IMG/VR virus record: IMGVR_UViG_2778261035_000005
DNA from: a virus
Taxonomy: Duplodnaviria > Heunggongvirae > Uroviricota > Caudoviricetes
DNA length: 64,000 nucleotides
Direction: 5' to 3' (one strand)
Part shown: positions 1-64,000 of the stretch, piece by piece
Layout of the letters: the number at the start of each line of letters is the position of its first letter
Numbering within the stretch: the first letter of the stretch is position 1
Program-made: the position numbers and the translations under genes
The notes under the pieces: model-generated
What the model was told of the DNA's origin: nothing
The model's input: the letters and a program-made list of their open reading frames with translations, nothing else
Databases searched by the model: none

Positions 1-1038
1 AAGATGTCCAAGTCTCGCGGCACCTTTATTAAAGCCAGCACCTGGCTGAATCATTTTGACGCTGACAGCCTGCGTTACTACTACACTGCGAAACTCTCTT
101 CGCGCATTGATGATATCGATCTCAACCTGGAGGATTTCGTTCAGCGCGTGAATGCCGATATCGTGAACAAAGTGGTTAACCTGGCCTCCCGTAATGCAGG
201 CTTTATCAACAAGCGTTTTGACGGCGTGCTGGCAAGCGAACTGGCTGACCCGCAACTGTACAAAACCTTTACTGATGCTGCTGAAGTGATTGGTGAAGCA
301 TGGGAAAGCCGCGAATTTGGTAAAGCGATTCGTGAAATCATGGCGCTGGCTGATCTGGCTAACCGCTATGTCGATGAACAGGCTCCGTGGGTGGTGGCGA
401 AGCAGGAAGGGCGCGATGCCGATCTGCAGGCGATTTGCTCTATGGGCATTAACCTGTTCCGCGTGCTGATGACGTACCTGAAACCGGTACTGCCGAAACT
501 GACTGAACGTGCAGAAGCATTCCTGAATACAGAACTGACCTGGGATGGTATCCAGCAACCGCTGCTGGGCCATAAAGTGAATCCGTTCAAGGCACTGTAT
601 AACCGCATCGACATGAAGCAGGTTGAAGCACTGGTGGAAGCATCCAAAGAGGAAGTAAAAGCCGCTGCCGCGCCAGTAACTGGCCCACTGGCAGATGATC
701 CGATTCAGGAAACCATCACCTTTGACGACTTCGCCAAAGTTGACCTGCGCGTGGCTCTGATTGAAAACGCGGAGTTTGTCGAAGGTTCTGACAAACTGCT
801 TCGCCTGACGCTGGATCTCGGTGGCGAAAAACGTAATGTCTTCTCCGGCATTCGTTCCGCTTATCCAGATCCACAGGCACTGATTGGTCGTCACACCATT
901 ATGGTGGCCAACCTGGCTCCGCGTAAAATGCGCTTCGGTATCTCCGAAGGCATGGTGATGGCTGCTGGCCCCGGCGGGAAAGATATCTTCCTGTTAAGCC
1001 CGGATGCTGGTGCTAAACCAGGCCACCAGGTTAAGTAA
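1..1038 (+). CDS. metG: methionyl-tRNA synthetase, C-terminal part (5' end upstream of window)
   Basis: Frame open from window edge; translation starts at class I KMSKS motif and ends ...AKPGHQVK, recognised from memory as enterobacterial MetRS; stop 1036-1038. Confidence 0.93.
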
Positions 1039-1059
1039 TTAAGCAACCATTCTTCACAA

Positions 1060-1085
1060 TGCCCGGCAATACGCTGGGCATTTTC
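1060..1085 (+). terminator. rho-independent terminator after metG
   Basis: GC hairpin tgcccgg...ctgggca followed by TTTT. Confidence 0.5.
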
Positions 1086-1121
1086 ATTTAGACACAATCC
1101 CTTCTGATTTACACATACCCT

Positions 1122-1188
1122 AAAACAATTTGTTTTCTGCCTTTTGTTGATTGAGATAATAAACCACATAAGAAAACAACTTGTTTTG
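1122..1188 (+). promoter_or_regulatory. promoter/operator cassette: two AAAACAA-N-TTGTTTT palindromes flanking a GATAAT box
   Basis: Palindromes at 1122-1136 and 1173-1187, GATAAT at 1154-1159, immediately upstream of RBS/ATG 1200; same cassette recurs at about ten other gene starts. Confidence 0.55.
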
Positions 1189-1199
1189 GAGTGGTTTAA

Positions 1200-1499
1200 A
1201 TGTTGAACATTACCCAAGCCTACCAGGTGGCATTGATCAGCTCATCTCATACATCAGAGGAAGATGCTCGCCGATTCATGATCGCAAGCAATGAGCTGGA
1301 TTGGGTTTCACAAATTGAGTACGGTTGCATTGTCCACGCCGGGTTACAGGACGATGACTGGAAAGATGAGTTGCGTCGATATGGTATATCCGAGGGCGCG
1401 ATTGCGAACATTCAGAAAGTACTTGATGTAGGCTTTGACTCTGTACATTTTGATTGTGGCGCACCGGTCGTTGAAGGGCTTGAGTGCTGGCAATGGTAA
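1200..1499 (+). CDS. hypothetical small acidic protein (99 aa)
   Basis: ORF with GGAG RBS just 5'; own promoter-palindrome cassette. Confidence 0.55.
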   Translation: MLNITQAYQVALISSSHTSEEDARRFMIASNELDWVSQIEYGCIVHAGLQDDDWKDELRRYGISEGAIANIQKVLDVGFDSVHFDCGAPVVEGLECWQW

Positions 1500-1535
1500 T
1501 CCGGCAATCGCTTCATACTAGATAACGGAGAATTT

Positions 1536-1721
1536 ATGCTTAAAGAAGACTCATATCTACTAAAGGCGCTTGAAATGCGTGGCGTTGAACCTACAGTGAA
1601 AAACGCCCACGATATCTACCTTCAGTTTTCACCGGAGCTGAAACGGCTCATAAATCAATACGGGGTTAATGACTCAAGTGTTAAAGCGATGATAGATGAT
1701 GAATTAGACCATCTCATCTAA
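1536..1721 (+). CDS. hypothetical small protein (61 aa)
   Basis: ORF with GGAG-like RBS (acggag) upstream; short. Confidence 0.4.
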   Translation: MLKEDSYLLKALEMRGVEPTVKNAHDIYLQFSPELKRLINQYGVNDSSVKAMIDDELDHLI

Positions 1722-1873
1722 TCGTTATCCTATGATAATGGTTTCACTTTGAGATTGTTATTTTTCATAGCCAAAGCTGATGTTTGTGGAAGGTGGATTG
1801 ATAAACGGATGCGTATTTAGGTTATACAAGTGAGAAAATTGATAATATATAAACGCGATTTTTATGTGATGGA

Positions 1874-2443
1874 ATGGATGTGATGGAAACCCAGAACCAA
1901 CAAACAAAACCTCTGAATAACATTTATGCGTGGATTCTAGCGTTCATGCCTTTCTTCTTTGGAGTATTGCCGGAAGAGTATACCAATTACGCTATTATAA
2001 TTGGGGGTGTAACTACCATCGGTTTGTTAGTAGCTGACAGAATGGCTCTATCGGAGTCTGGCTGTGAACCACCTTCAATTCTATGGGGGGTATTCCTCCT
2101 GCCTGTCTATCTCTGGAAGCGCGCGACTATTACAAAAGGCAGCAGAGTGCCATTTATCATAATCGTTGCGTCGCTGGCTTGGATTATCTTCATCGGCATC
2201 CCACACAAGGACGAGGTTGCTCTTGAAGAAGCAGCCTGCCCTCTCGTGACAACTATTCTGAAAGAGAATAACGGTTCGACTGCACCAAAATGTATGAAGG
2301 TGACAATAGAGGACAAGGTGACGGATAAGTTCTATAGAGCAACGGCTACACTAGACAATGGTAATGACATTAACATTACTCTGGAACTTACCGGTGACAG
2401 GAACTTCTACGTCCGTGTTCCAAATGTTTATCTGAACAACTAA
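1874..2443 (+). CDS. hypothetical membrane protein (189 aa)
   Basis: ORF with several hydrophobic helices in N-terminal two-thirds. Confidence 0.5.
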   Translation: MDVMETQNQQTKPLNNIYAWILAFMPFFFGVLPEEYTNYAIIIGGVTTIGLLVADRMALSESGCEPPSILWGVFLLPVYLWKRATITKGSRVPFIIIVASLAWIIFIGIPHKDEVALEEAACPLVTTILKENNGSTAPKCMKVTIEDKVTDKFYRATATLDNGNDINITLELTGDRNFYVRVPNVYLNN

Positions 2444-2569
2444 CGGTTGCAACTTATTGATAATGGCGGTCACAATTTGATTCTTTTCTATAAGAATCCG
2501 TTGATCGCCACTACTCCCCTTCCATACCTGCAATCATAACCTTAAATATCAATAGGTTATGGTTGTTTA

Positions 2570-3300
2570 TACAAATAAGAAAACAACTAAATAACAGATC
2601 AACGAAACGTCAACGCTTTCACCCGATTTGGTCTAAAAAATTGATGTTTTCACACATCACTTCTTATACCCGTAACTCTACGCAGCAGACAGCGCCACAG
2701 CGTCCAATTTTCACCACAGACGACTCAACACACCACCAACAAAAACACACGCTCAAAATCGCTCCCGTTGCGTTACATAACCATATAAACAACTTATTTT
2801 CAGGCATAACAAAACAACTAAATAACACACATGCCATTCCCCAAAACAACCAACCTCTTTATGGCAGGCTACCGAAAAGACCCACCTCTTCTTCCCAGGC
2901 TACCGGACAACCAACCTAACTTTCACAGGCAATCCGAAAACATTCATACGCGCGATACCCACGATACGCCATTCCCCAAATAGCGAAGCACACCAGAATC
3001 ACTGAAACCCCCAACGAAGCCTGTAACCGCAAGGTTTCTCTCAATCCCAAAAGACACGAAACATAACAATCACGGGAAATGCCATTACCCAATACACGAA
3101 TAACTACAAAAGCCTTTCACACACTCCAGACAAACAACTCAAACACAACAACGAAAGGAATCGCCCACCTGCCATTACTCCATACACAGAGAAGAACAAT
3201 CACCAAAACGACGAGAACACCCCATAGAAGAACCACCGCAAAACGAACGAAACCACATACACCGACAGAGAAAACAACACACCCAATTCACCAACAGAAA
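2570..3300. other. strand-asymmetric A+C-rich tract (G and T nearly absent on + strand), no credible ORF
   Basis: Direct reading: long runs of only a/c; internal repeats (aaaacaactaaataaca at ~2580 and ~2810); ORF-track proteins here are low-complexity T/P/Q/H/N/K strings. Confidence 0.8.
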
Positions 3301-3484
3301 TAGTCGCCGTATAGAACATTCTGGAAGGAGTGAGCATTAACGCCTATAGAGAGGTTGAGACAGATAAAACACAACATGTATAGCGAAGAAGCCAGGTATG
3401 TATAAGTGGGGAGGGAAGGAGGGGTGTCGCCTCCTTTTTCGTATTTATTCAACTCCTGATTTTATCCCCCCGTAACACCCCTAC

Positions 3485-3645
3485 GGTCAGCCTTCGGTCA
3501 ATACAGGGAAAAGGCTGCATCCTGCTACAGAAACGGCTGGGTTGCCTTCGGGGAACGGCTGGGGATTTTCAGGGAAACGGTCGAGTTGCCTGTGTGGATT
3601 TCGGGAAAAGGCTCGATGCCGGTTCAGGAACGGCGGCGTACCGGT
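3485..3645. repeat. iteron-like array of ~6-7 degenerate ~22-bp direct repeats (core GGGAAACGGCTGG)
   Basis: cagggaaaaggctg / cagaaacggctgggttgcc / tcggggaacggctgggg / tcagggaaacggtcgagttgcc / tcgggaaaaggctcgatgcc / tcaggaacggcggcg in tandem. Confidence 0.6.
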
Positions 3646-3953
3646 ATAGCGAGAGGGAGAGTTGCGGCTACCCACCTGTAATGTGCGGGAAGAAGAGAGG
3701 CGCTCACGTGCAGGTGAACTTACTTACCGCTGGATTCCCTCTGAATGCCCAGCTACAGCATAATTGTGCCAGACAGCCAACGGGTCACAATCGATTTCAG
3801 TAGGTTTTCGGGGAGATGATTATTCTGCCCACCAGCCACCTTCGGCTACTAAATCAGAATAATGTAAAAAGTGTACTCGGTACTGAACCTGAAAACTCAC
3901 TGCCAAAACCACATTCACCGGAATAAAATCCTTTTTCGACTGTGCGTTATTGC

Positions 3954-3990
3954 GATAATAACACCATCAAGAAAACATGTTGTTTAAGGA
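3954..3990 (+). promoter_or_regulatory. promoter/operator cassette (GATAAT + palindrome)
   Basis: gcgataataacaccatcaagaaaacatgttgtttaagga; near-identical to cassettes at 6091 and 6575. Confidence 0.55.
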
Positions 3991-3997
3991 TTGCTTT

Positions 3998-4327
3998 ATG
4001 TTTACAAATATCGACATCAACCAAATCAAGAAATTAACTCAAAAAGAGTTTGATCAGTTTTATGAGTTAGAAGGTTGGTCTTCCACTCTGATCAATTCGC
4101 GGTGGGTGCTTGAGCTGATGACTCGTGATGACGCACCTGCTTTGATGATTTGCGACATGGGTGAAGATGCTGACTTTATGGATATGAGCGAATTTTGTGT
4201 GGACACATACAACCGCAGCCAGAAGTACTACTTCACATGCGATAGCGAAAATGACGTGATTTCTAAGGTCTATCTTCACCTCGTCCAGCATTGGGACGTT
4301 CAGGAGTTTCTTGAAGTATTCGAGTAA
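3998..4327 (+). CDS. hypothetical small acidic protein (109 aa)
   Basis: ORF; ATG 3998 chosen because the track start at 3977 lies inside the operator palindrome; RBS aagga upstream. Confidence 0.55.
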   Translation: MFTNIDINQIKKLTQKEFDQFYELEGWSSTLINSRWVLELMTRDDAPALMICDMGEDADFMDMSEFCVDTYNRSQKYYFTCDSENDVISKVYLHLVQHWDVQEFLEVFE

Positions 4328-4453
4328 CCCCAACCAAAGCCAGCATTGCTGGCTTAATTTCTCTATAGCCGCAGGGAAGAACCTGCATATAGCTCATGCA
4401 CCTGATCAATATGCTTTGTAGCCGTTTTCTTACTGGTATTATTTACGCCATTG

Positions 4454-4469
4454 AGAAAACAAGTTGTTT
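4454..4469 (+). promoter_or_regulatory. operator palindrome GAAAACAAGTTGTTTA
   Basis: Perfect AAACAA-G-TTGTTT palindrome 12 nt upstream of ATG 4481. Confidence 0.5.
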
Positions 4470-4480
4470 ACGGAGTTGTG

Positions 4481-4792
4481 ATGAAAAAATCATTGGTTCT
4501 TGGTCTGGACAAAGACCAGAAGAGAAAAGAGAAGCCTACGCTGGTTGCTCAATTAACTTTGCTGGACATCGTTGCCAATGGAACCTCTATTCGTCTGTTC
4601 CGTGAAACAGCGGTGTCTTTCGATAAAAACACCTTTACTCGTTATGTAATGAATGTTCGTCGCCAGCGTGGAAAAGGCTGGGTGGCATTTCAAAGAATGT
4701 GGCCGGAACATCAGCTCGAACTGGCTTTGATGGAAGTTAACCGCGTGGCCCAGCAAGAGATTCAGAGAGCATCAGTGATGGCAATAGCCTGA
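4481..4792 (+). CDS. hypothetical protein (103 aa)
   Basis: ORF, RBS acggag; track TTG start 4451 lies in operator so ATG 4481 preferred. Confidence 0.55.
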   Translation: MKKSLVLGLDKDQKRKEKPTLVAQLTLLDIVANGTSIRLFRETAVSFDKNTFTRYVMNVRRQRGKGWVAFQRMWPEHQLELALMEVNRVAQQEIQRASVMAIA

Positions 4793-4826
4793 TAATGTGC
4801 AAGTGGTAATTAGTCGACCGTACGAC

Positions 4827-4856
4827 AGCCCCGCCATCCTTACGGGGCTTTTTTGT
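4827..4856 (+). terminator. rho-independent terminator
   Basis: agccccg...cggggct hairpin followed by TTTTTT. Confidence 0.65.
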
Positions 4857-4918
4857 ATTGTAAGTACATACTTACGATCATAGAATAGAAAAATAACCAA
4901 TACACTACGGAGAGTGAA

Positions 4919-5314
4919 ATGACCGTTAAACGCGAAAAACTGACAGTTGATGTTTACTATGCCTCTGAAACCGCCGAAGGTAAGAATGTGGCAAAAATTA
5001 CCGTTGTTACGTACAACACCGAAACTGGTGCCGAAGTCCAGGCCAGTACGATCGTGCGTAAAGGTGATGCCTCCGGCGGCGAGTACGCGACTCAATACCA
5101 GTCCATTCTCGATGCAACTGACCCGCTGCTGCTGAAAATCGAGAACTACTTCCGCCAGGTTGATGAAGAGGTGTTTGAAACCATGATGAATATGGTTAAC
5201 ACCGTATTCGCCTCCAGCCTGAATACCAACACTACCTGGATTGGTCAGTACGGCCTGCGCATTACCTCTGGCATTCCTGCCGACACCTTAATCCCTGAAA
5301 GCGTATTCGCTTAA
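4919..5314 (+). CDS. hypothetical protein (131 aa)
   Basis: ORF with RBS (ggagag) upstream and terminator downstream. Confidence 0.55.
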   Translation: MTVKREKLTVDVYYASETAEGKNVAKITVVTYNTETGAEVQASTIVRKGDASGGEYATQYQSILDATDPLLLKIENYFRQVDEEVFETMMNMVNTVFASSLNTNTTWIGQYGLRITSGIPADTLIPESVFA

Positions 5315-5323
5315 TCCTCTTTA

Positions 5324-5350
5324 AATGGCGCGTAAACCGCGCCATTTTAT
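5324..5350 (+). terminator. rho-independent terminator
   Basis: aatggcgcg-taaac-cgcgccatt hairpin then TTAT. Confidence 0.6.
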
Positions 5351-5357
5351 TATGCCC

Positions 5358-5380
5358 GATAACAATTTGTTTTCTGCCTT
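5358..5380 (+). promoter_or_regulatory. operator palindrome (AACAATTTGTTTTCTGCCTT variant, as at 1122)
   Basis: gataacaatttgttttctgcctt matches 1120-1141 nearly base for base. Confidence 0.5.
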
Positions 5381-5431
5381 ATCTGATTTGTGAAAATGAT
5401 TTCACTGAAGCAACTTAATAAGGAAACCATC

Positions 5432-5806
5432 ATGGGACTTGATATCTATATCGAGACGCAGCCTAAAAACGATCTGAATAACGAGGCATCCAGAAAGCAG
5501 GTTGCTTACTTCCGTAAGTTCAATGCGCTCGTTGGGTGGATGGAGCGCAACGTAGGTGAAGTCGAAAATTGTGAGCTTTTAGAATTAACGATGAATGACA
5601 TTTGCCTTCTGAAAGCTCATTTGATGCACATAAACGAAAGCAATTGCGAAGAGTACTTGCCTACCCGGGAAGGTTTTTTCTTCGGCAGTCAGGAGTACGA
5701 CGAAGGTTACTGGCATGATGTGGGGGAGTTGAAAGAGCTTGTGGAAGATCTGATTAAGAACCACGACTTTCACAATAATAGACTGACCTTCTGCGCCTGG
5801 TGGTAA
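5432..5806 (+). CDS. hypothetical acidic protein (125 aa)
   Basis: ORF; ATG 5432 has aaggaa RBS, upstream GTG/ATG candidates do not. Confidence 0.5.
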   Translation: MGLDIYIETQPKNDLNNEASRKQVAYFRKFNALVGWMERNVGEVENCELLELTMNDICLLKAHLMHINESNCEEYLPTREGFFFGSQEYDEGYWHDVGELKELVEDLIKNHDFHNNRLTFCAWW

Positions 5807-5808
5807 AT

Positions 5809-5952
5809 ATGGGCGATTTCAAGAAACGCCTGAAGGAGAGAGCCGAGATGGTCAGAAAGCGAAACGCCTCTTCTGTCATCAGATACGCAAGGCAGTTTAG
5901 TCGCAACAACAAATCAGTTGAGGAAAAGATCCTTAGCGTAATCGGGCGATAA
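5809..5952 (+). CDS. possible small basic peptide (47 aa), translationally coupled
   Basis: ATG overlaps stop context of previous gene; ends just before terminator hairpin; below ORF-track size cut-off. Confidence 0.3.
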   Translation: MGDFKKRLKERAEMVRKRNASSVIRYARQFSRNNKSVEEKILSVIGR

Positions 5953-5956
5953 TTAT

Positions 5957-5982
5957 TAAGACCACCAGCATTGGTGGTCTTA
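5957..5982 (+). terminator. rho-independent terminator
   Basis: aagaccaccagcattggtggtctt hairpin; paralogous to hairpin at 6429. Confidence 0.6.
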
Positions 5983-6090
5983 AATGACTTTTAATAACCT
6001 AAGGTTAATTTTAAACCTGGCTATCAACTTCCAGAACCTTTCTTGTGTATTCAGCCTGTATTAACTTCTTTTATGCCTTATCTACACTGC

Positions 6091-6122
6091 GATAATTACA
6101 CCAACAAGAAAACAACATGTTT
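6091..6122 (+). promoter_or_regulatory. promoter/operator cassette (GATAAT + palindrome)
   Basis: gcgataattacaccaacaagaaaacaacatgttt. Confidence 0.55.
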
Positions 6123-6141
6123 ACGCAGTGAGGATATGCTC

Positions 6142-6423
6142 ATGACTGATTTCACCATTACCACCAAAGCACAAAATGTATTCCTCGAATCATGGCTGGA
6201 CTTGCCGGAAACAGAACAGCAAGAAATGGATCATGTGGATTATGACGAGCAGGTAAGCACGCGATTCTTCCACTTTGAGGGCTGCGTTTACGACATTGCC
6301 GACTTCATGCGAGATGACCGCTTCCCTGAATGGCACGCCAGTTATCCACTAAACGCCTTTGCCATGCTGATGATCCGTGTGGATGATTCAGGGGATACCA
6401 TCGACATCGGTCTGCTCCACTAA
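6142..6423 (+). CDS. hypothetical small acidic protein (93 aa)
   Basis: ORF; ATG 6142 is 7 nt after RBS tgaggat; many D/E residues. Confidence 0.55.
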   Translation: MTDFTITTKAQNVFLESWLDLPETEQQEMDHVDYDEQVSTRFFHFEGCVYDIADFMRDDRFPEWHASYPLNAFAMLMIRVDDSGDTIDIGLLH

Positions 6424-6428
6424 AGGCT

Positions 6429-6452
6429 AAGGCCACCAATGCTGGTGGCCTT
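6429..6452 (+). terminator. rho-independent terminator
   Basis: aaggccaccaatgctggtggcctt hairpin. Confidence 0.6.
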
Positions 6453-6574
6453 AAATGACCATCCTGTTTCCCTCAGGCTAATAACACCAACCTCTTACCT
6501 CCAGGCAACCGACAAACCCACCTGTTCCCGTCCGGCTACCGCAACTTTCCACTTTGACGCCTTATTCGTACAAC

Positions 6575-6607
6575 GATAATTAACACCAACAAGAAAACAA
6601 TTTGTTA
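6575..6607 (+). promoter_or_regulatory. promoter/operator cassette (GATAAT + palindrome)
   Basis: acgataattaacaccaacaagaaaacaatttgtta. Confidence 0.55.
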
Positions 6608-6627
6608 TTTACGATAAGGAATTAATC

Positions 6628-7110
6628 ATGAATTTTATCGCTACTGTGAACGCACCCGCACATGGCAATATCGCTGTAACGTTCTCTGACATTGAAAAAC
6701 GAGTACTTGGTGCATGGCGCGACAATGAGACGGTAGAACTGTCAGTACAAGAAAAATGCATTATTGCACGCGACATCATTGGTAATCGTCGTTACTCGCG
6801 GGTATTTGAGAAAGCGTATGTGGTAAATTCTGGATTCGGAACGTTCGTCTTCCCGGTACGCTCCGGGCGATTCTGCCAGTCCAAGCTGATTGAGTTCGCT
6901 ACGCAGATTTCTGTCTGGATTAAAACTCAATCGTCGTTCAAATTTTCCGACGATGAAGCAGTATCGCAGGGGATGCGAATCGCCAACAATGCAATTAAAT
7001 GCAAAAATATTACGTATACCGCTGGCGTTGACACATGGAAACTGTTTTGCGCTAACTTTATGCTGAATGTATACGCAAGCAACCGCATCCACATCCTTGA
7101 TGGCGTGTAA
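6628..7110 (+). CDS. hypothetical protein (160 aa)
   Basis: ORF with RBS aagga and downstream hairpin. Confidence 0.55.
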   Translation: MNFIATVNAPAHGNIAVTFSDIEKRVLGAWRDNETVELSVQEKCIIARDIIGNRRYSRVFEKAYVVNSGFGTFVFPVRSGRFCQSKLIEFATQISVWIKTQSSFKFSDDEAVSQGMRIANNAIKCKNITYTAGVDTWKLFCANFMLNVYASNRIHILDGV

Positions 7111-7115
7111 CTGAG

Positions 7116-7141
7116 AAGAGGGCCAGAAACGGCCCTTTCTC
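7116..7141 (+). terminator. terminator-like hairpin
   Basis: gggcc-agaaac-ggccc with flanking AGA/TCT. Confidence 0.45.
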
Positions 7142-7144
7142 TAT

Positions 7145-7290
7145 AGACACCAGCTGCCGCAGGGAAATTTTCAGAAACGGCGAGGAACGTATTCATGAGC
7201 CGACGGGAAACGGCCAGGATTTTTTCGGGAAACGGCTGCATTCGCCTTTATGTAGAAAAAAACATCGGGAAGCTGGTGGAATCCAACCAG
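7145..7290. repeat. second iteron-like array (GGGAAACGGC units)
   Basis: cagggaaatttt / cagaaacggcgagg / acgggaaacggccagg / tcgggaaacggctgcattcgcc / atcgggaagctgg. Confidence 0.55.
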
Positions 7291-7655
7291 CGGTTGTCGG
7301 ACAGGCGAGCGGGGAAAATTATGATGACTTTCGTCGCCTGAGACATCCAGATTTCTTTCGTAGCATAATCACATACGTGATTAAGTGGTGTGATTATGTG
7401 AAAAATCACGCGCACATAATACGCGAGCGGATACGGAACAAAACAAAATGCCGATCCGCGCCGACAAATAAACGCGGATCACATAGCAAGACTAAAAGCC
7501 AATGATTAACCATACGCTATAGCGCAATATAACGCGTTTTAAGCGCGTTAATGTGTTAAGTAATGGGTATGTACTGGTAAGGATATAAAAGCGCGTCTAT
7601 GGCGTTATTTGGGTGCTTATTTTTATGTTGTTGGAGTGAGTTAAAGACAATAAAA

Positions 7656-7722
7656 AACGCGCCATCATTGGCGCGTTATGGTGGGAGTATTGGAAACGAA
7701 AAAAAGCGCCCATAGTGGGCGC
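7656..7722. terminator. pair of hairpin terminators (bidirectional) at 3' end of leftward operon
   Basis: aacgcgcc-atcatt-ggcgcgtt and gcgccca-tag-tgggcgc flanked by A-run / T-run. Confidence 0.6.
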
Positions 7723-7728
7723 TCGATT

Positions 7729-7959
7729 TTATTTGTGTAAACTGATTTTAAATCCCATTTCTACAAACGCTTTTAACATTAAAAATATATCAGCGTCGTT
7801 CACGTCTGCTTTTTTTCGCTCCTGGTCGCTCAATAAGTCAATTTTGCGCGTCGTTTCATCTATAAGCTCGACTGCGCGCCCAGCGTAACCAGCGATCCCA
7901 GCGATGCGATTAACATAATATTCATTATGGACGTTAACGCCAGCGATAAGAACAAACAT
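7729..7959 (-). CDS. hypothetical protein (76 aa)
   Basis: ORF, last gene of leftward operon. Confidence 0.45.
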   Translation of the reverse strand: MFVLIAGVNVHNEYYVNRIAGIAGYAGRAVELIDETTRKIDLLSDQERKKADVNDADIFLMLKAFVEMGFKISLHK

Positions 7960-7980
7960 GATTAAGCTCCTTAAAAAAAA

Positions 7981-8184
7981 TTAAATAGAATTTTGAAGTT
8001 TTCCGATTAATGCGCTTAAACGTAAGTATTCACGTTTGCGCTTGCAATCTCGCTTGCTGTTAAGCAAATCAGAAAACGTAAAATTTAATTGGTCGCGTTG
8101 CGCGATTAAATCATCGATTAATTCCAGTTTATAAGCGCGATACTTTGCGCGATATTCCGCGCGGATCTTGTCATAGCTGACCAT
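7981..8184 (-). CDS. hypothetical protein (about 68 aa)
   Basis: ORF; start moved to internal ATG 8184 with aaggag RBS, because hairpin 8202-8220 overlaps the track start. Confidence 0.45.
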   Translation of the reverse strand: MVSYDKIRAEYRAKYRAYKLELIDDLIAQRDQLNFTFSDLLNSKRDCKRKREYLRLSALIGKLQNSI

Positions 8185-8201
8185 TTTTAAAGCTCCTTTA
8201 A

Positions 8202-8220
8202 AGCGCCCATAGTGGGCGCT
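8202..8220. terminator. intercistronic hairpin (same sequence as 7706-7722)
   Basis: agcgcccatagtgggcgct repeated verbatim. Confidence 0.5.
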
Positions 8221-8232
8221 TGATTCCATTAA

Positions 8233-8883
8233 TTACGCTTTGAAAGCATCAGCTAAATAATTGTAGAAATCATTTTTAATGAAGCGATATTGCTGAGTAC
8301 CAGCTTTCGCGCTCCCAGCTCCTTTGACTTTTTCAACAAGTCCAAGACGTTCGCAAAGATTGATCAACTGGTTGGCTTGAGTATAGCCAGCGTCCAATTT
8401 AATTTCACACGCTTTTTTAGCTTCATTCATTAAATCGAAAACAGCGCCATTGGTGAACGTGTCGATCTCGTCGTTAATCATATCGATTAAAGCGAATACA
8501 CGAGATCCTGACATATCAGCGATGGAATAAACGCATTTACCAGATTTAATTGATTTAACCAGATAAACCAGTTTTTCCAGAGAATAACTATTAGTCATTG
8601 CATCACGGAAAAATACTTCTGGCGCTTGTTTGCTTGCTTTAATCGCATAGTAGAAAACAGAGCATAATTTTTCGTCTTCTACTGCGTTTACGACGTTGTT
8701 GATGAAGTAAGCAAGTTTAGTGGTCGCAGCTTGCATATTTGCTTTGTCTGCTTTAGTGTGCGTACCATTTTTATAATGTTCGTTATATGTTTGAGTTGCC
8801 AGATCTGCTTTTTCGCGCAGTTCATCGGATACAATAGATGCAGCTTCAATGATGGATTTTTTAGAAATGATAATGTTAGCCAT
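8233..8883 (-). CDS. hypothetical protein (216 aa)
   Basis: ORF with RBS aggaaa. Confidence 0.55.
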   Translation of the reverse strand: MANIIISKKSIIEAASIVSDELREKADLATQTYNEHYKNGTHTKADKANMQAATTKLAYFINNVVNAVEDEKLCSVFYYAIKASKQAPEVFFRDAMTNSYSLEKLVYLVKSIKSGKCVYSIADMSGSRVFALIDMINDEIDTFTNGAVFDLMNEAKKACEIKLDAGYTQANQLINLCERLGLVEKVKGAGSAKAGTQQYRFIKNDFYNYLADAFKA

Positions 8884-9166
8884 GATAATTTTTCCTTATG
8901 TAAATTTAAAATTTATTGTCGTTAGCGTCTTCGCTTTCGACGAGTTCAATTATCGATACGCGAAAAAAGATTGCAAGTGTTTTTTTTAAATTTTTTGCAG
9001 GGATGAAAGTCCTAGAAATAAAAGCGAGATCGTCGAAGGTGTTCCCTAAATAAATAATCGATTGCGGCTTTAGACCTTATATATATTTAGGTTATTTGAT
9101 TTGTAGATATAAAGAAGTGATGTGAAAAATAATAACCGGACTTAGCCGGTTATTAACCTTATAGAT

Positions 9167-9475
9167 TTATTGAACAGACTCTACAGCCTTACGATTGGTG
9201 TCAAATAGCGCATCAACGAACTGTGCCGATGACTCGCTAGATTCGCAATCCAACATTGCCCGTTCTTCATTTGCCACTTTCTTACACAGTTCCACATTCT
9301 CACCTATCGCTTTTCCTGCTTTTACGGCTGCCGAAAATTGATACATGCAAACTGATACATTCTGAGACGTTGAGCACACGTCATTCATCAGCGACTGAAT
9401 GACAGGCTTATAGTCCATTGCATTTGCCGCAACTGAGCAAAGTAAAAATAATGGTGGTAACAATATCGATTTCAT
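9167..9475 (-). CDS. secreted Cys-rich small protein (102 aa)
   Basis: N-terminal signal peptide MKSILLPPLFLLCSVAANA; 6 Cys in mature part. Confidence 0.55.
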   Translation of the reverse strand: MKSILLPPLFLLCSVAANAMDYKPVIQSLMNDVCSTSQNVSVCMYQFSAAVKAGKAIGENVELCKKVANEERAMLDCESSESSAQFVDALFDTNRKAVESVQ

Positions 9476-9478
9476 AAC

Positions 9479-10003
9479 TCAAAAAGGCAAAATTCGTTCA
9501 ACCCAATCGAACAAAACAACTATTTTTCTACCGTTCTCGACACGTAGTGTAACCTGACAAGCATCTGCGCCTGCTGACACCCCCTCAATTTCACGGCCAT
9601 CCGCCATGTACACCCTTATAGATTTGTTTGCTTTGTAGGCTTGGTTGCAAATTGCAAAAAAATCGCGGCGTGATGGCCGATTATCGACATAATCAGGGTG
9701 AACTGTTAGTCGACCTTTGAAATCGTGAGCGATACTGTCAACCACACCTGATTCAATTGTACTAATGCGTTCAAGTGGGAGCCTTATACGATTTTCTTTG
9801 TCAAAAGGGGCTGGGCAAAGGTCAACTTTGTTACGAGATGGCATGAGGCCATAAACGTACATGCAAAACGCCTGGCCATCTTCGAGAGTGACCCTTACAG
9901 GAATTTGTTCTCTGCGCCAGAACATCAGTAGTTTTTCAACGTTAGTGTAATCTCGCGGCCAGAGTTCAGCTTGGATACCGTAGGTAATATCTTTGGTTGT
10001 CAT
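9479..10003 (-). CDS. hypothetical protein
   Basis: ORF; start trimmed to ATG 10003 to avoid overlap with upstream lipoprotein gene. Confidence 0.45.
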   Translation of the reverse strand: MTTKDITYGIQAELWPRDYTNVEKLLMFWRREQIPVRVTLEDGQAFCMYVYGLMPSRNKVDLCPAPFDKENRIRLPLERISTIESGVVDSIAHDFKGRLTVHPDYVDNRPSRRDFFAICNQAYKANKSIRVYMADGREIEGVSAGADACQVTLRVENGRKIVVLFDWVERILPF

Positions 10004-10007
10004 GTCA

Positions 10008-10430
10008 TCACAGAGTTGTTGGCAGAATGTCGATGTCACCAGAATTGCTGGTGAACACCCTGAACGCTTTTGTGTCTCCATTCTTCAGAGTCGTTTCTCG
10101 CTCTTGACGAGCGGGGTTTAGAGCACATAAACCTGCACCTTCAAGAGATGCACCCACAATTAATTCTCCGGCATTTAAATGGAAAGTCGCTTTTTCGCCT
10201 GTAGCCAGTTTTGCGACAGTTTCGCCGTTGATGAAAATGGAAGCATCACATCCAGCTCCTACAAAACCTGTGTCTCTCATTACCACCAACGTAGCTGGCG
10301 CTGCGCTTTGATACTTGAACACTTTGGCCTGCGGTGCTGGTTTGGCGTCATGGATTGATATTGGGCGTGATTGGCACGCGGTAAGCATCAACACTGGTAA
10401 CGTTAGTAGAGGGAGAAGCGAGTATTTCAT
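10008..10430 (-). CDS. lipoprotein (141 aa)
   Basis: Signal peptide with lipobox LTAC (MKYSLLPLLTLPVLMLTAC). Confidence 0.6.
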   Translation of the reverse strand: MKYSLLPLLTLPVLMLTACQSRPISIHDAKPAPQAKVFKYQSAAPATLVVMRDTGFVGAGCDASIFINGETVAKLATGEKATFHLNAGELIVGASLEGAGLCALNPARQERETTLKNGDTKAFRVFTSNSGDIDILPTTL

Positions 10431-10498
10431 GATAGTTTTAGAACAGAAAGTGAACAGTATGGGAGACTTCATCTTTGTCTCCCTAATTGATAGCGTGA

Positions 10499-10777
10499 TT
10501 ATTTTAATCTGCTTAATAGCGTTTCGAGATCTTCCTTTGTCATATTAGAGTTCTCATAGATACGCATGATTTTCTCACGAGTCTTAGCGGAAGCCCCGAC
10601 AGAAGATATAACCTTGTCAAAGTCGGCCATTGTCAATTGTTCCAGAATGGTATTTATGACTTCAGCCTTAGACATTTTGATATTTTTTTCTTTTAGTTTC
10701 ACTTGAAACTTTCCAAGTTTGTCATTGGCCTTATCAGACAATGCTACCTGACAGTAAGTTGTTTTCTTTTCACTCAT
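10499..10777 (-). CDS. hypothetical protein (92 aa)
   Basis: ORF directly downstream of helicase gene, 2-nt gap. Confidence 0.5.
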   Translation of the reverse strand: MSEKKTTYCQVALSDKANDKLGKFQVKLKEKNIKMSKAEVINTILEQLTMADFDKVISSVGASAKTREKIMRIYENSNMTKEDLETLLSRLK

Positions 10778-10779
10778 AA

Positions 10780-12339
10780 CTAATCTCGTTTCAGAACTCC
10801 AAAATCGAATGCTCCATCAATAGGCAATACACCTTCTGCAAAGCCAGGTGTGGTGTCGATGATGTGTTTTCGCTCATAAGAGTGAGACAACAGGTATTTG
10901 TTGCTAATGTCAATGAAATCAGTGATAAAACACACGTTTGCCTGATTTTTTTTGGCTCGTAAGCCACGACCGACACGCTGTCTCATTTCAACTTCTGCTT
11001 TCCCACCACCAGCAAGAATGACCGCACCAACGCTTGGCACATCAACACCAACATCCAGAATAGTCGAGCCTATTAAAACATCTATTTCACCAGACGCTAA
11101 ACTATTCAGCTTTGCTTGCCTTGTCGTCTGGTTAGATTCCCCATAGATGAAATCAACTTTAAGACCTGACTCCTTCATCATCTCCATCAGGATTTGCCCG
11201 TGGCGTTTAAGACGAACCAGAGTCATGCAGTTGAGTGAATGTTGCTTATAAAGCAATGCCTCGCGCACAATGGCCTCGTTACGTCCCAAATTATACACGA
11301 TCCCCAACTGATAAGCCTTTTGGTAGGCGGTGCTCATACCAACTCTAAAATTGAGGTGTTTGTTGGCAAGTTCGGCCTTGATTCTGGCCTCGTCTGGCTT
11401 GTAGGCAACTTTATGATAAAGGAAGTACGGCTTTGCCAGAATGCCTCGATCAATCAGGTACTTTTCTGTGACTTTAATTTCAATTCGCCCGGCCACCGCC
11501 ATCAGGCGCATGTTGGCTTCCGTCGAATCCTTCATGAACGGCGTGGCTGTAAGCGCCAGACGATAGTCTGCGTTCACACATAATCTGGCGATGTCATAGA
11601 AATTTGAGCCTGAAGACTCATGCGCCTCTTCCAGAATAAGAAGAGAGACACTTGAAAGGAAGCGTTTCACCAACTCCCGACGTTTGAGGTGGTAGCTTTT
11701 CTTATCTGGTGTTGCATCGCGTGGTGGTTCTTCGAGGAAACTTGCAAGAGTTTGAACTGTAGCGACGTTGATATGTCGTGATACCTGGAACTCACCCGAG
11801 CCAATGACTCCAACCTTTTGGTCTTTTAACCACGGTTCGCCATTTTCGGCGCGGTAGTCGATGGATCTCTGGAAGTTTTCGGCCATTTGAAACATCAGAA
11901 CAGAGCGGGTTGTTAAAAATAATGTCATTCGACCGATACGTGCAGCTGCTTTGCAGGCAACGTTAGATTTCCCGCCACCAGTAGCGATCTGCGCAATCAT
12001 CATTCCCTCTCGAACCAGTGTTTCCACAGTCTGATCCTGATACGCATAATCAGGATTGTATGGGAATGGGTTAACCGCAGGATTTGGTTTACCAAGCGCC
12101 GGGGCTTTGTCTTTGCGGATATGAACACATTTGATGCCCGCCTTGTTCAAGTTCGCCGCTACAGGCTTGGCAAAGCCAGCAGGGAACGAGTTTCTACTCC
12201 AGTTGAACATCGTGCTTGTGCCCTTCCAGTCGCCAGTCTCGACTTCGTAGCTCAACATCTGTTGCACCATTTGCTTTACCTTGTCATCTGCGCCAGAAAT
12301 AAGCGCATTAACTGCGTTAGATACAATCCGAACAGTCAT
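10780..12339 (-). CDS. superfamily 2 DEAD/DEAH-type helicase
   Basis: Walker A ATGGGKS, DEAH-like LILEEAHE, motif III LTATP, motif VI QRVGRGLR. Confidence 0.8.
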   Translation of the reverse strand: MTVRIVSNAVNALISGADDKVKQMVQQMLSYEVETGDWKGTSTMFNWSRNSFPAGFAKPVAANLNKAGIKCVHIRKDKAPALGKPNPAVNPFPYNPDYAYQDQTVETLVREGMMIAQIATGGGKSNVACKAAARIGRMTLFLTTRSVLMFQMAENFQRSIDYRAENGEPWLKDQKVGVIGSGEFQVSRHINVATVQTLASFLEEPPRDATPDKKSYHLKRRELVKRFLSSVSLLILEEAHESSGSNFYDIARLCVNADYRLALTATPFMKDSTEANMRLMAVAGRIEIKVTEKYLIDRGILAKPYFLYHKVAYKPDEARIKAELANKHLNFRVGMSTAYQKAYQLGIVYNLGRNEAIVREALLYKQHSLNCMTLVRLKRHGQILMEMMKESGLKVDFIYGESNQTTRQAKLNSLASGEIDVLIGSTILDVGVDVPSVGAVILAGGGKAEVEMRQRVGRGLRAKKNQANVCFITDFIDISNKYLLSHSYERKHIIDTTPGFAEGVLPIDGAFDFGVLKRD

Positions 12340-12382
12340 AAACCTCTTTCCTTAGTGCCTTTTGTATGTTATTTGGCTATTA

Positions 12383-12404
12383 TAATAAGTAAGTGATTAC
12401 CTAG
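12383..12404. promoter_or_regulatory. TAAGTA-family motif in divergent promoter region
   Basis: taataagtaagtgattacctag between helicase (-) and ParB-like (+) genes. Confidence 0.4.
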
Positions 12405-13102
12405 TGGATTGTAGCAATAAAATGGATGTAAAAATCACGATTTTGCAGGTTGATGTTGCCAACCTTCGCCCGAATACCTGGAACACCAATTCGGTTGGTG
12501 CGCAGAATTTTGAAAAACTGAAAGGTTCTATCGAAAAATTGGGCTTTTTTAAGCCAATTTTGGCTCGTGAACTTGAAGATGGATTTTTTGAAATCCTCGG
12601 CGGCGAACATCGCTGGCGTGCTGCTATTGAGCAAGGAATTTCAACGGTTCCGGTGCTTTCTGTGGGCAAAATTAGCGATGTCGTAGCTAAACAGATGTCA
12701 CTGGTGGACAACGAGCGATACGGTGAAGACGACCAAATCGCATTGCAACGCTTCATTGAAGAAATTCAGTCAGAACTTGACTATCAACTGTCTGAAATCG
12801 CCCCGTATGACGACGAAATCTCGATGGTTTTAGCAAAAGAGGCGGCAATCGACCTTGAAGCACTGGAGGCGTTGTCTCGTGGTAGTGATGAGCCTGTCGA
12901 TACCGACAAACGAGAGAAAACCGAACGTGTGGGTGCGGAACATCAGACCATGCGCTTCAAAGTAACTTTCGATGCGTCAGATCGTGTTGCAGAAACCATA
13001 AAAAACATCATCAAAGAGCAGGCTATTAACACCGGTAATGAAATGGAGAACGCTGGTGAGGCTCTGGTGTGGCTGGTCGACTACTACAAGGAGCGTATGT
13101 AA
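12404..13102 (+). CDS. ParB/Srx-like nuclease-domain protein
   Basis: ParB N-terminal domain signature ...FEILGGEHRWRAA...; GTG 12404 or ATG 12422. Confidence 0.7.
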   Translation: MDCSNKMDVKITILQVDVANLRPNTWNTNSVGAQNFEKLKGSIEKLGFFKPILARELEDGFFEILGGEHRWRAAIEQGISTVPVLSVGKISDVVAKQMSLVDNERYGEDDQIALQRFIEEIQSELDYQLSEIAPYDDEISMVLAKEAAIDLEALEALSRGSDEPVDTDKREKTERVGAEHQTMRFKVTFDASDRVAETIKNIIKEQAINTGNEMENAGEALVWLVDYYKERM

Positions 13103-13770
13103 TGACCAAAAAGTTTGAAATCGTATATCGCGACCCGGCAGATCTTATTCCCTATGAGATGAATGCCAAAAAGCATGATGAACAGCAGATCCGAGATCTA
13201 GCCGCAGCCATTAAAAAGCGCGGATTTGACCAGCCAATTACGGTCGATAAGAACGACGTAATTATTACTGGCCACGGCCGCCGTGAGGCTGCAATTTTTG
13301 CTGGACTTGAGCGCGTACCGGTTATTGTTCGCGATGATCTCAGTGATGACGAGGTTCGTGCGAAGCGCCTTGAAGATAACCGACTTGCCAGCATTGATTA
13401 CGATGCAATTAAGCTACAGAAAGAGCTTGAGTCGCTTGTTCTGGACGATATCGAGGTTTTCGGCTTTGAAGAGCGTGAGTTGAATGTTCTCGTTGGCAGC
13501 ATGACAGAAGAAATGGACACCGACTCGCTAGTTATCGATCTTGGCGAAGAAACTAAACGACAGAAGGATGAACACACCGAGATCAGTCGTGAAGTTGCAG
13601 CGGAAGAAGTACGTGTTGTCGACGTATTGGGCTTTAAAACGCTTCCTGCTGGCTCTGCCATTGTTGTTGGTGATTTGCTTGCCCACATGGAAGAAATGAC
13701 GGGAGAAAGCGGGGTAGACGCATTTGTGGCATATGCGGAGAAGATCTCTTCCGGGGAGATGGCTGCATGA
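13102..13770 (+). CDS. second ParB/Srx-like domain protein
   Basis: ...VIITGHGRREAAIFAG... ParB-like motif; start overlaps previous stop (taATGa). Confidence 0.7.
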   Translation: MTKKFEIVYRDPADLIPYEMNAKKHDEQQIRDLAAAIKKRGFDQPITVDKNDVIITGHGRREAAIFAGLERVPVIVRDDLSDDEVRAKRLEDNRLASIDYDAIKLQKELESLVLDDIEVFGFEERELNVLVGSMTEEMDTDSLVIDLGEETKRQKDEHTEISREVAAEEVRVVDVLGFKTLPAGSAIVVGDLLAHMEEMTGESGVDAFVAYAEKISSGEMAA

Positions 13771-14432
13771 GCAAATACATCATCAACGTATCGTTTCAGA
13801 CACGCGTAAATAAAACCACGCGCACGTTGGAAATCGCTGAGTCGTTCGGGCTTGGCCTGGACGAAAAAGAGTGGACGCTTTACGACAATCTGGAGCTGGA
13901 AGTGAAGCAGGGCGATGTGGTGTACATCACCGGCCAATCCGGTTCCGGCAAATCCGTTGTGCTGCGCGAGTTGCAACGACAGATGAAGGATGAAGGGCTG
14001 TCTGTAGCCTCCATCGATGATTTTACCTTCGATAATGAGGTTAACGTCATCGATCAGTTGGGCAAAACGACCAGCGATGCGCTTGGGTTGTTATCTATGG
14101 CTGGTCTGAACGATGCATATCTGTTTGTTCGCAAGCCTTCTGAAATGTCAGACGGTCAGAAATATCGTCTCAAGATTGCCAAACTGATTGAGTCAGGCGC
14201 TAAAGTGTGGGCTGCTGACGAGTTCGGCGCTGTTCTCGACCGTGTAACCGCTCAGGTTGTGGCGTCTAACCTCCAGCGTGCCGCTCGAAAGGTTGGTGCG
14301 ACGGTAATGGTGGCGACGACTCACGAAGACCTGAAGAACGCGCTGCGCCCGGATATGCAGATCACCAAGCACTACAAAGAACGCGTGAAGGTGGAATATC
14401 ACAATGGTAGTCATGATGAGGTCCATTCATGA
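13767..14432 (+). CDS. ABC-type P-loop ATPase
   Basis: Walker A GQSGSGKS, ABC-signature-like MSDGQKYR, Walker B VWAADEF, H-loop ATTHE; overlaps neighbours by 4 nt. Confidence 0.7.
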   Translation: MSKYIINVSFQTRVNKTTRTLEIAESFGLGLDEKEWTLYDNLELEVKQGDVVYITGQSGSGKSVVLRELQRQMKDEGLSVASIDDFTFDNEVNVIDQLGKTTSDALGLLSMAGLNDAYLFVRKPSEMSDGQKYRLKIAKLIESGAKVWAADEFGAVLDRVTAQVVASNLQRAARKVGATVMVATTHEDLKNALRPDMQITKHYKERVKVEYHNGSHDEVHS

Positions 14433-15319
14433 CGGACATCATCATTAAACGCTACCGCCCTGAAGAGTTTCCGCGTCATCTGGACTTTCTGGAGCGAATG
14501 ACTGTTACAAAGGGAACTGTAGAGGACTGGCACGCTCTTAAGTCGCTTCACTACAAAACAGACGGCAAACCTTTCGCGCCAACTTACTATCGCTGCGAAC
14601 TTGATGACCGTCTGGTGGGCGTCGTGGTTATGGCTTACCCGAAACTACTGTTGGCACCTCGCCACCGCATGTTTCCTAAGTTGAAACCAACCACTAATAC
14701 CACCGTGGCTAACCAGTACTGGGGTCGGTACGTGAATAACAACTTTGCGGTGATCAGTCGCTCAGTTGTGGATACTCAGTATCGTGGCGTAGGCGTCTCT
14801 TATCGAATGATTAACCTGGTTAGCAGGATGCATGACCGGCCAATCATTGAGATCCAGTCCTCGATGAGCAAATACAATCCCTTCGCCATGAAAGCAGGGT
14901 TTAAGTTCATCCGCCCTGAGCGACCGAAGAGCTATGAAAGTGCACTGCGTGTATTCCAGCGCCATTTCCGTTCCGACCCGGGTGATAACGAGGCGATCGT
15001 CAAAGAGTTGTTCGCAATGAGCGAGTCTCGTCGTCGCCGTGCACTGCGTGATCTGGTGGCGGACTACCACAAGAACAGTTCCCTGGCAAAAGCTGGGCGG
15101 AATCGTGGCACGACGATTCAGGACATTGCCGACAGTCTGGTGGACGAGGCCAGCATTGTGAAGCTGCTCAAGGACATTCACAACCTGAGCTTTACGTCTC
15201 CGTTGTATGGTGTGTACCGAAACCCTGACTTTGGCCGTCGACTGCCTGACACGCTGCCACTGCTGGCATTCGACAAACAACCTTTGGATAAACCGTTAGA
15301 AATTGCTTTACCGGCATAA
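14429..15319 (+). CDS. GNAT-fold-like protein (296 aa)
   Basis: Acetyl-CoA-binding-like motif VVDTQYRGVGVSYRMINLV; weak assignment. Confidence 0.45.
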   Translation: MTDIIIKRYRPEEFPRHLDFLERMTVTKGTVEDWHALKSLHYKTDGKPFAPTYYRCELDDRLVGVVVMAYPKLLLAPRHRMFPKLKPTTNTTVANQYWGRYVNNNFAVISRSVVDTQYRGVGVSYRMINLVSRMHDRPIIEIQSSMSKYNPFAMKAGFKFIRPERPKSYESALRVFQRHFRSDPGDNEAIVKELFAMSESRRRRALRDLVADYHKNSSLAKAGRNRGTTIQDIADSLVDEASIVKLLKDIHNLSFTSPLYGVYRNPDFGRRLPDTLPLLAFDKQPLDKPLEIALPA

Positions 15320-15328
15320 GGATTTGCC

Positions 15329-15595
15329 ATGACGTTAACCGATAAACAAAAGGACATCATCAAAACGCTCAATCTCGGTTATGAGCGAGGTCATCTACTT
15401 GACCTGGACGAATTGCTTGAAGTTTTGCCGTACAAGACAACCAAGCAAAGTATCCAGTTCTCAATTCGCGCTCTGATAAAAAAGGGGCTGGTGGAGAAAG
15501 GGCATACGCGCCAACGCAGTGACAATCGCTATCACCGCCGGACTCTTGGGTTAACCACTTTAGGTCGAGCCAAAGCGAAGTTACTGGTGATGTAA
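15329..15595 (+). CDS. small basic protein, possible winged-helix DNA binder
   Basis: 88-aa ORF; helix-rich basic segment SIRALIKKGLVEKG. Confidence 0.4.
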   Translation: MTLTDKQKDIIKTLNLGYERGHLLDLDELLEVLPYKTTKQSIQFSIRALIKKGLVEKGHTRQRSDNRYHRRTLGLTTLGRAKAKLLVM

Positions 15596-15626
15596 TCGGT
15601 CTGGGAGCTTATTTAAAGACCTGCAT

Positions 15627-15675
15627 CTGTATATATAAATAATAAGTAACTTATTAAATATATACGGAAGCAGGC
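15627..15675. repeat. ~50-bp AT-rich palindromic element, copy 1
   Basis: ctgtatatataaataataagtaacttattaaatatatacggaagcagg; near-identical copy at 47203-47252. Confidence 0.75.
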
Positions 15676-15710
15676 TTCGTAAGACATGCCAGACCTAATT
15701 AAACACCCCA

Positions 15711-15750
15711 GAAAACAAGTTGGTTAGCAGATGCAGTAAACAAGTTGTTT
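15711..15750 (+). promoter_or_regulatory. operator palindrome plus half-site (GAAAACAAGTTGG ... AAACAAGTTGTTT)
   Basis: Same motif family as left-arm cassettes. Confidence 0.5.
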
Positions 15751-15751
15751 T

Positions 15752-15780
15752 AGAGCGCATGGACGCGCTCTGTGTGTTTT
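15752..15780 (+). terminator. terminator-like hairpin in leader of packaging operon
   Basis: agagcgc-atggac-gcgctct followed by gtgtgtttt, 12 nt before TerS start. Confidence 0.45.
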
Positions 15781-15790
15781 AGAGGGATCT

Positions 15791-16423
15791 ATGACGGTCG
15801 AAAAAGACGAGGTAAAAACTCGCCTGACACCAGCGGAGTGGGCCGAAGCTGAAGCCAAATGGACGTCAGGCGAATATACACTCTCAAAGCTGGAGGAAGA
15901 GTACGGCATTCGTCGTGAAACACTCTCCAGACATTTCAAAAAGCGAGGATTAGAGAAAGGCGCGGACTCTGTTGGGAAGATGGTTCGTGAGTCTCTTAAA
16001 TCTGACGCAGAGCTTCGCGCTAAAGCCCGTGCGGAAAAGATAGAAGAACGTCGTACACGTTATGACGGCTGGGCGTATGCGTTGGGGCAGATGGTGATGG
16101 TCGAAGTCACTACGGCCAAACGTGAGGGTAAGCCTTTAGGGGCGATTGAGGATTCTCTCAAGAGCTTACAGAGAGCCAGTAATACCCTTGCAAAATGCTT
16201 TGAAGTTTCGTCCAAAGCATTGGGCATGGATCATGCGGAAAATGACGAGGAAGAAATTCCGAACCTGGTATTTGGTGAGCTTACGCCTTCCCAGGTGGCG
16301 AAATTACGTCAGGAAGACGACGAGCCTGAAATCATCGATGACGAATTGCTTGAGACGTTGGAAGAAGAAGCTCTAAGCGAATTTGATGCGACAGATGATG
16401 GAAGTGAAGGGGAGGACGAATAA
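15791..16423 (+). CDS. terminase small subunit candidate
   Basis: Position immediately 5' of TerL with ATGA overlap; HTH-like N-terminus, acidic C-terminus. Confidence 0.5.
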   Translation: MTVEKDEVKTRLTPAEWAEAEAKWTSGEYTLSKLEEEYGIRRETLSRHFKKRGLEKGADSVGKMVRESLKSDAELRAKARAEKIEERRTRYDGWAYALGQMVMVEVTTAKREGKPLGAIEDSLKSLQRASNTLAKCFEVSSKALGMDHAENDEEEIPNLVFGELTPSQVAKLRQEDDEPEIIDDELLETLEEEALSEFDATDDGSEGEDE

Positions 16424-17679
16424 TGGCAATCCCGTCCTCGCTCAGTCTTGTGCAACTGCATTCTGGACAGATGAAAGTCTTCCAGTCTCCGCATCGATTT
16501 AAAGTTGTTTGTGCTGGTCGACGCTGGGGAAAATCCCGGTTGTCGATCTCCACTATTATTCGTGCGGCGGCAAAGGAAAAAAAGCAAAGGGTCTGGTATG
16601 TCGCTCCTACATACCAGATGGCTCGCCAGATTTTGTGGGACGATCTACAGGAAGTTCTGCCTCGTAAGTGGGTTAGGAAAAAGAACGACACCACGATGAC
16701 AATCGTGTTGAAGAACGGTTCGGAGATCGCCCTCAAAGGTGCTGATAAGCCTGACACTCTGCGCGGCGTAGCGTTGCATTTTGTAGTGCTTGATGAATTT
16801 CAGGATATGAAGGCTGACACCTGGTACAAGGTGTTACGACCTACTCTTTCATCGACACGCGGCGGTGCACTGATCATTGGTACGCCAAAAGGCTTCTCGG
16901 AATTTCACAAACTGTGGACTATAGGCCAGAACGTAGAGCTGCAAAGAAAGGGACAGTGGAAGAGCTGGCAGTTTGTAACTGCCGATTCTCCGTTTGTACC
17001 TACGGCGGAAATTGAAGCTGCTAAGAACGATATGGACCCGAAATCGTTCGCTCAGGAGTACCTGGCGAGCTTTGAGAACATGTCCGGGCGCGTTTACTAC
17101 CCGTTCGATCGTAACGTGCATGTAAAACCGCTTCAGTTCAACCCTCGGTTGCCTATATGGGTAGGGCAGGACTTCAACATTGACCCGATGTCTTCAGTAA
17201 TTTTGCAACCTCAGCCAAATGGTGAGCTATGGGCAATTGATGAATTGGTGCTCTTTTCCTCTAACACGGCAGAGGTTTGTGATGAGCTTGAGAGACGCTT
17301 CTGGCGCTGGAAATCACAGATAACGGTATTTCCAGATCCGGCAGGTGCTTATCGCCAACATGCTCGCGGGGAGTCTGACGTCGACATATTCAAAGAGAAG
17401 GGATTCTTACGTGTCGATTATTCGAAAAAGCACCCGCCAATTGCGGATCGTGTTAATGCTGTTAACCGAATGCTGATGACCGCATCTGGAGATATCCGGC
17501 TGTATATCGATCCGAAGTGCAAGCATTTGATTGATTCACTGGAAAAAGTCATCTACAAGCCTGGAACACGAGATATGGATAAGACAGGTGGCATTGAGCA
17601 TAGTGCAGACGCATTGGGCTATCCAGTACATCGTAGGTATCCAGTCAAAAACCGTGTTATTCTTGGTGGTTCTCGATAG
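16423..17679 (+). CDS. terminase large subunit
   Basis: Walker A CAGRRWGKS, Walker B HFVVLDEF, C-terminal nuclease-like region. Confidence 0.85.
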   Translation: MAIPSSLSLVQLHSGQMKVFQSPHRFKVVCAGRRWGKSRLSISTIIRAAAKEKKQRVWYVAPTYQMARQILWDDLQEVLPRKWVRKKNDTTMTIVLKNGSEIALKGADKPDTLRGVALHFVVLDEFQDMKADTWYKVLRPTLSSTRGGALIIGTPKGFSEFHKLWTIGQNVELQRKGQWKSWQFVTADSPFVPTAEIEAAKNDMDPKSFAQEYLASFENMSGRVYYPFDRNVHVKPLQFNPRLPIWVGQDFNIDPMSSVILQPQPNGELWAIDELVLFSSNTAEVCDELERRFWRWKSQITVFPDPAGAYRQHARGESDVDIFKEKGFLRVDYSKKHPPIADRVNAVNRMLMTASGDIRLYIDPKCKHLIDSLEKVIYKPGTRDMDKTGGIEHSADALGYPVHRRYPVKNRVILGGSR

Positions 17680-17705
17680 GTAAGTAATTATCTAAGGTTA
17701 TTCAA

Positions 17706-19280
17706 ATGGAATTGAACGACAAACAAATTAAGGATCTGGTGGCGCGACGCCACCCGGAATACGAAAAGAAAAAAGAACATTGGGACTTCCTCGCCAGCAC
17801 TTACGCTGGCGGGCGTGGTTGGTTTACAGACAATATCTTTCGTTACTTTAAAGAGGGAGATCAGGAGTTTAAGGAGCGAGTTGAACGTGCTTATCGCTTC
17901 AACCATACTCGTGAGGTGGTAAACCTCATCAACAAATATCTCTTTAAAGAAGACATTCATAGAAATATCGAAGAGGCACCAGAGCAGATCCGCATTTTCT
18001 GGAAACGTGCGACTCGCCAGAATGCCTCTATTGACTCATTTATGGCCGCTATTGATTTGCAGTCGTCTATTTACGGTCGCATATGGGTTGTTGTCGATAG
18101 CACGATGAGTGGTGATGTTGAGTCAGTAGCTGACGAGAAAAAGAAAGATGCTCGCGCCTACGCCTACTGGATTTCACCTCAGCAAATGCTGGATGTGGCA
18201 TGGGACGACGACGGGAATATGTTGTGGGCGTTAATTGTGGAAGTCGCTCGTGATGACGCAGATCCTTTTACTTCTACAGGTCAGGAATACCAACGTTATC
18301 GTCTGTGGACACAAAACGAGTGGTATCTGTTCCGTGAGGAAGTGAAGAAGGGCGCTGGTGGAGCAGGTCGCCGTCAGGCAAAAGTTATTTTAGAGGATAG
18401 CGGTGAGCATAATCTCGGCGTAGTTCCTGTGTTTCCTGTTGATTGTATTGGAGAAAGTGAATCACCGTATTTCAGCCCATCGTTGATCGATGATATCGCT
18501 TATCTTGATCGTGCGGTTGCAAACTATCTGTCAAACCTTGATGCCATTATTCAGGATCAGACATTTAGCCAGTTGGCTATACCGGTACAGTCGCTTTTAC
18601 CTGGTGATGAAAACCACACTAAAGTGCTTGAAATGGGCACAAAGCGAGTCTTCACCTACGATTCTGAAGGTGGAAACCAGCCGTTTTATCTGTCACCAGA
18701 CCCGAAACAAGCTCAGATGATCATCACTACGATTAAGACGGTGATTAACGAAATCTACCATTCAGTTGGTGTAGCTGGTGAGCGAACGAAGCAGGACAAC
18801 GCACAGGGAATCGATAATTCATCTGGTGCCGCAAAAATGTATGACTTCCAGCGTGTAAATAGCTTGCTTGTCACAAAAGCAGAGCGTCTGGAAAGGGCTG
18901 AACGCCAAATCATGCTACTGGTTGCGAAATGGATGGGGGTAGATCTGGACGAAGACCACTCTTTAATTGCGTATCCAGAAAGTTTCGATATTCGTGGCCT
19001 TACTGATGAATTTTCTGTTGCCGAGAAACTGTCATTACTTCAGGCACCGGACTCTGTACGTCGTCACCAGATGGAAATGCTTATTGAGAAGATTTTCCCG
19101 AACATTACTGAGGCGATGAAAAAGGAATTTGATAAAGATCTCTTGAATTTTCCTCCAAAAAATGATCTAAATACCCTTGAAAATAAGTCAGTACTTACTT
19201 ATGATCGTGGTACAGCCCAAGAAAGCGGGCAAGATCAACCCCGAGGGAATGGGGACTCATCTACTCAAGAGAACGAGTGA
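17706..19280 (+). CDS. portal protein
   Basis: 524-aa ORF directly after TerL; size and order. Confidence 0.7.
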   Translation: MELNDKQIKDLVARRHPEYEKKKEHWDFLASTYAGGRGWFTDNIFRYFKEGDQEFKERVERAYRFNHTREVVNLINKYLFKEDIHRNIEEAPEQIRIFWKRATRQNASIDSFMAAIDLQSSIYGRIWVVVDSTMSGDVESVADEKKKDARAYAYWISPQQMLDVAWDDDGNMLWALIVEVARDDADPFTSTGQEYQRYRLWTQNEWYLFREEVKKGAGGAGRRQAKVILEDSGEHNLGVVPVFPVDCIGESESPYFSPSLIDDIAYLDRAVANYLSNLDAIIQDQTFSQLAIPVQSLLPGDENHTKVLEMGTKRVFTYDSEGGNQPFYLSPDPKQAQMIITTIKTVINEIYHSVGVAGERTKQDNAQGIDNSSGAAKMYDFQRVNSLLVTKAERLERAERQIMLLVAKWMGVDLDEDHSLIAYPESFDIRGLTDEFSVAEKLSLLQAPDSVRRHQMEMLIEKIFPNITEAMKKEFDKDLLNFPPKNDLNTLENKSVLTYDRGTAQESGQDQPRGNGDSSTQENE

Positions 19281-19301
19281 TAAGTAACAAAAGGAATTTT
19301 T

Positions 19302-20189
19302 ATGAATCTGTGGCAAATGCTTTTGGCCCGTCGTGGTCTGATGGATGTCGCTGAAGCGCATGAGCGTGGAGGCGCTGGCGGTGTAGCTGCTGATAATGAG
19401 CAGAGTACACAAGATCCTGACAAACAGGGTGAACAAAAAGAGCAGCCGAAGGGCGATGACGAATACGCTGGCATGACTCAGGAAGAGTTACTGGCCGAAC
19501 TTCGTAAAACCAAGAAAGCTGGTGCTGAACTGCTGAAGGAGAACATGAAGCGCAAAGAGAAAGAGCGCACATTGGCCGATCAGCTTGCTCAGTACGGTGA
19601 TATCGATCCGGCTCGTGCTCGCCAGCTTTTAGAAGCTGAACAGGCCGCAGAAAACGCACGTCGTGAGGCGGAGCAAGCTGAACTGGAGCGTCGTGGTGAG
19701 TTCGATGCTGTTAAAAAACAGATGATCGAAGCACACCAGGCAGAGCTGGCACAGCGTGACGAACGTTATGCAGCACTGGAAAGTGAAAACGCATCACTGA
19801 AATCTCAATTAGTCGAGATGACCGTGGGCGCTTCCTTCAGTAACTCTCTCTTCCTACGTGACAAAGTTCTGATGACCCCGGCAAAAGCCCGCGTGATCTA
19901 CGGTTCTCATTTTGAAGTGGGTGAAGACGGTAGCGTAGTGGGTTATGACAAACCGGCAGGTCACAAAGAACGAGCTGTTCTGGTTGACGGTGAAGGTAAG
20001 CCGTTGCCGTTTGAATCCGCGATTGAACGCATTGTGCGGGCAGATCCGGAAGCTGACGCATTGATGCGTAGCGAAGCCAAGCAGGGTGTAGGCTCACATT
20101 CCAAATCGACCTACACAATATCCCAACCGAAGAACAAGTCGACTATGGATAAGTTGGCCTCCGGTCTGGGGAAAATTGGACTTAAGTAA
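19302..20189 (+). CDS. scaffolding protein
   Basis: Charged, coiled-coil-rich 295-aa protein between portal and capsid. Confidence 0.55.
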   Translation: MNLWQMLLARRGLMDVAEAHERGGAGGVAADNEQSTQDPDKQGEQKEQPKGDDEYAGMTQEELLAELRKTKKAGAELLKENMKRKEKERTLADQLAQYGDIDPARARQLLEAEQAAENARREAEQAELERRGEFDAVKKQMIEAHQAELAQRDERYAALESENASLKSQLVEMTVGASFSNSLFLRDKVLMTPAKARVIYGSHFEVGEDGSVVGYDKPAGHKERAVLVDGEGKPLPFESAIERIVRADPEADALMRSEAKQGVGSHSKSTYTISQPKNKSTMDKLASGLGKIGLK

Positions 20190-20214
20190 CATCTAAATCA
20201 AAGGGAATTGATAG

Positions 20215-21090
20215 ATGCCATTACTGCGTGAAGAAGCTGAAAAGCTGTCTAACAACGAACTTGAACAGGGTGTGATCGAAACTATCATCGATCGCGATGA
20301 CCTGTTTGCCATCCTGCCTTTTATGAAAATTAATTCAAAGGCATATCTGTACAACCGTGAAAAAACGCTGAGTGAAGCTACCTTCATCGACGTTAACGAC
20401 ACCATCCCTGAAGGTGCAGCAACCTTCGAAGAATGCGTTGCGAAACTGCGTATTCTGGCTGGTGACGTAGACGTTGATAAATTCCTGGCGACCACTATGG
20501 CCGACACCAACAACCAGTTGGCTATTCAGGTTCGTCAGAAAGTTAAAGGTCTGGCTCGTGCGTTCCGTCGCAACCTGATTTTGGGTGACTCCAGCTCCAA
20601 CAACAAGGCGTTTGACGGCATTCCACGCCTGATGCACGCAGATCAGAAGATCGATATCGCCGGTGCATCTATGACTTTCTCTATGTTCGACGAACTGGTC
20701 GATGCGGTGAAAGATCTTGGTGCTGACTGCATCATGATGCGTTCAGAGCACCTGCGTGCTTACCGTGCGCTGCTGCGTACAGTAAACGTAGGTCCGTCTG
20801 AAATCATGATGGAGAACTTCGGTCGTCCGATGCTGTGTCATAACGGCGTTCCGTTCATCATCAACGACTTCATCCCGACCGATGCTGGCAAAGCAAGCAT
20901 CTACTGCCTGCATCTGTCAGAAGAGAACGGCGTTACTGGTCTGTATGGCGGCGACAACGCAGGTATCGTTGTTGAAAACATTGGTACTGTACAGAACAAA
21001 GACGCAGTACGTACCCGTGTGAAGTGGTACTGCTCTCTGGCGAATAAGCACGATAAGGCTATCGCTGCACTGACCAATGTAAAAATTTAA
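20215..21090 (+). CDS. major capsid protein
   Basis: 291-aa ORF, strong RBS, followed by strong terminator; position after scaffold. Confidence 0.75.
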   Translation: MPLLREEAEKLSNNELEQGVIETIIDRDDLFAILPFMKINSKAYLYNREKTLSEATFIDVNDTIPEGAATFEECVAKLRILAGDVDVDKFLATTMADTNNQLAIQVRQKVKGLARAFRRNLILGDSSSNNKAFDGIPRLMHADQKIDIAGASMTFSMFDELVDAVKDLGADCIMMRSEHLRAYRALLRTVNVGPSEIMMENFGRPMLCHNGVPFIINDFIPTDAGKASIYCLHLSEENGVTGLYGGDNAGIVVENIGTVQNKDAVRTRVKWYCSLANKHDKAIAALTNVKI

Positions 21091-21122
21091 TCAGTGTGGT
21101 AGATAGGTAGTTATCTATGTTA

Positions 21123-21150
21123 AAGGGTGGGCTATACGCCCACCCTTTTT
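21123..21150 (+). terminator. rho-independent terminator after capsid gene
   Basis: aaagggtgggc-tata-cgcccaccctttttg. Confidence 0.75.
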
Positions 21151-21163
21151 GTAGGAGCGAGAA

Positions 21164-22084
21164 ATGCCAGAACAAAAGATGAAGATTACGGAAGAGGCAT
21201 TTTCGGATTTTACGGGGCATATGTGCCGTGCCGGATTTACCAATTCTATCTCCGATGAACCTTTAACCGAGCGGCAACAAAGTCAGCTATCTGCTTGTTT
21301 GCAGGCGGTTCCCCTCTCCCAATCCGTAAACATAACCCCGGCTTCACCGTCAGTTTTGGTTGGGAAAACTGTTCAACTTAGTGCAGGTATTAGTATGGGT
21401 AAGAGTGCCAGTTCATTCACCTGGAAGTCAGCAAATGACCAAATTGCAACCGTTAACGGCACTGGATTAGTAACTGGCGTAGCACCAGGCAAAGTAAAAA
21501 TTACTGCAACTGATCAGGAAACCCAGCTTTCCGCTTCAGTGGAAGTCACCGTAAATCCGGTAGCCGTTCAATCCGTAACGGTAACGCCAGAATCAACGTC
21601 TGTTGAGAAAGGGAAATCAGTCAGTCTGAAAGCGAATGTTCAGCCGTCAAATGCGACGAATAAGGCTGTTACCTGGTCTTCCAAAAATGAAGATAAGGCA
21701 ACGGTAGACCAGAGCGGGAACGTTACTGGTGTAGAAGTTGGCACTGCGACGATTGAGATCGTTTCCCAAGATGGCAGCAAAAAGGGAACTGCAACGGTGG
21801 AAGTAACTGCGCCTGTTGTGGCTGTTACCGGCGTCGAAATCGACCCAAATAGCACAACCGTTGAGGCAAACAAAACTGTTCAGCTGACCGCAAATGTCGA
21901 GCCGGCAGGAGCAACAAATAAAACCGTTACTTGGGAATCCAAAAATACCGAGTTTGCAACGGTGGATAGCGAAACCGGTGTTGTAACTGGCGTTGCGGCT
22001 GGTACTGCCACAATCGAGGTTACTACCCAAGATGGTAGCCACAAAGCGACAGCGACCGTAGAAGTCACTGCTGCACAGGAATAA
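21164..22084 (+). CDS. Ig-like (BIG2) repeat protein, probable capsid decoration
   Basis: Three tandem repeats of the pattern TVxLxAxVxPxxATNKxVTWxSxNxxxATVDxxGxVTGV. Confidence 0.7.
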   Translation: MPEQKMKITEEAFSDFTGHMCRAGFTNSISDEPLTERQQSQLSACLQAVPLSQSVNITPASPSVLVGKTVQLSAGISMGKSASSFTWKSANDQIATVNGTGLVTGVAPGKVKITATDQETQLSASVEVTVNPVAVQSVTVTPESTSVEKGKSVSLKANVQPSNATNKAVTWSSKNEDKATVDQSGNVTGVEVGTATIEIVSQDGSKKGTATVEVTAPVVAVTGVEIDPNSTTVEANKTVQLTANVEPAGATNKTVTWESKNTEFATVDSETGVVTGVAAGTATIEVTTQDGSHKATATVEVTAAQE

Positions 22085-22128
22085 TCAATATTGGGCGGCG
22101 AAAGCCGCCCATGTAGAGAGAATGCGTT

Positions 22129-22563
22129 ATGAAACCAGCAAAAATTGTTTTATTAGAACCGCAATTTTCCGGTTATTCGGGAATGTTGTGCGGCGTTCAG
22201 TTCGAGAACGGGGTGTCCGTAGCGGAGTTGCCTTTTATCGATCAGCAAAGGATTTGTGCCTCAATGCGAGCATCAACAGTCGAGGGCAAAAATGTTTCTC
22301 CGTCTGCCGCATACAGTGATCGTGGCGAGTTGACCGCAGACCTGATTACCGAGCCAGCAGCACCTGACATTGTGCCAATGAAACGTGGGACACCAGATGA
22401 ACCGGCCAAACAGATCCAGACTTTCACACGAGAAGAGTTGGAGTCAATTGCAGACAATGAAGGCATTGCCGGTCTACGTGTGATTGGTAATCAGGTTGGT
22501 GTCAAAGCGAAAGGAATTGTCGAGATGATTGAAGGCATCCTGAAAGCACAAGGCGGTGAGTAA
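22129..22563 (+). CDS. head/connector-module protein
   Basis: ORF in structural operon. Confidence 0.45.
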   Translation: MKPAKIVLLEPQFSGYSGMLCGVQFENGVSVAELPFIDQQRICASMRASTVEGKNVSPSAAYSDRGELTADLITEPAAPDIVPMKRGTPDEPAKQIQTFTREELESIADNEGIAGLRVIGNQVGVKAKGIVEMIEGILKAQGGE

Positions 22564-23396
22564 TGGCGCAGATCGACTCGTATCGTAGCGGTGAAGCTGT
22601 TTCCCTTTCATTTGCCTTCAACGTGCTGGATATCGAATCTGCTACCTACACAGTAAAGGACAGCACCGGGGCTATTCTCGTTGATGGCGAGCCGCTAGAA
22701 ATTACCAGCGGTCAAATGTCGATTCCGGTTGTCGTGTCGGCTGAATATAACCAGCTCTCTGAGAAAGAACGCGATCTGCGGTACGTCATTGTGAAGGCTG
22801 TTGCATCGGGTCTGACGCATGAAGAGCGGCAAATGTATGTTCTGCTGAATAGTTTTGAACTGTCGATACCAGAACAGTCGTTTGCAACTGTCGCTGATGC
22901 TCAAATGCAGGCGATCGATATGCTGAATGGGGACACTTTGCTGTCGGATGGTGAAGGCTTAATGCGCAAGCGTCTCATTGAGGCTACCAGACGAATTAAA
23001 ACTTTACCGTTCTCAATCCGCAAAATTCTACGTATCGACTTTGACCGATACGATCGCCCTCAAAATATGCTGAATGTGTATGACATTCCGTGGGGAGCAG
23101 ATGGAGCGTACCGGCATGATTTAGTCGATTGGGAAAAGATGACGCAGGAGAAGTTTGAAGAGTTCCCTGACTACTTCAAAGAAGCGTTGATGCTTGCCGT
23201 TGTCAACGAAGCGTGTGAGATCGCAAATGGCAATGATGTTGCCGCAGCACGAGAGGATGGCATTTTGTCAGAGTCAATCGGTGAAACAACCAACATGTAC
23301 CGTACCGGTAAAGCTGCAAACGTGCATGTGGCTCGCAGTACCTGGCGCTTGCTGGTCAGTTACATCAACAACCGTATGATTGTTCGCCGTGCGTAA
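22563..23396 (+). CDS. head/connector-module protein
   Basis: ORF, start overlaps previous stop. Confidence 0.45.
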   Translation: MAQIDSYRSGEAVSLSFAFNVLDIESATYTVKDSTGAILVDGEPLEITSGQMSIPVVVSAEYNQLSEKERDLRYVIVKAVASGLTHEERQMYVLLNSFELSIPEQSFATVADAQMQAIDMLNGDTLLSDGEGLMRKRLIEATRRIKTLPFSIRKILRIDFDRYDRPQNMLNVYDIPWGADGAYRHDLVDWEKMTQEKFEEFPDYFKEALMLAVVNEACEIANGNDVAAAREDGILSESIGETTNMYRTGKAANVHVARSTWRLLVSYINNRMIVRRA

Positions 23397-23475
23397 CGCC
23401 AGTCGCATTATTTACTTTTGGTCGAAAGGGTTTTTGGCCAGTAATGAGAGCGACCGACAACAACAGAGAGAGAGC

Positions 23476-23820
23476 ATGAATATTTCGTGGCAAACAGAAA
23501 TTGCGATCTACCGCTTTGGCGCAAAGAACGTTTACGGCGAGGCGCAATTACAATTCGTCAGGAAGACGAATGTCGGCGTGGTTAAGTTCGAACAGAGTAA
23601 TGAGAAATCGTCAGTTCGTGCTGATAGCTCTGGTAGTCGTGGTAAGGCGAGTCTGGAGCTGTTTGATGCTGTGTTAGTTGTCCCTTTAGAAGCGGCTGTA
23701 CAACTTGATGATGTGCTGATCCTTGAAGGTCAAAAATTAAAGGTGTCCAGTGTTCATCGCCGCTGGGGGCTACGAGGAAGACCTGGGCATCTTGAAGTAG
23801 GGGCGAATATATGGGTCTGA
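23476..23820 (+). CDS. head-tail joining protein candidate
   Basis: ORF; internal ATG chosen to avoid overlap with previous gene. Confidence 0.4.
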   Translation: MNISWQTEIAIYRFGAKNVYGEAQLQFVRKTNVGVVKFEQSNEKSSVRADSSGSRGKASLELFDAVLVVPLEAAVQLDDVLILEGQKLKVSSVHRRWGLRGRPGHLEVGANIWV

Positions 23821-24284
23821 AATACGATGCGCATCAGTTCAAACGTGCGGGGAATCGACTCAACAACAGCCAGAAAGCATTTAAGCGATATCTTATCCGG
23901 GACATGGAAAAGCTGGCGCGTTTGGTTGAGCGTCTCAGCCGTGCAATGGCCCCGCTGGAAACCGGATCTCTGGAGACAGCCATCTTTGCCAGGGTGATTA
24001 AAGAAGGTTATTCAGGGCTGCGTATTAAGCTTTCTGTGTCTGGAGCAAAACCACGTCAGGGGCATCCGGGCGTAGAAGTAGGTGACTATGCTAAGTACAT
24101 GGAGCTGGGTAAATACCGACTCGGTTATCTTTCTCGAATGAAGAACGTGACAAACCCACCAATTGCCGGTGTTAAACCCCGTGTTGGGCCACACTTTCTG
24201 GAAAGAGCGGTGGAAATTAGCGAGAAGCAGTTCTCAGAAGCGATTCTTGAGGCTGCCAGAAAAGCCGGATTTACGAGAGGTTAA
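23811..24284 (+). CDS. head-tail joining protein candidate
   Basis: ORF in structural operon. Confidence 0.45.
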   Translation: MGLKYDAHQFKRAGNRLNNSQKAFKRYLIRDMEKLARLVERLSRAMAPLETGSLETAIFARVIKEGYSGLRIKLSVSGAKPRQGHPGVEVGDYAKYMELGKYRLGYLSRMKNVTNPPIAGVKPRVGPHFLERAVEISEKQFSEAILEAARKAGFTRG

Positions 24285-24285
24285 T

Positions 24286-24669
24286 GTGTTTATTGAAGCG
24301 TTTGCAAGTTTGATGCAGAAGGCAAAGATTGGCACGGTCGGGACTGACATTTTCTGTCACTACTTGCCTGCCAATGTGAAATCTGGCGTCCTGCTTATTA
24401 ACCCAAATACCGGCATCAGCATCGATCATGAGCTACAGGGCTTTTATCACGAATCATTCACAATCATTGTGCGTGGTTCGTCAATTACTACGACGGTTGA
24501 GAAAGCCAATAAAATCATTGAGATGTTTCCAGTAGAGGAAACGGAATCTGGTGGTGTTTATTTTCGACTTGTACGACCGATGGCGATGCCAATCATTTAT
24601 CCCAAAAATGATGGGGCATTAATAGAAGCAGGCATTCCTGTTGAATTTGCTGGCTATTTATTGAATTAA
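24286..24669 (+). CDS. tail completion protein candidate
   Basis: GTG 24286 directly after previous stop; track ORF 24163 otherwise overlaps 120 nt. Confidence 0.4.
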   Translation: MFIEAFASLMQKAKIGTVGTDIFCHYLPANVKSGVLLINPNTGISIDHELQGFYHESFTIIVRGSSITTTVEKANKIIEMFPVEETESGGVYFRLVRPMAMPIIYPKNDGALIEAGIPVEFAGYLLN

Positions 24670-24677
24670 CTCAATTG

Positions 24678-24693
24678 GTAAGTATATACTTAC
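24678..24693. promoter_or_regulatory. perfect palindrome GTAAGTATATACTTAC
   Basis: Member of TAAGTA motif family, upstream of major tail gene. Confidence 0.45.
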
Positions 24694-24743
24694 TATTAGC
24701 GCAATGAATGCGTAGAATTAACGGAAAAAGGAGTTTTCCATCA

Positions 24744-25490
24744 ATGTCTAATACCCATGTAAAAAACATCAAACTTGGTGCCTGTAAGGTGTCGTTTGGT
24801 GGTGTGGATTTGGGTTACACCAAAGGTGGTGTTCAGGTTGAAGTAGCCACTGAAACGCTGAAAGTCACCGTCGATCAGTTGGGGCAGACCGTAATTTCCG
24901 AATTAGTTCAGGGGCGCAACATTACCATCACCGCGCCTCTGGCTGAGTCTGTACTCCAAAACATGGTTGACCTGATGCCTGGTTCTACTCTGAGCGAAGA
25001 TGACAACTCTGTCACGATCACATCTGCACAGGGCGTTAACCTGATTGATGTGGCGAAGGAGCTGGTTCTGACTCCGCAGGACACCACCGACTATGTGTTG
25101 ACCATCCCGAAAGCGGCAACCGCGGGCAACTTCACTATGACCTACCAGTCTGATGATGTTCGTGTGTTCTCTGTTCAGTTCAGCGCATACCCGGATGATG
25201 AAGGCGTTCTGGGCAAAATGAGCGGTCCTAAACCGGTAAAAACTGTGTCGATCTCACCGGAATCTCCAACCGTAAAAGCTGGAGAAACTGTGCAACTGAC
25301 AGCCGAAATCACTCCAGCTGATGCCGCAGACAAAACCGGTGTTTGGGAATCCGAAGACCAGGAAAAGGCCACGGTAGATCAAACGGGTCTTGTGCGCGGT
25401 GTGGCGCAGGGTACTGCAAACATCTCCTTCACCAGCAATAGCGGTTCTAAGAAGGCTACTAAGTCAGTAACGATTAACTCCGCAGATTAA
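24744..25490 (+). CDS. major tail protein with C-terminal Ig-like (BIG2) domain
   Basis: aaggag RBS before ATG 24744; C-terminus has the same BIG2 pattern as 21164 gene; position before G/GT and tape measure. Confidence 0.7.
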   Translation: MSNTHVKNIKLGACKVSFGGVDLGYTKGGVQVEVATETLKVTVDQLGQTVISELVQGRNITITAPLAESVLQNMVDLMPGSTLSEDDNSVTITSAQGVNLIDVAKELVLTPQDTTDYVLTIPKAATAGNFTMTYQSDDVRVFSVQFSAYPDDEGVLGKMSGPKPVKTVSISPESPTVKAGETVQLTAEITPADAADKTGVWESEDQEKATVDQTGLVRGVAQGTANISFTSNSGSKKATKSVTINSAD

Positions 25491-25545
25491 TCAGTAATTA
25501 AGCAGAGGCTCAGGATGAGCCTCTCTTTTAAAAGGATTTTAACCA

Positions 25546-25863
25546 ATGACCAAATTACTCGATCTCGATTCCATTCTGCCTCCGAAGAAAAGCATCAAAT
25601 TTGGCGGTCAGGAATATCCCATCGTTGAAATGACGGTAGGTCTGTTCGTTTCCATCAAGCAGATGGAAGGCAAAGATCTCATGAACATGTCTCCTGTTGA
25701 GCAAGTGACAGCTTATGCAGATCTGGTTCGTAAGGTTATCCCTTCAGTACCTGACGAAGTTCTTGAAAAACTGACTGTTCCGCAACTCCAGCAGATCTTC
25801 ACCTTCGCTATGGAAGTGATTGATGAAGAAAACGAAAAAGCGGCTGGCGAAGGGGCAAAGTAA
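25546..25863 (+). CDS. tail assembly chaperone (lambda G-like)
   Basis: Small ORF between major tail and tape measure genes. Confidence 0.6.
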   Translation: MTKLLDLDSILPPKKSIKFGGQEYPIVEMTVGLFVSIKQMEGKDLMNMSPVEQVTAYADLVRKVIPSVPDEVLEKLTVPQLQQIFTFAMEVIDEENEKAAGEGAK

Positions 25864-26213
25864 TTTCCCGCGATGAATCCGGGACAAGGACCGTCTCAAT
25901 AGATCTCGGATTCTATTTCAGTCGTGTAGTTGCTCACTACGCCGTGTCGCCATTAGAGCTACTGAACGTTCCTCTCACGATGTTCTGGATGCTCAGTCGC
26001 AATATAGACCGTCTGCGTGCGGAAGAGGATGTCCGCAACTTACAAGTCGCTCGTGCGTCCCAGGCGGATGGCGAGGCTGTGAAGGCGTTCATGGAGGGTT
26101 TGCAACTCAGGATTGGAAGACCAGTCGTAACAGATAAAGTCTACGATCCAAGCCAGGATAAGGCAGACCCTGACGCCAAAGAGCAACTGATGCAAATATT
26201 TGGCAGAGGATGA
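25857..26213 (+). CDS. frameshift extension of tail chaperone (lambda GT-like), reached by -1 slip
   Basis: The -1 frame is open across the G stop (CAAAGTAA) and continues to 26213, overlapping tape-measure start. Confidence 0.45.
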   Translation, partial: KVISRDESGTRTVSIDLGFYFSRVVAHYAVSPLELLNVPLTMFWMLSRNIDRLRAEEDVRNLQVARASQADGEAVKAFMEGLQLRIGRPVVTDKVYDPSQDKADPDAKEQLMQIFGRG

Positions 26214-29200
26214 CAAGGGAATGTCACAAAACGTAGAGTTTATCCTGTCGCTGGAAGACAAACAGTTTACAGCGTCAATCGATCGTGCGGGGAAACTGCT
26301 TACTCGATTTGGTGAGCAGGTAACAAAGCCTGCTCAAAAAATCCAAACCTTTGAACGCTCTTTGGGTTCGGTCGCCCGTATCATTGGCGTTCTGGAAAGC
26401 AAGCTCGATTCTACGGCAGATAAACTACAGGATGTAGCTGCCGGTTTTGAGCTTGCTTCAGATGCTACGCGTAAAATGCGTGGCAACATCACCAGCCTCA
26501 ATTCTGGTCTTAAAGCCCTGATTGAGCGCGTCGATACGACAACTTCTTCAGTAGATAAACTCACCGCGTCATTACGTAAAGTGCAATCAGAGCTAAATGA
26601 TTTCTCTGATTGGGCGACCTATGCAAGCAAAAGCGCAAGCCGCTTTGGTACGGAGGTCAAAGAAGCCTCTGCGTCCGTGAGTGGCATGAATACGCGCCTT
26701 AATACCACGACGAAGCGACTCAGTAATTGGGGTGTCACAACGAGTCAGGCTGCCGAGGGACTGAAAAAGGTTCGTGAGCAGATGGACGAAGTTATCGGAC
26801 GTCAGCAACTGATTAGCAAGCCGGTACGCGTTCGTACATCTGGCAGTGGCGATGGTGGTAGCGGGCAGCGTAGCGGCGCTTCTAGTCACAGCGGTAAAAA
26901 TAACGAAGGAGGTATGTTCTCTGGCCTTCGTGGCAACATTTTCCTGCTTGGCGAGATCGGAGATGCAGCCAGAACGATTACTGACATCATGTTTGGGTGG
27001 CAGAAGCCTATTGTTGAAGCTGCGGCCGAAATGGAACGTATGCGGGTGATGCTTCGAGGGTTGAATAAGGAGAAGTCCAACCCTGGCCAGGCTGCCGCTG
27101 ATGATATGAAGTACATCGTAGACATGGCGCAAAATGCGCCGTTCGCGATGCAGGCGTTAACAGATTCCTTCGTGAAGTTTCGTTCTGCTGGCTTAGATCC
27201 AACCGATGGCTCTCTGAAGGCGCTGGTGGACTCCGTTGCTCGTTTTGGTGGTGATAGTGAGCTGTTGAAACGTGCGGCTGTGGCCGTTCAGCAGATGTCC
27301 GGTAAGGGCGTCGTGTCAATGGAAGAGCTACGTCAGCAATTAGGTGAAGCCGTTCCTAACGCGATGCAGGCAATGGCAGACGCCGCAGGCATCACTATGG
27401 GGGAACTGACTAAAGCCGTTGCCAGCGGTACGGTTGAGGCAAAGCAGGCGTTGTCTCTGATGTTTGTTGGTCTGCGTGCGGAGAACGAGAACGCAGCGAA
27501 AGACATGATGCAAACCTACACAGGTGCGCTGGCACAACTTCAGACCTCATTTACGCTATTTGCAGATCGTGTTGGTCAGGCCGGATATCTGGATTCTCTA
27601 TCAAAGGGGATGAAAGAACTGGCTTCAATCATGAATAGCGCGGAAGGGATTTCGTTTGCCAATTCTTTAGGTTCGGGGTTAACGACGGCAATCGATGGGT
27701 TGCGTCAGCTTGCTCAATGGTTAGCAAAGAACCAAGAGTTGGTAATTAATCTCGGTAAGGTTGTGGCCGCGATGGTTGCGTTCAAACTGATGCGAGCAGG
27801 GGTCATGGGGGTAGTTGGCGCTGGCAGCCAGATGGTTAGCACCTTTGCCACGATGGCGACCGCTATACAGACTCCATTTAACCTCGGCGCTACAGCAGTA
27901 ACTCGATTCAATCGTGCGGCACGTCTGGGGCTGGCTCCGATCCCCTCTCTTATTTTCGCCATCCGTGGGGCGATTACGGGGCTTAAAGGCGCTTTTGCAG
28001 GATTAACGGCGTTCATTGCGGCAAACCCTATAGGGGCAGCATTTACAGTCGCCACTGTAGCTGTTGCTGGCCTAATCACGTACATGACCATGCTCCGCAG
28101 CGAAACTTCAAAGGTCGTTGACGAGATTAGGAAAATACCAGAGGCGATGACGGCGGCCAAACGTGCACAAATGGCCGACCGCGCAGAAAAGCTCGAAAAG
28201 CAGATTCTTGCTGATCAACGAGCATTAAAAACTGGTGAGGGTGTTAATTACGTATCTAACTCTGCCGGTGTTATTACTCACAAAGAGTCGAAGGCTGACA
28301 TCGAAGCACGCCTGAAAAAAAATCAGGAGGAGTATCAAAAGATAACCGGCACGATAGCTCTTGGTGACGGCGCTGTAGCAAAGCGTTTGGCTAAAGAGGC
28401 TGCCGAATCTCAGATTGAGAAAATTCGAGCGGAAAACCAGATTTTCGCGGCAACATTCGTGAAAGCCCGGCAAGAGGCTCTGGATAAGATCCGGAAAATC
28501 AATGATGACGGTTCACTTTCAGATGACGAAAAGAACAAGCTATTGGCACCGTTACGTGAAACGGTAAACAAAAGCTATCTGGAGCCTGCGCAAAAACTGG
28601 TTGATTCACTTTCTTCTCGTAAGAATGCGACCGAGAAGCAAATTGCGACTCTTAATGATCAGCTTGAAAAAGCCAAAAAGGATGGAAATACCGAGCAGAT
28701 CCAGAAACTGCAAGGCAGTATTCGTGGTTATCAGGAGCATTTGGAAGCCGTTGCTCAGGAGCTGACTCAGGCAGAGTTCGAGAGAGATAACGCGGCCAAA
28801 ACTGGTAAGGGCGTAATGTCAAACCAGGGGACTGTTCTGGGGTTAGGTACAACTGATAAAGCTGCTCAGAAGGCGTTGGCGCAATATATGCGAAACCAGA
28901 TGGATTCTGCGACTTATCAGCGTACTTTGCCTGACGGCACTCCGATGATGGACTTCGAAGGTAAGCCGATTATTGGGCCTAAACAACTCAAGACGCAGCT
29001 TAATTTGCAGAAAGCATCCAGTGCCAGCTCTCTGGAGAAAATGAGCGATGAAGAGCGTGCCGCAGCCATTGCCGCACTTACTAAAGCTCGTGAACAGGAT
29101 GCAGCAGCTGCCGAGAAAGCAGCCCAACGATCAGCTAACGCCTCGCAGCGTGCGGCCAAGAAGGAACAGGCAGCGCAACAGAAACTGGCAGCCGGATACC

Positions 29201-30774
29201 AGAAGGCTCTGGACAAGGCTGATCAGCTTATGGGGCAAATGGGTGAAAGCTCTAAGGCTACGGTATCGTTTGATCAGTCTCTTCGCGATACAACGAAATC
29301 GCTGACAGATTTGGCTAATGCGGTACCTAACGAGTTCATCACTCAAGAGATGATCGACAAGGCGAAAAAACGTCTTGAAGACCTCAAAAATGCGACACCT
29401 GAATATCGCGAGATGTTTAATCGCCGCAATGTTGAGCAGATGATCTCCACTTGGGCACCGGAGGCGGATTCCATTATTAGTGCTGGCTATACGCCGTCTC
29501 GCGAAGAGAAAGTTGCTGATTTCGAAGACACCTACAACCGCAATCTCAAAGCGTTGATAGAACTTCGTGATAAGGCGTCTGATCCTAAAGTTGTGGCGCT
29601 TTATACAAAGAAAATCAATCAACTGATTGCTGCTGGCAATACCGCGCTTATTAAAGAGACGGGGACTGCGACGCAGAAGTTGGCACTGGAATACGAAAAT
29701 CTGGCAGAGCAGATCGAAAGCACCTGGACTGATTTGTTTAGTGGCTTAACTGATGTCCTGACTGATTTCGTTATTAACGGGAAGATGAGCTTCTCCAGCC
29801 TATCTCAGTCCATTTTGAAAGATATCACCAATATGGTCGTGAAGTCGCAGATCACGCTGCCTCTAATGAACATGTTGGGGATGGGAACCACCGCAGCTGG
29901 TAGTTCACAGAGTGGTAATTTGCTCACCGGGGTTGCTTCCGCAGTTGCCAATCAAGGTGTGCGCATAAGCAACACTGTTAATGGCGACAAGTCGGTAGGA
30001 GAAGCCACGAAGGAGACGTCCAGTTCGGTAACTGGATTGGGGCAAACAACACAGCAGACCACCAGCGCAATTGGCACTGCAACAAATGCGATTGGTAGCT
30101 GGGTATCAGGGCTATTTGATAGCACCGAAGCCAAAGATGCTGAGACAAAAGCAGTGAAGGATTCCATCTTCTCGATGCAGAACCTCAGCTCTGTTACCGG
30201 CGCGCTGTCTGCCGCGTTTGCAATGCTTGGAGCTAATGCTTCCGGCTCTGGTAATAAGTGGTTGAGTTTTGGAGCAACGGTTGCATCTGGTCTTGTTTCA
30301 GCTTGGGCTGGCGGTGGTTTCGACAGCGTGACATCAAGCTCTGCTAAAACCGCAACCAGCAGTGTGGCTGACGGAACTAAAGGCATTCCTGCAATCCCGA
30401 AGTTTGCAAATGGAGGAATATTCGGAAAAGACGGCGTGATCCCGCTCCGGGCATACCAGAAAGGCGGTATTGCTAACTCGCCTCAATTAGCGTTGTTTGG
30501 GGAAGGTTCTATGAATGAGGCGTATGTTCCATTGCCTGATGGCCGAACAATCCCTGTAACGCTCAGTACCGATGGTATGAGTGGAGGCGGAAATGTTCTT
30601 TCTCCTGTATCAATTGAGATCAACGTCCATAGTGACGGTAGCACGACAGAATCCGGCGATACAGAAAGCATATGGAACAATGCCGCTCAACGGATGAAAG
30701 CAATCGCGCTTGAGACTATCGCTCAAGAGAAACGCCCTGGCGGGTCACTCAACCCAAACACTCAACGTAACTAA
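26200..30774 (+). CDS. tail tape measure protein
   Basis: 1524 aa, helix-rich with hydrophobic central segment; position. Confidence 0.9.
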   Translation: MAEDDKGMSQNVEFILSLEDKQFTASIDRAGKLLTRFGEQVTKPAQKIQTFERSLGSVARIIGVLESKLDSTADKLQDVAAGFELASDATRKMRGNITSLNSGLKALIERVDTTTSSVDKLTASLRKVQSELNDFSDWATYASKSASRFGTEVKEASASVSGMNTRLNTTTKRLSNWGVTTSQAAEGLKKVREQMDEVIGRQQLISKPVRVRTSGSGDGGSGQRSGASSHSGKNNEGGMFSGLRGNIFLLGEIGDAARTITDIMFGWQKPIVEAAAEMERMRVMLRGLNKEKSNPGQAAADDMKYIVDMAQNAPFAMQALTDSFVKFRSAGLDPTDGSLKALVDSVARFGGDSELLKRAAVAVQQMSGKGVVSMEELRQQLGEAVPNAMQAMADAAGITMGELTKAVASGTVEAKQALSLMFVGLRAENENAAKDMMQTYTGALAQLQTSFTLFADRVGQAGYLDSLSKGMKELASIMNSAEGISFANSLGSGLTTAIDGLRQLAQWLAKNQELVINLGKVVAAMVAFKLMRAGVMGVVGAGSQMVSTFATMATAIQTPFNLGATAVTRFNRAARLGLAPIPSLIFAIRGAITGLKGAFAGLTAFIAANPIGAAFTVATVAVAGLITYMTMLRSETSKVVDEIRKIPEAMTAAKRAQMADRAEKLEKQILADQRALKTGEGVNYVSNSAGVITHKESKADIEARLKKNQEEYQKITGTIALGDGAVAKRLAKEAAESQIEKIRAENQIFAATFVKARQEALDKIRKINDDGSLSDDEKNKLLAPLRETVNKSYLEPAQKLVDSLSSRKNATEKQIATLNDQLEKAKKDGNTEQIQKLQGSIRGYQEHLEAVAQELTQAEFERDNAAKTGKGVMSNQGTVLGLGTTDKAAQKALAQYMRNQMDSATYQRTLPDGTPMMDFEGKPIIGPKQLKTQLNLQKASSASSLEKMSDEERAAAIAALTKAREQDAAAAEKAAQRSANASQRAAKKEQAAQQKLAAGYQKALDKADQLMGQMGESSKATVSFDQSLRDTTKSLTDLANAVPNEFITQEMIDKAKKRLEDLKNATPEYREMFNRRNVEQMISTWAPEADSIISAGYTPSREEKVADFEDTYNRNLKALIELRDKASDPKVVALYTKKINQLIAAGNTALIKETGTATQKLALEYENLAEQIESTWTDLFSGLTDVLTDFVINGKMSFSSLSQSILKDITNMVVKSQITLPLMNMLGMGTTAAGSSQSGNLLTGVASAVANQGVRISNTVNGDKSVGEATKETSSSVTGLGQTTQQTTSAIGTATNAIGSWVSGLFDSTEAKDAETKAVKDSIFSMQNLSSVTGALSAAFAMLGANASGSGNKWLSFGATVASGLVSAWAGGGFDSVTSSSAKTATSSVADGTKGIPAIPKFANGGIFGKDGVIPLRAYQKGGIANSPQLALFGEGSMNEAYVPLPDGRTIPVTLSTDGMSGGGNVLSPVSIEINVHSDGSTTESGDTESIWNNAAQRMKAIALETIAQEKRPGGSLNPNTQRN

Positions 30775-30816
30775 CTATCGACTGCCCCGACCGGGGCAGT
30801 CTCACAAGGATGTGAG

Positions 30817-31152
30817 ATGGAAAGACAAACGTTTAATTGGTATCCAGATTACGAATCTGAAAAGAGCGTAAAACCGAATGTAACGGTACTTAATTTTGGT
30901 GATGACTACGAGCAGCGACAGGCTCAAGGTCTTAATCGTATTAAAGAAGAATGGTCGTTAACCTTTACCAGATCATACAACGAAATTAATGCAATCGATG
31001 ACTTCCTGACTGAGCGATCAGGTGTTGAATCGTTCTATTGGGTTAATCCAAGAGGCAAGCAGATTGTAGTTGTATGTGACAGTCATACGGTCAAGCGATA
31101 TCAGGGGTACTGTGTCTTAACTGCTACATTCAGACAAGTATTTGAGGCTTAA
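30817..31152 (+). CDS. minor tail protein (lambda M-like)
   Basis: 111 aa directly after tape measure; M-L-K-I-J order. Confidence 0.65.
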   Translation: MERQTFNWYPDYESEKSVKPNVTVLNFGDDYEQRQAQGLNRIKEEWSLTFTRSYNEINAIDDFLTERSGVESFYWVNPRGKQIVVVCDSHTVKRYQGYCVLTATFRQVFEA

Positions 31153-31234
31153 GCATCTGGATAAGTAAGTACTAATTTACTATCATTGTGGCGCTGACAG
31201 GATGTTAGCGCCTACTTATTTCAAGGATGAAACA

Positions 31235-31933
31235 ATGGGAATTAAAGCTGATATTCAGAGCTTATCTCCCTCTGCACTCATTGAGTTGTTCGTATTGGAT
31301 ATGTCGAACACAACTTCAGGGGGGAAGCTATTCTTCCACGCCGGAACAAACGAACTGATGCAACCGGTCGTCTGGCAAGGAGTGACATACGAGCCGTGGC
31401 CAATCAAAGCATCAGGCTTTGACAAAACTGGCCAGGGAACGTTGCCACGTCCAAAAATTCAGGTATCGAACTTTGCCGGAACCGTCTCTGCGGAAGTTCA
31501 GGCGAACGATGATCTTGTTGGCTGCCGCATTATTCGCAAGATGACGCTGGCTCGCTTCCTCGATGCCGTTAATTTTAAAGACGGCAACCCAACAGCAGAT
31601 CCAAACCAACATTTCCCGGATGAAATGTGGTTTATCGAACAGAAAACTCTCGAAACTCATCAGGTTGTCGAGTTTGAATTGTCCAGTGTGTTCGATTTGA
31701 TGGGGGTGCAACTGCCGTATCGTCAGATCATTAAAAACACCTGCCCGTGGAAATACCGAGGGCCAGAATGCGGCTATACCGGTCCATATTTCGACAAAAA
31801 TAACCAGCAGACGTCTATGTCTGGTGCGGATTACTGCACAAAACGTTATGACGCCTGTAATGCGCGTCGGAATTATTTTGCCGACGGTGTGATCCATTTT
31901 GGCGGATTTATTGGAGCTACGCGGTATGGGTAA
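31235..31933 (+). CDS. minor tail protein (lambda L-like)
   Basis: Cys cluster near C-terminus (CPWKYRGPECGY...C...C) as in L-type proteins. Confidence 0.7.
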   Translation: MGIKADIQSLSPSALIELFVLDMSNTTSGGKLFFHAGTNELMQPVVWQGVTYEPWPIKASGFDKTGQGTLPRPKIQVSNFAGTVSAEVQANDDLVGCRIIRKMTLARFLDAVNFKDGNPTADPNQHFPDEMWFIEQKTLETHQVVEFELSSVFDLMGVQLPYRQIIKNTCPWKYRGPECGYTGPYFDKNNQQTSMSGADYCTKRYDACNARRNYFADGVIHFGGFIGATRYG

Positions 31934-32723
31934 TAAAGCAATCCCTGAGCTTGGCTCTGACGTTATGCAGCGAATCTATCTCTGCGCCATAAATCGCTAC
32001 CCTAATGAAGCGTGTGGCTTTCTGGTTAGAACTAATGGCGACAAATATCGCTTTATGGAAGCGCGGAATGTTTCGGAGAACCCGCAGAACACTTTTGTAA
32101 TGCACGTTGACGACATTATGGCGGCAGAGGATGCGGGTGATGTTATCGCAATCTGGCATTCACATACTGATGAATCAGCAGAAGCATCTTATGCCGATCG
32201 TGCAGGCTGCGAAGCGACGGAAGTTCCGTGGATGATTCTGGCTATTCGCAAGAATGTTGAGGGAGATGCCCCTTTCCATTTTAGCGAGATGAATGTGATC
32301 ACACCTGATGGTTTCGAAATGCCATACCTGGGCAGACCGTATGTATTTGGCGTATTTGATTGCTGGATGTTGTGTCGGGACTATTTGAAGCGTGAGTTTA
32401 ACGTCGAACTAAACCCGAACGCACACCTGCATATTCCATCGTGGTACACCGGCGATAACGACATTCTCGATCAGAACTACCGAAACGAAGGATTGGTACG
32501 GCTTGCGCCCGGAACAGAACCTCAACGTGGGGACGTCTTCTTTATCCAATACGGAAAAATGCCTGACCACTGTGCGGTTTATATCGGCGATGGAATGATT
32601 CTTCATCACCAGATCGACCGCCTTAGTTGTCGTGCTTATTACGGCGGGATGTATCAGAAACATACGACGCATCACTTGCGTCACAGAGACTTGCTCAAGG
32701 GAGATGAGACGTGTCTGAGTTAG
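31926..32723 (+). CDS. tail tip protein (lambda K-like; JAB/MPN + NlpC/P60)
   Basis: JAMM-like IWHSHTDESAEASYAD and Cys/His peptidase motifs (FDCWMLC, HCAVY). Confidence 0.75.
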   Translation: MGNKAIPELGSDVMQRIYLCAINRYPNEACGFLVRTNGDKYRFMEARNVSENPQNTFVMHVDDIMAAEDAGDVIAIWHSHTDESAEASYADRAGCEATEVPWMILAIRKNVEGDAPFHFSEMNVITPDGFEMPYLGRPYVFGVFDCWMLCRDYLKREFNVELNPNAHLHIPSWYTGDNDILDQNYRNEGLVRLAPGTEPQRGDVFFIQYGKMPDHCAVYIGDGMILHHQIDRLSCRAYYGGMYQKHTTHHLRHRDLLKGDETCLS

Positions 32724-33304
32724 TTCATGTGCAGCTTGGCGGCCCTATGGCCAAACATTTTGGCCGCCACTGGCATCTAAAGGTGCGCAATACAAAACAG
32801 GCTCTGGATTTAATTGAGGCCAACAAGCCAGGGTTTAAAGCATGGATGAAGCGCAACATCAAAACCTATGACAGATACCACATCCAGATCACCAATAAAC
32901 AGGGCCACAAGTGGTCTGTGGACGAGAGTGAATATCAGATGATGGGGCAGTCTGACAACATTGCAAAAATCCGCATTACCCCTGTTCCGCGAGGGAGCGG
33001 CGGATCTGCTTTTGGGTGGTTTCAGACGGTAGTAGGGGCCGCTTTGTTGGTTGTATCGGCGGTAATGATGCCTGCTTTAGCACCTCTCGGTTTGTCACTG
33101 ATGATGGGCGGTATATCACAAATCATATCGCCGCAAGCCACTAACGAAAGTGTGAGGCAAGCGGATAATTCGAACTCATATTATTTCGACGGCCCTCAAA
33201 ATACAGAAAACCAGGGAAACCCAGTACAACTTATCTACGGCGAGGAAATTCTGGTTGGCTCACAGGTTGTGAGTTCTTCAATCACGATTGACCAGCTAAT
33301 GTAA
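32711..33304 (+). CDS. tail assembly protein (lambda I-like)
   Basis: 197 aa with hydrophobic glycine-rich centre; position. Confidence 0.65.
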   Translation: MSELVHVQLGGPMAKHFGRHWHLKVRNTKQALDLIEANKPGFKAWMKRNIKTYDRYHIQITNKQGHKWSVDESEYQMMGQSDNIAKIRITPVPRGSGGSAFGWFQTVVGAALLVVSAVMMPALAPLGLSLMMGGISQIISPQATNESVRQADNSNSYYFDGPQNTENQGNPVQLIYGEEILVGSQVVSSSITIDQLM

Positions 33305-33315
33305 ACAAGGATTTT

Positions 33316-36300
33316 TTGAACATGGAACAGTTCAAGAAGAAAAAGCTACCGCTGTTTATTGCCGGTGCGGGTGGTAAAAAAAGCAGCAAAAGCTCCAGCC
33401 GTACACCGGTTGAAGCCGACGATACCGTAAATTCTCGTGCAATGGCCGCTATCCTCGATCTTCTTGGGGAAGGGGTAATTGGCGGCTTAGTAAATGGCGC
33501 AAGATCTATTTTTATCGACGATCTGCCGATTGTAAATGAAGACGGTTCCTCCAACTTCAGCGGAATCACATGGGATTTTCGCGACGGTTCACAAGACCAG
33601 ACTCCAATGTCTGGCTTTGATTTCGTTGAAACGCCTAAATCCGTCAATATCCAGTTAAAAAAAACACATTATGTAACGGTTTCAATCGATAACGATGAAG
33701 CTGATCGGGTTCGTGTCATCATGAAGTTTCCTTCTTTGCGAAGCATAGATAAAAAAACTGGTGACACGAACGGTACGACTGTTGAGTACAAGTTCCAGAT
33801 AGCAAATGGCGACTCAACATTTGTAGATGTGGTCGCGGAAGGTGAAAAAAGCGTTGGCATTAAGCTAACAGCAAAGAAGACCAGCGTTTATTACCGTAGC
33901 TACGAGCTGAAGCTGCCTAAGCCTGGACGCGCATACAAGGTTCGTGTAGTCCGTATTACCGATGATAACAGTAGCCAGTATCTCTATAACGATACATGGG
34001 TGGATTCAATCGGGGAAATTGTCGATACACCGATGAACTATCCAAACTCTGTTTTAGTTGGATTGAAGGTAAACTCTGAGCAATTCGGCAGCACCATGCC
34101 ATCTCGCTCTTATCTGGTGCGTGGCCTAAAAATTCGAGTACCTTCAAACTATAACGAGTCCAGTAACACTTACGCTGGGGTATGGGATGGCACTTTTAAG
34201 CTGTTGTCTTCTTCGAACCCCGCGTGGATTCTCTTTGATTTGCTGACCAATGCTCGATATGGCCTTGGTCAGTATGTGTCGGAATCTATGATTGACCTTG
34301 GCCAGTTGTACCAGATTGGTCGATATTGTGACGAAGAGGTCGATGATGGCTTTGGTGGCAAAGAGAAACGCTTTGCAATCAATACGCAGATCACCAGTCG
34401 ACAGGACGCATACCGACTAATTCAGGATATTGCTGGAGCATTCCGCGGCATGGTGTTTTGGGCTGGTGGGATGGTTAACATCATGCAGGATAGCCCATCA
34501 GATCCGGTAATGATGTTTACCAACTCTAACGTCAAAGATGGATTGTTTACCTATAAAGGTTCTGCGCGTAAAGATCGCCCATCCGTTGCGCTCGTAACCT
34601 ACAACAACAAGGAGGACGGTTATAAGCAAAACATCGAGTACGTTGAAGATCAGGACGCAATGCGCCGTTATGGTGAGCGTAAGACAGAAGTCGTAGCATT
34701 TGGCTGTACAAGCCGAGGGCAGGCTCACCGAGTTGGTTTGTGGCTTTTATATACCGCCAGAATGGAGTCGGATGTAATTACATTTACTGCCGGCTTAGAC
34801 GCGTCATTTCTGATGCCTGGTGAAACCGTTCTGATTCAGAACAAATATCGCGCAGGCAAACGTAACTCAGGTCGAATTGTGGCGTTTACCAAAAACAGCG
34901 TCACACTCGATGCGCCGGTGTCGTTAGCCAAAGGCGGCTGCTTTATTCGAATACTGAATCAGGAAGGCAAAATCGTTGAACGCGATGTTCTTGAAACTGG
35001 CGAAAATATAACAAAAGTTACGTTTTCAAAATCCCTGTCTTCGGCTGAAACGCCTGTTTTGAACGGCGTCTGGACTATTACAGAACCAGACCTCGAACCT
35101 ATGCGCGTTCGCATCGTTAACATCGCGCAGGGGGAAACGCCGGGTAGCTTTGACATCACCGCTGTTGAGAACAATCCGTCTAAATATGAGGCGATCGACA
35201 ATGGTGCAACGCTTATCCCGCAAAATACGACGGTATTGGACCCGACTTACTCCAAGCCGTCTAATTTGCAAATCACCGAAGGGACTTATCTCTCAAGCCC
35301 TGGCAACCTGTCAGTAAAACTGACTGCAACATGGGAAGGGAAATCTCCAGAGTATTGGATCAGTTGGCGACGTTCTGATGAAAACAATGTATCGAACTGG
35401 CAATCGGCGCGTGTAACCGAAGAGCAATACGAAATCGTTAATGTTGCGGAGAATGGACGCTACGACTTCCAGCTGTATGCGGTTTCATTCAACGGTAAAA
35501 AAACAGAGATTATCAGTACCGTTTATCAGGTGCTGGGCACAATGACACCGCCAGATGCCCCAACGTCATTAACGGTCGTTGGAGACTATCGTAATGTGAT
35601 ACTGAATTGGGTTAATCCAGATTCGGTAGACCTTGATCACATTAATGTTTACGCATCCCAGACCAACAATCTGGATACGGCGAAACTGATCGCAGAGTCT
35701 GCAAGCACCACCTTTACACATGCTGGTCTTGGGGATAGCGAAACGTGGTATTACTGGGTTCGAGCATCGAACAAGCGAGGTATGTTAAGTCCTCCGAACT
35801 CAAACTTGGGTACAGAGGCGACAACTCGCGATGTACTGTCGTTCCTGACTGGCAAAATTACATCTTCCGAGCTTGGTCAGGCTCTGCTTGAGGACATCAA
35901 CAGCAAAGTCTCTCAAGAAGCAGTTGACGAGTTAAATGAGCATATCAACCAGAGCGTCGAATCTTTGGAGGGGTCGGTAAACGACGTTAAGGAAGATATA
36001 GCTGAATTAGATAAGCAGTTCAGCGATAACCTCGCGGATTTTGAAATAAAATTCAACGAGCGTAGCGATGCTTTGGAGAACGCACAAACCGAGCTTAAAG
36101 GTGAGGTTTCGGCAACGATCGACAAGGTCAATGAAGCGTTTGAAAAAATTGATGCTACTGATGCTGCAATTGTTGAAATCGAAAACACCGTATCTGAACA
36201 CGATAAAGCTCTCGCTAATACAGTCGAGGCAATAAAGGCTGCAAGAGATGAAGCGGCGGCTCTTATTGCTAAGGAAAGCGAGGCTCGTGTTGAAGGCGAT

Positions 36301-38049
36301 GCTGCAAACGCTAAACAATTGGAAGTGTTGCAGTCAACGGTAGAGGAAAGCTCCGCTGCCGTTGAAGAAATGAAAAAGACGGTTGCAGAGGTCGATCGTG
36401 CAAGTGCAGAACTGACTACGAACATTGAGGCTTTGGCCAAAACAAATATTGACCTGGCTCTTCGTCAAGATGAAGACCAGCACAAGCAGATGGTCAATAA
36501 CGCGAAGATCGCAACAACACAGAAAACCTTTGCTGATGATATGTCTGCAATGGCCACGAAGGTTGAGGAAATTCGCGTAGAAATTGGCGAAGACATTAAG
36601 GCCAGTATTCTGGAAGAGTCCACCGCTCGTGCCGATGGCGATGAAGCGTTGGCAAAGCGTGTCACTCAGCTGCAATCTAAGTTTGAAGGAGATATCAGCG
36701 CGGCGATTAGTACAGAGCAGGAGGCTCGTACATCTGCCGATGAAGCTCTGACGACACAGATCACTCAGCTTGAGTCGAAAGTAAGCAACGATATCGTCGC
36801 AGCTATTAAGGAAGAGCAAGAAGCCCGAGCAACGGAAGATTCGGCTCTGGCAAGCCAGATCACCCAACTTCAGGCAAAGGTTGATGATGATATTTCTGCT
36901 GCAATACGTAGTGAGCAGGAGGCCCGAGCAAGCGGGGACTCTGCGTTAGCCAAACAAATAAACCAGCTTCAGTCAAAGGTTGACGGTGATATATCCGCGG
37001 CCATCACTCAGGAGCAGGAGGCCAGAGCAAGTGCTGACCAGGCGCTCTCACGAGAAATTAACAGCCTGCGAGCACAAACCGGAACTGATATTGCCGCAGC
37101 GGTTGCTGTAGAGACAAAAGCAAGGACTGATGCCGATAGTGCATTGTCTACCCAGATTACGTCTCTTACAGCAAAAGCTAATGATCTCGAGGCGTCTCTT
37201 GCCAGAGAAACAACGGCTCGTGCAGATGGTGATACCGCTTTAACAAAAGAGGTTTCAAGTTTAAAAGCACAGACAGCGAAAGATATTAGTGCGGCCGTTG
37301 CAGTTGAAACGCAGGCTCGAACTGATGCTGACTCGGCGTTGTCGTCTCAGATCACCAAGCTGACCTCTCAATACAAAGAGGATATTAAAGCGGCTGTAGC
37401 AACCGAAACGAAAACGCGTACAGAGCAAGATGCTGCATTGGCGACTCAAATCACAAACTTAGAGTCTCAAACAGCAGCCAACATTTCTGCGGCGGTCACA
37501 ACTGAAACGACAGCGAGAACGCAGGCAGATAATGCTCTAAGTGGGCGAATCGATACTCTGAAAGCAGAGGTGGATGGAAATACCGCGACAATTCAACAGC
37601 AGGCAACAGCCATTGCTGATACCAACAAAAAAGTCTCAACCGCGTGGACGTTGAAAATGGAGACTTCAACGAGCGGAGGGCAGAAGTATGTTGCCGGTAT
37701 TGCGCTTGGTATCGACACCACCGGTCTTTCTCAGTTTTTGGTGCAGGCGGACAGATTTGGTTTGGTCAACTCTGTTAACGGGAAGATCACCACGCCATTT
37801 GTTATCGAAAACAGTATCGCCTATATGAATGGTGCGTATATCAAGGATGGCACAATCACCAATGCAAAAGTAGGCGATCTGCAATCTACCAATTTTGTTA
37901 GCGGTAGATCTGGATGGCGGTTCGGCAAAAATGGAACGCTTGAGATTAACGGTAATAGCGGCGGCAATGGGCGATTGGTCATAAATGGTCAGCGGATTGA
38001 CGTTTATGACGATAACAACGTCCTCCGAGTGAGAATTGGCCTTCTGTGA
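33316..38049 (+). CDS. host specificity / central tail fibre protein (lambda J-like) with inserted tandem coiled-coil repeats
   Basis: 1577 aa; J-like N-terminal two-thirds; ~36.25-37.6 kb holds ~14 repeats of EQEARxxADxALxxQITxLxSKVxxDIxAAI. Confidence 0.8.
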   Translation: MNMEQFKKKKLPLFIAGAGGKKSSKSSSRTPVEADDTVNSRAMAAILDLLGEGVIGGLVNGARSIFIDDLPIVNEDGSSNFSGITWDFRDGSQDQTPMSGFDFVETPKSVNIQLKKTHYVTVSIDNDEADRVRVIMKFPSLRSIDKKTGDTNGTTVEYKFQIANGDSTFVDVVAEGEKSVGIKLTAKKTSVYYRSYELKLPKPGRAYKVRVVRITDDNSSQYLYNDTWVDSIGEIVDTPMNYPNSVLVGLKVNSEQFGSTMPSRSYLVRGLKIRVPSNYNESSNTYAGVWDGTFKLLSSSNPAWILFDLLTNARYGLGQYVSESMIDLGQLYQIGRYCDEEVDDGFGGKEKRFAINTQITSRQDAYRLIQDIAGAFRGMVFWAGGMVNIMQDSPSDPVMMFTNSNVKDGLFTYKGSARKDRPSVALVTYNNKEDGYKQNIEYVEDQDAMRRYGERKTEVVAFGCTSRGQAHRVGLWLLYTARMESDVITFTAGLDASFLMPGETVLIQNKYRAGKRNSGRIVAFTKNSVTLDAPVSLAKGGCFIRILNQEGKIVERDVLETGENITKVTFSKSLSSAETPVLNGVWTITEPDLEPMRVRIVNIAQGETPGSFDITAVENNPSKYEAIDNGATLIPQNTTVLDPTYSKPSNLQITEGTYLSSPGNLSVKLTATWEGKSPEYWISWRRSDENNVSNWQSARVTEEQYEIVNVAENGRYDFQLYAVSFNGKKTEIISTVYQVLGTMTPPDAPTSLTVVGDYRNVILNWVNPDSVDLDHINVYASQTNNLDTAKLIAESASTTFTHAGLGDSETWYYWVRASNKRGMLSPPNSNLGTEATTRDVLSFLTGKITSSELGQALLEDINSKVSQEAVDELNEHINQSVESLEGSVNDVKEDIAELDKQFSDNLADFEIKFNERSDALENAQTELKGEVSATIDKVNEAFEKIDATDAAIVEIENTVSEHDKALANTVEAIKAARDEAAALIAKESEARVEGDAANAKQLEVLQSTVEESSAAVEEMKKTVAEVDRASAELTTNIEALAKTNIDLALRQDEDQHKQMVNNAKIATTQKTFADDMSAMATKVEEIRVEIGEDIKASILEESTARADGDEALAKRVTQLQSKFEGDISAAISTEQEARTSADEALTTQITQLESKVSNDIVAAIKEEQEARATEDSALASQITQLQAKVDDDISAAIRSEQEARASGDSALAKQINQLQSKVDGDISAAITQEQEARASADQALSREINSLRAQTGTDIAAAVAVETKARTDADSALSTQITSLTAKANDLEASLARETTARADGDTALTKEVSSLKAQTAKDISAAVAVETQARTDADSALSSQITKLTSQYKEDIKAAVATETKTRTEQDAALATQITNLESQTAANISAAVTTETTARTQADNALSGRIDTLKAEVDGNTATIQQQATAIADTNKKVSTAWTLKMETSTSGGQKYVAGIALGIDTTGLSQFLVQADRFGLVNSVNGKITTPFVIENSIAYMNGAYIKDGTITNAKVGDLQSTNFVSGRSGWRFGKNGTLEINGNSGGNGRLVINGQRIDVYDDNNVLRVRIGLL

Positions 38050-38142
38050 TAGTAGAAAAAAATATTTACATCGGTAAAAATAAGTAGGTACTTACTTTAT
38101 GGTGGGCAAGGATAGCCCACCAAATCAAGGAGCATATTCAAC

Positions 38143-41100
38143 ATGTGGTACAGGGAAGGTACTATCACATTTACACAGGGTAGCAATACCCTCGTTGGTG
38201 TTGGAACAGCCTGGAACGTAACAGCTAATGGTGTGTTGCCGGGCATGATCGTCATTGGCCCCGACAATAAGCTGTATGAGATCAAGCGCGTAACCAGTGA
38301 TACAAACATTGTTCTCTCAGAACCTTATACCGGCGAAACTCAGTCTGAAGTTCCGTGCCGAATCATTACGACCTATGAAGGTGACTTAACGCAGTTTAGC
38401 GCGCGCTTTACTGCACTAATGTCGCGTATGTCGGCTGATTCCAAGTCTATGCGCAGTTGGTTGACTGCTCTTGATGAGGTGACAATCGAGCGTGAAGACG
38501 GTACAGAAGTGACCGTTAAGCCGCTAATGCAGATCGTCAACGAGCACAACGAAAACGTTGAGTGGTATAAAAATAACACTGACGCGATTGATGCTGCTGG
38601 CGACAAAGCTCGTGAGGCGGCGGCCAGTGCTGCCGCAGCGGCAGAAAGCGCCAATACCGCTGGAGAAAAAGCATCTCAAGCGTCTCAAAGTGCATCCGCT
38701 GCGGCATCCTCACAAAGTGCTGCAAGTGCGAGTGCAACTGCTGCGAAAAGATCTGAAACGAACGCAGAGGCCGCCAAAGAAGCGGCAGCAGAATCAGCGT
38801 CTGTAGCATCGACCAAAGCATCGGAGGCTGCAATATCTGCGTCCAGTGCCTCTGCATCTAAGGATGCAGCCAAAGCATCAGAGACTAACGCTTCATCGAG
38901 TGCAAACGCGGCTGCATCATCGGCAACAGAAGCTGCAAATTCCTCTAAGGCAGCAAAAACGTCAGAGGCAAACGCAAAAGCATCTGAAACGGCAGCCGAA
39001 CAGAGTGCATCGTCTGCAAACAGTTCGAAATCTGCGGCAGAAGCGTCAGCAAGTGCAGCCTCAGCAAGTGCGGATAGTGCTTCATCAAGTGCAACAGCGG
39101 CAGGAAAATCTGCGGATAGCGCATTGTCATCCGCGACAACAGCTACCACAAAAGCGACAGAGGCGACGAGTCAGGCTACAGCTGCTAAAAATTCAGCATC
39201 GGCAGCAAAAACCTCTGAAACAAATGCAAAGACCTCAGAAGACAATGCTGCTTCCTCTAAGGCGGCAGCTGCTGAATCTGCAAGTTCTGCGTCTGCATCA
39301 GCCACCTCAGCATCCGCTTCAAAAGATGAGGCGACCAAGCAGGCATCAGCAGCGAAGAGCAGTGCTTCAACGGCATCCACGAAGGCAACAGAGGCGGCAG
39401 GCAGTGCGACAGCTGCATCTCAGAGCAAAACTGCTGCTGAATCCGCTGCGACCCGTGCGGAAGCTGCCGCTGATCGTGCTGAAGAGATTGCCGGTGCAGT
39501 TGCGATGGAAGACGCAAGCCTTACCACCAAAGGTGTTGTGAAACTTAGCAGTGCTGTCGACAGCACCAGTGAATCGCTGGCCGCAACGCCAAAAGCAGTT
39601 AAAGCAGCCAATGACAATGCGAATAGCAGGGTGCCATCTAACCGAAAAGTTAACGGTAAAGCACTGACTGCGGATATCACATTAACGCCGAAAGATATTG
39701 GTACTTTAAATTCAGTAACGATGTCTTTCTCTGGCGGGGCTGGGTGGTTCAAACTGGCTACGGTTACCATGCCACAAGCGAGTTCCATCGTTTACATCGC
39801 ATTGATTGGTGGCGCTGGTTACAACGTCGGCTCCCCACATCAGGCAGGCATTTCAGAACTGGTTCTACGAGCAGGCAATGGAAACCCCAAAGGGATTACA
39901 GGTGCTTTGTGGAAGCGTACAGCTGTCGGATTAACGAATTTCGCCTGGATCAACACATCCGGCGATACATATGATATTTACGTTGAGATTGGCAATTATG
40001 CGACGAGTGTAAATATCCATTGGGATTGTACTGCAAATGCGACAGTTTCTATTTATACATCGCCAACATATTCAGCGAGTAAGCCTTCCAGCGTTACCGA
40101 TGGTGTTGTTTATACGATGTATAGCACACATCAGAAACCGACGCCGTTAGATATTGGTGCACTGCCAACAACCGGAGGAACAGTTTCAGGTCCGTTGTCT
40201 GTTACTGGTGGGATCACCGGAACATTAAATGGTAATGCAAGTACAGCAACGAAATTACAGACGGCAAGATCTATCGGTGGAGTTGGTTTCGACGGTTCTG
40301 CCAATATTAATCTTCCAGGTGTAAACACTACGGGTAATCAGAACACCACTGGTAATGCCGCAACTGCTACAAAACTACAGACGGCAAGAACTATCGGCGG
40401 CGTGAGCTTTGATGGTACTGCAAATATTAATTTGCCAGGTGTTAATACGACTGGTAATCAGAATACAACAGGTAATGCGGCTACTGCTACGAAGTTGCAG
40501 ACTGCGCGTACTATTAATGGGGTGTCGTTTGACGGTTCGGCAAATATTTCCTTGTCACCAGCAAATATAGGTTGCCCAGCATCTCCTACTGGTTGGTTAA
40601 CTACAGGAAGTAATGGCGGAGCAATAACAACAGCCCAGTTAGTGACGTTATTGCAAAATAATGGAGCCTTTAACACAAAGTCATGGATTGCTCGATGTGC
40701 GTGGGCCTATGCCAATAGTGCAACCATACCAAATAGTGAAACTGGTTGTGGCGTTATTCCATTGGCAGGAGCTGTTATAGAGGTATTTAATAACGGTAGT
40801 AGCTCAAACAATTATACGATCCGTATAACAACGGCCACAACGACGAGTGTCTCTGGTGCTCTCACTAATGCGGAGTTTATCTATGTATTTAATGGCACAG
40901 ATTATTCTCCAGGATGGCGAAGAGTATATAACACGAAAAACAAACCAACAGCCTCTGATGTCGGTGCATTACCTCTTACCGGTGGTACATTATCTGGAGG
41001 TTTGACATCTTCTGGCGAGATCATTTCAAAATATGCAAATGGTTTCCGCATTGCTTACGGTAGCTTTGGGTTCTTTATCCGTAATGATGGGTCGAACACA

Positions 41101-42171
41101 TATTTCATGCTAACAGCATCAGGAGACACATTAGGTTCATGGAACGGTTTGCGACCGATTACAATTAACAATACCAGCGGTGCTGTATCAATTGGTAATG
41201 GACTAAATGTGACTGGTGGCGTAAATGGTAGTTTGAACGGTAATGCTTCAACAGCTACGAAGTTGCAAACAGCGAGAAACATCAATGGTGTTAAGTTTGA
41301 TGGCTCAGGCGATATCAACATTAATACATTGGTATCTCGTGGCCGAGTTACGGCGTTAAGCGGTTCTGCTCAAGGTACTGCTGGCATTCAAATGTACGAG
41401 GCGTACAGCAATAGCTACCCGACCACGTATGGCAACGTATTGCACATGAAAGGTGCGAGTGCTGCTGGTGAGGGCGAGTTGCTTATTGGCTGGAGTGGTA
41501 CGAGCGGTGCACATGCGCCGGTTTTCATTCGCTCCCGAAGAGATACCACTGATGCGGCATGGTCAGCGTGGGCGCAGGTATATACCGCTAAGGATTCAAT
41601 ACCTGGTGTGAATACAACCGGTAATCAGAACACTACTGGTAATGCTGCCACCGCCACAAAATTGCAGACAGCAAGGAAAATTGCTGGTGTGGCGTTTGAT
41701 GGCTCTGCCGATATTACTTTGACTGCGGCTAACCTTAATGCCTATACGAAAACAGAGGTAACAAACCTTCTAAGTTCCTATGTGAAGAGCAGTGCTCTTC
41801 CAAGTATGACTGTGCGAACTTCCTCTGTTTCAGGTGGGGATATGGGCATGAGTTTGTCCACATTCATTAGCCACCTAAAATCAAATGGGGCGTTTAGCAA
41901 AAGTTATTGGATTGGCTTTGGCGATGCTATGGGATTCAATGCTGGCAGTATCAACAATATAACGGGATTTGGTGCTGTAGAATTAGCAGAATCTATAATC
42001 GAAGTTTTTAATCTACCTAACGGTGATTATACAATTCGTTTAACAACGTCACATAAAGCTGACTACGGTGGAGTTACAAACGCAATCCTCGTTTATCACT
42101 ACCGTAGTAATAGAAGTCCGTCAGGTCAATGGCTGAAATTTGCAGGTACTGTTGGGGCAACAAGTAACTGA
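38143..42171 (+). CDS. side tail fibre (lambda Stf-like)
   Basis: Ala/Ser-rich KTSETNAK-type repeats and repeated GNQNTTGNAATATKLQTAR...FDGSANINLPGVNTT motifs typical of Stf/long tail fibres. Confidence 0.8.
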   Translation: MWYREGTITFTQGSNTLVGVGTAWNVTANGVLPGMIVIGPDNKLYEIKRVTSDTNIVLSEPYTGETQSEVPCRIITTYEGDLTQFSARFTALMSRMSADSKSMRSWLTALDEVTIEREDGTEVTVKPLMQIVNEHNENVEWYKNNTDAIDAAGDKAREAAASAAAAAESANTAGEKASQASQSASAAASSQSAASASATAAKRSETNAEAAKEAAAESASVASTKASEAAISASSASASKDAAKASETNASSSANAAASSATEAANSSKAAKTSEANAKASETAAEQSASSANSSKSAAEASASAASASADSASSSATAAGKSADSALSSATTATTKATEATSQATAAKNSASAAKTSETNAKTSEDNAASSKAAAAESASSASASATSASASKDEATKQASAAKSSASTASTKATEAAGSATAASQSKTAAESAATRAEAAADRAEEIAGAVAMEDASLTTKGVVKLSSAVDSTSESLAATPKAVKAANDNANSRVPSNRKVNGKALTADITLTPKDIGTLNSVTMSFSGGAGWFKLATVTMPQASSIVYIALIGGAGYNVGSPHQAGISELVLRAGNGNPKGITGALWKRTAVGLTNFAWINTSGDTYDIYVEIGNYATSVNIHWDCTANATVSIYTSPTYSASKPSSVTDGVVYTMYSTHQKPTPLDIGALPTTGGTVSGPLSVTGGITGTLNGNASTATKLQTARSIGGVGFDGSANINLPGVNTTGNQNTTGNAATATKLQTARTIGGVSFDGTANINLPGVNTTGNQNTTGNAATATKLQTARTINGVSFDGSANISLSPANIGCPASPTGWLTTGSNGGAITTAQLVTLLQNNGAFNTKSWIARCAWAYANSATIPNSETGCGVIPLAGAVIEVFNNGSSSNNYTIRITTATTTSVSGALTNAEFIYVFNGTDYSPGWRRVYNTKNKPTASDVGALPLTGGTLSGGLTSSGEIISKYANGFRIAYGSFGFFIRNDGSNTYFMLTASGDTLGSWNGLRPITINNTSGAVSIGNGLNVTGGVNGSLNGNASTATKLQTARNINGVKFDGSGDININTLVSRGRVTALSGSAQGTAGIQMYEAYSNSYPTTYGNVLHMKGASAAGEGELLIGWSGTSGAHAPVFIRSRRDTTDAAWSAWAQVYTAKDSIPGVNTTGNQNTTGNAATATKLQTARKIAGVAFDGSADITLTAANLNAYTKTEVTNLLSSYVKSSALPSMTVRTSSVSGGDMGMSLSTFISHLKSNGAFSKSYWIGFGDAMGFNAGSINNITGFGAVELAESIIEVFNLPNGDYTIRLTTSHKADYGGVTNAILVYHYRSNRSPSGQWLKFAGTVGATSN

Positions 42172-42189
42172 TTTAGACATTATTTATAT

Positions 42190-42221
42190 GGCTGTGAGGT
42201 TTAAAATGCGATCTCACAGCC
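42190..42221 (+). terminator. terminator after tail fibre gene
   Basis: ggctgtgag...ctcacagcc hairpin. Confidence 0.55.
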
Positions 42222-42290
42222 GCAATCATAGGGATATATTAGTGAGTTACTAGATACGAATTTGAACAGCCGTTAAACGGTATATACATA

Positions 42291-42310
42291 GATAGGTAAG
42301 TATATACCTA
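42291..42310. promoter_or_regulatory. palindrome ATAGGTAAGTATATACCTAT
   Basis: TAAGTA-family motif upstream of lysis cassette. Confidence 0.45.
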
Positions 42311-42373
42311 TAATTGAAAGGAGAAGTGTGATATAAATCCGCCATCCCGATTTGACTTTTCATGGAGGAAAAC

Positions 42374-42697
42374 ATGTCGAACGAGATGGCGGGCGTTACA
42401 ACAGAGCAAGTTGAGCGTATAGCCGCGATCGTTGCTCGGGAGGTTGTTGGCAAATTAGGTAAAGAGCTACGTGAAGAAATTGGCCAGGAGGTCAATGATC
42501 AGCTGAAAACCTACTTTGGTGATATGACCCCGGCGCAACATAGTATTCAACACTCCAATCTGGACAAACTCCTTAACCGGTTAGATTCCATCTCAAGTGG
42601 GTTCTTTGGCGGCATTGTTTCTAAAATAACGTCGTTCATTATTACCGCACTGCTTTTGGGGTTAGCCGCGTATGGCGTAAAAAGTGGACTGCAATAA
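42374..42697 (+). CDS. holin candidate (small protein with C-terminal TM helix)
   Basis: ggagg RBS before ATG 42374; hydrophobic ITSFIITALLLGLAAYGV; first gene of lysis cassette. Confidence 0.4.
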   Translation: MSNEMAGVTTEQVERIAAIVAREVVGKLGKELREEIGQEVNDQLKTYFGDMTPAQHSIQHSNLDKLLNRLDSISSGFFGGIVSKITSFIITALLLGLAAYGVKSGLQ

Positions 42698-42710
42698 CAG
42701 GAGATCAAGG

Positions 42711-43403
42711 ATGAAGACTCCGAGAGGCATTCGTAATAATAACCCCGGTAATCTTGATAAAGGATCACCGTGGCAAGGTCTGGTTGCGAATCCAGACGAA
42801 CCGCGCTTTTGCACGTTTAAAGACCCTGTTTGGGGGATTCGTGCGCTGGCGGTGACTCTAATTACCTACCACGATAAACGTCGCGCAAAAGACGGCACAA
42901 GTATCGATACCATTCGTGAAGTTATTGAACGCTGGGCACCGCCGAATGAAAACAATACTGACGCCTACATTAATGAGGTTTCTAAAGCCGTTGGTGTAAC
43001 CGCAGACATGATCATCGATCTGCATGATTACGACATCCTTCGACCTTTGGTTGAGGCAATCATTCGCCACGAGAATGGCCGAGGCCCGCTAAAAACGCTG
43101 AACACCTGGTATGCGGCAGAAGTTATTGAGGAAGGTCTGCGTCGAGCTGGCGTTGTTAAGCCGGTGAAAACCGTGAAGGCTGTTCCTGTAACTAAAGAAA
43201 CCGCAGGCGCAACTGTTACAGCAGGTATTGGTCTGGCGCAGCTGGCCGATGTTATGCCGCAGGTTTCCGCTGCTATGGATAAAGCACAAGGTCATATCTC
43301 TAGCGGGGATACAGTACGCATCATCTTCGGTATTGCCACTATTGTTGTGGCAGGATTCATTGCCTGGTCGCAGGTAAGAAAACATCAGAAAGGGATGGTC
43401 TAA
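42711..43403 (+). CDS. endolysin candidate with C-terminal membrane anchor (family not recognised)
   Basis: Position holin-X-Rz-Rz1; caggag RBS before ATG 42711; C-terminal hydrophobic helix. Confidence 0.35.
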   Translation: MKTPRGIRNNNPGNLDKGSPWQGLVANPDEPRFCTFKDPVWGIRALAVTLITYHDKRRAKDGTSIDTIREVIERWAPPNENNTDAYINEVSKAVGVTADMIIDLHDYDILRPLVEAIIRHENGRGPLKTLNTWYAAEVIEEGLRRAGVVKPVKTVKAVPVTKETAGATVTAGIGLAQLADVMPQVSAAMDKAQGHISSGDTVRIIFGIATIVVAGFIAWSQVRKHQKGMV

Positions 43404-43404
43404 T

Positions 43405-43656
43405 ATGCTAGGCAGCCTGATGACAAAGCTAAAAGTTGCTTTGATTACGCTGGCTGCCGTTCTTTTCGTTCTTGTCGGCGCTTACACGATGGGCGGGAAT
43501 GCGGCGCGACGAGCAATGGAAGAGAAGGCAAAACAGGAAGACAGAAAACGACTTCAAAGCACAGTGGAAGTGGTGAATGAGACGAGCAATAAAATACGTC
43601 AGAAAGATGCTTCTGCCGTTCATCGTGAGTTGTATGATAAGTGGGTGCGTCATTAA
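43405..43656 (+). CDS. i-spanin (Rz-like)
   Basis: N-terminal TM helix then charged coiled-coil-like segment; 83 aa. Confidence 0.6.
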   Translation: MLGSLMTKLKVALITLAAVLFVLVGAYTMGGNAARRAMEEKAKQEDRKRLQSTVEVVNETSNKIRQKDASAVHRELYDKWVRH

Positions 43657-43792
43657 ACCACAAACCGCCAGCGTATTGTTCTGCGATGGAGCTGGGCCTA
43701 TCTATATCAGCAATAATGATGTGATGACCGAAGAAACCGAACGCCAAATCCTTTTTCACAATACGATGGGAGAGAGAGTTTGCGGTTGGTGA
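43607..43792 (+). CDS. o-spanin (Rz1-like lipoprotein), overlapping Rz out of frame
   Basis: Lipobox MISGC; starts inside Rz in another frame and extends beyond it. Confidence 0.55.
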   Translation: MLLPFIVSCMISGCVIKPQTASVLFCDGAGPIYISNNDVMTEETERQILFHNTMGERVCGW

Positions 43793-43799
43793 TGCGAAG

Positions 43800-43817
43800 T
43801 TCCCCTCACTTGAGGGG
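43800..43817. terminator. bidirectional terminator between lysis genes and toxin gene
   Basis: cccctcacttgagggg hairpin. Confidence 0.55.
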
Positions 43818-43823
43818 AGTACA

Positions 43824-44345
43824 TTATTCTTCGAACAATTTTTCGATAGATTTTGTAGGATAGAACAAAGAACGCTCGTTGTTACCAACCAGCTGGATAA
43901 AGCCTAAACTTTTATAAAACGCCTTGGCTTTGTCATTTAACGCCTCAACGAAAAGTCCATGAATGCCTACAGCAAGAGATGCATTGTACACAACGCGCAT
44001 TGCATGTGTTACAAGCATTGAGCCAAATCCTTGACCTTGAAGGGACTTGTCCAAAGCCAGCCTACCCAAAGTAACACTTGGAACATTCCGATAAGGTACC
44101 TTCTTTTGCTGGCTTCTTGAAGGTAAGGACTCCTTTTCAAAGCAGCTACCTGACAAAGTGTAATACCCTAACACTTTTGGTCTGCCTTCTTTCGTGCAAA
44201 GCACATAAGCGCGAAGAATTTTTCCCTCATGCTGCCTTTTTAAGTGGTTGGTTAAAAAGGCATTTAGTGATTCTTCACCGCAATCAAAACCATTCAAATC
44301 ATAATCTTTCTCTCCAGAGAAAATTTCTATCTTTATATTATCCAC
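43824..44345 (-). CDS. GNAT-family acetyltransferase toxin (TacT/AtaT-like)
   Basis: GNAT motif GRLALDKSLQGQGFGSMLV; immediately downstream of DUF1778-type antitoxin. Confidence 0.75.
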   Translation of the reverse strand: MDNIKIEIFSGEKDYDLNGFDCGEESLNAFLTNHLKRQHEGKILRAYVLCTKEGRPKVLGYYTLSGSCFEKESLPSRSQQKKVPYRNVPSVTLGRLALDKSLQGQGFGSMLVTHAMRVVYNASLAVGIHGLFVEALNDKAKAFYKSLGFIQLVGNNERSLFYPTKSIEKLFEE

Positions 44346-44352
44346 GAGTAAA

Positions 44353-44622
44353 CTACTCCATGCTTTTCAGACGATCAGCAGCTCGTTTCAGCTTGTCGTT
44401 CGGTGCCGGAGGATTGCTTATAGCGTCCATAACCAGATTCCAGGATTCTTCATTCAGAACTAGTCTACGGTGTTGCTCTATAACTTTCACGGCACGTTCA
44501 GATGCACTGCTAACCATAAACTGAGTAATGCTCTGGTTAGACATTGCGGCAGCTTCCTCGATGATGCTTTTATCGTCATCGGTTAATCTCAAATCGATGC
44601 GCTGCTTTTTTAGTGCTGACAT
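44353..44622 (-). CDS. DUF1778/RHH antitoxin (TacA/AtaR-like)
   Basis: MSALKKQRIDLRLTDDDKSIIEEAA... characteristic N-terminus; antitoxin-first order. Confidence 0.75.
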   Translation of the reverse strand: MSALKKQRIDLRLTDDDKSIIEEAAAMSNQSITQFMVSSASERAVKVIEQHRRLVLNEESWNLVMDAISNPPAPNDKLKRAADRLKSME

Positions 44623-44890
44623 GTATTCCTCCTGATGGCCGTGATGTAGGAAGGCCATCAATCTCCTCTGTTCAAACTGAGTTTTCGACTCAAAAATTAC
44701 TTTAAAAGGCTATAGCCCATTACGTGTGCATTATCAAATTGTGTACGGCATATCACCGTACTTGTAATATAGAGGTCATTGTTACTTTTTTCAACAGACA
44801 AATACAAGCTATGATTGCCAATTGTTAATCACAACCTACCATTTAACCTTTACACCGCAGCCGTAGGCATTTAGGCTATATCACATATAA

Positions 44891-44906
44891 GAAAACAAGT
44901 TGTTTC
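44891..44906 (+). promoter_or_regulatory. operator palindrome GAAAACAAGTTGTTTC upstream of parA
   Basis: Same palindrome family as left arm. Confidence 0.5.
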
Positions 44907-44940
44907 AGACAATAATAATAGACGCAAAGGGAACTCTCCA

Positions 44941-45609
44941 ATGACCAAGATCTTTGTGGTTGGCGGCACAAAGGGCGGGCCTGGCAAATCCACCGTTGCC
45001 CAGCAAATTGCCGTTTGCCTGAAAGTCAAAAAGAAGAAGAAGGTTTATATCACTGATATAGATATTCAGCGCACGACAACAAGCTGGTGTGAAGACCGTC
45101 GACAGAACGAAGACCTTGAGCTGATTCCTTTTGCATACGTTCAGGATGACATCATTAAGCACCTAAAATCGCTTCAGGGTAGAGCTGAGTTTGTAGTGGT
45201 AGATGCTGGTGGCTTTGACTCCGAAATTCAGCGACAAGCGATGCTGATGGCCGACGTTATCATTATCCCGCTTCGTCCTAAGCGTCGTGATTTGAAATCT
45301 CTGCGTGACATCGATCCTATTATCGACAATGTTCGTAATGTAAACGATAAAGTGAAGGTCCGCGCGGTCATGAACCAGTGCCCGGCTTTGCCATCACAAG
45401 TGTCTCGCATTCTGGCGGCTAAAGAGATTGTCGAGACGTTTGGCATCGAGTCTGCGCCAGTCAATCTATATAACCGCAACGTCTACGATGATGCGGAAGA
45501 GTCTGGTCGTTCTATCTTTGAAATGACCGGTAGCGAGCGCGACAAAAAGGCGGAAGCCGAGTTTGAAGAATTTGTAGATTATCTGTTGAGTCTGGAGGAA
45601 GAAGAATAA
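44941..45609 (+). CDS. parA: ParA-family partition ATPase
   Basis: Deviant Walker A GGTKGGPGKST; 222 aa. Confidence 0.85.
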   Translation: MTKIFVVGGTKGGPGKSTVAQQIAVCLKVKKKKKVYITDIDIQRTTTSWCEDRRQNEDLELIPFAYVQDDIIKHLKSLQGRAEFVVVDAGGFDSEIQRQAMLMADVIIIPLRPKRRDLKSLRDIDPIIDNVRNVNDKVKVRAVMNQCPALPSQVSRILAAKEIVETFGIESAPVNLYNRNVYDDAEESGRSIFEMTGSERDKKAEAEFEEFVDYLLSLEEEE

Positions 45610-45968
45610 TGTCCATGAAAATGGGTGACCTAGCAAAGCGCAAAGAGCCTGATGCACCGGCCAAGAACACAACTCCTTTGCGCCAACCAGTCAGACCACA
45701 GGGACGCCCGACTCGTGGCAAAGAGAAAATTAAAAGCCGCACAATGTCACTGGAAGACGAATACTTCGAACTGCTGGAGATGATGAAGTTCATCCCTCGC
45801 TTCGAGAAATTCACCCGCTCTGATGTGATTCGTGCTGCTATTTTCCATCTTGCGGAGAAGACACCGCAGGAAATCGAGGACATCGTAAAGCTGAACGAGG
45901 CGATCACAGCTGCCGATGTCACGATGCGTACCGATGAAATTAAACGCGAGTTGATGAAGAAAGGTTAA
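45609..45968 (+). CDS. RHH centromere-binding protein (ParG-like)
   Basis: Basic disordered N-terminus + C-terminal RHH-like segment; ATGA overlap with parA. Confidence 0.55.
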   Translation: MSMKMGDLAKRKEPDAPAKNTTPLRQPVRPQGRPTRGKEKIKSRTMSLEDEYFELLEMMKFIPRFEKFTRSDVIRAAIFHLAEKTPQEIEDIVKLNEAITAADVTMRTDEIKRELMKKG

Positions 45969-45971
45969 TAA

Positions 45972-45997
45972 TGTGGGCTGTCTAGCCCACATTATTT
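45972..45997 (+). terminator. terminator after partition operon
   Basis: aatgtgggc-tgtcta-gcccacatt then TTTT. Confidence 0.6.
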
Positions 45998-46019
45998 TAA
46001 TTAAAGTGGAGTGATAATT

Positions 46020-46772
46020 ATGCATTCGTTAGTATTTGCATTTAAAAACATACTCAAGAATGTTATAAACATACTAGGGATGTTAAATATTTTTTTGTCT
46101 GTGAGGGTGAGGAGAAAAGATATAAAAGATAAATTAAAGGAACTTAACAAAGAAAAAGAACAATTAAAAAGCGAAGAAATTATTATTGATTTATACAAGA
46201 AAAAACTCGCATCTAGCAAGGGGAAAGCTAATGATAAAATCAAAGGAAAAATAATTCACTATATTATTGCTAGAGAGTTGGGGAATGATCCTGATAATGA
46301 AGATTTGCGACATAATCTTTTTACAAAGATAAAAGAATCAGAAGAACAGGTTGAAGTTCTGGTTCATCAAAGAGAAGTAAGTGAGCAGGCGAACAAAAAA
46401 GAAACGGTTGTCAATTTATTTTTATTGTATGAAAAAAATAAATTGTTTAAAGCTAAGGGGTTGGCTGTGTTTCTTATAGTTATAAACTTAATTATAGTTG
46501 CGACTCTCGATCTTCCAGCTTGGTCATTGATTATAAGTTTTTTTATTCTCTCTTTGATTATGTTGAAAGATCAGATACTTACTATTCGTGTCTCTAAAGG
46601 ATATTTTGGCACAAGTGCGTATGAAGCGGTTCAATTGCTTAAATTCATCAGAGAAAATTCAGACAAATTTGACTCAGATGATAATGACGGTAGCCCACGA
46701 CGGATATTGAATCCGAAGGGAACAACAAAAAAATCAGACAACCTATTCGATAAAGGGTGGCAAAATGTTTGA
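46020..46772 (+). CDS. AT-rich gene: membrane protein (about 250 aa)
   Basis: N-terminal TM, K/E-rich coiled-coil segment, two more TM helices; composition visibly more AT-rich than flanks. Confidence 0.55.
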   Translation: MHSLVFAFKNILKNVINILGMLNIFLSVRVRRKDIKDKLKELNKEKEQLKSEEIIIDLYKKKLASSKGKANDKIKGKIIHYIIARELGNDPDNEDLRHNLFTKIKESEEQVEVLVHQREVSEQANKKETVVNLFLLYEKNKLFKAKGLAVFLIVINLIIVATLDLPAWSLIISFFILSLIMLKDQILTIRVSKGYFGTSAYEAVQLLKFIRENSDKFDSDDNDGSPRRILNPKGTTKKSDNLFDKGWQNV

Positions 46773-47187
46773 CCTTGACGCCATCACTAAGTTCTTAAAT
46801 CAGTGTTTTGATCTACTTTTGCTCAAGCAGCCTTTAAGAACTGTTTTCGGAATACTGATTGGTTTCATTATTTTTGTTTTTGTTTACACGTTTAGGTTTG
46901 CGATAGCTCAAGATTTTTATGAAATAGATGGCGTGCATTACGCTGCATGTTTCGTCATCGGTGTTTTAGTTGTTCACACAAGAACATTTTTTGACGTTAT
47001 CAAGGGCACCGCAGTTGATGAAGAAATAGATAGTATGATCAGAGTTATTACGAAGCAGCCACACCTATCTAACCATCAAAAAAACATAATGATTGCTGAA
47101 ATACTTCAAAAAGAAATTGCAGCCATAAGTCAAAAGAGATTGGATAAAGTTGCACAAGAAATAACGGAGAAAAAGACAACTGATTAA
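46765..47187 (+). CDS. AT-rich gene: small membrane protein with two TM helices
   Basis: Overlaps stop of previous gene; hydrophobic segments LRTVFGILIGFIIFVFVYTF and VHYAACFVIGVLVV. Confidence 0.55.
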   Translation: MFDLDAITKFLNQCFDLLLLKQPLRTVFGILIGFIIFVFVYTFRFAIAQDFYEIDGVHYAACFVIGVLVVHTRTFFDVIKGTAVDEEIDSMIRVITKQPHLSNHQKNIMIAEILQKEIAAISQKRLDKVAQEITEKKTTD

Positions 47188-47202
47188 TTTAATTACCTGT
47201 TT

Positions 47203-47252
47203 CTGTATATAAATAATAAGTAACTTATTAAATATATATACGGAAGCAGGTC
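47203..47252. repeat. ~50-bp AT-rich palindromic element, copy 2
   Basis: ctgtatataaataataagtaacttattaaatatatatacggaagcagg. Confidence 0.75.
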
Positions 47253-47358
47253 TTTTAAAAGACACCCACCAGAACAACTCCCTTCCGTTTCCACTTCCAA
47301 AAACTGCCACCAGTCGCTATCATCCGCTCATTGTGATAAGTAAGTAACTACCTACCAG

Positions 47359-48108
47359 GTGAGCCACATGAGCCAAATCTTTTTCGATACCATCGACAAC
47401 AACCAGTACGACTTCATGACAGAGTGGAATACCGCTGTTATGGACAAGTGGGTTGCTGAAAACATTGGTTTGTCGCGCTGCAAAGACGAGGCTGAACTCT
47501 TCGAGACGAAGTGGTTTGATTACCGCGACATGCATCCTCTCATGGCCACCTGCCTTTTTACGGAGGCATACAAACGTCAGTACTCAAATATCATGCTGAC
47601 GCACGGTCGCGAACACTTTGAAACAGCTCCGTTCACCACCGGGTTAAAACGCCTGCCTTATCAGGAGTTGTCGACTGCCAATAAAACGTCTCTATGGAAA
47701 GCACGCCAGTTTGCTGACCGCTATTGCTGCTCATACGACTACTTTATCTCCACCGTTCTTTCCGCAGCTGCACGACGGCTGTGGGACAAGCTGCCGCGCC
47801 CACAGCATTTATGGCAGCCAGAACTGATTGAGATATTTGAAGAGAAATTAGCCAGACGCGCAACAACCCGTCTGGATGACTCTCTGGTTAGCTTTAAGCA
47901 TATGGGAGACATGCAGTTCAACCCGATTCAGGAAAGCTATTTTGAATGGATTCTGGAGCGTTTGCGCACCATCCCTCGCAGTAAGCGCATACGCGCAATT
48001 TTCTCCGCTATCTGGCTAATGGAAATCGTTCCAGAGCGCCTTATTTCCGCCCACTTTCCAGAAGAACTGGAAGAAGCACGGCGGTTTATTGATCCCCTAT
48101 CTAATTAA
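47359..48108 (+). CDS. hypothetical protein (249 aa), possibly replication-associated
   Basis: ORF (GTG 47359 or ATG 47368) immediately upstream of helicase. Confidence 0.5.
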   Translation: MSHMSQIFFDTIDNNQYDFMTEWNTAVMDKWVAENIGLSRCKDEAELFETKWFDYRDMHPLMATCLFTEAYKRQYSNIMLTHGREHFETAPFTTGLKRLPYQELSTANKTSLWKARQFADRYCCSYDYFISTVLSAAARRLWDKLPRPQHLWQPELIEIFEEKLARRATTRLDDSLVSFKHMGDMQFNPIQESYFEWILERLRTIPRSKRIRAIFSAIWLMEIVPERLISAHFPEELEEARRFIDPLSN

Positions 48109-48118
48109 CTAATACTAG

Positions 48119-48134
48119 AAAACAATTTGTTTAA
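48119..48134 (+). promoter_or_regulatory. operator palindrome GAAAACAATTTGTTTA upstream of helicase
   Basis: Same palindrome family. Confidence 0.5.
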
Positions 48135-48151
48135 AAAACAAAGGAAAGCAC

Positions 48152-49492
48152 ATGACCGAACTTTGCCATACAGGACGCGGGCTGTCCGAAGAGTTTGATG
48201 AAGATTTCCAGAACAGACTGACGGCATATTTTTGTCGTGATCACGAGTTTCTTACTCGTGCGGGAGATCTGGTTGTGCCTAGCCAATTTGCCAATGCGGC
48301 CAATGCCATATTGGTTAATATGGTTTCGGGCTATTACCGTATGTACAAGAGCGCGCCTTCTTCATCTGCGATTCTGGATATGCTTAAGCGTGCGAAACGC
48401 GATAAGACCATCCGTGAGGAACTCTTCCCGGATGTTGTTGCTGCGTTTAAGCGCATCCTTGCAGAAAAATTGTCTGATACCTCGTACATGGTTGACCAGG
48501 TATCCACATTCGCAAAAAGTGTAGCGTTTGATGATGCTCTGATTAAAGCTGCTGAACTGAAAGAGAAGGGCGACTTTCAGGGGGCGATGGCAATCATGGC
48601 CAAGGTTCAGCAGATAGGCTCGAACGAAGCGACCGGAATCTATGACTACTACACCTCCGCAAGTGAGCGATTGAAAGCGCGTGAATATGAGGCTTCAGAG
48701 GAGTATGTGCCAAACAGCATTACAACTGGACTCCCTCTGCTTGATAGATTGCTGTACCAAAAAGGCTGGGCAAAGCGCGAAATGGTGCTCTTCATGGGTT
48801 TTGCTAAATCCGGTAAATCGACCGCAATGGGTGAGTTTTCCATAAACGCAACGCTTGCTGGCTACAATGTTCTGTATCTCTCGCTGGAGGTTCACACCAC
48901 CATTTTATCCGACCGTTTTGATGCAAGATTGTCGGAGACAGAAATGTCCAAGCTGGTGGAACGGCGCGATGAGGTTCATCGTAAGTTGGCAGAGTTGGGA
49001 GCCACGAAGGGGATTGGTAGTTTGTGGGTGGTTGAGCGTCCGTCAGGAAGTATGTCACCGGCAGATCTGGACCGTATGCTTAACAGCATGAAAGCCAACG
49101 GCATGGTGCCTGACATGGTTGTTGTCGACTACGCAGATTTGATGCGTGCCAGTTATGACCTTCGTGATGATCGCGCCAACATTCGTAGTATCTACACCGA
49201 TTTACGTGCTCTTTATGACAAGCATAACGTTGCTGGAATAACGGCATCGCAGACAAACCGTGAAGGTGGCGCGTCAGAAGTTGCCACAATGATGCACGCC
49301 GCCGACAACATCGAAAAAGTACGTATTGCTGACCTGGTAATAACGATCAACAAAACCGAAGAAGAAGAAGCGAAAGGAGAGGCTCGTCTCTACTTTGCTG
49401 GTTCGCGTAACCAGCAGGGAGGGATCAGCATTCGCGTTAAACAAAACCTCGAACAAATGCGCTTCATTGAGCGAATCTTAGACGTTACCTAA
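48152..49492 (+). CDS. DnaB-like replicative helicase (RecA-fold)
   Basis: Walker A GFAKSGKST, Walker B VVVDYADLM. Confidence 0.65.
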   Translation: MTELCHTGRGLSEEFDEDFQNRLTAYFCRDHEFLTRAGDLVVPSQFANAANAILVNMVSGYYRMYKSAPSSSAILDMLKRAKRDKTIREELFPDVVAAFKRILAEKLSDTSYMVDQVSTFAKSVAFDDALIKAAELKEKGDFQGAMAIMAKVQQIGSNEATGIYDYYTSASERLKAREYEASEEYVPNSITTGLPLLDRLLYQKGWAKREMVLFMGFAKSGKSTAMGEFSINATLAGYNVLYLSLEVHTTILSDRFDARLSETEMSKLVERRDEVHRKLAELGATKGIGSLWVVERPSGSMSPADLDRMLNSMKANGMVPDMVVVDYADLMRASYDLRDDRANIRSIYTDLRALYDKHNVAGITASQTNREGGASEVATMMHAADNIEKVRIADLVITINKTEEEEAKGEARLYFAGSRNQQGGISIRVKQNLEQMRFIERILDVT

Positions 49493-49573
49493 AAAATAAG
49501 CGTGGAGAACACCTCCACGCTTGATTCATTGGTGAAACAACTTTTCTTTTGCCAAACCACAAAAGAAAAACAC

Positions 49574-50755
49574 ATGAGCCTTTATGTTATATCAACATTT
49601 AGGTTGGTAACAATATTGCCTGTTAAAAGTGGAATTATCGTGAGCGAGCTGAAAGAGTTAATTACCGAATTAGATTTTGAACAATGGTTGGACACTGAAG
49701 GTATCGTTTATCGACGTGGAGGCGTGAGTACTCGCGGTCGTGAAGTGAATATCAAGGAGTGTCCGGTATGCGGCAGCTCCAACTGGAAGGTATATTTCAA
49801 TCTGACCAGTGGCGTCGGTAAATGCTTCGCTGGTGATCATCCCGAAGAGATTCAGTTCAATAAGCTGGTCTTCCTCAAGCACTACAGCGGCAAATCACGA
49901 CGACAGTTCGAGGAATATGTGCAGAACGCCCTTCTTTCCCAGGGGTGGGCACCAAAGAAAGAAGAGCTAGTGCTTGCAAGCACAGTCGAGTTAGAGGGGC
50001 CAGTTGCACTCCCTCGTCATTACGAACTTCCTATAGATGGCCGTCTTCCAGACTATCTGGTTGAACGAAATATATCGCCTGAAATGGCAAAGTATTTTGA
50101 CCTACGATACTGCGTCGAAGGTAAGCACGCCTATGTAGATCCGTATACAGATCAGGTTAAAGGACAGATATTCGATATGCGAATACTGATACCGGTTTAC
50201 GATCTGGATGGGGTAATGAAGACATTTCAGGGACGAGACATTACCGGTACAGCAGAACGCCGCTACCTCTTTCCTATGCAGCTTCCAGCTTCAGGTAAGT
50301 TTCTCTACAACGGCTATAATGCAGTCGGCAAACAGACTGTAGTTGTCTGTGAGGGGGCGTTCGATGTTATGGGGGTTAAACGAGCTATTTTTGACGAAGA
50401 AACATTACGTGATTACGTGGAACCAATAGGAACGTTCGGGATGCATCTATCTGGTAACACCACTCAGGATGCAGAAGATCAGTTAGGCGCGTTCCTGACG
50501 CTCAAGGCGCGTGGGTTACGTAATGTGATCATGATGTGGGATAGTGAAAAGCAAGCTATACGAAACACTATGGCCGCAGCCAGGCGACTGACCAGTATCG
50601 GTCTTAATGTGAAAATTGCATGTTTGGGCGAGGAAGGACTCGACCCCGGCGATGCGACCCCGGGGCAGATTATCAAAGCCTACTATTGCGCAAAACCTTA
50701 CTCACGACAGCTTGAACTTTTAAGCAAGGTAAAAGGCATAGCAGCATTAGTTTGA
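49574..50755 (+). CDS. DnaG-type primase (zinc ribbon + TOPRIM)
   Basis: CPVCGSSNW...CFAGDH zinc ribbon; TOPRIM VVVCEGAFD and MMWDSEKQ; start uncertain (49502 GTG / 49574 ATG). Confidence 0.75.
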   Translation: MSLYVISTFRLVTILPVKSGIIVSELKELITELDFEQWLDTEGIVYRRGGVSTRGREVNIKECPVCGSSNWKVYFNLTSGVGKCFAGDHPEEIQFNKLVFLKHYSGKSRRQFEEYVQNALLSQGWAPKKEELVLASTVELEGPVALPRHYELPIDGRLPDYLVERNISPEMAKYFDLRYCVEGKHAYVDPYTDQVKGQIFDMRILIPVYDLDGVMKTFQGRDITGTAERRYLFPMQLPASGKFLYNGYNAVGKQTVVVCEGAFDVMGVKRAIFDEETLRDYVEPIGTFGMHLSGNTTQDAEDQLGAFLTLKARGLRNVIMMWDSEKQAIRNTMAAARRLTSIGLNVKIACLGEEGLDPGDATPGQIIKAYYCAKPYSRQLELLSKVKGIAALV

Positions 50756-51892
50756 ACCAGTATTAGTCACGTACACATTGACCGAAAATGATTTAACTTC
50801 TGTGTTGAAGTTGTCAGTCATTACCGCGAGGTAGGCATTCTTGGTATCTCTGAATTGCTTCAGTATGATTTGAACGTTATCGGTGCAAACAAACGAGGTA
50901 GCCAGATTGCCTCCTTTCTCTGAAAAATCCTTCAGGAAGGTGCAGTCAACTTTGCCATCATTAGCGGTGAAGGTAGCATCATCACCCTGCCAGGTAAATG
51001 TAGCGTTAACGCCCTTATCAATGGATTTAGCAATAAGTCGCTGGGTGGCGGATTTTGTTTTGGCTTTGGAAGCCGGCGCTCGATATTTGCCGCTTTCTTT
51101 CAGTTCTGCAATGTAATCACAGCCATTTTTATCTTCTTTATCACAAGCAGCCTGATAAAGCTCAGCTGCTTTTTTATAGTCTTTTTTAACCCCTTCACCA
51201 TACTCATACATAATGCCAAGATTTGTCATGGCATCGGCGTTTCCGAGTTCAGCAGCTTTTTTATACCACTTAATTGCTTCGGCATCGTTGCGTTTAACAC
51301 CTAAACCGTCATCGTATAAGGTGCCTAATGCGAACATGCCATCTGAACTACCTTGATCCGCCGCTTTTTTGTAATAAGTAAAAGCTTTTTTATAACTCTT
51401 TTGTACACCTTTACCATATTGGTAATACGCACCAAGAAGGTAGCTAGCTTTAACATACCCGGCATCAGAGGCTAGATTGAAGTATTTAATGGCGAGCGCA
51501 TGATCTACTTTACCAAGCATCCCCTTTTGATAAATAGCACCAAGATTGTTATAGGCTCTACCTTCACGAGCATCTCCCGCAAGTTTGTAGTACTCAACTG
51601 CTTTATTTAAGTCTTTATCTACACCCTCGCCAAATGTGTACATAACCCCAAGTGCATAATATGCTACTTTGTCTCCCTTTTCTGCAGCGAGATCAATCCA
51701 CTTCTTGGCCTCAACTACATCCTTATCAAAACCATTGATACCATCAAAATAATTTGTCCCTAACTCACTTTGTGCTGCGGTATCCCCTGCGGTAGCGGCT
51801 TCTATCAGCGTTTGTTTATTGTCTGCGTTAACGAATCCAGAGCTAAAAAGCAAAGTTAATGCCAGCAACGATGAAGATTTTATGTATTTCAT
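50747..51892 (-). CDS. secreted Sel1-repeat protein
   Basis: Signal peptide MKYIKSSSLLALTLLFSSGFVNA, then ~8 Sel1-type repeats and a ~110-aa C-terminal domain. Confidence 0.8.
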   Translation of the reverse strand: MKYIKSSSLLALTLLFSSGFVNADNKQTLIEAATAGDTAAQSELGTNYFDGINGFDKDVVEAKKWIDLAAEKGDKVAYYALGVMYTFGEGVDKDLNKAVEYYKLAGDAREGRAYNNLGAIYQKGMLGKVDHALAIKYFNLASDAGYVKASYLLGAYYQYGKGVQKSYKKAFTYYKKAADQGSSDGMFALGTLYDDGLGVKRNDAEAIKWYKKAAELGNADAMTNLGIMYEYGEGVKKDYKKAAELYQAACDKEDKNGCDYIAELKESGKYRAPASKAKTKSATQRLIAKSIDKGVNATFTWQGDDATFTANDGKVDCTFLKDFSEKGGNLATSFVCTDNVQIILKQFRDTKNAYLAVMTDNFNTEVKSFSVNVYVTNTGSN

Positions 51893-52125
51893 ATTTTTTG
51901 TTCTGTTGATATAGGATGAACAGTTTAGACGCGGCAAGTGTCAAGTGTGCGAAAAATGGTACTTAAATTTAGTTAATATGTCAGCTTTGTTGATTTAGTT
52001 TATGGTCGGTAAAGTTACTAGGAAACTAATAACCATAAGAAATAGTACGTCATTTAATTATTGTGGCACTGCTCGTGTTTTGATTAACTAATACCTGCGA
52101 TAAATATAAATAAAGGGAAGCCAAC

Positions 52126-52539
52126 ATGAGCAAAAATAAGCTGATTTTAACAGGAGCTTTATTGTCTTTGTTTGCTTTAGTGGGGTGTAAGCCTACAGAC
52201 GAGAAGGCTATTGCTCTGGGCCAACAAGCAATTGCGGATGATATGAAAGATCCCACGTCGGTGATGTTTAGGAAAGATAAGTTTGTCAGGACTGATCATG
52301 ACGATGGGAGTGTGACAGGCTTTGTGTGCGGAGAATTGAACGCCAAAAATGGCTTTGGTGCATACGTGGGCTATCACTCATATGTTGTTGAACTCGAAAT
52401 GAAGCCAAAGGGCATGTTTTCGAAAGGGGTGGTATACAAAATCCTATCGAAGTCGTTGGCACCTAATGATCCTCATGACTTACAGCGTTATAAGCAGGTC
52501 TACAGAAAGATGTGCAACAGTGAGGCTGTAGCTCATTAA
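52126..52539 (+). CDS. lipoprotein
   Basis: Lipobox LVGC in MSKNKLILTGALLSLFALVGC; RBS aaggga. Confidence 0.65.
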   Translation: MSKNKLILTGALLSLFALVGCKPTDEKAIALGQQAIADDMKDPTSVMFRKDKFVRTDHDDGSVTGFVCGELNAKNGFGAYVGYHSYVVELEMKPKGMFSKGVVYKILSKSLAPNDPHDLQRYKQVYRKMCNSEAVAH

Positions 52540-52664
52540 TGGTGAATGCCGGGCAGACTATAAGCCCGGCATCTTCGTATAGGGAACTATTGCGCCTAAA
52601 ATGATAAGTAGATACATACTTAGTTTTTTGTAAGAATACTTTCATCTGTTAGCTAGGAGTTGGT

Positions 52665-53441
52665 ATGAAAGACGAAATTCAGAAATTGGCCTGTGACATC
52701 ATTGATAAAACAGGTTTAGAAATCAGCGAGGGCAGTCGACTAGACATCATTGGAAAGGCCGTCAATACAGCAATGAATCATATCGCTGCTCGTATGGACG
52801 AGATCCCGCTACCAGGGTTGCCTTATCTGAAAGTTGAGTTACACGTATGGGGCGAACCTTCTTGTGCACGGCGTTCTGCATTAGTTGTTTTTATTAGCAA
52901 AGAAAACCCGCTCAGTCTTAAAGTGCAGGTTGGAGCATGGCTTGATGGCAGAGTGATCTACACAAATACCGTTTTTTGTCTTTCAAACGACGAAACTATT
53001 GAAGCGGCCATTCAAGAAGCAGTTCTAGCAATGCGCAGCAGCGGTTTGATGAAGAATAACTACGAAGAGTACTTGCGTTCGATAAGTGGTGAAAAGACAT
53101 TATCTCTGAAAGCAGATTTCGTTACCCCGAAAAATCTGTTGGAAGTTTTGATTAATAAAGGGGCTAATAGTGCCGTAAATGTAATCAGAGAGAGTGAATA
53201 CGCGTCTCTTTGGGATATGTGCAAAAGCCAGTTGGATCTTGTGCATATCGTTGTTGATGCGGGGAAGGCTTGTGATGGCGTAATGGCGGAATTTGCTGGG
53301 AAGATGGTCAGGATTGCTAACGAATTACCGATGATTAAGCAAGAGGCTAAATCATACGCCACCAATCATGTCACAGAGCTTCTTGCCCCTTATCGCTTAG
53401 AAAGCGATCAGCGCAAGATGATTAGCTGGGGAAGTTGGTAA
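52665..53441 (+). CDS. hypothetical protein (258 aa)
   Basis: ORF with RBS aggag. Confidence 0.5.
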   Translation: MKDEIQKLACDIIDKTGLEISEGSRLDIIGKAVNTAMNHIAARMDEIPLPGLPYLKVELHVWGEPSCARRSALVVFISKENPLSLKVQVGAWLDGRVIYTNTVFCLSNDETIEAAIQEAVLAMRSSGLMKNNYEEYLRSISGEKTLSLKADFVTPKNLLEVLINKGANSAVNVIRESEYASLWDMCKSQLDLVHIVVDAGKACDGVMAEFAGKMVRIANELPMIKQEAKSYATNHVTELLAPYRLESDQRKMISWGSW

Positions 53442-53508
53442 GCTCTCTGTGTGTCGTTTTTTACGCAAACAATGATAGGTAAGCACAAGATTATTTCTGG
53501 CGGTAATT

Positions 53509-53979
53509 GTGAAAGCTGATTTATCAAAAATCCCTTCTATTTCAGGAAATAACGGTTATTCACTTCGTTGTGAGGAAGTAAAGATAAACGGTGAGTCGGC
53601 ATATTGCAGCTATTCCGTTTGCCAGCACACCATTCTTGCCTTCAAAGAAAACCGTCTTCCTCGAACTTCTTTCCAGTCGTGCGCAACCGCTATTAAAGCA
53701 GGCAAATGCAAGGCGTTAAAAATGATGGTTGAAGAGATTCGTAAAGGAGAATCTCTGTATTTCGAAGATATGACCGCACTCATTAAGGAGGTTGAAGAAC
53801 GGAATAAACAAGCCAGAACTATAAAACGAAAACGTGACAGTGTAACGATTAATAGCATGGTTAAGAAGAGCGCCACATCACAAACAGCGATCACTGACGT
53901 GTATGCGGCGTTGCTTGAAGAAACAACAAAAGAAACACATGAGCAAATCGATCAACATATGGAGGCAAAACAACAATGA
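53509..53979 (+). CDS. hypothetical protein with Cys-rich N-terminus
   Basis: ORF (GTG start); C-x11-C-x4-C-x17-C arrangement. Confidence 0.45.
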   Translation: MKADLSKIPSISGNNGYSLRCEEVKINGESAYCSYSVCQHTILAFKENRLPRTSFQSCATAIKAGKCKALKMMVEEIRKGESLYFEDMTALIKEVEERNKQARTIKRKRDSVTINSMVKKSATSQTAITDVYAALLEETTKETHEQIDQHMEAKQQ

Positions 53980-55298
53980 AAAAGTTGATCGCACTTAAGC
54001 ATAAGCTGGACGAAATGAAAGCTATGGGAACCAATGCAAAAAAAGAGGCATTGGCCAACATGGATGACTTCGAGCAAAGCATGGTTTCATTGATGCTCAA
54101 CCCTTTCATCCGTTTTGGGGTAAAGAAATACAAAGTGGTAGAGCCGCTTAGTGAGTCCGTCCCAAGTGACGAAAAAGCCATTGATATACTGAATAAGCTG
54201 GCCTCTCGCGAGCTGACGGGGAACGCAGCAATAGCTGCTGTTGAGTCTATCGTGGCGTCAATGTGCGCCGATGGGCAGGACGTCTTCCGTCGTTTCCTCT
54301 TAAAAGATCCGAAAGCTGGCGTTGGGATTAGCCTATGCAACAAGGTTTTTGAAAATCCCATTCCGAAATTCGAGGTGCAGCTGGCGTCACCGTATAAAGA
54401 AAAAGGCGACAAATACCCCTTCAAGCCAAACCCTAAAGCAAAATGGCCGATGATTGGCAGCCTTAAGCTCGATGGTTTGCGAGTAATTTGCGAGGTTATT
54501 GTTGACGAGGAAGAGGTTAACTTCCTTTCTCGTACTGGTAATCCAATCACGTCTCTCGATCACTTAAAGCCAGCCATGCTCGAATTAGGCAAACTTTCAG
54601 GCCACAAACACATCTTCTTCGATGGTGAAGGAACAGCCGGTTCATTTAACCAGTCCGTATCTGCATTGCGCAAAAAGAACGTGCAGGCAATTGGCGCTAT
54701 TTATCATGTTTTCGACTTCTTCCTACCGGAATGGCGAGCACAGGCTAAATCCAAAGAGTATGCAAAGACAGGTATGAAGCTGAAAGAGCGCCTGGCTATG
54801 CTGGTGGCGTTGTTCAAAAACGATCGCAGTGAAGGCTACACACAAGACATTCACCTGCATCCGTTCTACATCATCCATAGCCACGAAGACTTCATCGAAC
54901 GCTTCATGAAACGCCTGGACGATAACGAAGAAGGGGAGATGGGCAAAGATCCGAACTCTGTTTACGAGTTTAAACGTACCCGCAGCTGGTGGAAGTTAAA
55001 AGACGAAGACTCAGAAGATGGTGAAATTATCGACTTTGAGCCGGGCGACCCGGACTCTGGTTTTGCCAACACGCTTGGAAAAATTGTTATTCGCCTTGAA
55101 AACGGTGTGATTGTTCGTGCGAGCGGCATTAAGCATAAATATCTGGACGAGATCTGGAACAACAAAGAGAAGTACCGTGGTCGTATTGTCGAGGTTCATT
55201 GTCACGAGAAAACGCCGGATGGCAGCTTACGCCACCCACGACTGAAATGGCCGCGTTGCTTACGCGATACAGAAGATCGAATCGGAGATAAAGAATGA
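53976..55298 (+). CDS. ATP-dependent DNA ligase
   Basis: Adenylation motif I KLDG (SLKLDGLRVI) with downstream nucleotidyltransferase-like motifs. Confidence 0.75.
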   Translation: MKKLIALKHKLDEMKAMGTNAKKEALANMDDFEQSMVSLMLNPFIRFGVKKYKVVEPLSESVPSDEKAIDILNKLASRELTGNAAIAAVESIVASMCADGQDVFRRFLLKDPKAGVGISLCNKVFENPIPKFEVQLASPYKEKGDKYPFKPNPKAKWPMIGSLKLDGLRVICEVIVDEEEVNFLSRTGNPITSLDHLKPAMLELGKLSGHKHIFFDGEGTAGSFNQSVSALRKKNVQAIGAIYHVFDFFLPEWRAQAKSKEYAKTGMKLKERLAMLVALFKNDRSEGYTQDIHLHPFYIIHSHEDFIERFMKRLDDNEEGEMGKDPNSVYEFKRTRSWWKLKDEDSEDGEIIDFEPGDPDSGFANTLGKIVIRLENGVIVRASGIKHKYLDEIWNNKEKYRGRIVEVHCHEKTPDGSLRHPRLKWPRCLRDTEDRIGDKE

Positions 55299-55474
55299 TG
55301 CTCGGCTGGATGATTGCATTTTTAGCAGTTGGTTTTTTCATCGGTATTGTGGTGATGTCCAGTTGCATTAATGACTACATTAAAAACGGTGTTATAGAAA
55401 GACGCGGTCGCATTTATCGCATTGTAGAAATAACCAACACCGTGAAGGAGATTAAGGATGATCGTATTAAGTAA
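55295..55474 (+). CDS. small single-TM protein (59 aa)
   Basis: ATG overlaps ligase stop; paralogous to 55670 ORF; below ORF-track size cut-off. Confidence 0.35.
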   Translation: MMLGWMIAFLAVGFFIGIVVMSSCINDYIKNGVIERRGRIYRIVEITNTVKEIKDDRIK

Positions 55475-55673
55475 ACGGGAGAAGGAAACACTTTATGAAA
55501 TCAGTAAGTGGCCGGAGTTCCCTGAGTACTGGAAGCCTAAAACGCGGGCTAAGTTAGAGCGGTTAGGGTTGGTTGCAAACGTTTCTGAAACGAGGGGGTC
55601 GGCCAACTACCAGTTAACTGATAAAGGGAAAGTATTGCTACAGCAATTAGTAGAATCAGGAGCGTTAAAATGA
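55458..55673 (+). CDS. small protein (71 aa)
   Basis: Good RBS aaggag before ATG 55458. Confidence 0.5.
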   Translation: MIVLSKREKETLYEISKWPEFPEYWKPKTRAKLERLGLVANVSETRGSANYQLTDKGKVLLQQLVESGALK

Positions 55674-55822
55674 TTCCATACATCTCATTAGCTTTTATGG
55701 GTGGCTTTCTTATCGGCTTCGGCATCTGTCGTGATTTAATTAAGCAGGAACTTAAAACCAAAACACTGTGCATCGGAAAGCGTGTGTATCGGGTAGTTCA
55801 TGAAACAAAGGTTAGAAAATGA
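55670..55822 (+). CDS. small single-TM protein (50 aa)
   Basis: MIPYISLAFMGGFLIGFGIC...; begins with the 13-bp repeat AATGATTCCATAC. Confidence 0.4.
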   Translation: MIPYISLAFMGGFLIGFGICRDLIKQELKTKTLCIGKRVYRVVHETKVRK

Positions 55823-56109
55823 GCAATTTAACTTCTTGGGACTGGTGGTTGGCCACCTATTTCTTAGCGGCCGGAGTCGCATTCGCCTTTTACGTAGGTC
55901 AGTTAGTCGTAAAACTGTTGCTGATTAAATTTGCTAGTCATAAACGTATCGATGATGGTCTGTGGCGTCTTGGCACCCTGGTGGAAACTCGCTACGGGCA
56001 ACTTAAGGAGAACGAAACCATTACTATCCAAGCGAAACGATTCACTGCCACCATCACAAGAACACCTAGTCGTAGAGTGGCCTTGATCAAAAAAGTCGCA
56101 ACCGAATAA
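55819..56109 (+). CDS. membrane protein (96 aa)
   Basis: ATGA overlap with previous ORF; N-terminal TM helix. Confidence 0.5.
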   Translation: MSNLTSWDWWLATYFLAAGVAFAFYVGQLVVKLLLIKFASHKRIDDGLWRLGTLVETRYGQLKENETITIQAKRFTATITRTPSRRVALIKKVATE

Positions 56110-56115
56110 AAACAC

Positions 56116-56140
56116 AATGATAAGTATTTACTTACTTATC
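56116..56140. promoter_or_regulatory. palindrome GATAAGTA-N6-TACTTATC
   Basis: gataagtatttacttacttatc. Confidence 0.45.
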
Positions 56141-56682
56141 TTTTATGTATAAGATGACTTTGTTTTCGTTGAGACGCGACTGTTTGAACTTAAATACAAG
56201 TGCAAACGAAGAAGTCTATCTGGCAGTAGCCTAATAAGCCAAACACCAGCGAGGTCAGTTTCCAGCCTCGTTACCGAAATGGGACACACTGAGCGAGTGT
56301 GATTGCAGAACGCAGGAGGGAACATGAATGTTCCCTCCGATGAAGTAACAGAATGGGCGGTCAGTATATTTTCAACTCATATACGACTCCCGGATTCTTA
56401 TCCAATGACCGCCCATCCTGTTACGTCATTTTGTTCAATTATGTCGTTTATACTGGGTTAAAAAGCGGCGACGTAGCCCGGCTGGTATGGTTAGCCAGCA
56501 CACAACGTTGAGGCCATTACATTTTTATCAATTCTAAGGTTCTATTCACAGAGATACCGGCGAGCGTTGATATGTAACATGTTGGGCAAACATTCAATCG
56601 GAGTAGTGGCCTCAACGTTGTGAAGACAGGATAGTTGTGTAGGTTTAACCACTGTTGCCATTGGTGCCTGTTTTCACAACAA

Positions 56683-56772
56683 ATGATTCCATACATCACA
56701 TTGTATAAATTACAAAGTAAGTGCAGTCCTCAGAAACATCATCTACTTAAAGATTTTGCCTTCTACTATTGA
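56683..56772 (+). pseudogene. truncated duplicate of the 5' end of the 55670 small-ORF
   Basis: AATGATTCCATAC repeated; frame closes after 29 codons. Confidence 0.3.
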
Positions 56773-56888
56773 GCGAAGTCGAAAGCGTCTGGCACTAACG
56801 AAAAGTGCAAGTAGCGGTGCGTTTCCTGGCAGAAACTAAACCGTCGCGATTGGCACTGTTGAGTAATAAATACTGGCAGTGCCGAATT

Positions 56889-56963
56889 GATGGTGTAGCT
56901 CAGCGGTAGAGCAGTTGGCTGTTAACCAACTGGTCGGTGGTTCGAATCCACCCACCATCGCCA
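56889..56963 (+). tRNA. tRNA-Asn (anticodon GTT)
   Basis: Cloverleaf read by hand: acceptor gatggtg/caccatc, anticodon loop ctGTTaa, T-loop ggtggttcgaatccacc, 3' CCA. Confidence 0.85.
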
Positions 56964-56965
56964 AT

Positions 56966-57041
56966 GCCGGTTTAGCTCAGTTGGTAGAGCACCTGCCTTG
57001 TAAGCAGGATGTCAGCGGTTCGAATCCGTTAACCGGCACCA
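56966..57041 (+). tRNA. tRNA-Thr (anticodon TGT)
   Basis: acceptor gccggtt/aaccggc, anticodon stem cctgc/gcagg, loop ctTGTaa, T-loop ttcgaat, 3' CCA. Confidence 0.85.
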
Positions 57042-57254
57042 ACACAACAGGAAAGAGCATTGAGAACCGCCGAGACTGCCCTGTTTGAAGCGTAAGTCCG
57101 TGCAAACGTCATACAGTGCTCTTTTCGTTGTGGTGAATGCGGCTAAGCGCACGCGGGGAAATGGTTATATTGATCCTTTGTGATGACTATTGGCTCCGTC
57201 CACGGTGGATAACCAGCCAAAGGACACCGGGAAGCACCCGGCACCACAACAATT

Positions 57255-57341
57255 GGAGAGTAGGGAGCATGGTGCTCAAGCGGTCTTGAAAACCGTCCCA
57301 TTGCGCAAGCGATGATGGTTCGATTCCATTACTCTCCGCCA
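57255..57341 (+). tRNA. tRNA-Ser-like (anticodon TGA, long variable arm), D-arm atypical
   Basis: acceptor ggagagt/actctcc, anticodon loop ctTGAaa, variable-arm hairpin cattgc-gcaa-gcgatg, T-loop ggttcgattcc, 3' CCA. Confidence 0.6.
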
Positions 57342-57496
57342 GACACAGCGTTGAGCGGTTTGGCCTTTTAATCACCCAGATTAAGACTCCGCTAACATAA
57401 ACCAGACCGCTCAACGCTGTGATAGACAATTACGGCAGACGTTCTTAACCATAGCTTGCTAACATCCTAGCAACACTTTTTTTCAGCGCAAAATTC

Positions 57497-57521
57497 AAAG
57501 GGGCTTCGGCCCCTTTTTGGC
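57497..57521. terminator. bidirectional rho-independent terminator
   Basis: aaaggggcttcggcccctttttgg. Confidence 0.75.
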
Positions 57522-57525
57522 TGGG

Positions 57526-58806
57526 TTAATTAAAACCGAATGAATCAAGTTCTGCTTTTAATTTATCGACCATTTTTTCAACTTCAACCACAATTTCGCC
57601 AATCACCTTTTCTTTGTGTTGATTAGAGCTAAGTTCAAAATAGGCGTTATATAACGCATAACGAGACAGAAAATTTCTAATCTCATTAGCGGGTCTAATG
57701 GTGTAGCCATCGGTTAACACGATATCGGTCTGTCTAGAGTGCTTCTCGTTGAGTTTTATTAGCCGCTTTATCTGTTTTTCATCCTTGAGCACTATCACTT
57801 TGTTAGCTGCAATTTCAAGCTCCCAGCCGACAAAATAACGCAGCGTAGAATTTAATTTAGCCACTTCCTCGGCTGCAATTTCCATTTTCAGCTCAATGTA
57901 GTTTCGCATATGCATAGGTAGGTCATTAAATCTTTGCAGCAAATGTTGTCGGCAGGGGTTGTTGTAAGACCAAAGAACTGCAAACGTAAGCCTATGATAA
58001 CAGCTTATCGCATTGGTATTACAGGCCGAATCACCAACAATCATGCGATCAACATAAAACTCTACGTCTTTTTGGTATTCTTTATTGAATATATCAGCGG
58101 CATAGGTGTCCAGGTAATGAACTTTAGATATTGCATCTTCAAAGAAAAGTTCATTTTCGAAGAAGTTGTATTTGTTCAGGAGACGATAAAGTTTCTTTGC
58201 GTCGTAGGTTTTGCTATTGTCGACATTAAGACCAAAAATAGCAATCAGCAGACTTACTTTTGGACTAATGCTGTTGCGCAGTTGTTCTATGTAAGATCTC
58301 TTTTCACTATCCGCAGATGACGGCAGATAGAAGTCTTTATCTACATAATTTAGAATTAAAATAATGTGGTTAACATACTTAATATAAACAGGGTTTTTTG
58401 TTGCATAGTAATAAACGCCCTTGACGACTTTTATATTCAATTTCAAATTGTACTGACTATCATCCAGTAAGGTTTTGTTAACATCCTCAAGTAATTTATT
58501 ATGCTGTTCAAGTAATATGCCGTACCATTCCTTAAAAGAAGATTTTTTCATTTCAAGAAGCGAAGCCGCCGTCAGCCTGGTCGCTCTCATTGCCGCCTTT
58601 GCACTATGCCTTGCCTCATAAGCGGCCCATGCTGTGGCTAAAAAGGCAAGTGAAGTAGCAAGCGTACCTATAACCTCTACGTTTTCCTTGACGGTATCCC
58701 AGAAAATAATCATCACTGTCCCAAGTATGAGGATTAACAAAACAGGCATTTTATCAGTGTCTTTGGTTAATTTTGAAACTGAATGATACCTAATCGACCA
58801 TACCAT
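57526..58806 (-). CDS. AT-rich gene: membrane-anchored protein (426 aa) of unknown function
   Basis: Two N-terminal TM helices then ~330-aa soluble domain; no motif recognised; composition visibly AT-rich. Confidence 0.6.
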   Translation of the reverse strand: MVWSIRYHSVSKLTKDTDKMPVLLILILGTVMIIFWDTVKENVEVIGTLATSLAFLATAWAAYEARHSAKAAMRATRLTAASLLEMKKSSFKEWYGILLEQHNKLLEDVNKTLLDDSQYNLKLNIKVVKGVYYYATKNPVYIKYVNHIILILNYVDKDFYLPSSADSEKRSYIEQLRNSISPKVSLLIAIFGLNVDNSKTYDAKKLYRLLNKYNFFENELFFEDAISKVHYLDTYAADIFNKEYQKDVEFYVDRMIVGDSACNTNAISCYHRLTFAVLWSYNNPCRQHLLQRFNDLPMHMRNYIELKMEIAAEEVAKLNSTLRYFVGWELEIAANKVIVLKDEKQIKRLIKLNEKHSRQTDIVLTDGYTIRPANEIRNFLSRYALYNAYFELSSNQHKEKVIGEIVVEVEKMVDKLKAELDSFGFN

Positions 58807-58955
58807 TTCAGCTAGTTTAAAGCTGTCTTGCCGGTTCTAGTGTGTCAACCTCACAAAGCCATTTCTGCTTAGTAACCAAACACATTAAATAGGTAATGAC
58901 TCACCTATTCATTTTAGCTATAGTCACGACACTTACTCACTTGAAAGGACTCTAT

Positions 58956-59081
58956 ATGGGAAACAAACGTAAACAGGCGCGTCGCGCAGCTCGTCAGGCA
59001 GTGAAGTCAAAGCCACGCATCCACGGCTACGAAATTGACACAATCATCGTTAATGAACAGCAGTTGCACGAGGTGAAGTGA
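58956..59081 (+). CDS. possible small basic protein
   Basis: ATG 58956 with RBS aaggac; ATGA overlap with glutaredoxin gene. Confidence 0.3.
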   Translation: MGNKRKQARRAARQAVKSKPRIHGYEIDTIIVNEQQLHEVK

Positions 59082-59326
59082 TGAAAGTCGTTATCTACGG
59101 ACGAGATAACTGCTCATACTGCAAACGTGCGGTCGAGCTGGCGAAGCAACTAAAGGGACATGGCTACGGTGATTATGAGTACATAAACATCACCACTGCC
59201 GGTATCGATAAGGAAAAACTTAGCGAAATTGTTGGTAAACCGGTAGAGACTATCCCCCAGGTGCTGATCGATGGCCAGCCGATTGGCGGATACACAGAGA
59301 TGGCATCTTTCGTAAGTTTCTTATAA
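59078..59326 (+). CDS. glutaredoxin-like protein
   Basis: CxxC active site (YGRDNCSYCKRA) and thioredoxin-fold size (82 aa). Confidence 0.75.
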   Translation: MMKVVIYGRDNCSYCKRAVELAKQLKGHGYGDYEYINITTAGIDKEKLSEIVGKPVETIPQVLIDGQPIGGYTEMASFVSFL

Positions 59327-59364
59327 GTAAAAGCCACATCTTTGTACATATAGTACATATAACA

Positions 59365-59388
59365 AAAAAGGCCCATATGGGCCTTTTT
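59365..59388. terminator. bidirectional terminator
   Basis: aaaaaggcccatatgggccttttt. Confidence 0.75.
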
Positions 59389-59510
59389 CATAACTTCTAG
59401 CTAACCACTACAGTGGCTTAAAGACCACTTCACCCTTGCGTTCAGCTTCAGCTTTAGCAGTCATGAATCGTTTGATCATTTCGACTTTGCTAGCATGGAT
59501 AGTTTTAAAA

Positions 59511-60065
59511 TCAATCTTCCCTTTGTTTTGGGTAGTGTTGTGTTCGTATCGCATAGGAAGCTCCGTCATTTAAATAAGTTAGGCCACGCTCTTGTGTAAA
59601 TCTCTTCACATATCTCTTGTATGTGGCCATCAGTTCTTCGCGTTCTGCCGCAAAGAATAAAATCTGTATGCCTTCATTGTCGGCAACTTTGAGCATTAAG
59701 TCAACTAAAGTACCGTAAAGGTATTGAAGTTCACCTAAAGTAAGATTAAAAGACCCTTCGGGTTTGGCAAATACGTTAATTGGCTCTTCCGCTCCAAGAG
59801 CGACATTCTGGAGCTGTTCTTGCTGCCTGTCAAGTTGAATCATGTCCACAAAACTAACGACAGATACACACAACCCATAAACATCAGCACCTAACATATT
59901 ATGCATAGTTTCTGCGGCAACAGGATCTAAAGAAGGAGGGCAAAAGACTAAACGGTATCTAGCCTTACGAGCTTCATTGCCAGAGAAAACAAAGTCTATA
60001 TCTAAATATGACAGATCACCCGGCAATGAAGCCAAACCAGGTGTAACCAACTTATGCAAGTGCAT
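59511..60065 (-). CDS. hypothetical protein (184 aa)
   Basis: ORF. Confidence 0.45.
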   Translation of the reverse strand: MHLHKLVTPGLASLPGDLSYLDIDFVFSGNEARKARYRLVFCPPSLDPVAAETMHNMLGADVYGLCVSVVSFVDMIQLDRQQEQLQNVALGAEEPINVFAKPEGSFNLTLGELQYLYGTLVDLMLKVADNEGIQILFFAAEREELMATYKRYVKRFTQERGLTYLNDGASYAIRTQHYPKQRED

Positions 60066-60201
60066 CTGTCTCGAATCCCTCTTTATTAGTATAAGTTGTC
60101 TTATTGTACCCTACCAAACGTTTATATGCATTGTTATGTATTATTTTGATTTTCAATATTACCTCCTAGAACGAAGGGTAGATTTCAAAAAACGCACCCT
60201 C

Positions 60202-60234
60202 AATGATTCCATACCTACTATGTATGGAATCATT
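60202..60234. repeat. inverted repeat AATGATTCCATA-N9-TATGGAATCATT upstream of integrase (candidate recombination site)
   Basis: 12-bp perfect arms; left arm is third copy of AATGATTCCATAC (also at 55669 and 56682). Confidence 0.5.
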
Positions 60235-60332
60235 ACTGAAAATGAGTTACTTTTACTCTTGATCCTATAAGAATCTATGCCTAATATACTGTTTACTTAT
60301 ACAGTGCATCGGCGTAACTCGGTGATTGTCAT

Positions 60333-61436
60333 ATGAAAAATAGCTTTGACAGAGCACGCGCTGCGGAGAACACCTCAAAAGAGGCGATTGAGTATCTCGA
60401 AAGAGCATCTCAAATGCAGGCCGTTATGATCTCCCAGGTCAGCAATGACATGAGATTCTCGGACGCATTCATGTTATTCACTCGCTTATCTCTGCTGATA
60501 ACAAGACGTCGGCCAGAGATCGCTGTTCATTGTATTTTGATACATGTTTTGCCGCACATTGCCGATGTAAAAGTAAGTGATATTAATAGGTTCATGGTGA
60601 ACCAACTGGTCAACCCACTAATACTGGATGGCAAAATTGTTATGGGTCGCCGCGTTTTCTCTCTGATGAAGCAGTTCCTCAGCTGGTGCGCCTTCCAGGG
60701 GATGATCGACGTGTCACCGTTAAACGATATGTCACTTAACAAAGTTGCCGGTGGCGCAAAGCCCACACCTCGCGAGCGGAAGCTAACCGACGCAGAGGTA
60801 TGGGTGTTCTGGAATATATGGGACTACTTCAATGTGTGTGCTGGTACAAAATGGGCGGCCAGGCTATGTCTTGTATCCGCAAGACGACCTGACGAAGTAC
60901 TGCGGGCTAAAAAAAGTGAGTTCAACCTCCAGCGTGGGGTTTGGAATCAAGGCAAGAGAAACAAATCAGCCCGTGAGCATTCTCTGCCTTTAAGCACATT
61001 AATGCGCACATGCATTGAAGAGTTATTCGAATATGGTAAAGGCAGCCAGTGGCTTGTGCCTTCGAATAAAAAAATCGGGAAAGATCTTCCGATGTCTAAA
61101 GTGGCAATAGCCCAGGCATTACGCCGTATCCTGGAACGACCAGAACTGATGGAGCTTGAGCCATTTACACCACGAGATTTGCGTCGTACTGCGCGTAGTT
61201 ACTTCCCAGCATTAGGCATAAGCCAGGAGGTATCACGTAAAATCATGAACCACAGTCTTGAGGGGATAGATCGGGTCTACGACCGGCACGATTATATGGA
61301 CGAGATGCGAGACGCCTTAGAAAGTTTCTCGACGTACATCGCATCAATCGTAGAGCAACCGGATTTAGACGAAATTGACCACAAATTCAAGGGAGATCGT
61401 CTATCGACAGAGCTTATTCGTGTAAATTTTTCATAG
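60333..61436 (+). CDS. tyrosine integrase / site-specific recombinase
   Basis: C-terminal catalytic motifs ...PRDLRRTARS... and NHSLEGIDRVYDRHDY (H-x-x-R ... Y). Confidence 0.75.
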   Translation: MKNSFDRARAAENTSKEAIEYLERASQMQAVMISQVSNDMRFSDAFMLFTRLSLLITRRRPEIAVHCILIHVLPHIADVKVSDINRFMVNQLVNPLILDGKIVMGRRVFSLMKQFLSWCAFQGMIDVSPLNDMSLNKVAGGAKPTPRERKLTDAEVWVFWNIWDYFNVCAGTKWAARLCLVSARRPDEVLRAKKSEFNLQRGVWNQGKRNKSAREHSLPLSTLMRTCIEELFEYGKGSQWLVPSNKKIGKDLPMSKVAIAQALRRILERPELMELEPFTPRDLRRTARSYFPALGISQEVSRKIMNHSLEGIDRVYDRHDYMDEMRDALESFSTYIASIVEQPDLDEIDHKFKGDRLSTELIRVNFS

Positions 61437-61817
61437 AGACTTTATGGCCTCAACAACCTTTTGTGATGCGCCTTTCTCTTTACCGAATCGCTCGTTATAT
61501 GCAGCAAGAACCTGTTTTTCGTCCTCGTTAAGAGGAGCAGTGCCTTCTTTGTATAAAAATGCTGCGAGTTCGGGTTGGCGTTCTTCCAGCACCATCATCA
61601 TAAGACGACTTGGCTCAATACCCAGTGCCAGCGCCAGCGGACGAACCTTATCGATAGGCAAAGGAATTTTGCCGCTTTTAATTAAAGAAAGGTTGTTGGC
61701 GTTTTTATACCCAATTGTTTTGGCTATCTGGGCCTGGCTCATAGGTGAGGATTCAATCAACCCTGCGATAAAAGCAGCGTAGCGACTTTCTATAAATTCA
61801 ATCTTGTTGTCAGACAT
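61431..61817 (-). CDS. XRE-family HTH repressor (CI/Cro-like)
   Basis: HTH MSQAQIAKTIGYKNANNLSLIKSGK; divergent from downstream rightward genes. Confidence 0.7.
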   Translation of the reverse strand: MSDNKIEFIESRYAAFIAGLIESSPMSQAQIAKTIGYKNANNLSLIKSGKIPLPIDKVRPLALALGIEPSRLMMMVLEERQPELAAFLYKEGTAPLNEDEKQVLAAYNERFGKEKGASQKVVEAIKSL

Positions 61818-62068
61818 TGTTACAACCTTTGCGCGTTCAATTCTCTCTGGTAAGTGCTTACCGATATTACATCAAAGGTTAGGGTTGTAAAGCTATTATC
61901 ATTTTTTTCGGCAGGCACTTTAAAGACCGGACAAAGACCAATGCATGGTGAAAAACTAGCCCCAAATAGGTAAGAAAATTAACTTGCATCTAATATGGAT
62001 GTATTCAGTATTGATATAAATTTTAGTAGTATTCCTTACAATAGTATAAGTAAGAATGGATTGATTGA

Positions 62069-62281
62069 ATGAACACCACTATTTCCAGCCTAATAGCTCT
62101 TGAGATCGGACACGTACAAAAATTAGCTGATGAGTGTGTAGCTGACATCCTCACCGAGCTACCGAATGAGCAGATTGAGGTTGGTGTGAATGACACAACT
62201 GGCTTTATATTCGAACTTAACAACAAACGCTTCACGCTTATCAATACCGGCTCCGGGTCTTTAGCCGTCAGAACCTGTTAA
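62069..62281 (+). CDS. small protein (70 aa), Cro-position
   Basis: ORF divergent from repressor. Confidence 0.35.
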   Translation: MNTTISSLIALEIGHVQKLADECVADILTELPNEQIEVGVNDTTGFIFELNNKRFTLINTGSGSLAVRTC

Positions 62282-62379
62282 TCCCTCTTCTACCTGCGCG
62301 AATGGCTTAGTTCCCTGTTCGCGCAGTGCTACATTAAACACACTAGTAAATAATTTGTTTTCATAACAAAGGATTAGCC

Positions 62380-64000
62380 ATGTCCAAAAAACGTTCCATC
62401 AAAGAGGTTCAGGACTTCCGTGACAGTGTAAAACGAGTAGTCGCTCTCCTTTCAGGTAAAAACATCCCTGTTGCAGAACGAGGGGACGACGCTTATGTAC
62501 GCTATAACGATGATGGAGAGCCAATTCTCGTAAACATCCCATCAATCCCAGATAACGCAACACCGGCATTGATGAATGCAGTACGCGGATTTCTAGATCA
62601 TGAAGTTGCTCACATTTTGTTTACCGATATTCATGTGTCCAACAAAATGAGAGAAAAAGGACACGTCCCTTCCTGGTCACTATGGAATGCCTTAGAAGAC
62701 GTGTTCATCGAGCGAAAAATGGGGCAGGTCTTTAACGGAACAAGACGTAATCTGATGGCAACTCAGCGCCTGATAATCGAAAAAGTCTTTAAACCAAAGG
62801 CTTCAGAGGCTATTACTTATTGTGGCAAAGATCAGCGCGCGCTTTTTCTAAACTTCTTTCTCTGTCCGGTTGTAAGAGCCTGGGATGGCCAAGCACCGTT
62901 CGTAGATTTCATGGATGAATACTGGCCTGTCATTGAGAAACCAATTTCATTATTAAAAGAACATGGTATCGATGTGGCCGTGCGTAACATGTCTTGCACC
63001 GAGGATTGTTTAAAGGTGGCTGCGACCATAGCTAAGATCCTCAAAGACACAGAAAGTGAAAGCAAAGGTAAGGAGTCAGCTCCGGGAAAAACTCCCGATC
63101 CTTCAGACGCTGACCAAGCGGATTCCTCTGGAGAAAGTAATGAAGACAATGAAGATCACAAGACACATGAGATGCTAGATAACCACATATCTATAGATGA
63201 TGAGTCACACGGTAAGTACATACATGATGATAACGATAGTGATGATTCAGATAATTCTGAATCATCAGAAACAATATTCGATGATACAAAAAATGATAAA
63301 GAGGTATTAGATTCTGATACTTCCAATAGCGCGACGACAGAAGCAACTACCTCGGATCACGAAAAAAGAAAAACGGCAGAAGACGGCTCTTCAGACATTC
63401 CCACTCCGTCCAAAATGAGTCTGGAAGAGGCTTTAGAGGAGCTTGATAGCATGGAAGATGAAGTCGGAGGCATGACAGAAGATGCACTATCCGAAACGAT
63501 TAAAAGCGAGTTAACAGAAAGCTCGAAAAGCGAATACAGGCCATACAATCGCTCATACGACTTCATCGGTTCGATTGATCAGGCAGAAGCCCATATCAAA
63601 CGGCTTATTAAAACATTCTCCGATATTGATTTAGGTGGATATCCAATCAGCCGTTATCGCATCGTTCCTGAAGGCAACCAACTCTTCGACAAATATATTG
63701 AAAAGCATCTTTCGTCAGGTGTTTCGTCGACGCTGGCAAAAGACCTGGAGCGTGCAATTGCAAGCAGAAACAGAGTTCAGTTTATACCGGGCCAGCGTCG
63801 GGGGCGCATTCATGGTTCTAGTATCTACAGATTAGCAATGAATGATGATCGCGTGTTTCGTAAAAAAGAAGAATCTAAGGCCGTTAACGCCTGTGTTCAA
63901 CAAGTGATTGATTTATCAGGTTCAATGAGCGGCGAAACGATTAAACTGGCTCTTGCAAGTGCATATACCATCGCCGATGCGCTTGATCGAATAAATGTTC
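62380..64000 (+). CDS. CobT-like protein with acidic linker and C-terminal vWA domain (3' end beyond window)
   Basis: ATG 62380 after palindrome taatttgttttc and RBS aaggat; D/E/S-rich region; MIDAS motif DLSGSM near window end; not in ORF track because no stop in window. Confidence 0.65.
   Translation, partial: MSKKRSIKEVQDFRDSVKRVVALLSGKNIPVAERGDDAYVRYNDDGEPILVNIPSIPDNATPALMNAVRGFLDHEVAHILFTDIHVSNKMREKGHVPSWSLWNALEDVFIERKMGQVFNGTRRNLMATQRLIIEKVFKPKASEAITYCGKDQRALFLNFFLCPVVRAWDGQAPFVDFMDEYWPVIEKPISLLKEHGIDVAVRNMSCTEDCLKVAATIAKILKDTESESKGKESAPGKTPDPSDADQADSSGESNEDNEDHKTHEMLDNHISIDDESHGKYIHDDNDSDDSDNSESSETIFDDTKNDKEVLDSDTSNSATTEATTSDHEKRKTAEDGSSDIPTPSKMSLEEALEELDSMEDEVGGMTEDALSETIKSELTESSKSEYRPYNRSYDFIGSIDQAEAHIKRLIKTFSDIDLGGYPISRYRIVPEGNQLFDKYIEKHLSSGVSSTLAKDLERAIASRNRVQFIPGQRRGRIHGSSIYRLAMNDDRVFRKKEESKAVNACVQQVIDLSGSMSGETIKLALASAYTIADALDRINV

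Follow-up and report, generated by a model that had tools for sequence, protein, structure and literature searches.

A probable non-coding RNA operon of hairpin-bracketed modules around the tRNA genes of an SSU5-like phage-plasmid

Introduction

Phage tRNA clusters are usually taken as tRNA genes set in junk spacers. The cluster described here, in a window of 64,000 nucleotides (the whole stretch of DNA that was analysed), raises the question of what such spacers contain. A preliminary description of the sequence reported three tRNA genes among long inverted repeats and suggested that these could be processing signals, decayed tRNAs or small RNAs. The window is an SSU5-like E. coli phage-plasmid. 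Its closest matches are Escherichia phages CMS-2020a and Cyrano and Salmonella phage SSU5; 1311 plasmid records match it, mostly non-mobilizable, and NZ_AP022089.1 shows 99.9% identity.

It is argued below, from comparison of sequences, that 56120-57520 is rather likely to be a single non-coding plus-strand RNA operon and that the inverted repeats are RNA helices within it. The order from 5' to 3' is a promoter with an operator-like palindrome, a tmRNA-like module (M0), hairpins A, B, C and D, tRNA-Asn, tRNA-Thr, hairpin E, an STnc100-like sRNA module, tRNA-Ser(UGA), hairpin F and terminators:

56120..56135, no strand assigned: operator-like palindrome ATAAGTATTTACTTAC, overlapping the -35 box
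56127..56155, plus: putative sigma-70 promoter (TTTACT 56127-56132, 17-nt spacer, TAAGAT 56150-56155)
56162..56314, plus: M0, a tmRNA-like coding module without tRNA-like domain, from weak Rfam tmRNA-family matches and comparison
56202-56231, plus: M0 tag frame ANEEVYLAVA, with stop codons at 56232-56237
56220-56223 / 56246-56249, plus: M0 stop-enclosing helix
56250-56254 / 56266-56270 and 56260-56263 / 56281-56284, plus: M0 pseudoknot 1
56285-56289 / 56297-56301 and about 56292-56295 / 56311-56314, plus: M0 pseudoknot 2
56315..56338, plus: hairpin A, arms 56315-56325 / 56328-56338, 11 nt, 100% complementary, 2-nt loop
56340..56429, plus: hairpin B, 24-nt arms 56340-56363 / 56406-56429, 92% complementary, interior variable
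56439..56499, plus: two small conserved hairpins, 56439-56448 / 56467-56476 and 56481-56485 / 56495-56499
56501..56622, plus: hairpin C, 20-nt arms 56501-56520 / 56603-56622, 95% complementary, basal CACAACGTTGAG
56617..56680, plus: hairpin D, 14-nt arms 56617-56630 / 56667-56680, 93% complementary
56682..56697, plus: motif AATGATTCCATACATC, invariant and unpaired
56889..56963, plus: tRNA-Asn(GTT), ARAGORN, Rfam tRNA model 75.5 bits
56966..57041, plus: tRNA-Thr(TGT), ARAGORN, Rfam tRNA model 76.5 bits
57043..57132, plus: hairpin E, arms CACAACAGGAAAGAGCA... / ...TGCTCTTTTCGTTGTG, 57043-57062 / 57114-57132
57127..57254, plus: STnc100-like structured RNA module, closed by GUUGUGGUG / CACCACAAC
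57255..57341, plus: tRNA-Ser(UGA), ARAGORN, compact D-arm, long variable arm, G73, encoded CCA
57344..57421, plus: hairpin F, 20-nt arms 57344-57363 / 57402-57421, 95% complementary, invariant loop motif AAGACTCCGC
57456..57518, plus: terminator region read from sequence, two hairpins each followed by a T-run
57456-57473, plus: weak terminator hairpin, then T-run 57477-57483
57500-57513, plus: strong terminator hairpin GGGGC-TTCG-GCCCC, then T-run 57514-57518

The single hairpin family, the promoter-to-terminator unit and M0, which lies just upstream of the coordinates covered by the preliminary description, had not been noted there.

Limits of the transcription unit

The promoter hexamers are kept in Escherichia, Klebsiella and Enterobacter relatives, with a spacer of variable sequence. 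Only 8 of the 12 consensus positions are matched and the promoter is therefore absent from the list of a consensus scan, which returned no plus-strand promoters. The homologous RNA of ZX4 and wV8 begins 5-13 nt past strong TTGACA-17-TAGATT/TATAGT promoters. We infer a promoter at the corresponding position here, from which transcription would start near 56162. The palindrome overlapping the -35 box shows no variation across SSU5-like loci, and the motif RTAAGTAnnTACTTAY gives 12 strand-hits in the window, at about 9 sites in promoter-like intergenic contexts, where 0.51 would be expected by chance. The palindrome is probably the operator of the prophage repressor, and the unit would therefore be on during lytic growth. 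At the other end both terminator hairpins are kept in relatives (81.5% paired for the weak and 93.8% for the strong one), and a minus-strand gene (57526-58806) ends at the terminator region. The interval thus delimited looks like one promoter-to-terminator unit.

The space that separates the upstream ORF from the minus-strand gene on the 3' side holds no CDS in PGAP or PLSDB. Protein coding of the interval was considered and rejected: the ORFs are short and overlapping, careful annotations carry no CDS, and the loop indels of the hairpins in the relatives compared have lengths that are not multiples of three. The predicted fold of 56110-56890 has an energy of -261.6 kcal/mol (z = -7.55) and that of 57039-57530 a z of -6.46, with no shuffle as stable in either case. 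The alignments of relatives comprise only 10-12 related sequences, and shuffle controls therefore overstate significance.

One short element of the leader behaves differently from its surroundings. Every SSU5-like locus in which this part of the leader is present has an identical AATGATTCCATACATC, whereas the stretch around it is otherwise variable. In the window a small ORF opens at ATG 56683 and closes with a stop at 56772. As the frame already stops after 5-6 codons in Klebsiella and Enterobacter, it does not encode a conserved protein. The motif AATGATTCCATACATC has a further copy at 55669-55684, and an inverted pair of it lies 5' of the integrase gene (60202-60234). The inverted pair beside the integrase suggests that at least one DNA-level protein site lies inside the 'RNA' region.

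Conserved hairpins

The inverted repeats of the preliminary description are all present, most of them with longer arms than had been given. The perfect 10-bp hairpin placed at 56316-56339 is indeed perfect but has 11-nt arms and begins one nucleotide earlier (hairpin A). The repeats put at 11 bp (56347-56432), 16-17 bp (56501-56627) and 16 bp (57346-57422) correspond to hairpins B, C and F, whose arms measure 24, 20 and 20 nt, and the long hairpin at about 57050-57135 is hairpin E. The core CGTTGAG said to be common to the last two is part of a longer motif, CACA[A/G]CGTTGAG, with 4 occurrences in the window against 0.35 expected. Hairpin D was missing from the preliminary description.

Relatives from Escherichia, Klebsiella, Enterobacter and Citrobacter retain the hairpins, as do Salmonella pHCM2 and Yersinia pMT1. 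Compensatory changes, together with G·U pairs on the plus strand only, mark them as RNA helices; read from the minus strand, many of the conserved G·U pairs would turn into A·C mismatches. The comparison across homologues that had been proposed as a check thus revealed compensatory pairs, both in the hairpins (A, C and D) and in the stems of the Ser tRNA. Taken together, A and B are 95% paired, against 27-48% in slid controls, and F 98% against 29-52%. Among 12 relatives the helix of hairpin A is 96.9% paired, with compensatory changes in 4 of 11 pairs, while its loop ranges from 2 to 16 nt. Hairpin C has compensatory pairs at columns 24/127, 25/126 and 31/120 and U·G at 26/125 and 29/122, and in hairpin D four pairs show double-sided changes, AAGACAGG/CCTGTTTTC of the window becoming GGTCACGG/CCGTGGCC in Klebsiella. 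Both small hairpins between B and C appear in the RNAalifold consensus; the first (56439-56476) has three invariant U·G pairs and the second (56481-56499) a conserved stem and variable loop. Homologues of hairpin E lie directly 3' of a tRNA or of M0 in Klebsiella plasmids, Citrobacter, P1, ZX4 and HK620 and show compensatory changes (GAGCA/TGCTC versus GGGTA/TGCCC). The loop of hairpin E resembles the 5' part of M0, as a direct repeat.

In B, 18 of 24 pairs never vary, the helix is 93.4% paired, and C-to-U changes give G·U pairs on the plus strand only (columns 80/139, 82/137, 87/132 and 88/131). In F, found 3' of the last tRNA in 10/10 SSU5-like loci compared, 15 of 20 pairs never vary; there are two compensatory pairs (G-C to A-U and U-A to C-G) and one conserved U·G. 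Because they are almost invariant, the arms of B and F say little for or against pairing. They point to recognition of a specific sequence, for which a hairpin that serves processing alone would have no use.

Four of the hairpins, B, C, E and F, form a single family, each copy having at its base a CACAAC...GUUGUG stem of 20-24 bp. Its members lie directly against the CCA ends of tRNAs and against the borders of other modules. Hairpins of this family also border modules in P1, HK620 and a Klebsiella siphophage, and the family is common to P1-like and lambdoid phages; the arms of B resemble the first long hairpin 3' of M0 in P1, and the basal CACAACGTTGAG of C also closes hairpin F and a P1 hairpin. 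With respect to the length of an RNase III substrate (about two turns, at least 20 bp, of near-perfect double-stranded RNA), 22 of 24 positions are paired in B and 19 of 20 in both C and F, while E has a 13-bp basal helix with more pairs beyond. Double-stranded processing and stabilising elements are the most likely role of these four hairpins. Each module is bracketed by such 20-24-bp helices, at which processing of the RNase III type is plausible; this cleavage, followed by the action of tRNA-maturation nucleases, would free tRNAs and small RNAs from the precursor, and the RNAs released may act in trans.

Could the inverted repeats act as DNA, either as protein or recombination sites or as single-stranded hairpins of a lytic origin or primosome assembly site? 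In B, C and F conservation extends to the sequence of the arms as well as to their pairing, CAACGTTG is itself palindromic, cassette indels fall at repeated junctions, a recombinase-type 13-7-13 inverted site has a half-site in common with the leader, and the region lies just 3' of the primase and ligase genes. We nevertheless consider this explanation unlikely. At many positions G·U is tolerated on the plus strand only, an argument tempered by the fact that G·T pairs are possible in single-stranded plus-strand DNA. Moreover, the hairpins lie between or against co-oriented tRNA genes in a promoter-to-terminator unit, and the same hairpins flank RNA modules in the HK620 late leader and stand beside the tmRNA-like module in a ZX4 intergenic region, neither of which would be expected to hold an origin. 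Three known kinds of element were also rejected: integron attC sites (boxes RYYYAAC...GTTRRRY), a mere resemblance, as the order of the arm boxes with respect to the stem (GTTGAGC first, GCTCAAC last) is the wrong one; MITEs, as the position of each hairpin is the same from relative to relative; and, for the flanking inverted repeats, retron msr/msd, as there is no reverse transcriptase nearby.

tRNA genes and the STnc100-like module

All three tRNA genes of the preliminary description are called by ARAGORN. The tRNA-Thr is 96-97% identical to those of P1 and P7. The Ser-like gene had been singled out for its atypical D-arm, and this is borne out: the stem has 4 bp and the loop 5 nt, with an A at position 8. 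The prediction tools, to which the reality of this gene had been referred, divide, since ARAGORN accepts it and the Rfam tRNA model does not report it at gathering threshold; its best match within the clan is tRNA-Sec, with 44.6 bits. The gene has the features of an elongator tRNA-Ser: a cloverleaf, a 7-nt anticodon loop, a TTCGA-type T loop, G73 and a long variable arm, here closed by a GCAA loop. In the Klebsiella version the fold is kept by compensatory changes in the acceptor and D stems, and in the FelixO1-like version in further stems also. It occurs in P7 and D6 as well. On these comparisons the gene is a genuine conserved compact-D-arm tRNA-Ser(UGA) and not a pseudogene. An identity as tRNA-Sec (RF01852) was rejected: the anticodon is UGA and not UCA, acceptor and T stems are 7/5 or 8/4 and thus make 12 bp and not 13, the D stem has 4 bp and not 6, and the score is below the threshold of 47.

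The spacer between tRNA-Thr and tRNA-Ser (57042-57254) holds a module that supports the suggestion of small RNAs, as does the tmRNA-like RNA that opens the upstream spacer. Rfam RF02076 matches 57109-57277 over the full model (1-206) with 44.1 bits and E = 1.2e-7; the gathering score is 47, and the module is for that reason described as STnc100-like and not as a member. Elsewhere RF02076 reaches 33-43 bits in P1-like phages and 35 bits in ST64B, while the copies in ZX4 and HK620 were recognised only by eye. The closing helix covaries, with U-A in the window and C-G in P1. The module is missing from phage Cyrano.

The suggestion that the spacers are decayed tRNAs fared less well: no tRNA-like match was found in the spacers of the window even at E<=10. 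At that limit the Rfam search returned only the tRNAs, the tRNA-Sec-like match, the STnc100-like match and a weak tmRNA match, with nothing resembling DicF, C4, GOLLD, ROOL or Y RNA except in tRNA arms. Functionless relics of array turnover would account for the E-type hairpins of P1 and of some metagenomic phage contigs, which do enclose a perfect T-arm-like element, GAGGGTTCGAATCCCTA, for the end of the STnc100-like module, a hairpin followed by GGCACCA as at the 3' end of tRNA-Thr, and for a D-armless tRNA-Arg derivative at the equivalent position in wV8. Against them stand the helices, which compensatory change has preserved in genera ranging from Escherichia to Yersinia, and the loop motifs AAGACTCCGC and CACAGAG, which are invariant and as relics would not stay so. 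Decay is thus an improbable account of the spacers.

A tmRNA-like coding module

Module M0 is not annotated in P1, HK620, pHCM2 or Yersinia pestis pMT1, in all of which it is present, as it is in many enterobacterial phages; RefSeq has no annotation over it. Weak Rfam tmRNA-family matches fall on M0 in four phage lineages, with scores of 17.3, 15.4, 29.2, 24.9 and 11 bits against thresholds of 47-84, so that by gathering threshold M0 is no member of the family. Its frame at 56202-56237 reads GCA AAC GAA GAA GUC UAU CUG GCA GUA GCC UAA UAA. A tag of exactly 10 codons is present in 102 of 143 viral-contig matches; among these 102 contigs there are 19 peptide versions, and the frame varies mainly at third codon positions, a substitution pattern of the coding type. 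Upstream, an in-frame stop without a start codon was found in 33 of 45 contexts. In bacterial genomes a 10-codon frame occurs in 2 of the 120 matches listed, neither of them tag-like; the scan serves as a negative control only, because the matches listed are chance ones. A search of papers for six of the tag peptides found no mention of any of them.

The helices of M0 are 81% paired, compared with 33-50% in slid controls. The four pseudoknot stems are 88.6%, 88.1%, 97.1% and 75.0% paired, with double-sided changes in 12 of 18 pairs, and in the second stem of pseudoknot 1 all four pairs covary. The element 5' of the tag frame is less clear (69-74% paired). M0 therefore has the mRNA-like domain of a tmRNA (a startless resume codon, a short tag and a stop) and its pseudoknots, both H-type and both 3' of the frame. 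It has no detectable tRNA-like domain with a G3·U70 acceptor, a T-arm and a 3' CCA. A tRNA-like partner was sought in several ways and none was consistent. In the 102 M0 loci ARAGORN at default settings returned no tmRNA, and with lowered thresholds its coordinates were inconsistent; a T-arm regular expression found no canonical T-arm within -1.5 to +2 kb in about one third of loci; none of the ARAGORN-called neighbouring tRNAs has G3·U70 when inspected by eye; and the STnc100-like module is not an obligate partner, because only 58 of 102 loci have both. A wV8 tRNA-like element with G3·U70 was rejected as an acceptor piece, since it looks like a decayed tRNA-Arg. There is also no room for a 5' acceptor strand, because in three lineages the 5' boundary of the RNA directly follows the -10 box. 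Searching the window by tblastn with an approximate query gave no SmpB gene, and BLAST of an approximate E. coli ssrA against the leader matched only the first 12 nt of the tag, which is insignificant alone.

It has been considered whether the leader of about 730 nt is a cis-acting regulator (attenuator, antiterminator or thermosensor) of read-through into the tRNAs and yields no separate products. It always lies 5' of a tRNA in SSU5-like and P1-like elements, and the mutually exclusive neighbouring helices (C/D and E/STnc100-like) are a hallmark of alternative-structure switches; they exclude each other over 6 bp because GTTGTG is common to both, as in hairpin D and the 3' arm of hairpin C. 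This explanation has little probability, however, given that M0 lacks a downstream tRNA in 33 of 92 loci, is a stand-alone promoter-driven unit in ZX4, and has a tag frame that evolves as coding sequence, and that pMT1 keeps the leader though its tRNAs are gone.

Within an operon of released RNAs, we tentatively propose, as a possibility well short of probable, that M0 is a functional phage-specified trans-translation template without its own tRNA-like domain, freed together with its partners by the long hairpins. Stalled ribosomes would translate the tag, which is ANEEVYLAVA here and ANDDLMMVAA in P1. As the tRNA-like domain is undetectable, this translation has no known route; a partner in trans might give M0 entry, the candidates being the tRNA-shaped STnc100-like module, a tRNA-like RNA encoded nearby by the phage and the host tmRNA-SmpB. 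If this is true, the phage chooses the degradation tag added in infection, or redirects or blocks host ribosome rescue. A coding-type tag without the tRNA-like half would mean either a new route of ribosome entry or a phage tmRNA mimic directed against rescue.

Exchange of modules

In P1 homologous tRNA-Asn and tRNA-Thr genes (89-97% identity) belong to the ban operon, which C1 operators control, and are preceded by a non-coding leader that contains the same tmRNA-like module, with the tag ANDDLMMVAA, and the same hairpins of E-type and C/F-type; the STnc100-like module is also shared. An operator-controlled promoter is common to both, here as a putative one. The two differ in that P1 has C1 operators and its operon continues into the protein genes tciABC and ban, whereas the SSU5-like unit ends at its terminator without a protein gene. 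The annotation of these modules in the P1 record is limited to a 'dicF-like region' and the minus-strand ORFs plp and upl.

The array is modular. Relatives have a tRNA-Tyr cassette, the STnc100-like cassette is present, absent or replaced depending on the relative, and the deletion junction of Cyrano falls exactly in the repeated CCGGCACCA-CA(A)CAA junction. Gain and loss of cassettes, as read from the sequences compared, map to repeated junctions. The repeated junction DNA would serve as crossover points through which tRNA and sRNA cassettes would be swapped among SSU5-like, P1-like and lambdoid phages.

Implications

The spacers of this cluster are conserved, exchangeable RNA modules, common to SSU5-like and P1-like phage-plasmids, lambdoid phages, Klebsiella siphophages and virulent FelixO1-like phages, groups that are medically relevant. 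Spacers of phage tRNA clusters may then be a reservoir of RNA genes without annotation, for which the hairpin family and junction repeats offer a rule of detection. The ORFs annotated over such modules (P1 plp, P1 upl and Cyrano CYRAN_40) are probably spurious. No report was found in the literature on sRNAs from the corresponding region of pHCM2 or pMT1.

Comparison with known systems

In rRNA operons and T7 early mRNA, RNase III stems bracket the functional RNAs of polycistronic precursors. The helices described here likewise bracket RNAs and are near-perfect over about 20-24 bp; they differ in that the sequence of their arms is itself conserved and recurs as a family, and they are putative substrates for cleavage. 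T4-type phage tRNA clusters contain co-transcribed stable RNAs, and E. coli has sRNAs derived from tRNA spacers (3'ETS-leuZ). As in those systems, tRNAs and non-tRNA structured RNAs would lie on one precursor, from which tRNA-processing machinery and RNase III or RNase E would free the small RNAs. There is no sequence kinship, and the spacer RNAs here are conserved, mobile and larger than tRNAs.

The tmRNA systems with which M0 was compared include two-piece (permuted) tmRNAs and the canonical tmRNAs of some large phages. The tag of E. coli tmRNA (SsrA) is ANDENYALAA. M0 resembles tmRNA in a startless frame that opens GCA AAC GA-, is preceded by an A 4 nt before the first codon, has exactly 10 sense codons of the form AN(D/E)...(L/M)(A/V/M)(A/V)A, ends in 1-2 stop codons within a helix and is followed by two H-type pseudoknots. 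It differs in having no acceptor stem, T-arm or CCA partner and in a core of about 150-175 nt, compared with about 360 nt in standard tmRNA.

The STnc100 / PasD prophage sRNAs (RF02076) are found downstream of stx or in lambdoid late regions (bioRxiv 10.64898/2026.05.13.724894; PMC12370729). The module described here is similarly phage-borne, matches RF02076 over its full length and is multi-branched: a helix closes the fold, one hairpin (GCGGCUAAGCGC...) lies inside it and another, CCGGG-ARGCA-CCCGG, at its terminus. Its setting is different, between two tRNA genes on a phage-plasmid.

The locus and its tRNA genes

The best matches of the region are the Escherichia phages CMS-2020a and Cyrano (97-98%), with lower-identity matches to Klebsiella phage-plasmids and Salmonella phage SSU5, and the tRNA part additionally matches P1, P7, D6 and SJ46. 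Plasmid matches comprise 1311 records, nearly all non-mobilizable, and NZ_AP022089.1 is 99.9% identical. On the strength of these phage and plasmid matches the window is classed as an SSU5-like E. coli phage-plasmid. The tRNAs and hairpins lie in about 1.4 kb that hold no credible ORF, bounded on one side by the end of a small plus-strand ORF (at 56109) and on the other by a minus-strand gene (57526-58806).

Features of the interval (all plus strand)
56162-56314, tmRNA-like module
56315-56338, hairpin A; compensatory differences at 4 of 11 pairs, loop 2-16 nt among relatives
56340-56429, hairpin B; near-invariant arms, variable interior
56501-56622, hairpin C; 3 compensatory pairs
56617-56680, hairpin D; 4 compensatory pairs
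56889-56963, tRNA-Asn; ARAGORN, and Rfam at gathering threshold
56966-57041, tRNA-Thr; ARAGORN, and Rfam at gathering threshold
57043-57132, hairpin E; long hairpin
57127-57254, STnc100-like module
57255-57341, tRNA-Ser(UGA); ARAGORN
57344-57421, hairpin F; 98% paired, 2 compensatory pairs, invariant loop motif AAGACUCCGC

The preliminary description had proposed tRNA-Asn, tRNA-Thr and a Ser-like tRNA with an atypical D-arm. All three were called by ARAGORN, the first two being confirmed by Rfam, and the Ser-like gene, for which a check with prediction tools had been suggested, was accepted as tRNA-Ser(UGA). Its acceptor stem has 7 bp, position 8 is A, the D stem has 4 bp and a 5-nt loop, the anticodon loop is CUUGAAA, the variable arm has 6 bp and a GCAA loop, position 73 is G, and the CCA is encoded. 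In the Klebsiella version the acceptor and D stems differ by compensatory pairs; the FelixO1-like version has many more such changes on an unaltered architecture. The gene is also present in P7 and D6, where annotators recorded that its isotype was not called by tRNAscan-SE. A tRNA-Sec identity was rejected on the anticodon (UGA), the acceptor and T stems (12 bp) and a score of 44.6 bits against a threshold of 47. Some P1-like variants, the viral contigs L027, L031, L059 and L086, have a tRNA-Arg(UCU) about 460 nt past the tmRNA-like module, with the acceptor and T arms of the usual tRNA-Asn, which resembles the exchange of an anticodon arm on a single tRNA scaffold.

Conserved hairpins on the tRNA strand

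All five inverted repeats listed previously are present, most of them longer than had been given (arms of 11, 24, 20 and 20 nt, plus the long hairpin at 57043-57132), and a sixth, absent from that list, lies at 56617-56680. The core CGTTGAG, noted as shared, recurs in a longer form, CACA[A/G]CGTTGAG, four times in the window against 0.35 expected. Homologous loci were compared from 13 SSU5-like elements (from Escherichia, Shigella, E. marmotae, Klebsiella, Enterobacter, Citrobacter, Salmonella Typhi pHCM2 and Yersinia pestis pMT1) and five P1-like elements. Pairing of 94-95% falls to 27-52% with slid partners; since the alignments hold 10-12 related sequences, shuffle statistics should not be taken as probabilities. 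Hairpin F follows the last tRNA in 10 of 10 relatives compared. Folding of both flanks is far more stable than that of shuffled sequence (z = -7.55 and -6.46). Many helix positions switch between G-C and G·U or stay fixed as G·U on the plus strand; as these would be A·C mismatches on the minus strand, the folded strand is that of the tRNAs. Comparative analysis shows the helices to be conserved as RNA structures on the plus strand.

Hairpins B, C, E and F have a common basal CACAAC...GUUGUG stem and similar arms, and by these features are one hairpin family. The same hairpins are found, with compensatory differences, right after tRNAs in Klebsiella and Citrobacter plasmids and in the P1 leader, the P1 'plp/upl' region and phages ZX4 and HK620. 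In P1 (L015, NC_005856; 1629-2198, minus strand) the annotated plp and upl are antisense to conserved plus-strand hairpin modules, among them an E-type hairpin around a T-arm-like element and a CAACGTTGAG-type hairpin, and in Cyrano the ORF CYRAN_40 overlaps tRNA-Thr and tRNA-Ser. All three may be spurious ORFs.

Cassette variation and the STnc100-like module

Module-by-module BLAST showed that the array is modular. An additional tRNA-Tyr sits between Asn and Thr in relatives, Thr is missing from Klebsiella elements, and pHCM2-type elements have Asn only. The 213-nt Thr/Ser spacer, comprising hairpin E and the STnc100-like module, is missing in Cyrano, and some plasmids have unrelated-position sequence of another kind in its stead; the Cyrano junction is a clean crossover within the repeated CCGGCACCA-CA(A)CAA junction sequence. 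Adjacent helices (C and D; E and the closing helix of the STnc100-like module) have the six bases GUUGUG in common.

This spacer matches Rfam STnc100 over the full model length with 44.1 bits, under the gathering score of 47. STnc100/PasD is an Hfq-associated sRNA family borne by prophages and without assigned function (bioRxiv 10.64898/2026.05.13.724894; PMC12370729). Sub-threshold copies occur in P1-like phages and ST64B, and a similar module, recognised by eye only, in ZX4 and HK620.

A tmRNA-like module in the leader

A distant search with the leader matched 317 phage records, via its first ~100-145 nt only, in four settings: FelixO1-like virulent phages have the match inside their tRNA cluster, Klebsiella siphophage ZX4 has it in an intergenic region, HK620 in the late leader between pR'/qut and tQ, and P1 in the ban leader. 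In four lineages the module receives weak Rfam hits of the tmRNA family; the permuted-tmRNA model aligns AUAAAUGCAAACGA with the resume region. At 56202-56237 the window reads GCA AAC GAA GAA GUC UAU CUG GCA GUA GCC UAA UAA, encoding ANEEVYLAVA and two stops; the E. coli tmRNA tag is ANDENYALAA.

A pattern fixing only the module's 5' end and TGCAAACGA was searched in viral contigs and the fetched loci. It found 143 places, 102 of which have exactly 10 sense codons ending A/V/M-A/V-A (once -AP) and then a stop. These 102 frames comprise 47 DNA versions encoding 19 peptide versions, among them ANDDLMMVAA (P1-like elements), ANDNQYLAVA (Klebsiella), ANEDTYLAVA (pHCM2 and pMT1), ANDNVFLAVA (FelixO1-like phages) and ANEEMYLAVA (HK620 and ZX4). 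Variation is mostly at third codon positions, a pattern that shows the tag frame to evolve in a coding-type manner. Upstream, 33 of 45 contexts show an in-frame stop that is not followed by any start codon before the frame begins. The same pattern gave at least 120 chance matches in bacterial genomes, with 10 codons in 2 of the 120 listed, neither tag-like. Beyond the frame lie a stop-enclosing helix and two H-type pseudoknots with strong covariation; the module's helices are 81% paired against 33-50% with slid partners, and one pseudoknot stem covaries at all four of its pairs. Among the 92 loci with enough downstream sequence, 59 have a same-strand tRNA gene within 1.5 kb, 17 an STnc100-like module only and 16 neither.

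The module is termed tmRNA-like, and not tmRNA, because the defining tRNA-like domain was looked for and not found. ARAGORN at default settings reported no tmRNA in the 102 tag loci, and lowered thresholds recovered the same tags with inconsistent acceptor coordinates. A canonical T-arm is lacking from -1.5 to +2 kb in about a third of loci. In three lineages the conserved RNA 5' end lies 5-13 nt past a -10 box, leaving no space for a 5' acceptor strand. By tblastn no SmpB was found encoded in the window, 259 E. coli RefSeq records carry no annotation at the locus, and none of six tag peptides was found in the literature searched.

Several related observations may be mentioned. In phage wV8 (L020, 2697-2779) an unannotated tRNA-like RNA lies directly 3' of the module, lacking a D-arm and having C1-G72, G3·U70, A73 and the anticodon loop CUUCUAA. 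Because a normal tRNA-Arg(UCU) occupies this position in other FelixO1-like phages, the wV8 RNA probably represents a decayed copy, although the alanine-identity pair G3·U70 is still curious. Y. pestis pMT1 (L013, 2001-2510) retains the promoter, the module (tag ANEDTYLAVA) and hairpins A to C, with a caf1R/caf1M capsule island in place of the tRNA part, so that the plague plasmid has this RNA module but no tRNA. The loop of hairpin E (57060-57110) repeats the 5' part of the module (56165-56215; GAGAC..CUGUUUGAA..GUGCAAACG) with no tag-like frame, and looks like a truncated second copy. The invariant 5' end (56162-56169) is GUUUUCGU, which exactly complements nt 97-104 of E. coli ssrA, ACGAAAAC (tag codons 3-5). 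The 8-nt match would permit pairing with host tmRNA, and may be fortuitous or left over from an internal helix.

Transcription and proposed mechanism

The putative promoter TTTACT-17-TAAGAT (56127-56155) keeps its hexamers between genera with a variable spacer; it was not listed by a consensus promoter scan because only 8 of 12 positions match. A transcription start site for the unit is predicted here. The palindrome ATAAGTATTTACTTAC overlaps the promoter, and the 16-bp form RTAAGTAnnTACTTAY has 12 strand-hits in the window where chance would give 0.5; these mark about nine sites, intergenic and promoter-like in context (4860-4875, 19183-19202, 24678-24693, 31161-31176, 38080-38095, 42296-42311, 47340-47355, 52604-52619 and 56120-56135). 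We read it as the putative operator of the prophage repressor, the sites together being candidate operators at which the master repressor of SSU5-like phage-plasmids would bind. Two intrinsic terminators, one weak and one strong, both conserved, lie downstream of the array, and the interval is presumably one transcription unit.

The main rival is a role of the repeats at the DNA level, which is still alive because the arms of hairpins B and F are near-invariant and a recombinase-type motif, AATGATTCCATAC, lies within the leader. This motif forms a 13-7-13 inverted pair at 60202-60234, just upstream of the integrase gene, arranged in the manner of a tyrosine-recombinase core site. On the plus strand, single copies are found at 55669-55684 (start codon of a conserved 50-aa ORF) and 56682-56697 (RNA leader), the latter invariant in all SSU5-like loci still having this leader part.

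We favour, with moderate confidence, an operator-controlled polycistronic RNA operon, in which one promoter would give a single RNA, the long helices bracketing the modules would act as double-stranded processing and stability elements, and cassettes would be exchanged by crossover at their repeated junctions. Control by the repressor, cleavage of the helices by RNase III and any trans-acting role of the RNAs are inferred.

Comparison with known systems

The hairpin family and a widespread tmRNA-like module without a tRNA-like domain appear to be undescribed so far, as no covering Rfam family, RefSeq annotation or literature match was found for either. Operons of tRNAs and sRNAs, and STnc100, are of kinds already known, and the P1 homologues of tRNA-Asn and tRNA-Thr belong to the ban operon, which is under C1-operator control and has a long non-coding leader ahead of these genes.

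Follow-up and report, generated by a model that had tools for sequence, protein, structure and literature searches.

AbiC, described in 1992, and AbiP, described in 2004, are the lactococcal abortive infection (Abi) proteins on which the PF16872 (putAbiC) superfamily was founded. To our knowledge, no mechanism has been established for either protein, and neither shows a recognizable fold. AbiC has two transmembrane (TM) helices ahead of a helical extramembrane domain, and AbiP has one (PMC13064643). Both proteins act after DNA entry, at the level of transcription switching and capsid protein production, and AbiP is triggered by a major tail protein (PMC13064643). In one screen, no protection was conferred by a lactococcal "AbiC-like" protein that is 38% identical to AbiC (PMC11381338). 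The canonical enterobacterial members of the superfamily are "putative phage abortive infection proteins" of 430–490 aa that match PF16872, e.g., Pectobacterium WP_104212255.1.

The window, i.e., the whole stretch of 64,000 nucleotides that we analyzed, is an SSU5-like phage-plasmid of E. coli. One of its genes is probably a moron, expressed during lysogeny, that codes for an anti-phage protein of the AbiC/AbiP superfamily, both membrane-anchored and stand-alone. Because this protein is a relative of AbiC and AbiP, and its slot holds anti-phage genes in sister elements, phage defense is its most likely role. The original prediction of a single-gene Abi candidate is supported by the homology to PF16872, by a replaceable slot that also carries Abi genes and by recurrence in prophages. 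A search for tandem repeats and Rfam families around the gene found no RNA or repeat partner. Since neither an RNA nor a protein partner was found, the label "single-gene" holds, and in this the gene resembles the AbiC/AbiP group (AbiC being Prf of plasmid pTN20), which are single-gene systems on mobile elements.

The maximal ORF is antisense and 426 aa long, as had been predicted (57526..58806, − strand); the neighboring ligase, small ORFs, tRNAs, grxA and integrase are all on the + strand. The most likely coding sequence is shorter (57526..58749, −; 407 aa plus stop) and begins with a conserved Met-Pro. This start, Met20 of the maximal ORF (ATG at 58749), is kept across all alleles and clades. 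Two other starts were rejected in its favor. The upstream ATG at 58806 falls within the predicted promoter, and the RefSeq start at 58713 (Met32, 395 aa) would cost the protein its first TM helix. The predicted AT-richness is also borne out, as GC content is 0.379 in the gene versus a window mean of 0.458 (sd 0.034), which is in the lowest 2.5% of same-size windows.

A weak or absent ribosome-binding site, an ambiguous start codon and the fact that databases annotate the protein only as hypothetical could suggest that the ORF is spurious or in decay, in intergenic DNA that is AT-rich. However, intact homologues of 395–445 aa occur in Escherichia, Klebsiella, Enterobacter, Salmonella, Cronobacter, Citrobacter, Pectobacterium and Cedecea. 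The gene has 70–100 homologous clusters, the protein matches phrog_18168 (E=2e-150) and its AF2 model is confident (pLDDT 84.5, pTM 0.73). Values of dN/dS are 0.14–0.36, and the gene is under purifying selection. A spurious ORF is next to impossible, being effectively ruled out by the data on conservation and selection; this is a real, selected and stand-alone gene.

The gene was expected to lie beside a tRNA cluster, and it does adjoin genes for tRNA-Asn, tRNA-Thr and tRNA-Ser (56889–57341, +). A bidirectional intrinsic terminator (57490..57518, both strands; AAAAA-GGGGC-CGAA-GCCCC-TTTGAATTTT; z ~ -3 per strand) is located directly 3′ of the AbiC-like gene (−) and is common to the tRNA operon (+). 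The gene had been placed between two strong bidirectional terminators, of which this 3′ one is indeed adjacent. By contrast, there is no strong adjacent terminator at the 5′ end, only an AT-rich inverted repeat (58886..58911) with the core TAGGTnnGTnnnTACCTA. This hairpin occurs upstream of all alleles, including 37%-identical ones; it is not strong as a terminator and could serve as an operator or a boundary element. The next good palindromic terminator is found past grxA (59365–59388), so the terminator pair encloses the AbiC-like gene, a small ORF and grxA, not the gene alone. A predicted sigma-70 promoter (58783..58811, −; CTGAAA-17 nt-TATCAT), in a block kept in close alleles, is a consensus match only, and promoter-like sites in the region are not above shuffled expectation.

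The gene occupies a replaceable accessory cassette of ~1.5 kb (57519..59060), which extends from the tRNA-side terminator to the start of grxA. Its breakpoints are sharp, with homology breaking at 57518–57521, so that the terminator doubles as the left breakpoint, and at ~59054–59092. The backbone on both sides is 96–98% identical in Cyrano, CMS-2020a, pAVS0968-B and E. albertii p3RM15114, whereas the slot content in these four elements is unalignable or different. Among 68 sister loci in IMG/VR, 19 have a member of the AbiC-like family in this slot, and it is antisense every time. Alleles of this family that are 33–40% identical are swapped into the slot on near-identical backbones. Other cargo includes AbiH (2.6e-62), AbiGi with a partner (AbiGi 4e-25; PADLOC 5.5e-47), PDC-S67 (5.9e-36), an HNH-effector-like gene, a Tad2-like anti-defense gene (5e-26) and housekeeping-type genes (PhoH and gp49/66). 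Given the anti-defense and housekeeping-type cargo, location alone is no proof of a role in defense. In SSU5-like phage-plasmids, the tRNA-grxA-integrase region stands out as a two-slot hotspot for defense and counter-defense.

Deposited SSU5-like phages have an empty slot or other cargo, and neither tblastn nor blastn searches with the AbiC-like gene gave a match in a collection of 50,697 phage records. In the literature that we searched, we found no description of the slot between the tRNA cluster and grxA as a hotspot. A DefenseFinder survey of SSU5-group phage-plasmids does not list the AbiC-like gene, and a paper on an SSU5-like plasmid of K. pneumoniae credited defense to a restriction-modification (RM) system rather than to this gene.

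The protein had been said to lack recognizable catalytic motifs. It has no catalytic Pfam domain, but the statement is too strong, since there is a near-threshold match to putAbiC (aa 124–199; E ~9e-4) that, at 20.1–20.2 bits, falls short of the PF16872 gathering threshold of 22 bits. Seven of 19 close relatives match PF16872 at E<0.01 (best 1.5e-5), and P0065 has a precomputed PF16872 match. A profile search of 1.84e9 representative proteins retrieved only 90 relatives, with remote ones at 1e-43 to 1e-4. When 54 full-length remote relatives and the window protein were scanned, PF16872 was carried by 50 of the 55 sequences (best 1.2e-13). An hhalign comparison of the clade of the window protein (hereafter, the window clade) with the canonical enterobacterial clade gave 100% probability (E=8e-47) over 398 columns. 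Judged by these profiles, the window protein is a full-length homologue of the canonical enterobacterial putAbiC proteins. The TM hairpin, the stalk with its LLEQH sequence, the core and the C-terminal layout all correspond, although identity is only ~17–23%. The named Pectobacterium members are chromosomal, while the window clade occupies slots of temperate phages.

The link to the lactococcal proteins is less direct. Six members of the canonical clade match the PADLOC AbiC model (1.3e-6) and four match AbiP (1.1e-4), and a PADLOC scan of the window protein and its 19 relatives yielded no AbiC or AbiP match. On PF16872, the AbiC-like protein of lactococcal p275A reaches 32.2 bits; it is aligned to the putAbiC core and is related to the canonical clade in hhalign (E=3.5e-5). 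Against the window clade, core segments of p275A align, but the match is weak (E=0.03 over 51 columns). On this evidence, the window protein belongs to a diverged clade of the putAbiC/PF16872 superfamily, and its link to lactococcal AbiC and AbiP is transitive. Shared with both is a putAbiC core of ~60–75 aa (Y..Y..HI..IL...D..F / Y...LR..I......IA / FF). As in AbiC, two TM helices at the N-terminus precede an extramembrane domain that is mostly alpha-helical and has no recognizable enzymatic fold. The differences are that lactococcal AbiC has ~340 aa, versus 407 aa in the window protein, and resides on a dairy plasmid, as opposed to phage-plasmids and prophages of Gram-negative bacteria, and that similarity to AbiC and AbiP is restricted to the core and is visible only via the enterobacterial putAbiC clade.

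Of the near-invariant polar residues in the canonical core, the window protein keeps H83, Y125 and R158. Near-invariant canonical positions replaced in its clade are G-H119, S123-P, M126-R127, Y130-H131, S155, N163-D164, N172 and H199. At canonical R127, H131, N163, D164, N172 and H199, the window protein has N, L, P, K, F and N, respectively; across the clade, the N163 and D164 positions are variable and R127, H131, N172 and H199 become N, L, F and N. Since near-invariant polar residues are mostly replaced, the molecular activity of the window clade may differ from that of the canonical proteins.

The two predicted N-terminal TM helices are both evident as hydrophobic segments. TM helix 1 (58699..58749, −; aa 1–17, MPVLLILILGTVMIIFW) has a Kyte-Doolittle value of 2.6 and is a helix in the AF2 model; a hydrophobic N-terminus following the Met-Pro is kept in every clade. 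TM helix 2 (58621..58680, −; aa 24–43, VEVIGTLATSLAFLATAWAA) contains many small residues and is the best-conserved part of the family, with T32, T39, W41 and A43 invariant. It is followed by an Ala-rich, basic juxtamembrane stalk (58462..58620, −; aa 44–96) that holds the conserved LLEQH (H83) and that, in the AF2 model, prolongs TM2 as a single long helix (H24–96). The putAbiC core (58153..58380, −; aa 124–199) has Y125, D137, Y141, Q156-L-R158 and F196-F197 and is basic (pI ~9.1). The C-terminal half (57529..58104, −; aa 216–407) is fast-evolving and helical with a small beta subdomain, and has low column conservation; it is the proposed specificity or sensor region. An acidic loop (WDTVKENVE) and a basic segment after TM2 place the ~360-aa helical domain in the cytoplasm, where it is predicted to be anchored by the two-helix N-terminal hairpin. 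The AF2 model is mostly helical overall.

Selection differs along the gene, as omega is ~0–0.06 for aa 1–75 (TM and stalk), 0.07–0.31 for the core and 0.21–0.69 for the C-terminal half. Discontinuities in dS along the gene suggest an exchange of modules.

The suggestion of a HEPN, nuclease or NTase fold in the soluble domain is unsupported, as no such motif or structural neighbor was found. For HEPN, we looked for the fold together with a conserved Rx4-6H motif; neither Pfam nor PADLOC gives a HEPN match for the window protein, which has no HEPN structural neighbor either. In the canonical clade, R127-x3-H131 has a spacing that is non-canonical for HEPN, and the pair is missing from the window clade. 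A profile search of PDB sequences gave no match, and no solved or BFVD structure of the family was found. A relationship to ClyA-like pore-forming toxins or holins was rejected because the best Foldseek matches (E=0.06–0.25, TM-scores 0.11–0.15) are not significant. A type III toxin-antitoxin system (ToxIN/AbiQ-like) was likewise rejected, since there are no tandem repeats and no Rfam antitoxin family around the gene. The "Abi_C" domain of the 2026 SadR paper also proved to be a false lead. It is the C-terminal HEPN domain of AbiJ, and Abi_C/AbiJ/SadR proteins (PF14355) are cytosolic HEPN RNases with an R-phi-x3-5-H motif (PMC13590631). They are unrelated to AbiC and to the window protein, which has no HEPN match or motif, and share only the name.

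By analogy with AbiP and AbiC, the protein would be made constitutively in the lysogen and stay inactive until infection by a heterologous phage. A phage product might then be recognized by the C-terminal half, which evolves fast, and the conserved TM2, the Ala-rich stalk and the basic core would execute the block, either through sequestration of nucleic acid at the membrane or through perturbation of the membrane itself. Expression of middle and late phage genes and production of capsid protein would fail, and the infection would be aborted. Under this model, the 33–40%-identical alleles found in the same slot could confer different phage specificities.

Defense could also be achieved without suicide of the cell. 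In superinfection exclusion, the hairpin and stalk at the inner membrane would block DNA entry or early steps, perhaps of related SSU5-like or other siphophages, and the cell would survive. The strong conservation of TM2 and the juxtamembrane helix suits such a role, as do the apparent lack of a toxin-like or enzymatic domain, the position of a single gene at prophage moron sites typical of sie genes, and the many allelic types per slot, which could reflect exclusion specificity. However, we consider exclusion unlikely, given that the homologues AbiC and AbiP work after DNA entry (PMC13064643) and that a large cytoplasmic domain (~360 aa) whose C-terminal half evolves fast is better suited to intracellular sensing than to an envelope block.

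The loss of nearly all the polar residues, set beside an almost frozen TM2 and Ala-rich stalk, raises the question of whether the window clade is a functionally re-invented AbiC. It could be a membrane-only sensor-pore whose hypervariable C-terminal half recognizes phage structural proteins, or a decoy that neutralizes AbiC-type defenses of the host on behalf of the phage-plasmid; we regard this as quite unlikely. The same loss could fit a gene with no function in defense at all, i.e., a counter-defense or other lysogenic-conversion factor. Examples would be a degenerate AbiC-like decoy that co-assembles with putAbiC-type proteins of the host and neutralizes them, so that the phage-plasmid can become established, or a membrane protein for plasmid maintenance or host physiology. 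The slot can indeed carry Tad2-like, PhoH or gp49/66 genes, and canonical putAbiC genes occur on chromosomes of Enterobacterales such as Pectobacterium. Nevertheless, a function outside defense is very unlikely. Homologues are conserved over their full length, including the membrane anchor, purifying selection on the TM and core regions is strong, and the antisense alternatives in the slot are mostly Abi-type defense genes. Moreover, an antisense gene with its own promoter and terminator is a layout typical of expression in the lysogen, not in early infection. An anti-phage protein of the AbiC/AbiP superfamily is the reading that we prefer.

A diverged, AbiC-homologous clade in phage-plasmids and prophages of E. 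coli and Klebsiella can be studied with collections of coliphages and with genetics. No other antisense cargo is as common in the slot, yet the clade is missed by PADLOC, by tools that apply Pfam thresholds and by DefenseFinder surveys of SSU5 elements. Given that SSU5-like phage-plasmids are linked to clinically important lineages of S. Typhi, Shigella and Klebsiella, the slot could affect how phage therapy turns out. If the clade is in fact a re-invented AbiC, the natural series of alleles (33–100% identical) that share one slot on isogenic backbones would amount to a ready-made specificity library.

Homologues of the AbiC-like gene are also found as antisense morons in prophages. In a lambdoid prophage, one lies between gene P and the nin/Q region, and another, 57% identical, occupies the orf30 slot of a P2-like prophage. 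The orf30 slot of P2 is known for horizontally acquired genes (PMC3091744), and a paper on P2/P4 hotspots treats the old/tin locus rather than the S-V slot (PMC9122126). Like prophage moron hotspots (P2 old/tin, Z/fun and orf30; P4 psu-int), the slot in the window holds an AT-rich, antisense and replaceable cassette amid a conserved backbone, and its mutually exclusive cargo includes known Abi genes. The difference is that the backbone here is that of an SSU5-like phage-plasmid and the slot is situated between a tRNA cluster and grxA.

The remote-homology check proposed with the original prediction places the AbiC-like protein in a diverged, currently undetected clade of the putAbiC/Abi family, which is known but mechanistically unsolved; judged by sequence, it does not represent a new type of system. 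Its sole Pfam match is near-threshold, to putAbiC (PF16872, 'putative phage abortive infection protein'; 20.1 bits versus a cutoff of 22), and spans exactly the most conserved soluble segment (aa 124-199; residue positions follow a 407-aa numbering). PF16872 is found at E<0.01 in 7 of 19 close relatives. The family is small, since only 90 relatives emerged when 1.84 billion representative proteins were searched exhaustively with a profile. Among 55 scanned sequences (54 full-length remote relatives and the window protein), 50 carry PF16872 (best 1.2e-13), and the remote relatives with NCBI names are called 'putative phage abortive infection protein'.

A local hhalign run compared the near relatives of the gene (the window clade) with PF16872-positive enterobacterial putAbiC proteins (the canonical clade), giving 100% probability and E=8e-47 over 398 columns. 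By this alignment, the clades are homologous over their full length, including the TM hairpin. Profile matches connect the canonical clade to the experimentally defined lactococcal AbiC and AbiP: six members match the PADLOC AbiC model (best 1.3e-6) and four match the AbiP model (best 1.1e-4). LL275_pA087, the AbiC-like protein of L. lactis p275A (PMC6458302), scores 32.2 bits on PF16872 and matches the canonical clade with E=3.5e-5; against the window clade, the same core segment is aligned with E=0.03.

Column conservation in the canonical clade reveals near-invariant polar residues H83, G118-H119, S123-P124-Y125-M126-R127, Y130-H131 and K134, with S155, R158-S159, N163-D164, N172, Y187 and H199 also near-invariant. 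The window clade retains H83 (80%), Y125, R158 (49%) and the FF motif. At positions 127, 131, 163, 164, 172 and 199, however, it has N, L, variable, variable, F and N, where canonical putAbiC has R, H, N, D, N and H. The chemistry or binding of the canonical core may not be conserved in the window clade. The invariant positions of the window clade itself (T32, T39, W41, A43, A46, S49, A56 and others) cluster in TM2 and an Ala/Thr/Ser-rich juxtamembrane helix, and the membrane-proximal helix clearly matters.

Two N-terminal TM helices had been predicted, and hydrophobic helices are indeed present at aa 1-17 (Kyte-Doolittle 2.6) and 24-43 (1.6); hydropathy indicates no further hydrophobic segment downstream of aa 43. 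An acidic loop (WDTVKENVE) joins them and the stretch past TM2 is basic (YEARHSAKAAMRATR), so the large domain is probably cytoplasmic under the positive-inside rule. In a confident AlphaFold2 model (65-sequence alignment; pLDDT 84.5, pTM 0.73), the TM helices form a hairpin, TM2 runs on as part of a long helix (aa 24-96), the core is helical, and the C-terminal region is helical with a small four-stranded element.

The predicted 426-aa ORF (57526..58806, minus strand) exists, but its start codon needs revision. In alignments of 19 and 65 homologues, the conserved N-terminus 'MP(V/I/F)L...' corresponds to Met20 (ATG 58749), and alleles at only 37% identity begin exactly there, without an upstream extension. 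In the window lineage, ATG 58806 sits inside the only conserved promoter-like element (CTGAAA-17-TATCAT, 58811..58783), between its -35 and -10. For these reasons, the best-supported CDS is 57526..58749 (407 aa). The RefSeq start at Met32 (395 aa), which would cut off the first hydrophobic helix, was rejected. The gene is AT-rich, as originally noted (GC 0.379 versus 0.458 for the window; lowest 2.5% of equal-sized windows).

Of the two strong flanking terminators first proposed, only the 3′ one stands. This hairpin (AAAAAGGGGC-CGAA-GCCCCTTTGAATTTT) gives a good fold on either strand (z about -3) and is a classic bidirectional terminator for the tRNA operon and the AbiC-like gene. On the 5′ side, there is an AT-rich hairpin (58886-58911) but no terminator of comparable quality; the other strong palindromic terminator lies past grxA (59365-59388). 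All alleles examined, even those of 37% identity on other backbones, have the inverted repeat of 58886-58911 (TAGGTnnGTnnnTACCTA) conserved upstream. The repeat overlaps the -35 of a promoter-like site on the plus strand (58896-58924), and may be an operator or a recombination boundary.

The 1.5 kb around the gene are 100% identical to the 110-kb, non-mobilizable E. coli plasmid pWP4-S18-ESBL-07_2 (NZ_AP022089.1), and the larger surrounding region shares 98-99% identity with Escherichia phage Cyrano and is related to Salmonella phage SSU5. The source is therefore, by sequence comparison, an SSU5-like phage-plasmid. On the plus strand, DNA ligase and four small ORFs precede tRNA-Asn/Thr/Ser (56889-57341). 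The minus-strand AbiC-like gene follows, then a small ORF and grxA (59078-59326, plus), a 184-aa ORF (59511-60065, minus) and the integrase (60333-61436, plus).

In blastn comparisons of window positions 53-63 kb with sister elements, identity is 96-98% on either side of the AbiC-like locus; homology ends at 57518-57521, within the terminator, and restarts at 59054-59092, the grxA start. This pattern identifies the locus as a replaceable cassette (slot 1). The slot lies in a defence hotspot of which we found no description in the literature that could be searched. SSU5 elements have been surveyed with DefenseFinder; AbiH, PrrC, PD-T4-3 and others are listed there, AbiC is not. Cyrano has only a gp49/66-family gene in slot 1. 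In CMS-2020a and Klebsiella pJN2-26, the antisense ORF is another one, of 302-304 aa with an RHxIVHN motif; alleles of the AbiC-like family with 37-38% identity, in the same orientation, are found in pAVS0968-B, an E. albertii plasmid and a K. pneumoniae plasmid.

We catalogued slot 1 in 68 of the 80 IMG/VR loci fetched through grxA. The plus-strand backbone-type genes are PhoH (38 loci) and gp49/66 (25). The AbiC-like family (19/68, always minus strand) is the commonest antisense cargo. Other cargo includes a lipoprotein (15 loci), an HNH-effector-like protein (10; PADLOC PDC-M68A, 3.7e-19), the antisense RHxIVHN protein (8/68) and, in two loci each, AbiH (Pfam 2.6e-62), AbiGi with a 394-aa partner (Pfam 4e-25, PADLOC 5.5e-47), PDC-S67 (5.9e-36) and a 529-aa multi-TM protein. 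The RHxIVHN protein (302-312 aa; for example, minus-strand L004:3125-4033, L003:2823-3737 and L090:4011-4949 in sister loci) has no match in Pfam or PADLOC. Its conserved motif, RH(T/I)IVHN(S/G)G, is Rx4H and HEPN-like, making it a candidate unannotated HEPN-type Abi.

The prediction of a single-gene Abi candidate holds up for this relative of a known Abi family in a phage-plasmid hotspot. The most likely reading, to which we give moderate confidence, is an anti-phage system of the AbiC/AbiP type that consists of one membrane-anchored, constitutively expressed protein. AbiP depends on its TM anchor as well as on its RNA/ssDNA-binding domain, interferes with the switch from early to late transcription and turns toxic in the presence of a phage major tail protein; with AbiC, less major capsid protein is made and DNA replication is unaffected (PMC13064643). 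By analogy with AbiP, the AbiC-like protein would be inert until a phage product activates it and, as with AbiC, it would reduce major capsid protein production, leaving DNA replication untouched. The variable C-terminal half could be the sensor, and the stalk and core, which are basic (pI about 9.1), would carry out the block with the TM hairpin.

The hairpin would also suit true superinfection exclusion at the membrane, which we regard as unlikely for a relative of AbiC and AbiP. A counter-defence, decoy or other conversion function seems less probable still; slot 1 does mix defence and counter-defence cargo, given that some sister elements carry a plus-strand Tad2-like anti-Thoeris gene (PF11195, 5e-26; six loci, including L094:4988-5533). 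That the ORF is non-functional is hardly credible: the gene is real and under selection, with pairwise dN/dS of 0.14-0.36 among five alleles. In the TM hairpin and stalk (aa 1-75), omega is about 0-0.06, against 0.07-0.31 in the core (aa 76-215) and 0.21-0.69 from aa 216 to the end. Between the window and Enterobacter/Salmonella alleles, dS jumps from 0.04-0.06 in the first 75 codons to 0.3-0.8 downstream, which points to recombinational mosaicism inside the gene. The omega and dS pattern fits a conserved membrane/effector module joined to a fast-diversifying recognition module.

A search of 5.8 billion proteins yielded 70 clusters of relatives when the sequence was the query and 102 with a profile. 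All come from Enterobacterales, most lie on contigs of 105-115 kb, and nearly all are labelled 'hypothetical'. By tblastn, the gene occurs in 140 PLSDB plasmids (119 non-mobilizable); a close allele is present in only 8 of 5,426 complete E. coli genomes, each time on a ~110-kb plasmid. Homologues also occur in other temperate phages. One (P0049, 57% identical) lies antisense in a P2-like prophage, with tail genes S/R on one side and baseplate gene V on the other. Its position is that of the P2 orf30 locus, one of three P2 regions known for horizontally acquired genes (PMC3091744, PMC6823313). Another, from Cedecea (P0064, about 45% identical), is antisense in a lambdoid prophage between a lambda-P-like replication gene and the RusA/Q region, and a Pectobacterium homologue (P0047) is chromosomal. 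Wherever it occurs in a phage, the gene stands alone and antisense, with wide intergenic gaps around it.

A second variable slot (59305-60183) between grxA and the integrase alternates among YafO-toxin modules, colicin-immunity-like proteins and the window's 184-aa ORF. Nothing occupies it in pAVS0968-B and E. albertii. CMS-2020a/Klebsiella elements have a 202-aa ORF, a YafO-family toxin (5.4e-22) and a colicin-E1-immunity-like membrane protein there, and the window and Cyrano share the unannotated antisense 184-aa ORF. The small basic ORF within 58883-59081 (plus strand; 58896/58956-59081; MGNKRKQARRAARQ...) overlaps the grxA start. It has 81% DNA identity to the phoH 5′ end and upstream region of a Klebsiella sister plasmid, matches the PhoH-cluster N-terminus of IMG/VR loci and looks like a phoH remnant after deletion.

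The stretch between tRNA-Thr and tRNA-Ser (57109-57277, plus) falls just short of the Rfam threshold for STnc100, a gammaproteobacterial sRNA (44.1 bits versus a gathering score of 47; E=1.5e-7). Directly after tRNA-Ser and before the bidirectional terminator is a 20-nt inverted repeat (57344-57421; 95% complementary, 38-nt loop). The window's most AT-rich island (45601-47600; GC down to 0.32) has two overlapping plus-strand ORFs (46011-46772 and 46765-47187) for small proteins whose hydrophobic helices are C-terminal or internal. They come just after ParA-like (44941-45609) and small ParG-like genes, and the island is a candidate for a further accessory or defence module. Two more AT-rich patches (GC 0.36-0.39) occur at 51201-52200 and at 8001-9600, the latter with minus-strand ORFs 8233-8883 (216 aa) and 9167-9475 (102 aa, signal-peptide-like N-terminus).

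What the first reader, a model, noticed from the sequence alone, without database searches (positions are those of the whole stretch)
60333..64000. Internal immunity-integration module followed by a CobT-like vWA gene under the shared operator
The tyrosine integrase and a divergent XRE repressor sit ~59 kb from the metG-side end, so this is either the right arm of one large element or a second module. The next gene is a long acidic-linker protein with a MIDAS vWA domain, preceded by the AAAACAA-TTGTTT-type palindrome; such proteins usually pair with an AAA+ MoxR/CobS-like ATPase, which would lie just beyond the window.
Basis: partly seen in the sequence, partly recalled or inferred. Interest (0 to 1): 0.5.

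Follow-up and report, generated by a model that had tools for sequence, protein, structure and literature searches.

The report
Phage-plasmid recombinase switch and CobT-like gene
This stretch is not the edge of an integrated prophage but an internal region of a known 110-kb circular phage-plasmid: an SOS-controlled recombinase with its own lox-like site, a regulator, and the start of a widespread viral "CobT/CobS" gene pair that probably does something other than make vitamin B12.

Summary
The window is about 58% of a circular ~110-kb SSU5/pHCM2-type phage-plasmid of E. coli, essentially identical to pWP4-S18-ESBL-07_2 and 97% identical to phage Cyrano. metG is plasmid cargo, so there is no element end and no attachment site to look for.

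The predicted partner exists. A CobS-related AAA+ ATPase starts 96 bp after the CobT-like gene, followed by dnaE.

The "integrase" is never chromosomal in 5,426 complete E. coli genomes. About 100 bp upstream lies a 13-7-13 lox-like site. Its arms are invariant and co-vary with the protein, and its spacer drifts. The gene also has a conserved LexA box over its promoter. The likeliest role is plasmid dimer resolution or circularisation, switched up by SOS.

The HTH gene is convergent with the recombinase gene, not divergent.

The shared palindrome is real: 14 sites against 0.5 expected. It is part of an asymmetric, promoter-like element whose reader is unknown.

The CobT-like protein keeps a zincin HExxH motif that true cobaltochelatase CobT has lost, and no cobN is on the plasmid. 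I read the pair as a MoxR-type motor plus adaptor acting on a protein client.

Overall this is mostly known biology with some new details.

The parts
55670..55684 (+). Solo half-site 1: ATGATTCCATACATC, a single copy of the recombinase-site arm. It overlaps the ATG of a small ORF.
   Evidence: Exact 12-mer. The same place is occupied in Cyrano, Klebsiella pJN2-26, Kluyvera and Salmonella relatives.
56683..56697 (+). Solo half-site 2: ATGATTCCATACATC, about 200 bp before tRNA-Asn. It marks the left edge of the variable cargo zone.
   Evidence: In the lineage whose recombinase is 59% identical, the equivalent solo carries that lineage's own arm variant, GTGATTCCATACATC.
60202..60234 (.). lox-like core site: AATGATTCCATAC | CTACTAT | GTATGGAATCATT (13-bp inverted arms, 7-bp asymmetric spacer).
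   Evidence: Inverted repeat found. Arms are invariant and the spacer variable in 7 loci and in 72 of 76 viral contigs, with 12 spacer variants. Arms change symmetrically in the 59% lineage and in a Pantoea megaplasmid homologue. There is one full site per plasmid.
60259..60287 (+). Inferred recombinase promoter: TTGATC, 17 nt, TAATAT.
   Evidence: Read from the sequence and conserved in 7 loci. At 8 of 12 consensus positions it falls below the threshold of the consensus scan, so it is an inference.
60287..60306 (.). LexA (SOS) box TACTGTTTACTTATACAGTG, abutting the -10 hexamer.
   Evidence: CTGT-N8-ACAG is kept at this position in most relatives, including the 59% lineage. The orthologous gene rises about 25-fold in macrophages, an SOS-inducing setting (PMC9928086).
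60333..61436 (+). Tyrosine recombinase (367 aa), 100% identical to CYRAN_44.
   Evidence: Pfam Phage_integrase above cut-off; phrog_1. Catalytic candidates read by eye: R185, K208/K211, R281-x-x-R284, H307, Y316. Present on 934 PLSDB plasmids. Identity to Cyrano.
61431..61817 (-). 128-aa HTH (XRE-like) regulator, convergent with the recombinase gene. 100% identical to CYRAN_45, the 'putative repressor' of phage Cyrano.
   Evidence: Expressed about 10-fold above background in lysogens. No S24 peptidase domain was found.
61849..61891 (-). Promoter-like site for the HTH gene (TTTACA, 16 nt, TAATAT; 61891 to 61864) followed by the palindrome GGTAAGTGCTTACC (61849-61862). Candidate autoregulatory operator.
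   Evidence: The palindrome is conserved in Klebsiella as GGTAAGTACTTACC. It is a single copy on the plasmid.
62069..62281 (+). 70-aa ORF of unknown function (phrog_2627).
   Evidence: The ortholog CYRAN_46 tracks the recombinase transcript across five conditions (log2 4.3 to 10.8).
62294..62326 (+). Conserved 12-bp-stem hairpin between the 70-aa ORF and the CobT-like gene. It has no U-tract.
   Evidence: Fold z-score -3.0. The stem is kept with paired changes (CTGCGCGAA/TTCGCGCAG against CTGTACGAACAG/CTGTTCGTACAG) in relatives.
62333..62360 (+). Shared promoter-like element ATTAA-N10-AGT-AAATAATTTGTTT. The 13-mer palindrome is at 62348-62360, with 1 mismatch to AAACAAnTTGTTT.
   Evidence: A perfect copy sits at the same place in Klebsiella and Salmonella relatives.
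62380..64000 (+). CobT-like gene, cut by the window end (540 of 702 codons). Sub-features: zincin HExxH at 62599-62613, acidic disordered linker at about 63106-63394, MIDAS DxSxS at 63910-63924.

Best explanation
The region is the recombination and regulation corner, plus the start of the lytic replication gene block, of a circular SSU5/pHCM2-type phage-plasmid.

(1) Recombinase. The tyrosine recombinase acts on the single 33-bp lox-like site about 100 bp upstream of its gene. It recombines two copies of the plasmid with each other, either resolving dimers or closing terminally redundant infecting DNA into a circle, as Cre does at loxP in P1. It does not insert the element into the chromosome. 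Its promoter is shut by host LexA and opens during the SOS response.

(2) Regulator. The convergent 128-aa HTH protein is the likely lysogeny regulator and has its own palindrome at its own promoter. I infer that SOS-driven transcription from the recombinase promoter may read through antisense to this gene into the 70-aa ORF and stop at the conserved hairpin.

(3) CobT-like gene block. The CobT-like gene starts a separate unit (cobT-like, cobS-like, then dnaE) behind a promoter-like element that contains the 13-bp palindrome. The same element precedes at least 19 other places on the plasmid. The unit is silent in lysogens.

(4) Function of the pair. The CobT-like protein (zincin-fold N domain with intact HExxH, acidic linker, vWA/MIDAS) is the adaptor of the CobS-like MoxR-class AAA+ ring. 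I infer that the pair remodels, matures or cleaves a protein client linked to phage DNA replication. It does not insert cobalt into a corrin.

Shown: the identity of the element, the gene content, the ATPase partner, the site and its co-variation, the LexA-box conservation, the motif enrichment, and the HExxH contrast with true CobT.
Inferred: the resolution role, the read-through, and the client and chemistry of the CobT/CobS pair.
For: Element:
- 100% identity of 60000-64000 to plasmid NZ_AP022089.1 and 97% to phage Cyrano.
- Only 2 mismatches over 48000-64000.
- All 262 places are on plasmids.

ATPase partner and synteny:
- Partner confirmed.
- The order int, xre, cobT, cobS, dnaE is kept down to 59% Int and 42% CobT identity.
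- The order cobT-like, AAA_5, then dnaE (other genes between) is kept in a 31% relative.

Recombination site:
- 13-7-13 geometry with invariant arms and 12 spacer variants in 72 of 76 loci.
- Symmetric arm changes accompany diverged recombinases, including a stand-alone homologue on a 583-kb Pantoea megaplasmid with no phage genes nearby.
- No similar site on any E. coli chromosome.

SOS control:
- The LexA box is conserved.
- A second, perfect box precedes the plasmid's S24 peptidase gene.
- Cyrano is induced 39-fold by ciprofloxacin, and its identical int rises from log2 5.6 to 10.3 in macrophages.

CobT/CobS pair:
- PDB CobT matches at E 1e-59 with a profile, and CobS at E 8e-25.
- The closest folds to the vWA domain are NorD and MDN1.
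- HExxH is kept in 142 of 146 diverse relatives, and E106 and E111 are invariant.
- HExxH is replaced by DSMALR and DAFALR in two bona fide cobS-cobT operons.
- NCBIfam equivalog scores are far below cut-off: 69.9 against 759 and 83.7 against 558.
- No cobN is annotated on the plasmid.
- cobT-like, cobS-like and dnaE are at background in lysogens.
Against: - No experiment shows recombination at the 33-bp site. A dimeric regulator could also explain conserved arms with a free centre.
- The first residue of the box II H-x-x-R motif is Arg, not His. The catalytic residues were read by eye, not from a structural alignment.
- The recombinase promoter matches only 8 of 12 consensus positions.
- Read-through is inferred from co-variation of expression in a data set whose strandedness I could not establish.
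- Three conserved solo half-sites are unexplained by a simple Cre/lox model.
- Published opinion treats viral cobST as a cobalamin auxiliary gene pair and calls the peptidase annotation a mistake (PMC8651126).
- One public assembly carries the Salmonella CobT-like gene on a 1.5-Mb contig that I could not inspect.
Confidence: 0.55

Rival explanations
1. One reading: an integration and immunity module of an integrated prophage. Int inserts the element into the chromosome at an attachment site, and the XRE repressor holds the lytic genes, including the CobT-like gene, through the shared operator.
For: - Pfam Phage_integrase and phrog_1 'integrase' hits.
- The HTH protein is expressed in lysogens and was labelled putative repressor in Cyrano.
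- The 13-mer is palindromic, as expected for a dimeric HTH protein, and the genes behind it are silent in lysogens.
Against: - 0 of 262 places are chromosomal.
- No attB-like sequence exists on 5,426 E. coli chromosomes.
- The gene is on 934 plasmid records.
- The window is part of a closed circle, with metG internal to it.
- The 13-mer is absent from the repressor's own control region, which has a different conserved palindrome.
- The shared element is asymmetric and follows terminators.
Confidence: 0.1
2. The CobT-like and CobS-like genes are an auxiliary metabolic pair. They replace or boost the host's CobS and CobT and drive a host CobN to insert cobalt, raising cobalamin for the phage.
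For: - Sequence relation to solved CobT and CobS.
- This is the hypothesis proposed for viral cobST clusters in PMC8651126.
Against: - Far below the CobT and CobS equivalog cut-offs.
- No cobN on the plasmid.
- E. coli makes no cobalamin de novo and has no CobN (established knowledge, not tested here).
- The plasmid's ribonucleotide reductase is class Ia, which does not depend on B12.
- The N domain keeps HExxH, which real CobT lacks.
- The gene order is reversed relative to cobS-cobT operons.
- The conserved neighbour is dnaE.
Confidence: 0.07
3. The 33-bp palindrome and the solo half-sites are binding sites of a transcription factor or partition-type protein, not of the recombinase. They regulate the int promoter and the neighbouring highly expressed gene.
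For: - The site lies 25 bp upstream of the inferred -35 of the int promoter, in a divergent intergenic region.
- Solo copies kilobases away are unusual for simple recombinase systems.
Against: - The 13-7-13 geometry fits tyrosine recombinases rather than small HTH dimers.
- The left-hand gene and flank vary while the site stays with int.
- The arms co-vary with the recombinase even on a Pantoea megaplasmid, where int is the only conserved neighbour.
Confidence: 0.15
4. The CobS-like and CobT-like pair is a metal-cofactor insertion chaperone for a phage enzyme such as DnaE (PHP domain) or NrdB. It would work like NorQ/NorD for nitric oxide reductase, with the HExxH site holding the metal rather than cutting peptide bonds.
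For: - The closest folds to the vWA domain are NorD in NorQD complexes.
- MoxR pairs are described as motor and adaptor for metal insertion (bioRxiv 10.64898/2026.07.21.739949).
- Linkage to dnaE is conserved.
- nrdAB is on the plasmid.
Against: No direct evidence exists. HExxH plus a downstream Glu on a zincin fold is the signature of a hydrolase. This reading overlaps with the best explanation and differs only in the chemistry.
Confidence: 0.25

Closest known systems
Cre/loxP of phage-plasmid P1 (and similar simple tyrosine-recombinase resolution systems of plasmids)
   Same: - A tyrosine recombinase is encoded next to a single site of two 13-bp inverted arms around a short asymmetric spacer.
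- The host element is a phage that lives as a plasmid.
- The expected job is dimer resolution or circularisation.
   Different: - The spacer is 7 bp, not 8.
- There is no detectable sequence match to any solved recombinase.
- The promoter carries a LexA box.
- Three conserved solo half-sites lie kilobases away.
- Activity is untested.
Aerobic cobaltochelatase CobS/CobT (PDB 9uka, 9ujv; bioRxiv 10.64898/2026.07.21.739949)
   Same: - The domain plan of CobT matches: M48-like N domain, about 90-100 residues of acidic linker, and a vWA domain with MIDAS.
- The ATPase is AAA_5 type, with Walker A and B, sensor and Arg-finger residues aligned.
   Different: - HExxH is intact here and lost in CobT.
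- Scores are far below the equivalog cut-offs.
- The gene order is reversed.
- The ATPase has a 140-aa N-terminal extension.
- There is no CobN.
- The genes are embedded in a replication module.
Viral cobST cluster of tailed phages and archaeal viruses (PMC8651126)
   Same: This is the same two-gene cluster, already noted as widespread and often annotated as 'peptidase'. The family is large: 4,842 cluster representatives.
   Different: The published reading is cobalamin boosting through host CobN. Here the host has none, and the conserved HExxH suggests the 'peptidase' label may not be a mistake.
SOS-controlled integron integrases (IntI, LexA box over the promoter; PMC3108266)
   Same: A tyrosine recombinase whose promoter is overlapped by a LexA box, so recombination is coupled to DNA damage.
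   Different: This is not an integron integrase. There is no attI/attC structure, and the site is a simple double-stranded palindrome.
MoxR AAA+ / vWA pairs such as NorQ/NorD, CbbQ/CbbO and RavA/ViaA
   Same: An AAA_5 motor sits next to a vWA-MIDAS adaptor. The best structural matches are NorD and the MDN1 MIDAS domain.
   Different: The adaptor carries an additional zincin-type domain, and the client is unknown.

Membership tests
Cobaltochelatase CobNST (CobT and CobS subunits) | C-terminal vWA domain with a complete MIDAS in CobT | tested here: met
   CobT_C at E 3e-83. D511, S513, S515, N605, D607 and D633 are invariant. Aligned to PDB CobT.
Cobaltochelatase CobNST (CobT and CobS subunits) | Score above the curated equivalog cut-offs (TIGR01651 CobT, TIGR01650 CobS) | tested here: not met
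   69.9 bits against 759 for CobT, and 83.7 bits against 558.55 for CobS.
Cobaltochelatase CobNST (CobT and CobS subunits) | A CobN catalytic subunit available in the same replicon or host | tested here: not met
   No cobN among the 131 annotated features of the plasmid. Its absence from the E. coli chromosome rests on established knowledge and was not tested here.
Cobaltochelatase CobNST (CobT and CobS subunits) | N domain of the CobT type (degenerate zincin, no HExxH) and cobS-then-cobT gene order | tested here: not met
   HEVAH here against DSMALR and DAFALR in the Sinorhizobium and Sphingomonas cobT genes. The order here is cobT-like then cobS-like.
MoxR-class AAA+ motor with vWA adaptor | AAA_5 ATPase with intact nucleotide-binding motifs, encoded next to a vWA-MIDAS protein | tested here: met
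   AAA_5 at E 2e-15. Walker A GHAGTGKS, Walker B LADEYD, and the sensor-1 Asn, Arg finger and sensor-2 Arg align to CobS. The gene lies 96 bp downstream. NorD and MDN1 are the top fold matches.
Zincin (M48-like) metallopeptidase | HExxH plus a downstream Glu on a zincin fold | tested here: inconclusive
Simple tyrosine-recombinase system (Cre/lox type) | Tyrosine recombinase catalytic domain | tested here: met
   Phage_integrase at 39.5 bits against a cut-off of 27.1. R185, K208/K211, R284, H307 and Y316 were found by eye, with R281 in place of the first His.
Simple tyrosine-recombinase system (Cre/lox type) | Core site of inverted arms around a 6-8 bp spacer, co-evolving with the enzyme | tested here: met
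Simple tyrosine-recombinase system (Cre/lox type) | Recombination between two sites | not testable with these tools
   This needs an in vivo or in vitro assay.
Integrative temperate-phage module (Int with attP/attB) | Integrated copies, or an attB-like site in host chromosomes | tested here: not met
   0 chromosomal places for the 4-kb region and for the 33-bp site in 5,426 E. coli genomes.
CI/XRE-type lysogeny repressor | HTH domain; expressed in the lysogen; operators at divergent promoters; RecA-sensitive S24 domain in SOS-inducible cases | tested here: inconclusive
   The HTH is weak in Pfam and clear in PHROGs. The identical protein is expressed 10-fold above background in lysogens. One conserved palindrome lies at its own promoter. 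No S24 domain was found. DNA binding is untested.
LexA regulon member | CTGT-N8-ACAG box overlapping the promoter, conserved, with SOS-linked expression | tested here: met
   The bare pattern is not rare (2 found against 0.87 expected), so the weight rests on position and conservation.

The most novel reading that the evidence does not exclude
Viral CobT-like proteins are active zinc peptidases, or metal-handling domains, mounted on a vWA/MIDAS adaptor and driven by a MoxR-type AAA+ ring. This would be an ATP-powered machine that phages use on a protein client of the replication apparatus. The chelatase CobT would then be its inactivated derivative. Separately, the SSU5-type recombinase would use a polar array of half-sites around its lox-like site for a purpose beyond dimer resolution, for example turnover of the adjacent cargo zone under SOS.
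Probability: 0.2. Interest if true: 0.7.

Novelty: new member of a known kind. Interest (0 to 1): 0.35.

Why it matters
SSU5-type phage-plasmids are common in clinical Enterobacteriaceae and carry resistance genes, yet their maintenance and induction circuitry is barely described.

A defined lox-like site with lineage-specific spacers and an SOS-controlled recombinase gives testable handles on stability, on barriers to co-integration between lineages, and on induction.

The contrast between viral CobT-like proteins (HExxH kept) and chelatase CobT (HExxH lost), in a host without CobN, challenges the routine labelling of viral cobST as a vitamin B12 auxiliary gene pair. It also points to a concrete experiment.

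Tried and rejected
- PADLOC gave no meaningful defence-system hit for any of seven proteins.
- Rfam found nothing in 59400-64000. It found only tRNAs and weak hits elsewhere.
- The recombinase has no sequence match in the PDB.
- The CobT N domain, alone or as a profile, does not reach chelatase CobT in the PDB by sequence. The link needed hhalign against a fetched cobT.
- The whole-protein fold search was dominated by the vWA domain, so the N domain was modelled separately.
- The genome-contig scan with the recombinase returned only 5 loci. The viral-contig scan with the CobT profile returned mostly close relatives.
- A sigma-factor gene seen between cobS-like and dnaE in a distant relative has no homologue on this plasmid.
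- I tried to fit sigma-70 -35 and -10 hexamers to the shared element by eye and rejected the fit.
- The TTTGTT-N5-AACAAA palindrome was rejected as the conserved unit, because it is absent in Klebsiella.
- A literature search for the site and motif sequences found only unrelated primers.
- The 1.5-Mb contig carrying a Salmonella homologue was not returned by the contig look-up.

Full report
**What the window is.**
The 4 kb of the finding is 100% identical to plasmid pWP4-S18-ESBL-07_2 of E. coli (NZ_AP022089.1, 110,167 bp, circular). It is 96-98% identical to about 210 other E. coli plasmids of 105-115 kb, and all 262 matching places in 5,426 complete genomes are on plasmids. It is 97% identical to Escherichia phage Cyrano, the SSU5-like phage-plasmid of strain LF82. 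Over 48000-64000 the window differs from the plasmid record at two bases.

The first 6 kb, including metG, is also plasmid DNA in these records. The window start lies inside the plasmid's own metG. So there is no "metG-side end". The window is about 58% of one closed circle that also carries virion, lysis, partition, replication and nucleotide-metabolism genes.

**The observation.**
- The recombinase ORF (60333-61436, +) passes Pfam's Phage_integrase threshold.
- The 128-aa HTH ORF (61431-61817, -) is convergent with it, with a 6-bp overlap. It is weak in Pfam but matches PHROG transcriptional regulators.
- A 70-aa ORF of unknown function (62069-62281) comes next.
- The CobT-like ORF runs from 62380 off the window end. 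In the plasmid record it is 702 aa, followed after 96 bp by a 411-aa AAA_5 ATPase and then by dnaE.

Neither of its refutation criteria (no ATPase partner, no vWA fold) is met.

**The recombinase and its site.**
About 100 bp upstream of the start codon lies AATGATTCCATAC-CTACTAT-GTATGGAATCATT (60202-60234). In seven loci from E. coli, Klebsiella, Yersinia, Kluyvera and Buttiauxella the two 13-bp arms are invariant. The left flank is unalignable and the 7-bp spacer differs. Among 76 viral contigs, 72 carry the site, with 12 different spacers.

The arms co-vary with the enzyme:
- In the lineage whose recombinase is 59% identical, both arms change symmetrically to TGTGATTCCATAC and GTATGGAATCACA.
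- On a 583-kb Pantoea megaplasmid, a 47.5%-identical homologue stands alone among ordinary plasmid genes. The site upstream of it is TGTGACTCCAGAC-TTATTAG-GTCTGGAGTCATA.

Invariant arms, a free asymmetric spacer of 7 bp and co-variation with the enzyme are what a core recombination site of a tyrosine recombinase looks like. That comparison to loxP, FRT and dif rests on established knowledge.

The plasmid has one full site. Nothing resembling it is found on any of the 5,426 E. coli chromosomes even at E = 10. The gene is on 934 plasmid records. Pfeifer et al. note that the tyrosine recombinase is a persistent gene of the SSU5 supergroup and that phage-plasmids may use recombinases to resolve dimers (PMC7969092). 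I therefore read it as a Cre/lox-like resolution or circularisation system, not as an integration module. This function is inferred, not shown.

**SOS control.**
Between the site and the start codon is TTGATC-17 nt-TAATAT. It abuts TACTGTTTACTTATACAGTG (60287-60306), a one-mismatch match to TACTGT-N8-ACAGTA. The hexamers and the CTGT-N8-ACAG box are kept in all seven loci, in Salmonella, and in most of the 59% lineage. The only other box of this quality on the plasmid is a perfect one in front of an S24 (UmuD-like) peptidase gene. The bare pattern is not statistically rare, so the argument rests on position and conservation.

Published data fit:
- Cyrano is induced 39-fold by ciprofloxacin.
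- Its recombinase is 100% identical to this one.
- That gene rises from log2 5.6 in LB to 10.3 in bacteria six hours inside macrophages, a setting the authors describe as provoking the SOS response.

**The regulator.**
The HTH protein is 100% identical to CYRAN_45, which the LF82 study lists as the putative master repressor. It is expressed 10-fold above the prophage background. It has no S24 domain, so SOS induction cannot work by self-cleavage of this protein.

Its own promoter-like site (TTTACA-16-TAATAT on the - strand) is followed by the palindrome GGTAAGTGCTTACC. That palindrome is conserved in Klebsiella and occurs once on the plasmid.

The 70-aa ORF's transcript tracks the recombinase transcript in all five conditions, whereas the CobT-like gene stays 30-fold lower. 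Between them is a 12-bp-stem hairpin (62294-62326; z = -3.0) whose stem is kept with paired changes in other lineages. I infer an SOS-driven transcript that runs through int, antisense to the regulator gene, into the 70-aa ORF and ends at the hairpin. The strandedness of the published RNA data is unknown to me, so this is a hypothesis.

**The "shared operator".**
AAACAAnTTGTTT with at most one mismatch occurs 14 times in the window (0.47 expected) and 19 times on the plasmid. Judged by their asymmetric flanks and the genes that follow, nearly all sites sit upstream of + strand genes, most of them 14-60 nt before a start codon. These genes include:
- the terminase small subunit
- parA
- the DnaB-like helicase
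- the CobT-like gene
- nrdB

The copy before the CobT-like gene (62348-62360) has one mismatch. Klebsiella and Salmonella have perfect copies at the same place.

Aligned, the element is asymmetric (ATTAA-N10-AGA-13-mer) and several copies follow intrinsic terminators directly. That suggests the start of transcription units. It does not fit sigma-70 hexamers, and the plasmid has no sigma-like gene. The 59% lineage lacks it upstream of cobT. So the motif is real and shared, but whether it is an operator, and for which protein, is open.

**The CobT-like and CobS-like pair.**
Both proteins relate to the recently solved cobaltochelatase subunits: CobT 9uka at E 1e-59 with a family profile, and CobS 9ujv at E 8e-25. 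The AlphaFold model (pLDDT 82.8) reproduces the published CobT plan: a helix, a three-stranded sheet and a helical N domain, then a disordered acidic linker, then the vWA domain. The vWA domain is closest to NorD and the MDN1 MIDAS domain. The ATPase keeps Walker A and B, sensor 1, the Arg finger and sensor 2.

Membership in the chelatase fails on four counts:
- The equivalog scores are far below cut-off.
- There is no cobN on the plasmid. By established knowledge there is none in E. coli either.
- The gene order is reversed relative to two real cobS-cobT operons.
- The N domain keeps D-H-E-V-A-H where Sinorhizobium and Sphingomonas CobT have D-S-M-A-L-R and D-A-F-A-L-R.

[quoted passage not shown] Here that proposal lacks its third subunit.

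The pair is silent in lysogens. It keeps its place between the regulator and dnaE down to 42% identity. In a 31% relative the order is again cobT-like, AAA_5, then dnaE, with a sigma-like gene and two small ORFs in between. I therefore favour a MoxR-type motor and adaptor acting on a protein client tied to phage replication. The chemistry, proteolysis or metal delivery, is undecided.

**Unexplained.**
The arm sequence plus ATC recurs as single half-sites at 55670 and 56683 (+), and inside dnaE 2.25 kb past the window (-). All three point toward the core site. They are conserved in place across genera and co-vary with the arm in the 59% lineage. The stretch between the second solo and the core site is the variable cargo zone.

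**Verdict.**
The finding describes annotated genes of a known phage-plasmid family.

The details I did not find described in the library searched are:
- the lox-like site with lineage-specific spacers
- the LexA-controlled recombinase promoter
- the half-sites
- the HExxH contrast with chelatase CobT

Noticed in passing
window 59511-60065 (-): A 184-aa ORF divergent from the recombinase gene. It is 100% identical to CYRAN_43, by far the most highly expressed Cyrano gene in lysogens (723-fold above background in PMC9928086). It has no Pfam, NCBIfam or PADLOC hit, and different genes occupy this position in Klebsiella and Salmonella relatives. It is a candidate lysogenic-conversion or exclusion gene.
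   Followed up: partly
window 55670-55684, 56683-56697; L001:18254-18265 (inside dnaE, beyond the window): Conserved solo copies of the recombinase-site arm (ATGATTCCATACATC) are oriented toward the core site from both sides. They bracket the variable cargo zone on the left and lie in a coding sequence on the right.
   Followed up: partly
window 57526-58806 (-): A 426-aa ORF with no family or defence-system hit. It is absent from phage Cyrano at this position, so it looks like an insertion in the variable zone, next to a phoH remnant.
   Followed up: partly
window 57109-57277 (+): A near-threshold Rfam match to the sRNA STnc100 (44.1 bits against a gathering score of 47, E 4e-7). It lies in the 214-bp gap between tRNA-Thr and tRNA-Ser, a gap that Cyrano lacks.
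   Followed up: no
NZ_AP022089.1 about 103554 (outside the window; 107452 in my assembled plasmid coordinates): A perfect LexA box, TACTGTATGCATATACAGTA, lies just upstream of a 129-aa S24 (UmuD-like) peptidase gene. The plasmid therefore has at least two SOS-controlled promoters.
   Followed up: no
CobT-like residues about 94-142 (window 62659-62805): A profile of the N domain gives a weak hit to the anti-CRISPR protein AcrIIA26 (PDB 9zq6_B, E 0.0027, 49 residues, shared NxxEDxFIE motif). This may be chance.
   Followed up: no
L094:9291-9890: In a 31%-identical relative of the CobT-like gene, a Sigma70_r2 protein is encoded between the cobS-like gene and dnaE. No homologue exists on this plasmid.
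   Followed up: partly
window 60215-60221 and relatives (L009, L086, L088): The 7-bp spacer of the lox-like site occurs in both orientations among close relatives (TCTATAG and CTATAGA; CTATTAA and TTAATAG). The site has therefore flipped relative to the recombinase gene during evolution.
   Followed up: partly
window 4-1038 and the rest of the plasmid: The phage-plasmid carries its own metG, apbC, dfrA51, nrdAB, thymidylate synthase, dnaE, recA and three tRNA genes (Asn, Thr, Ser at 56889-57341).
   Followed up: no
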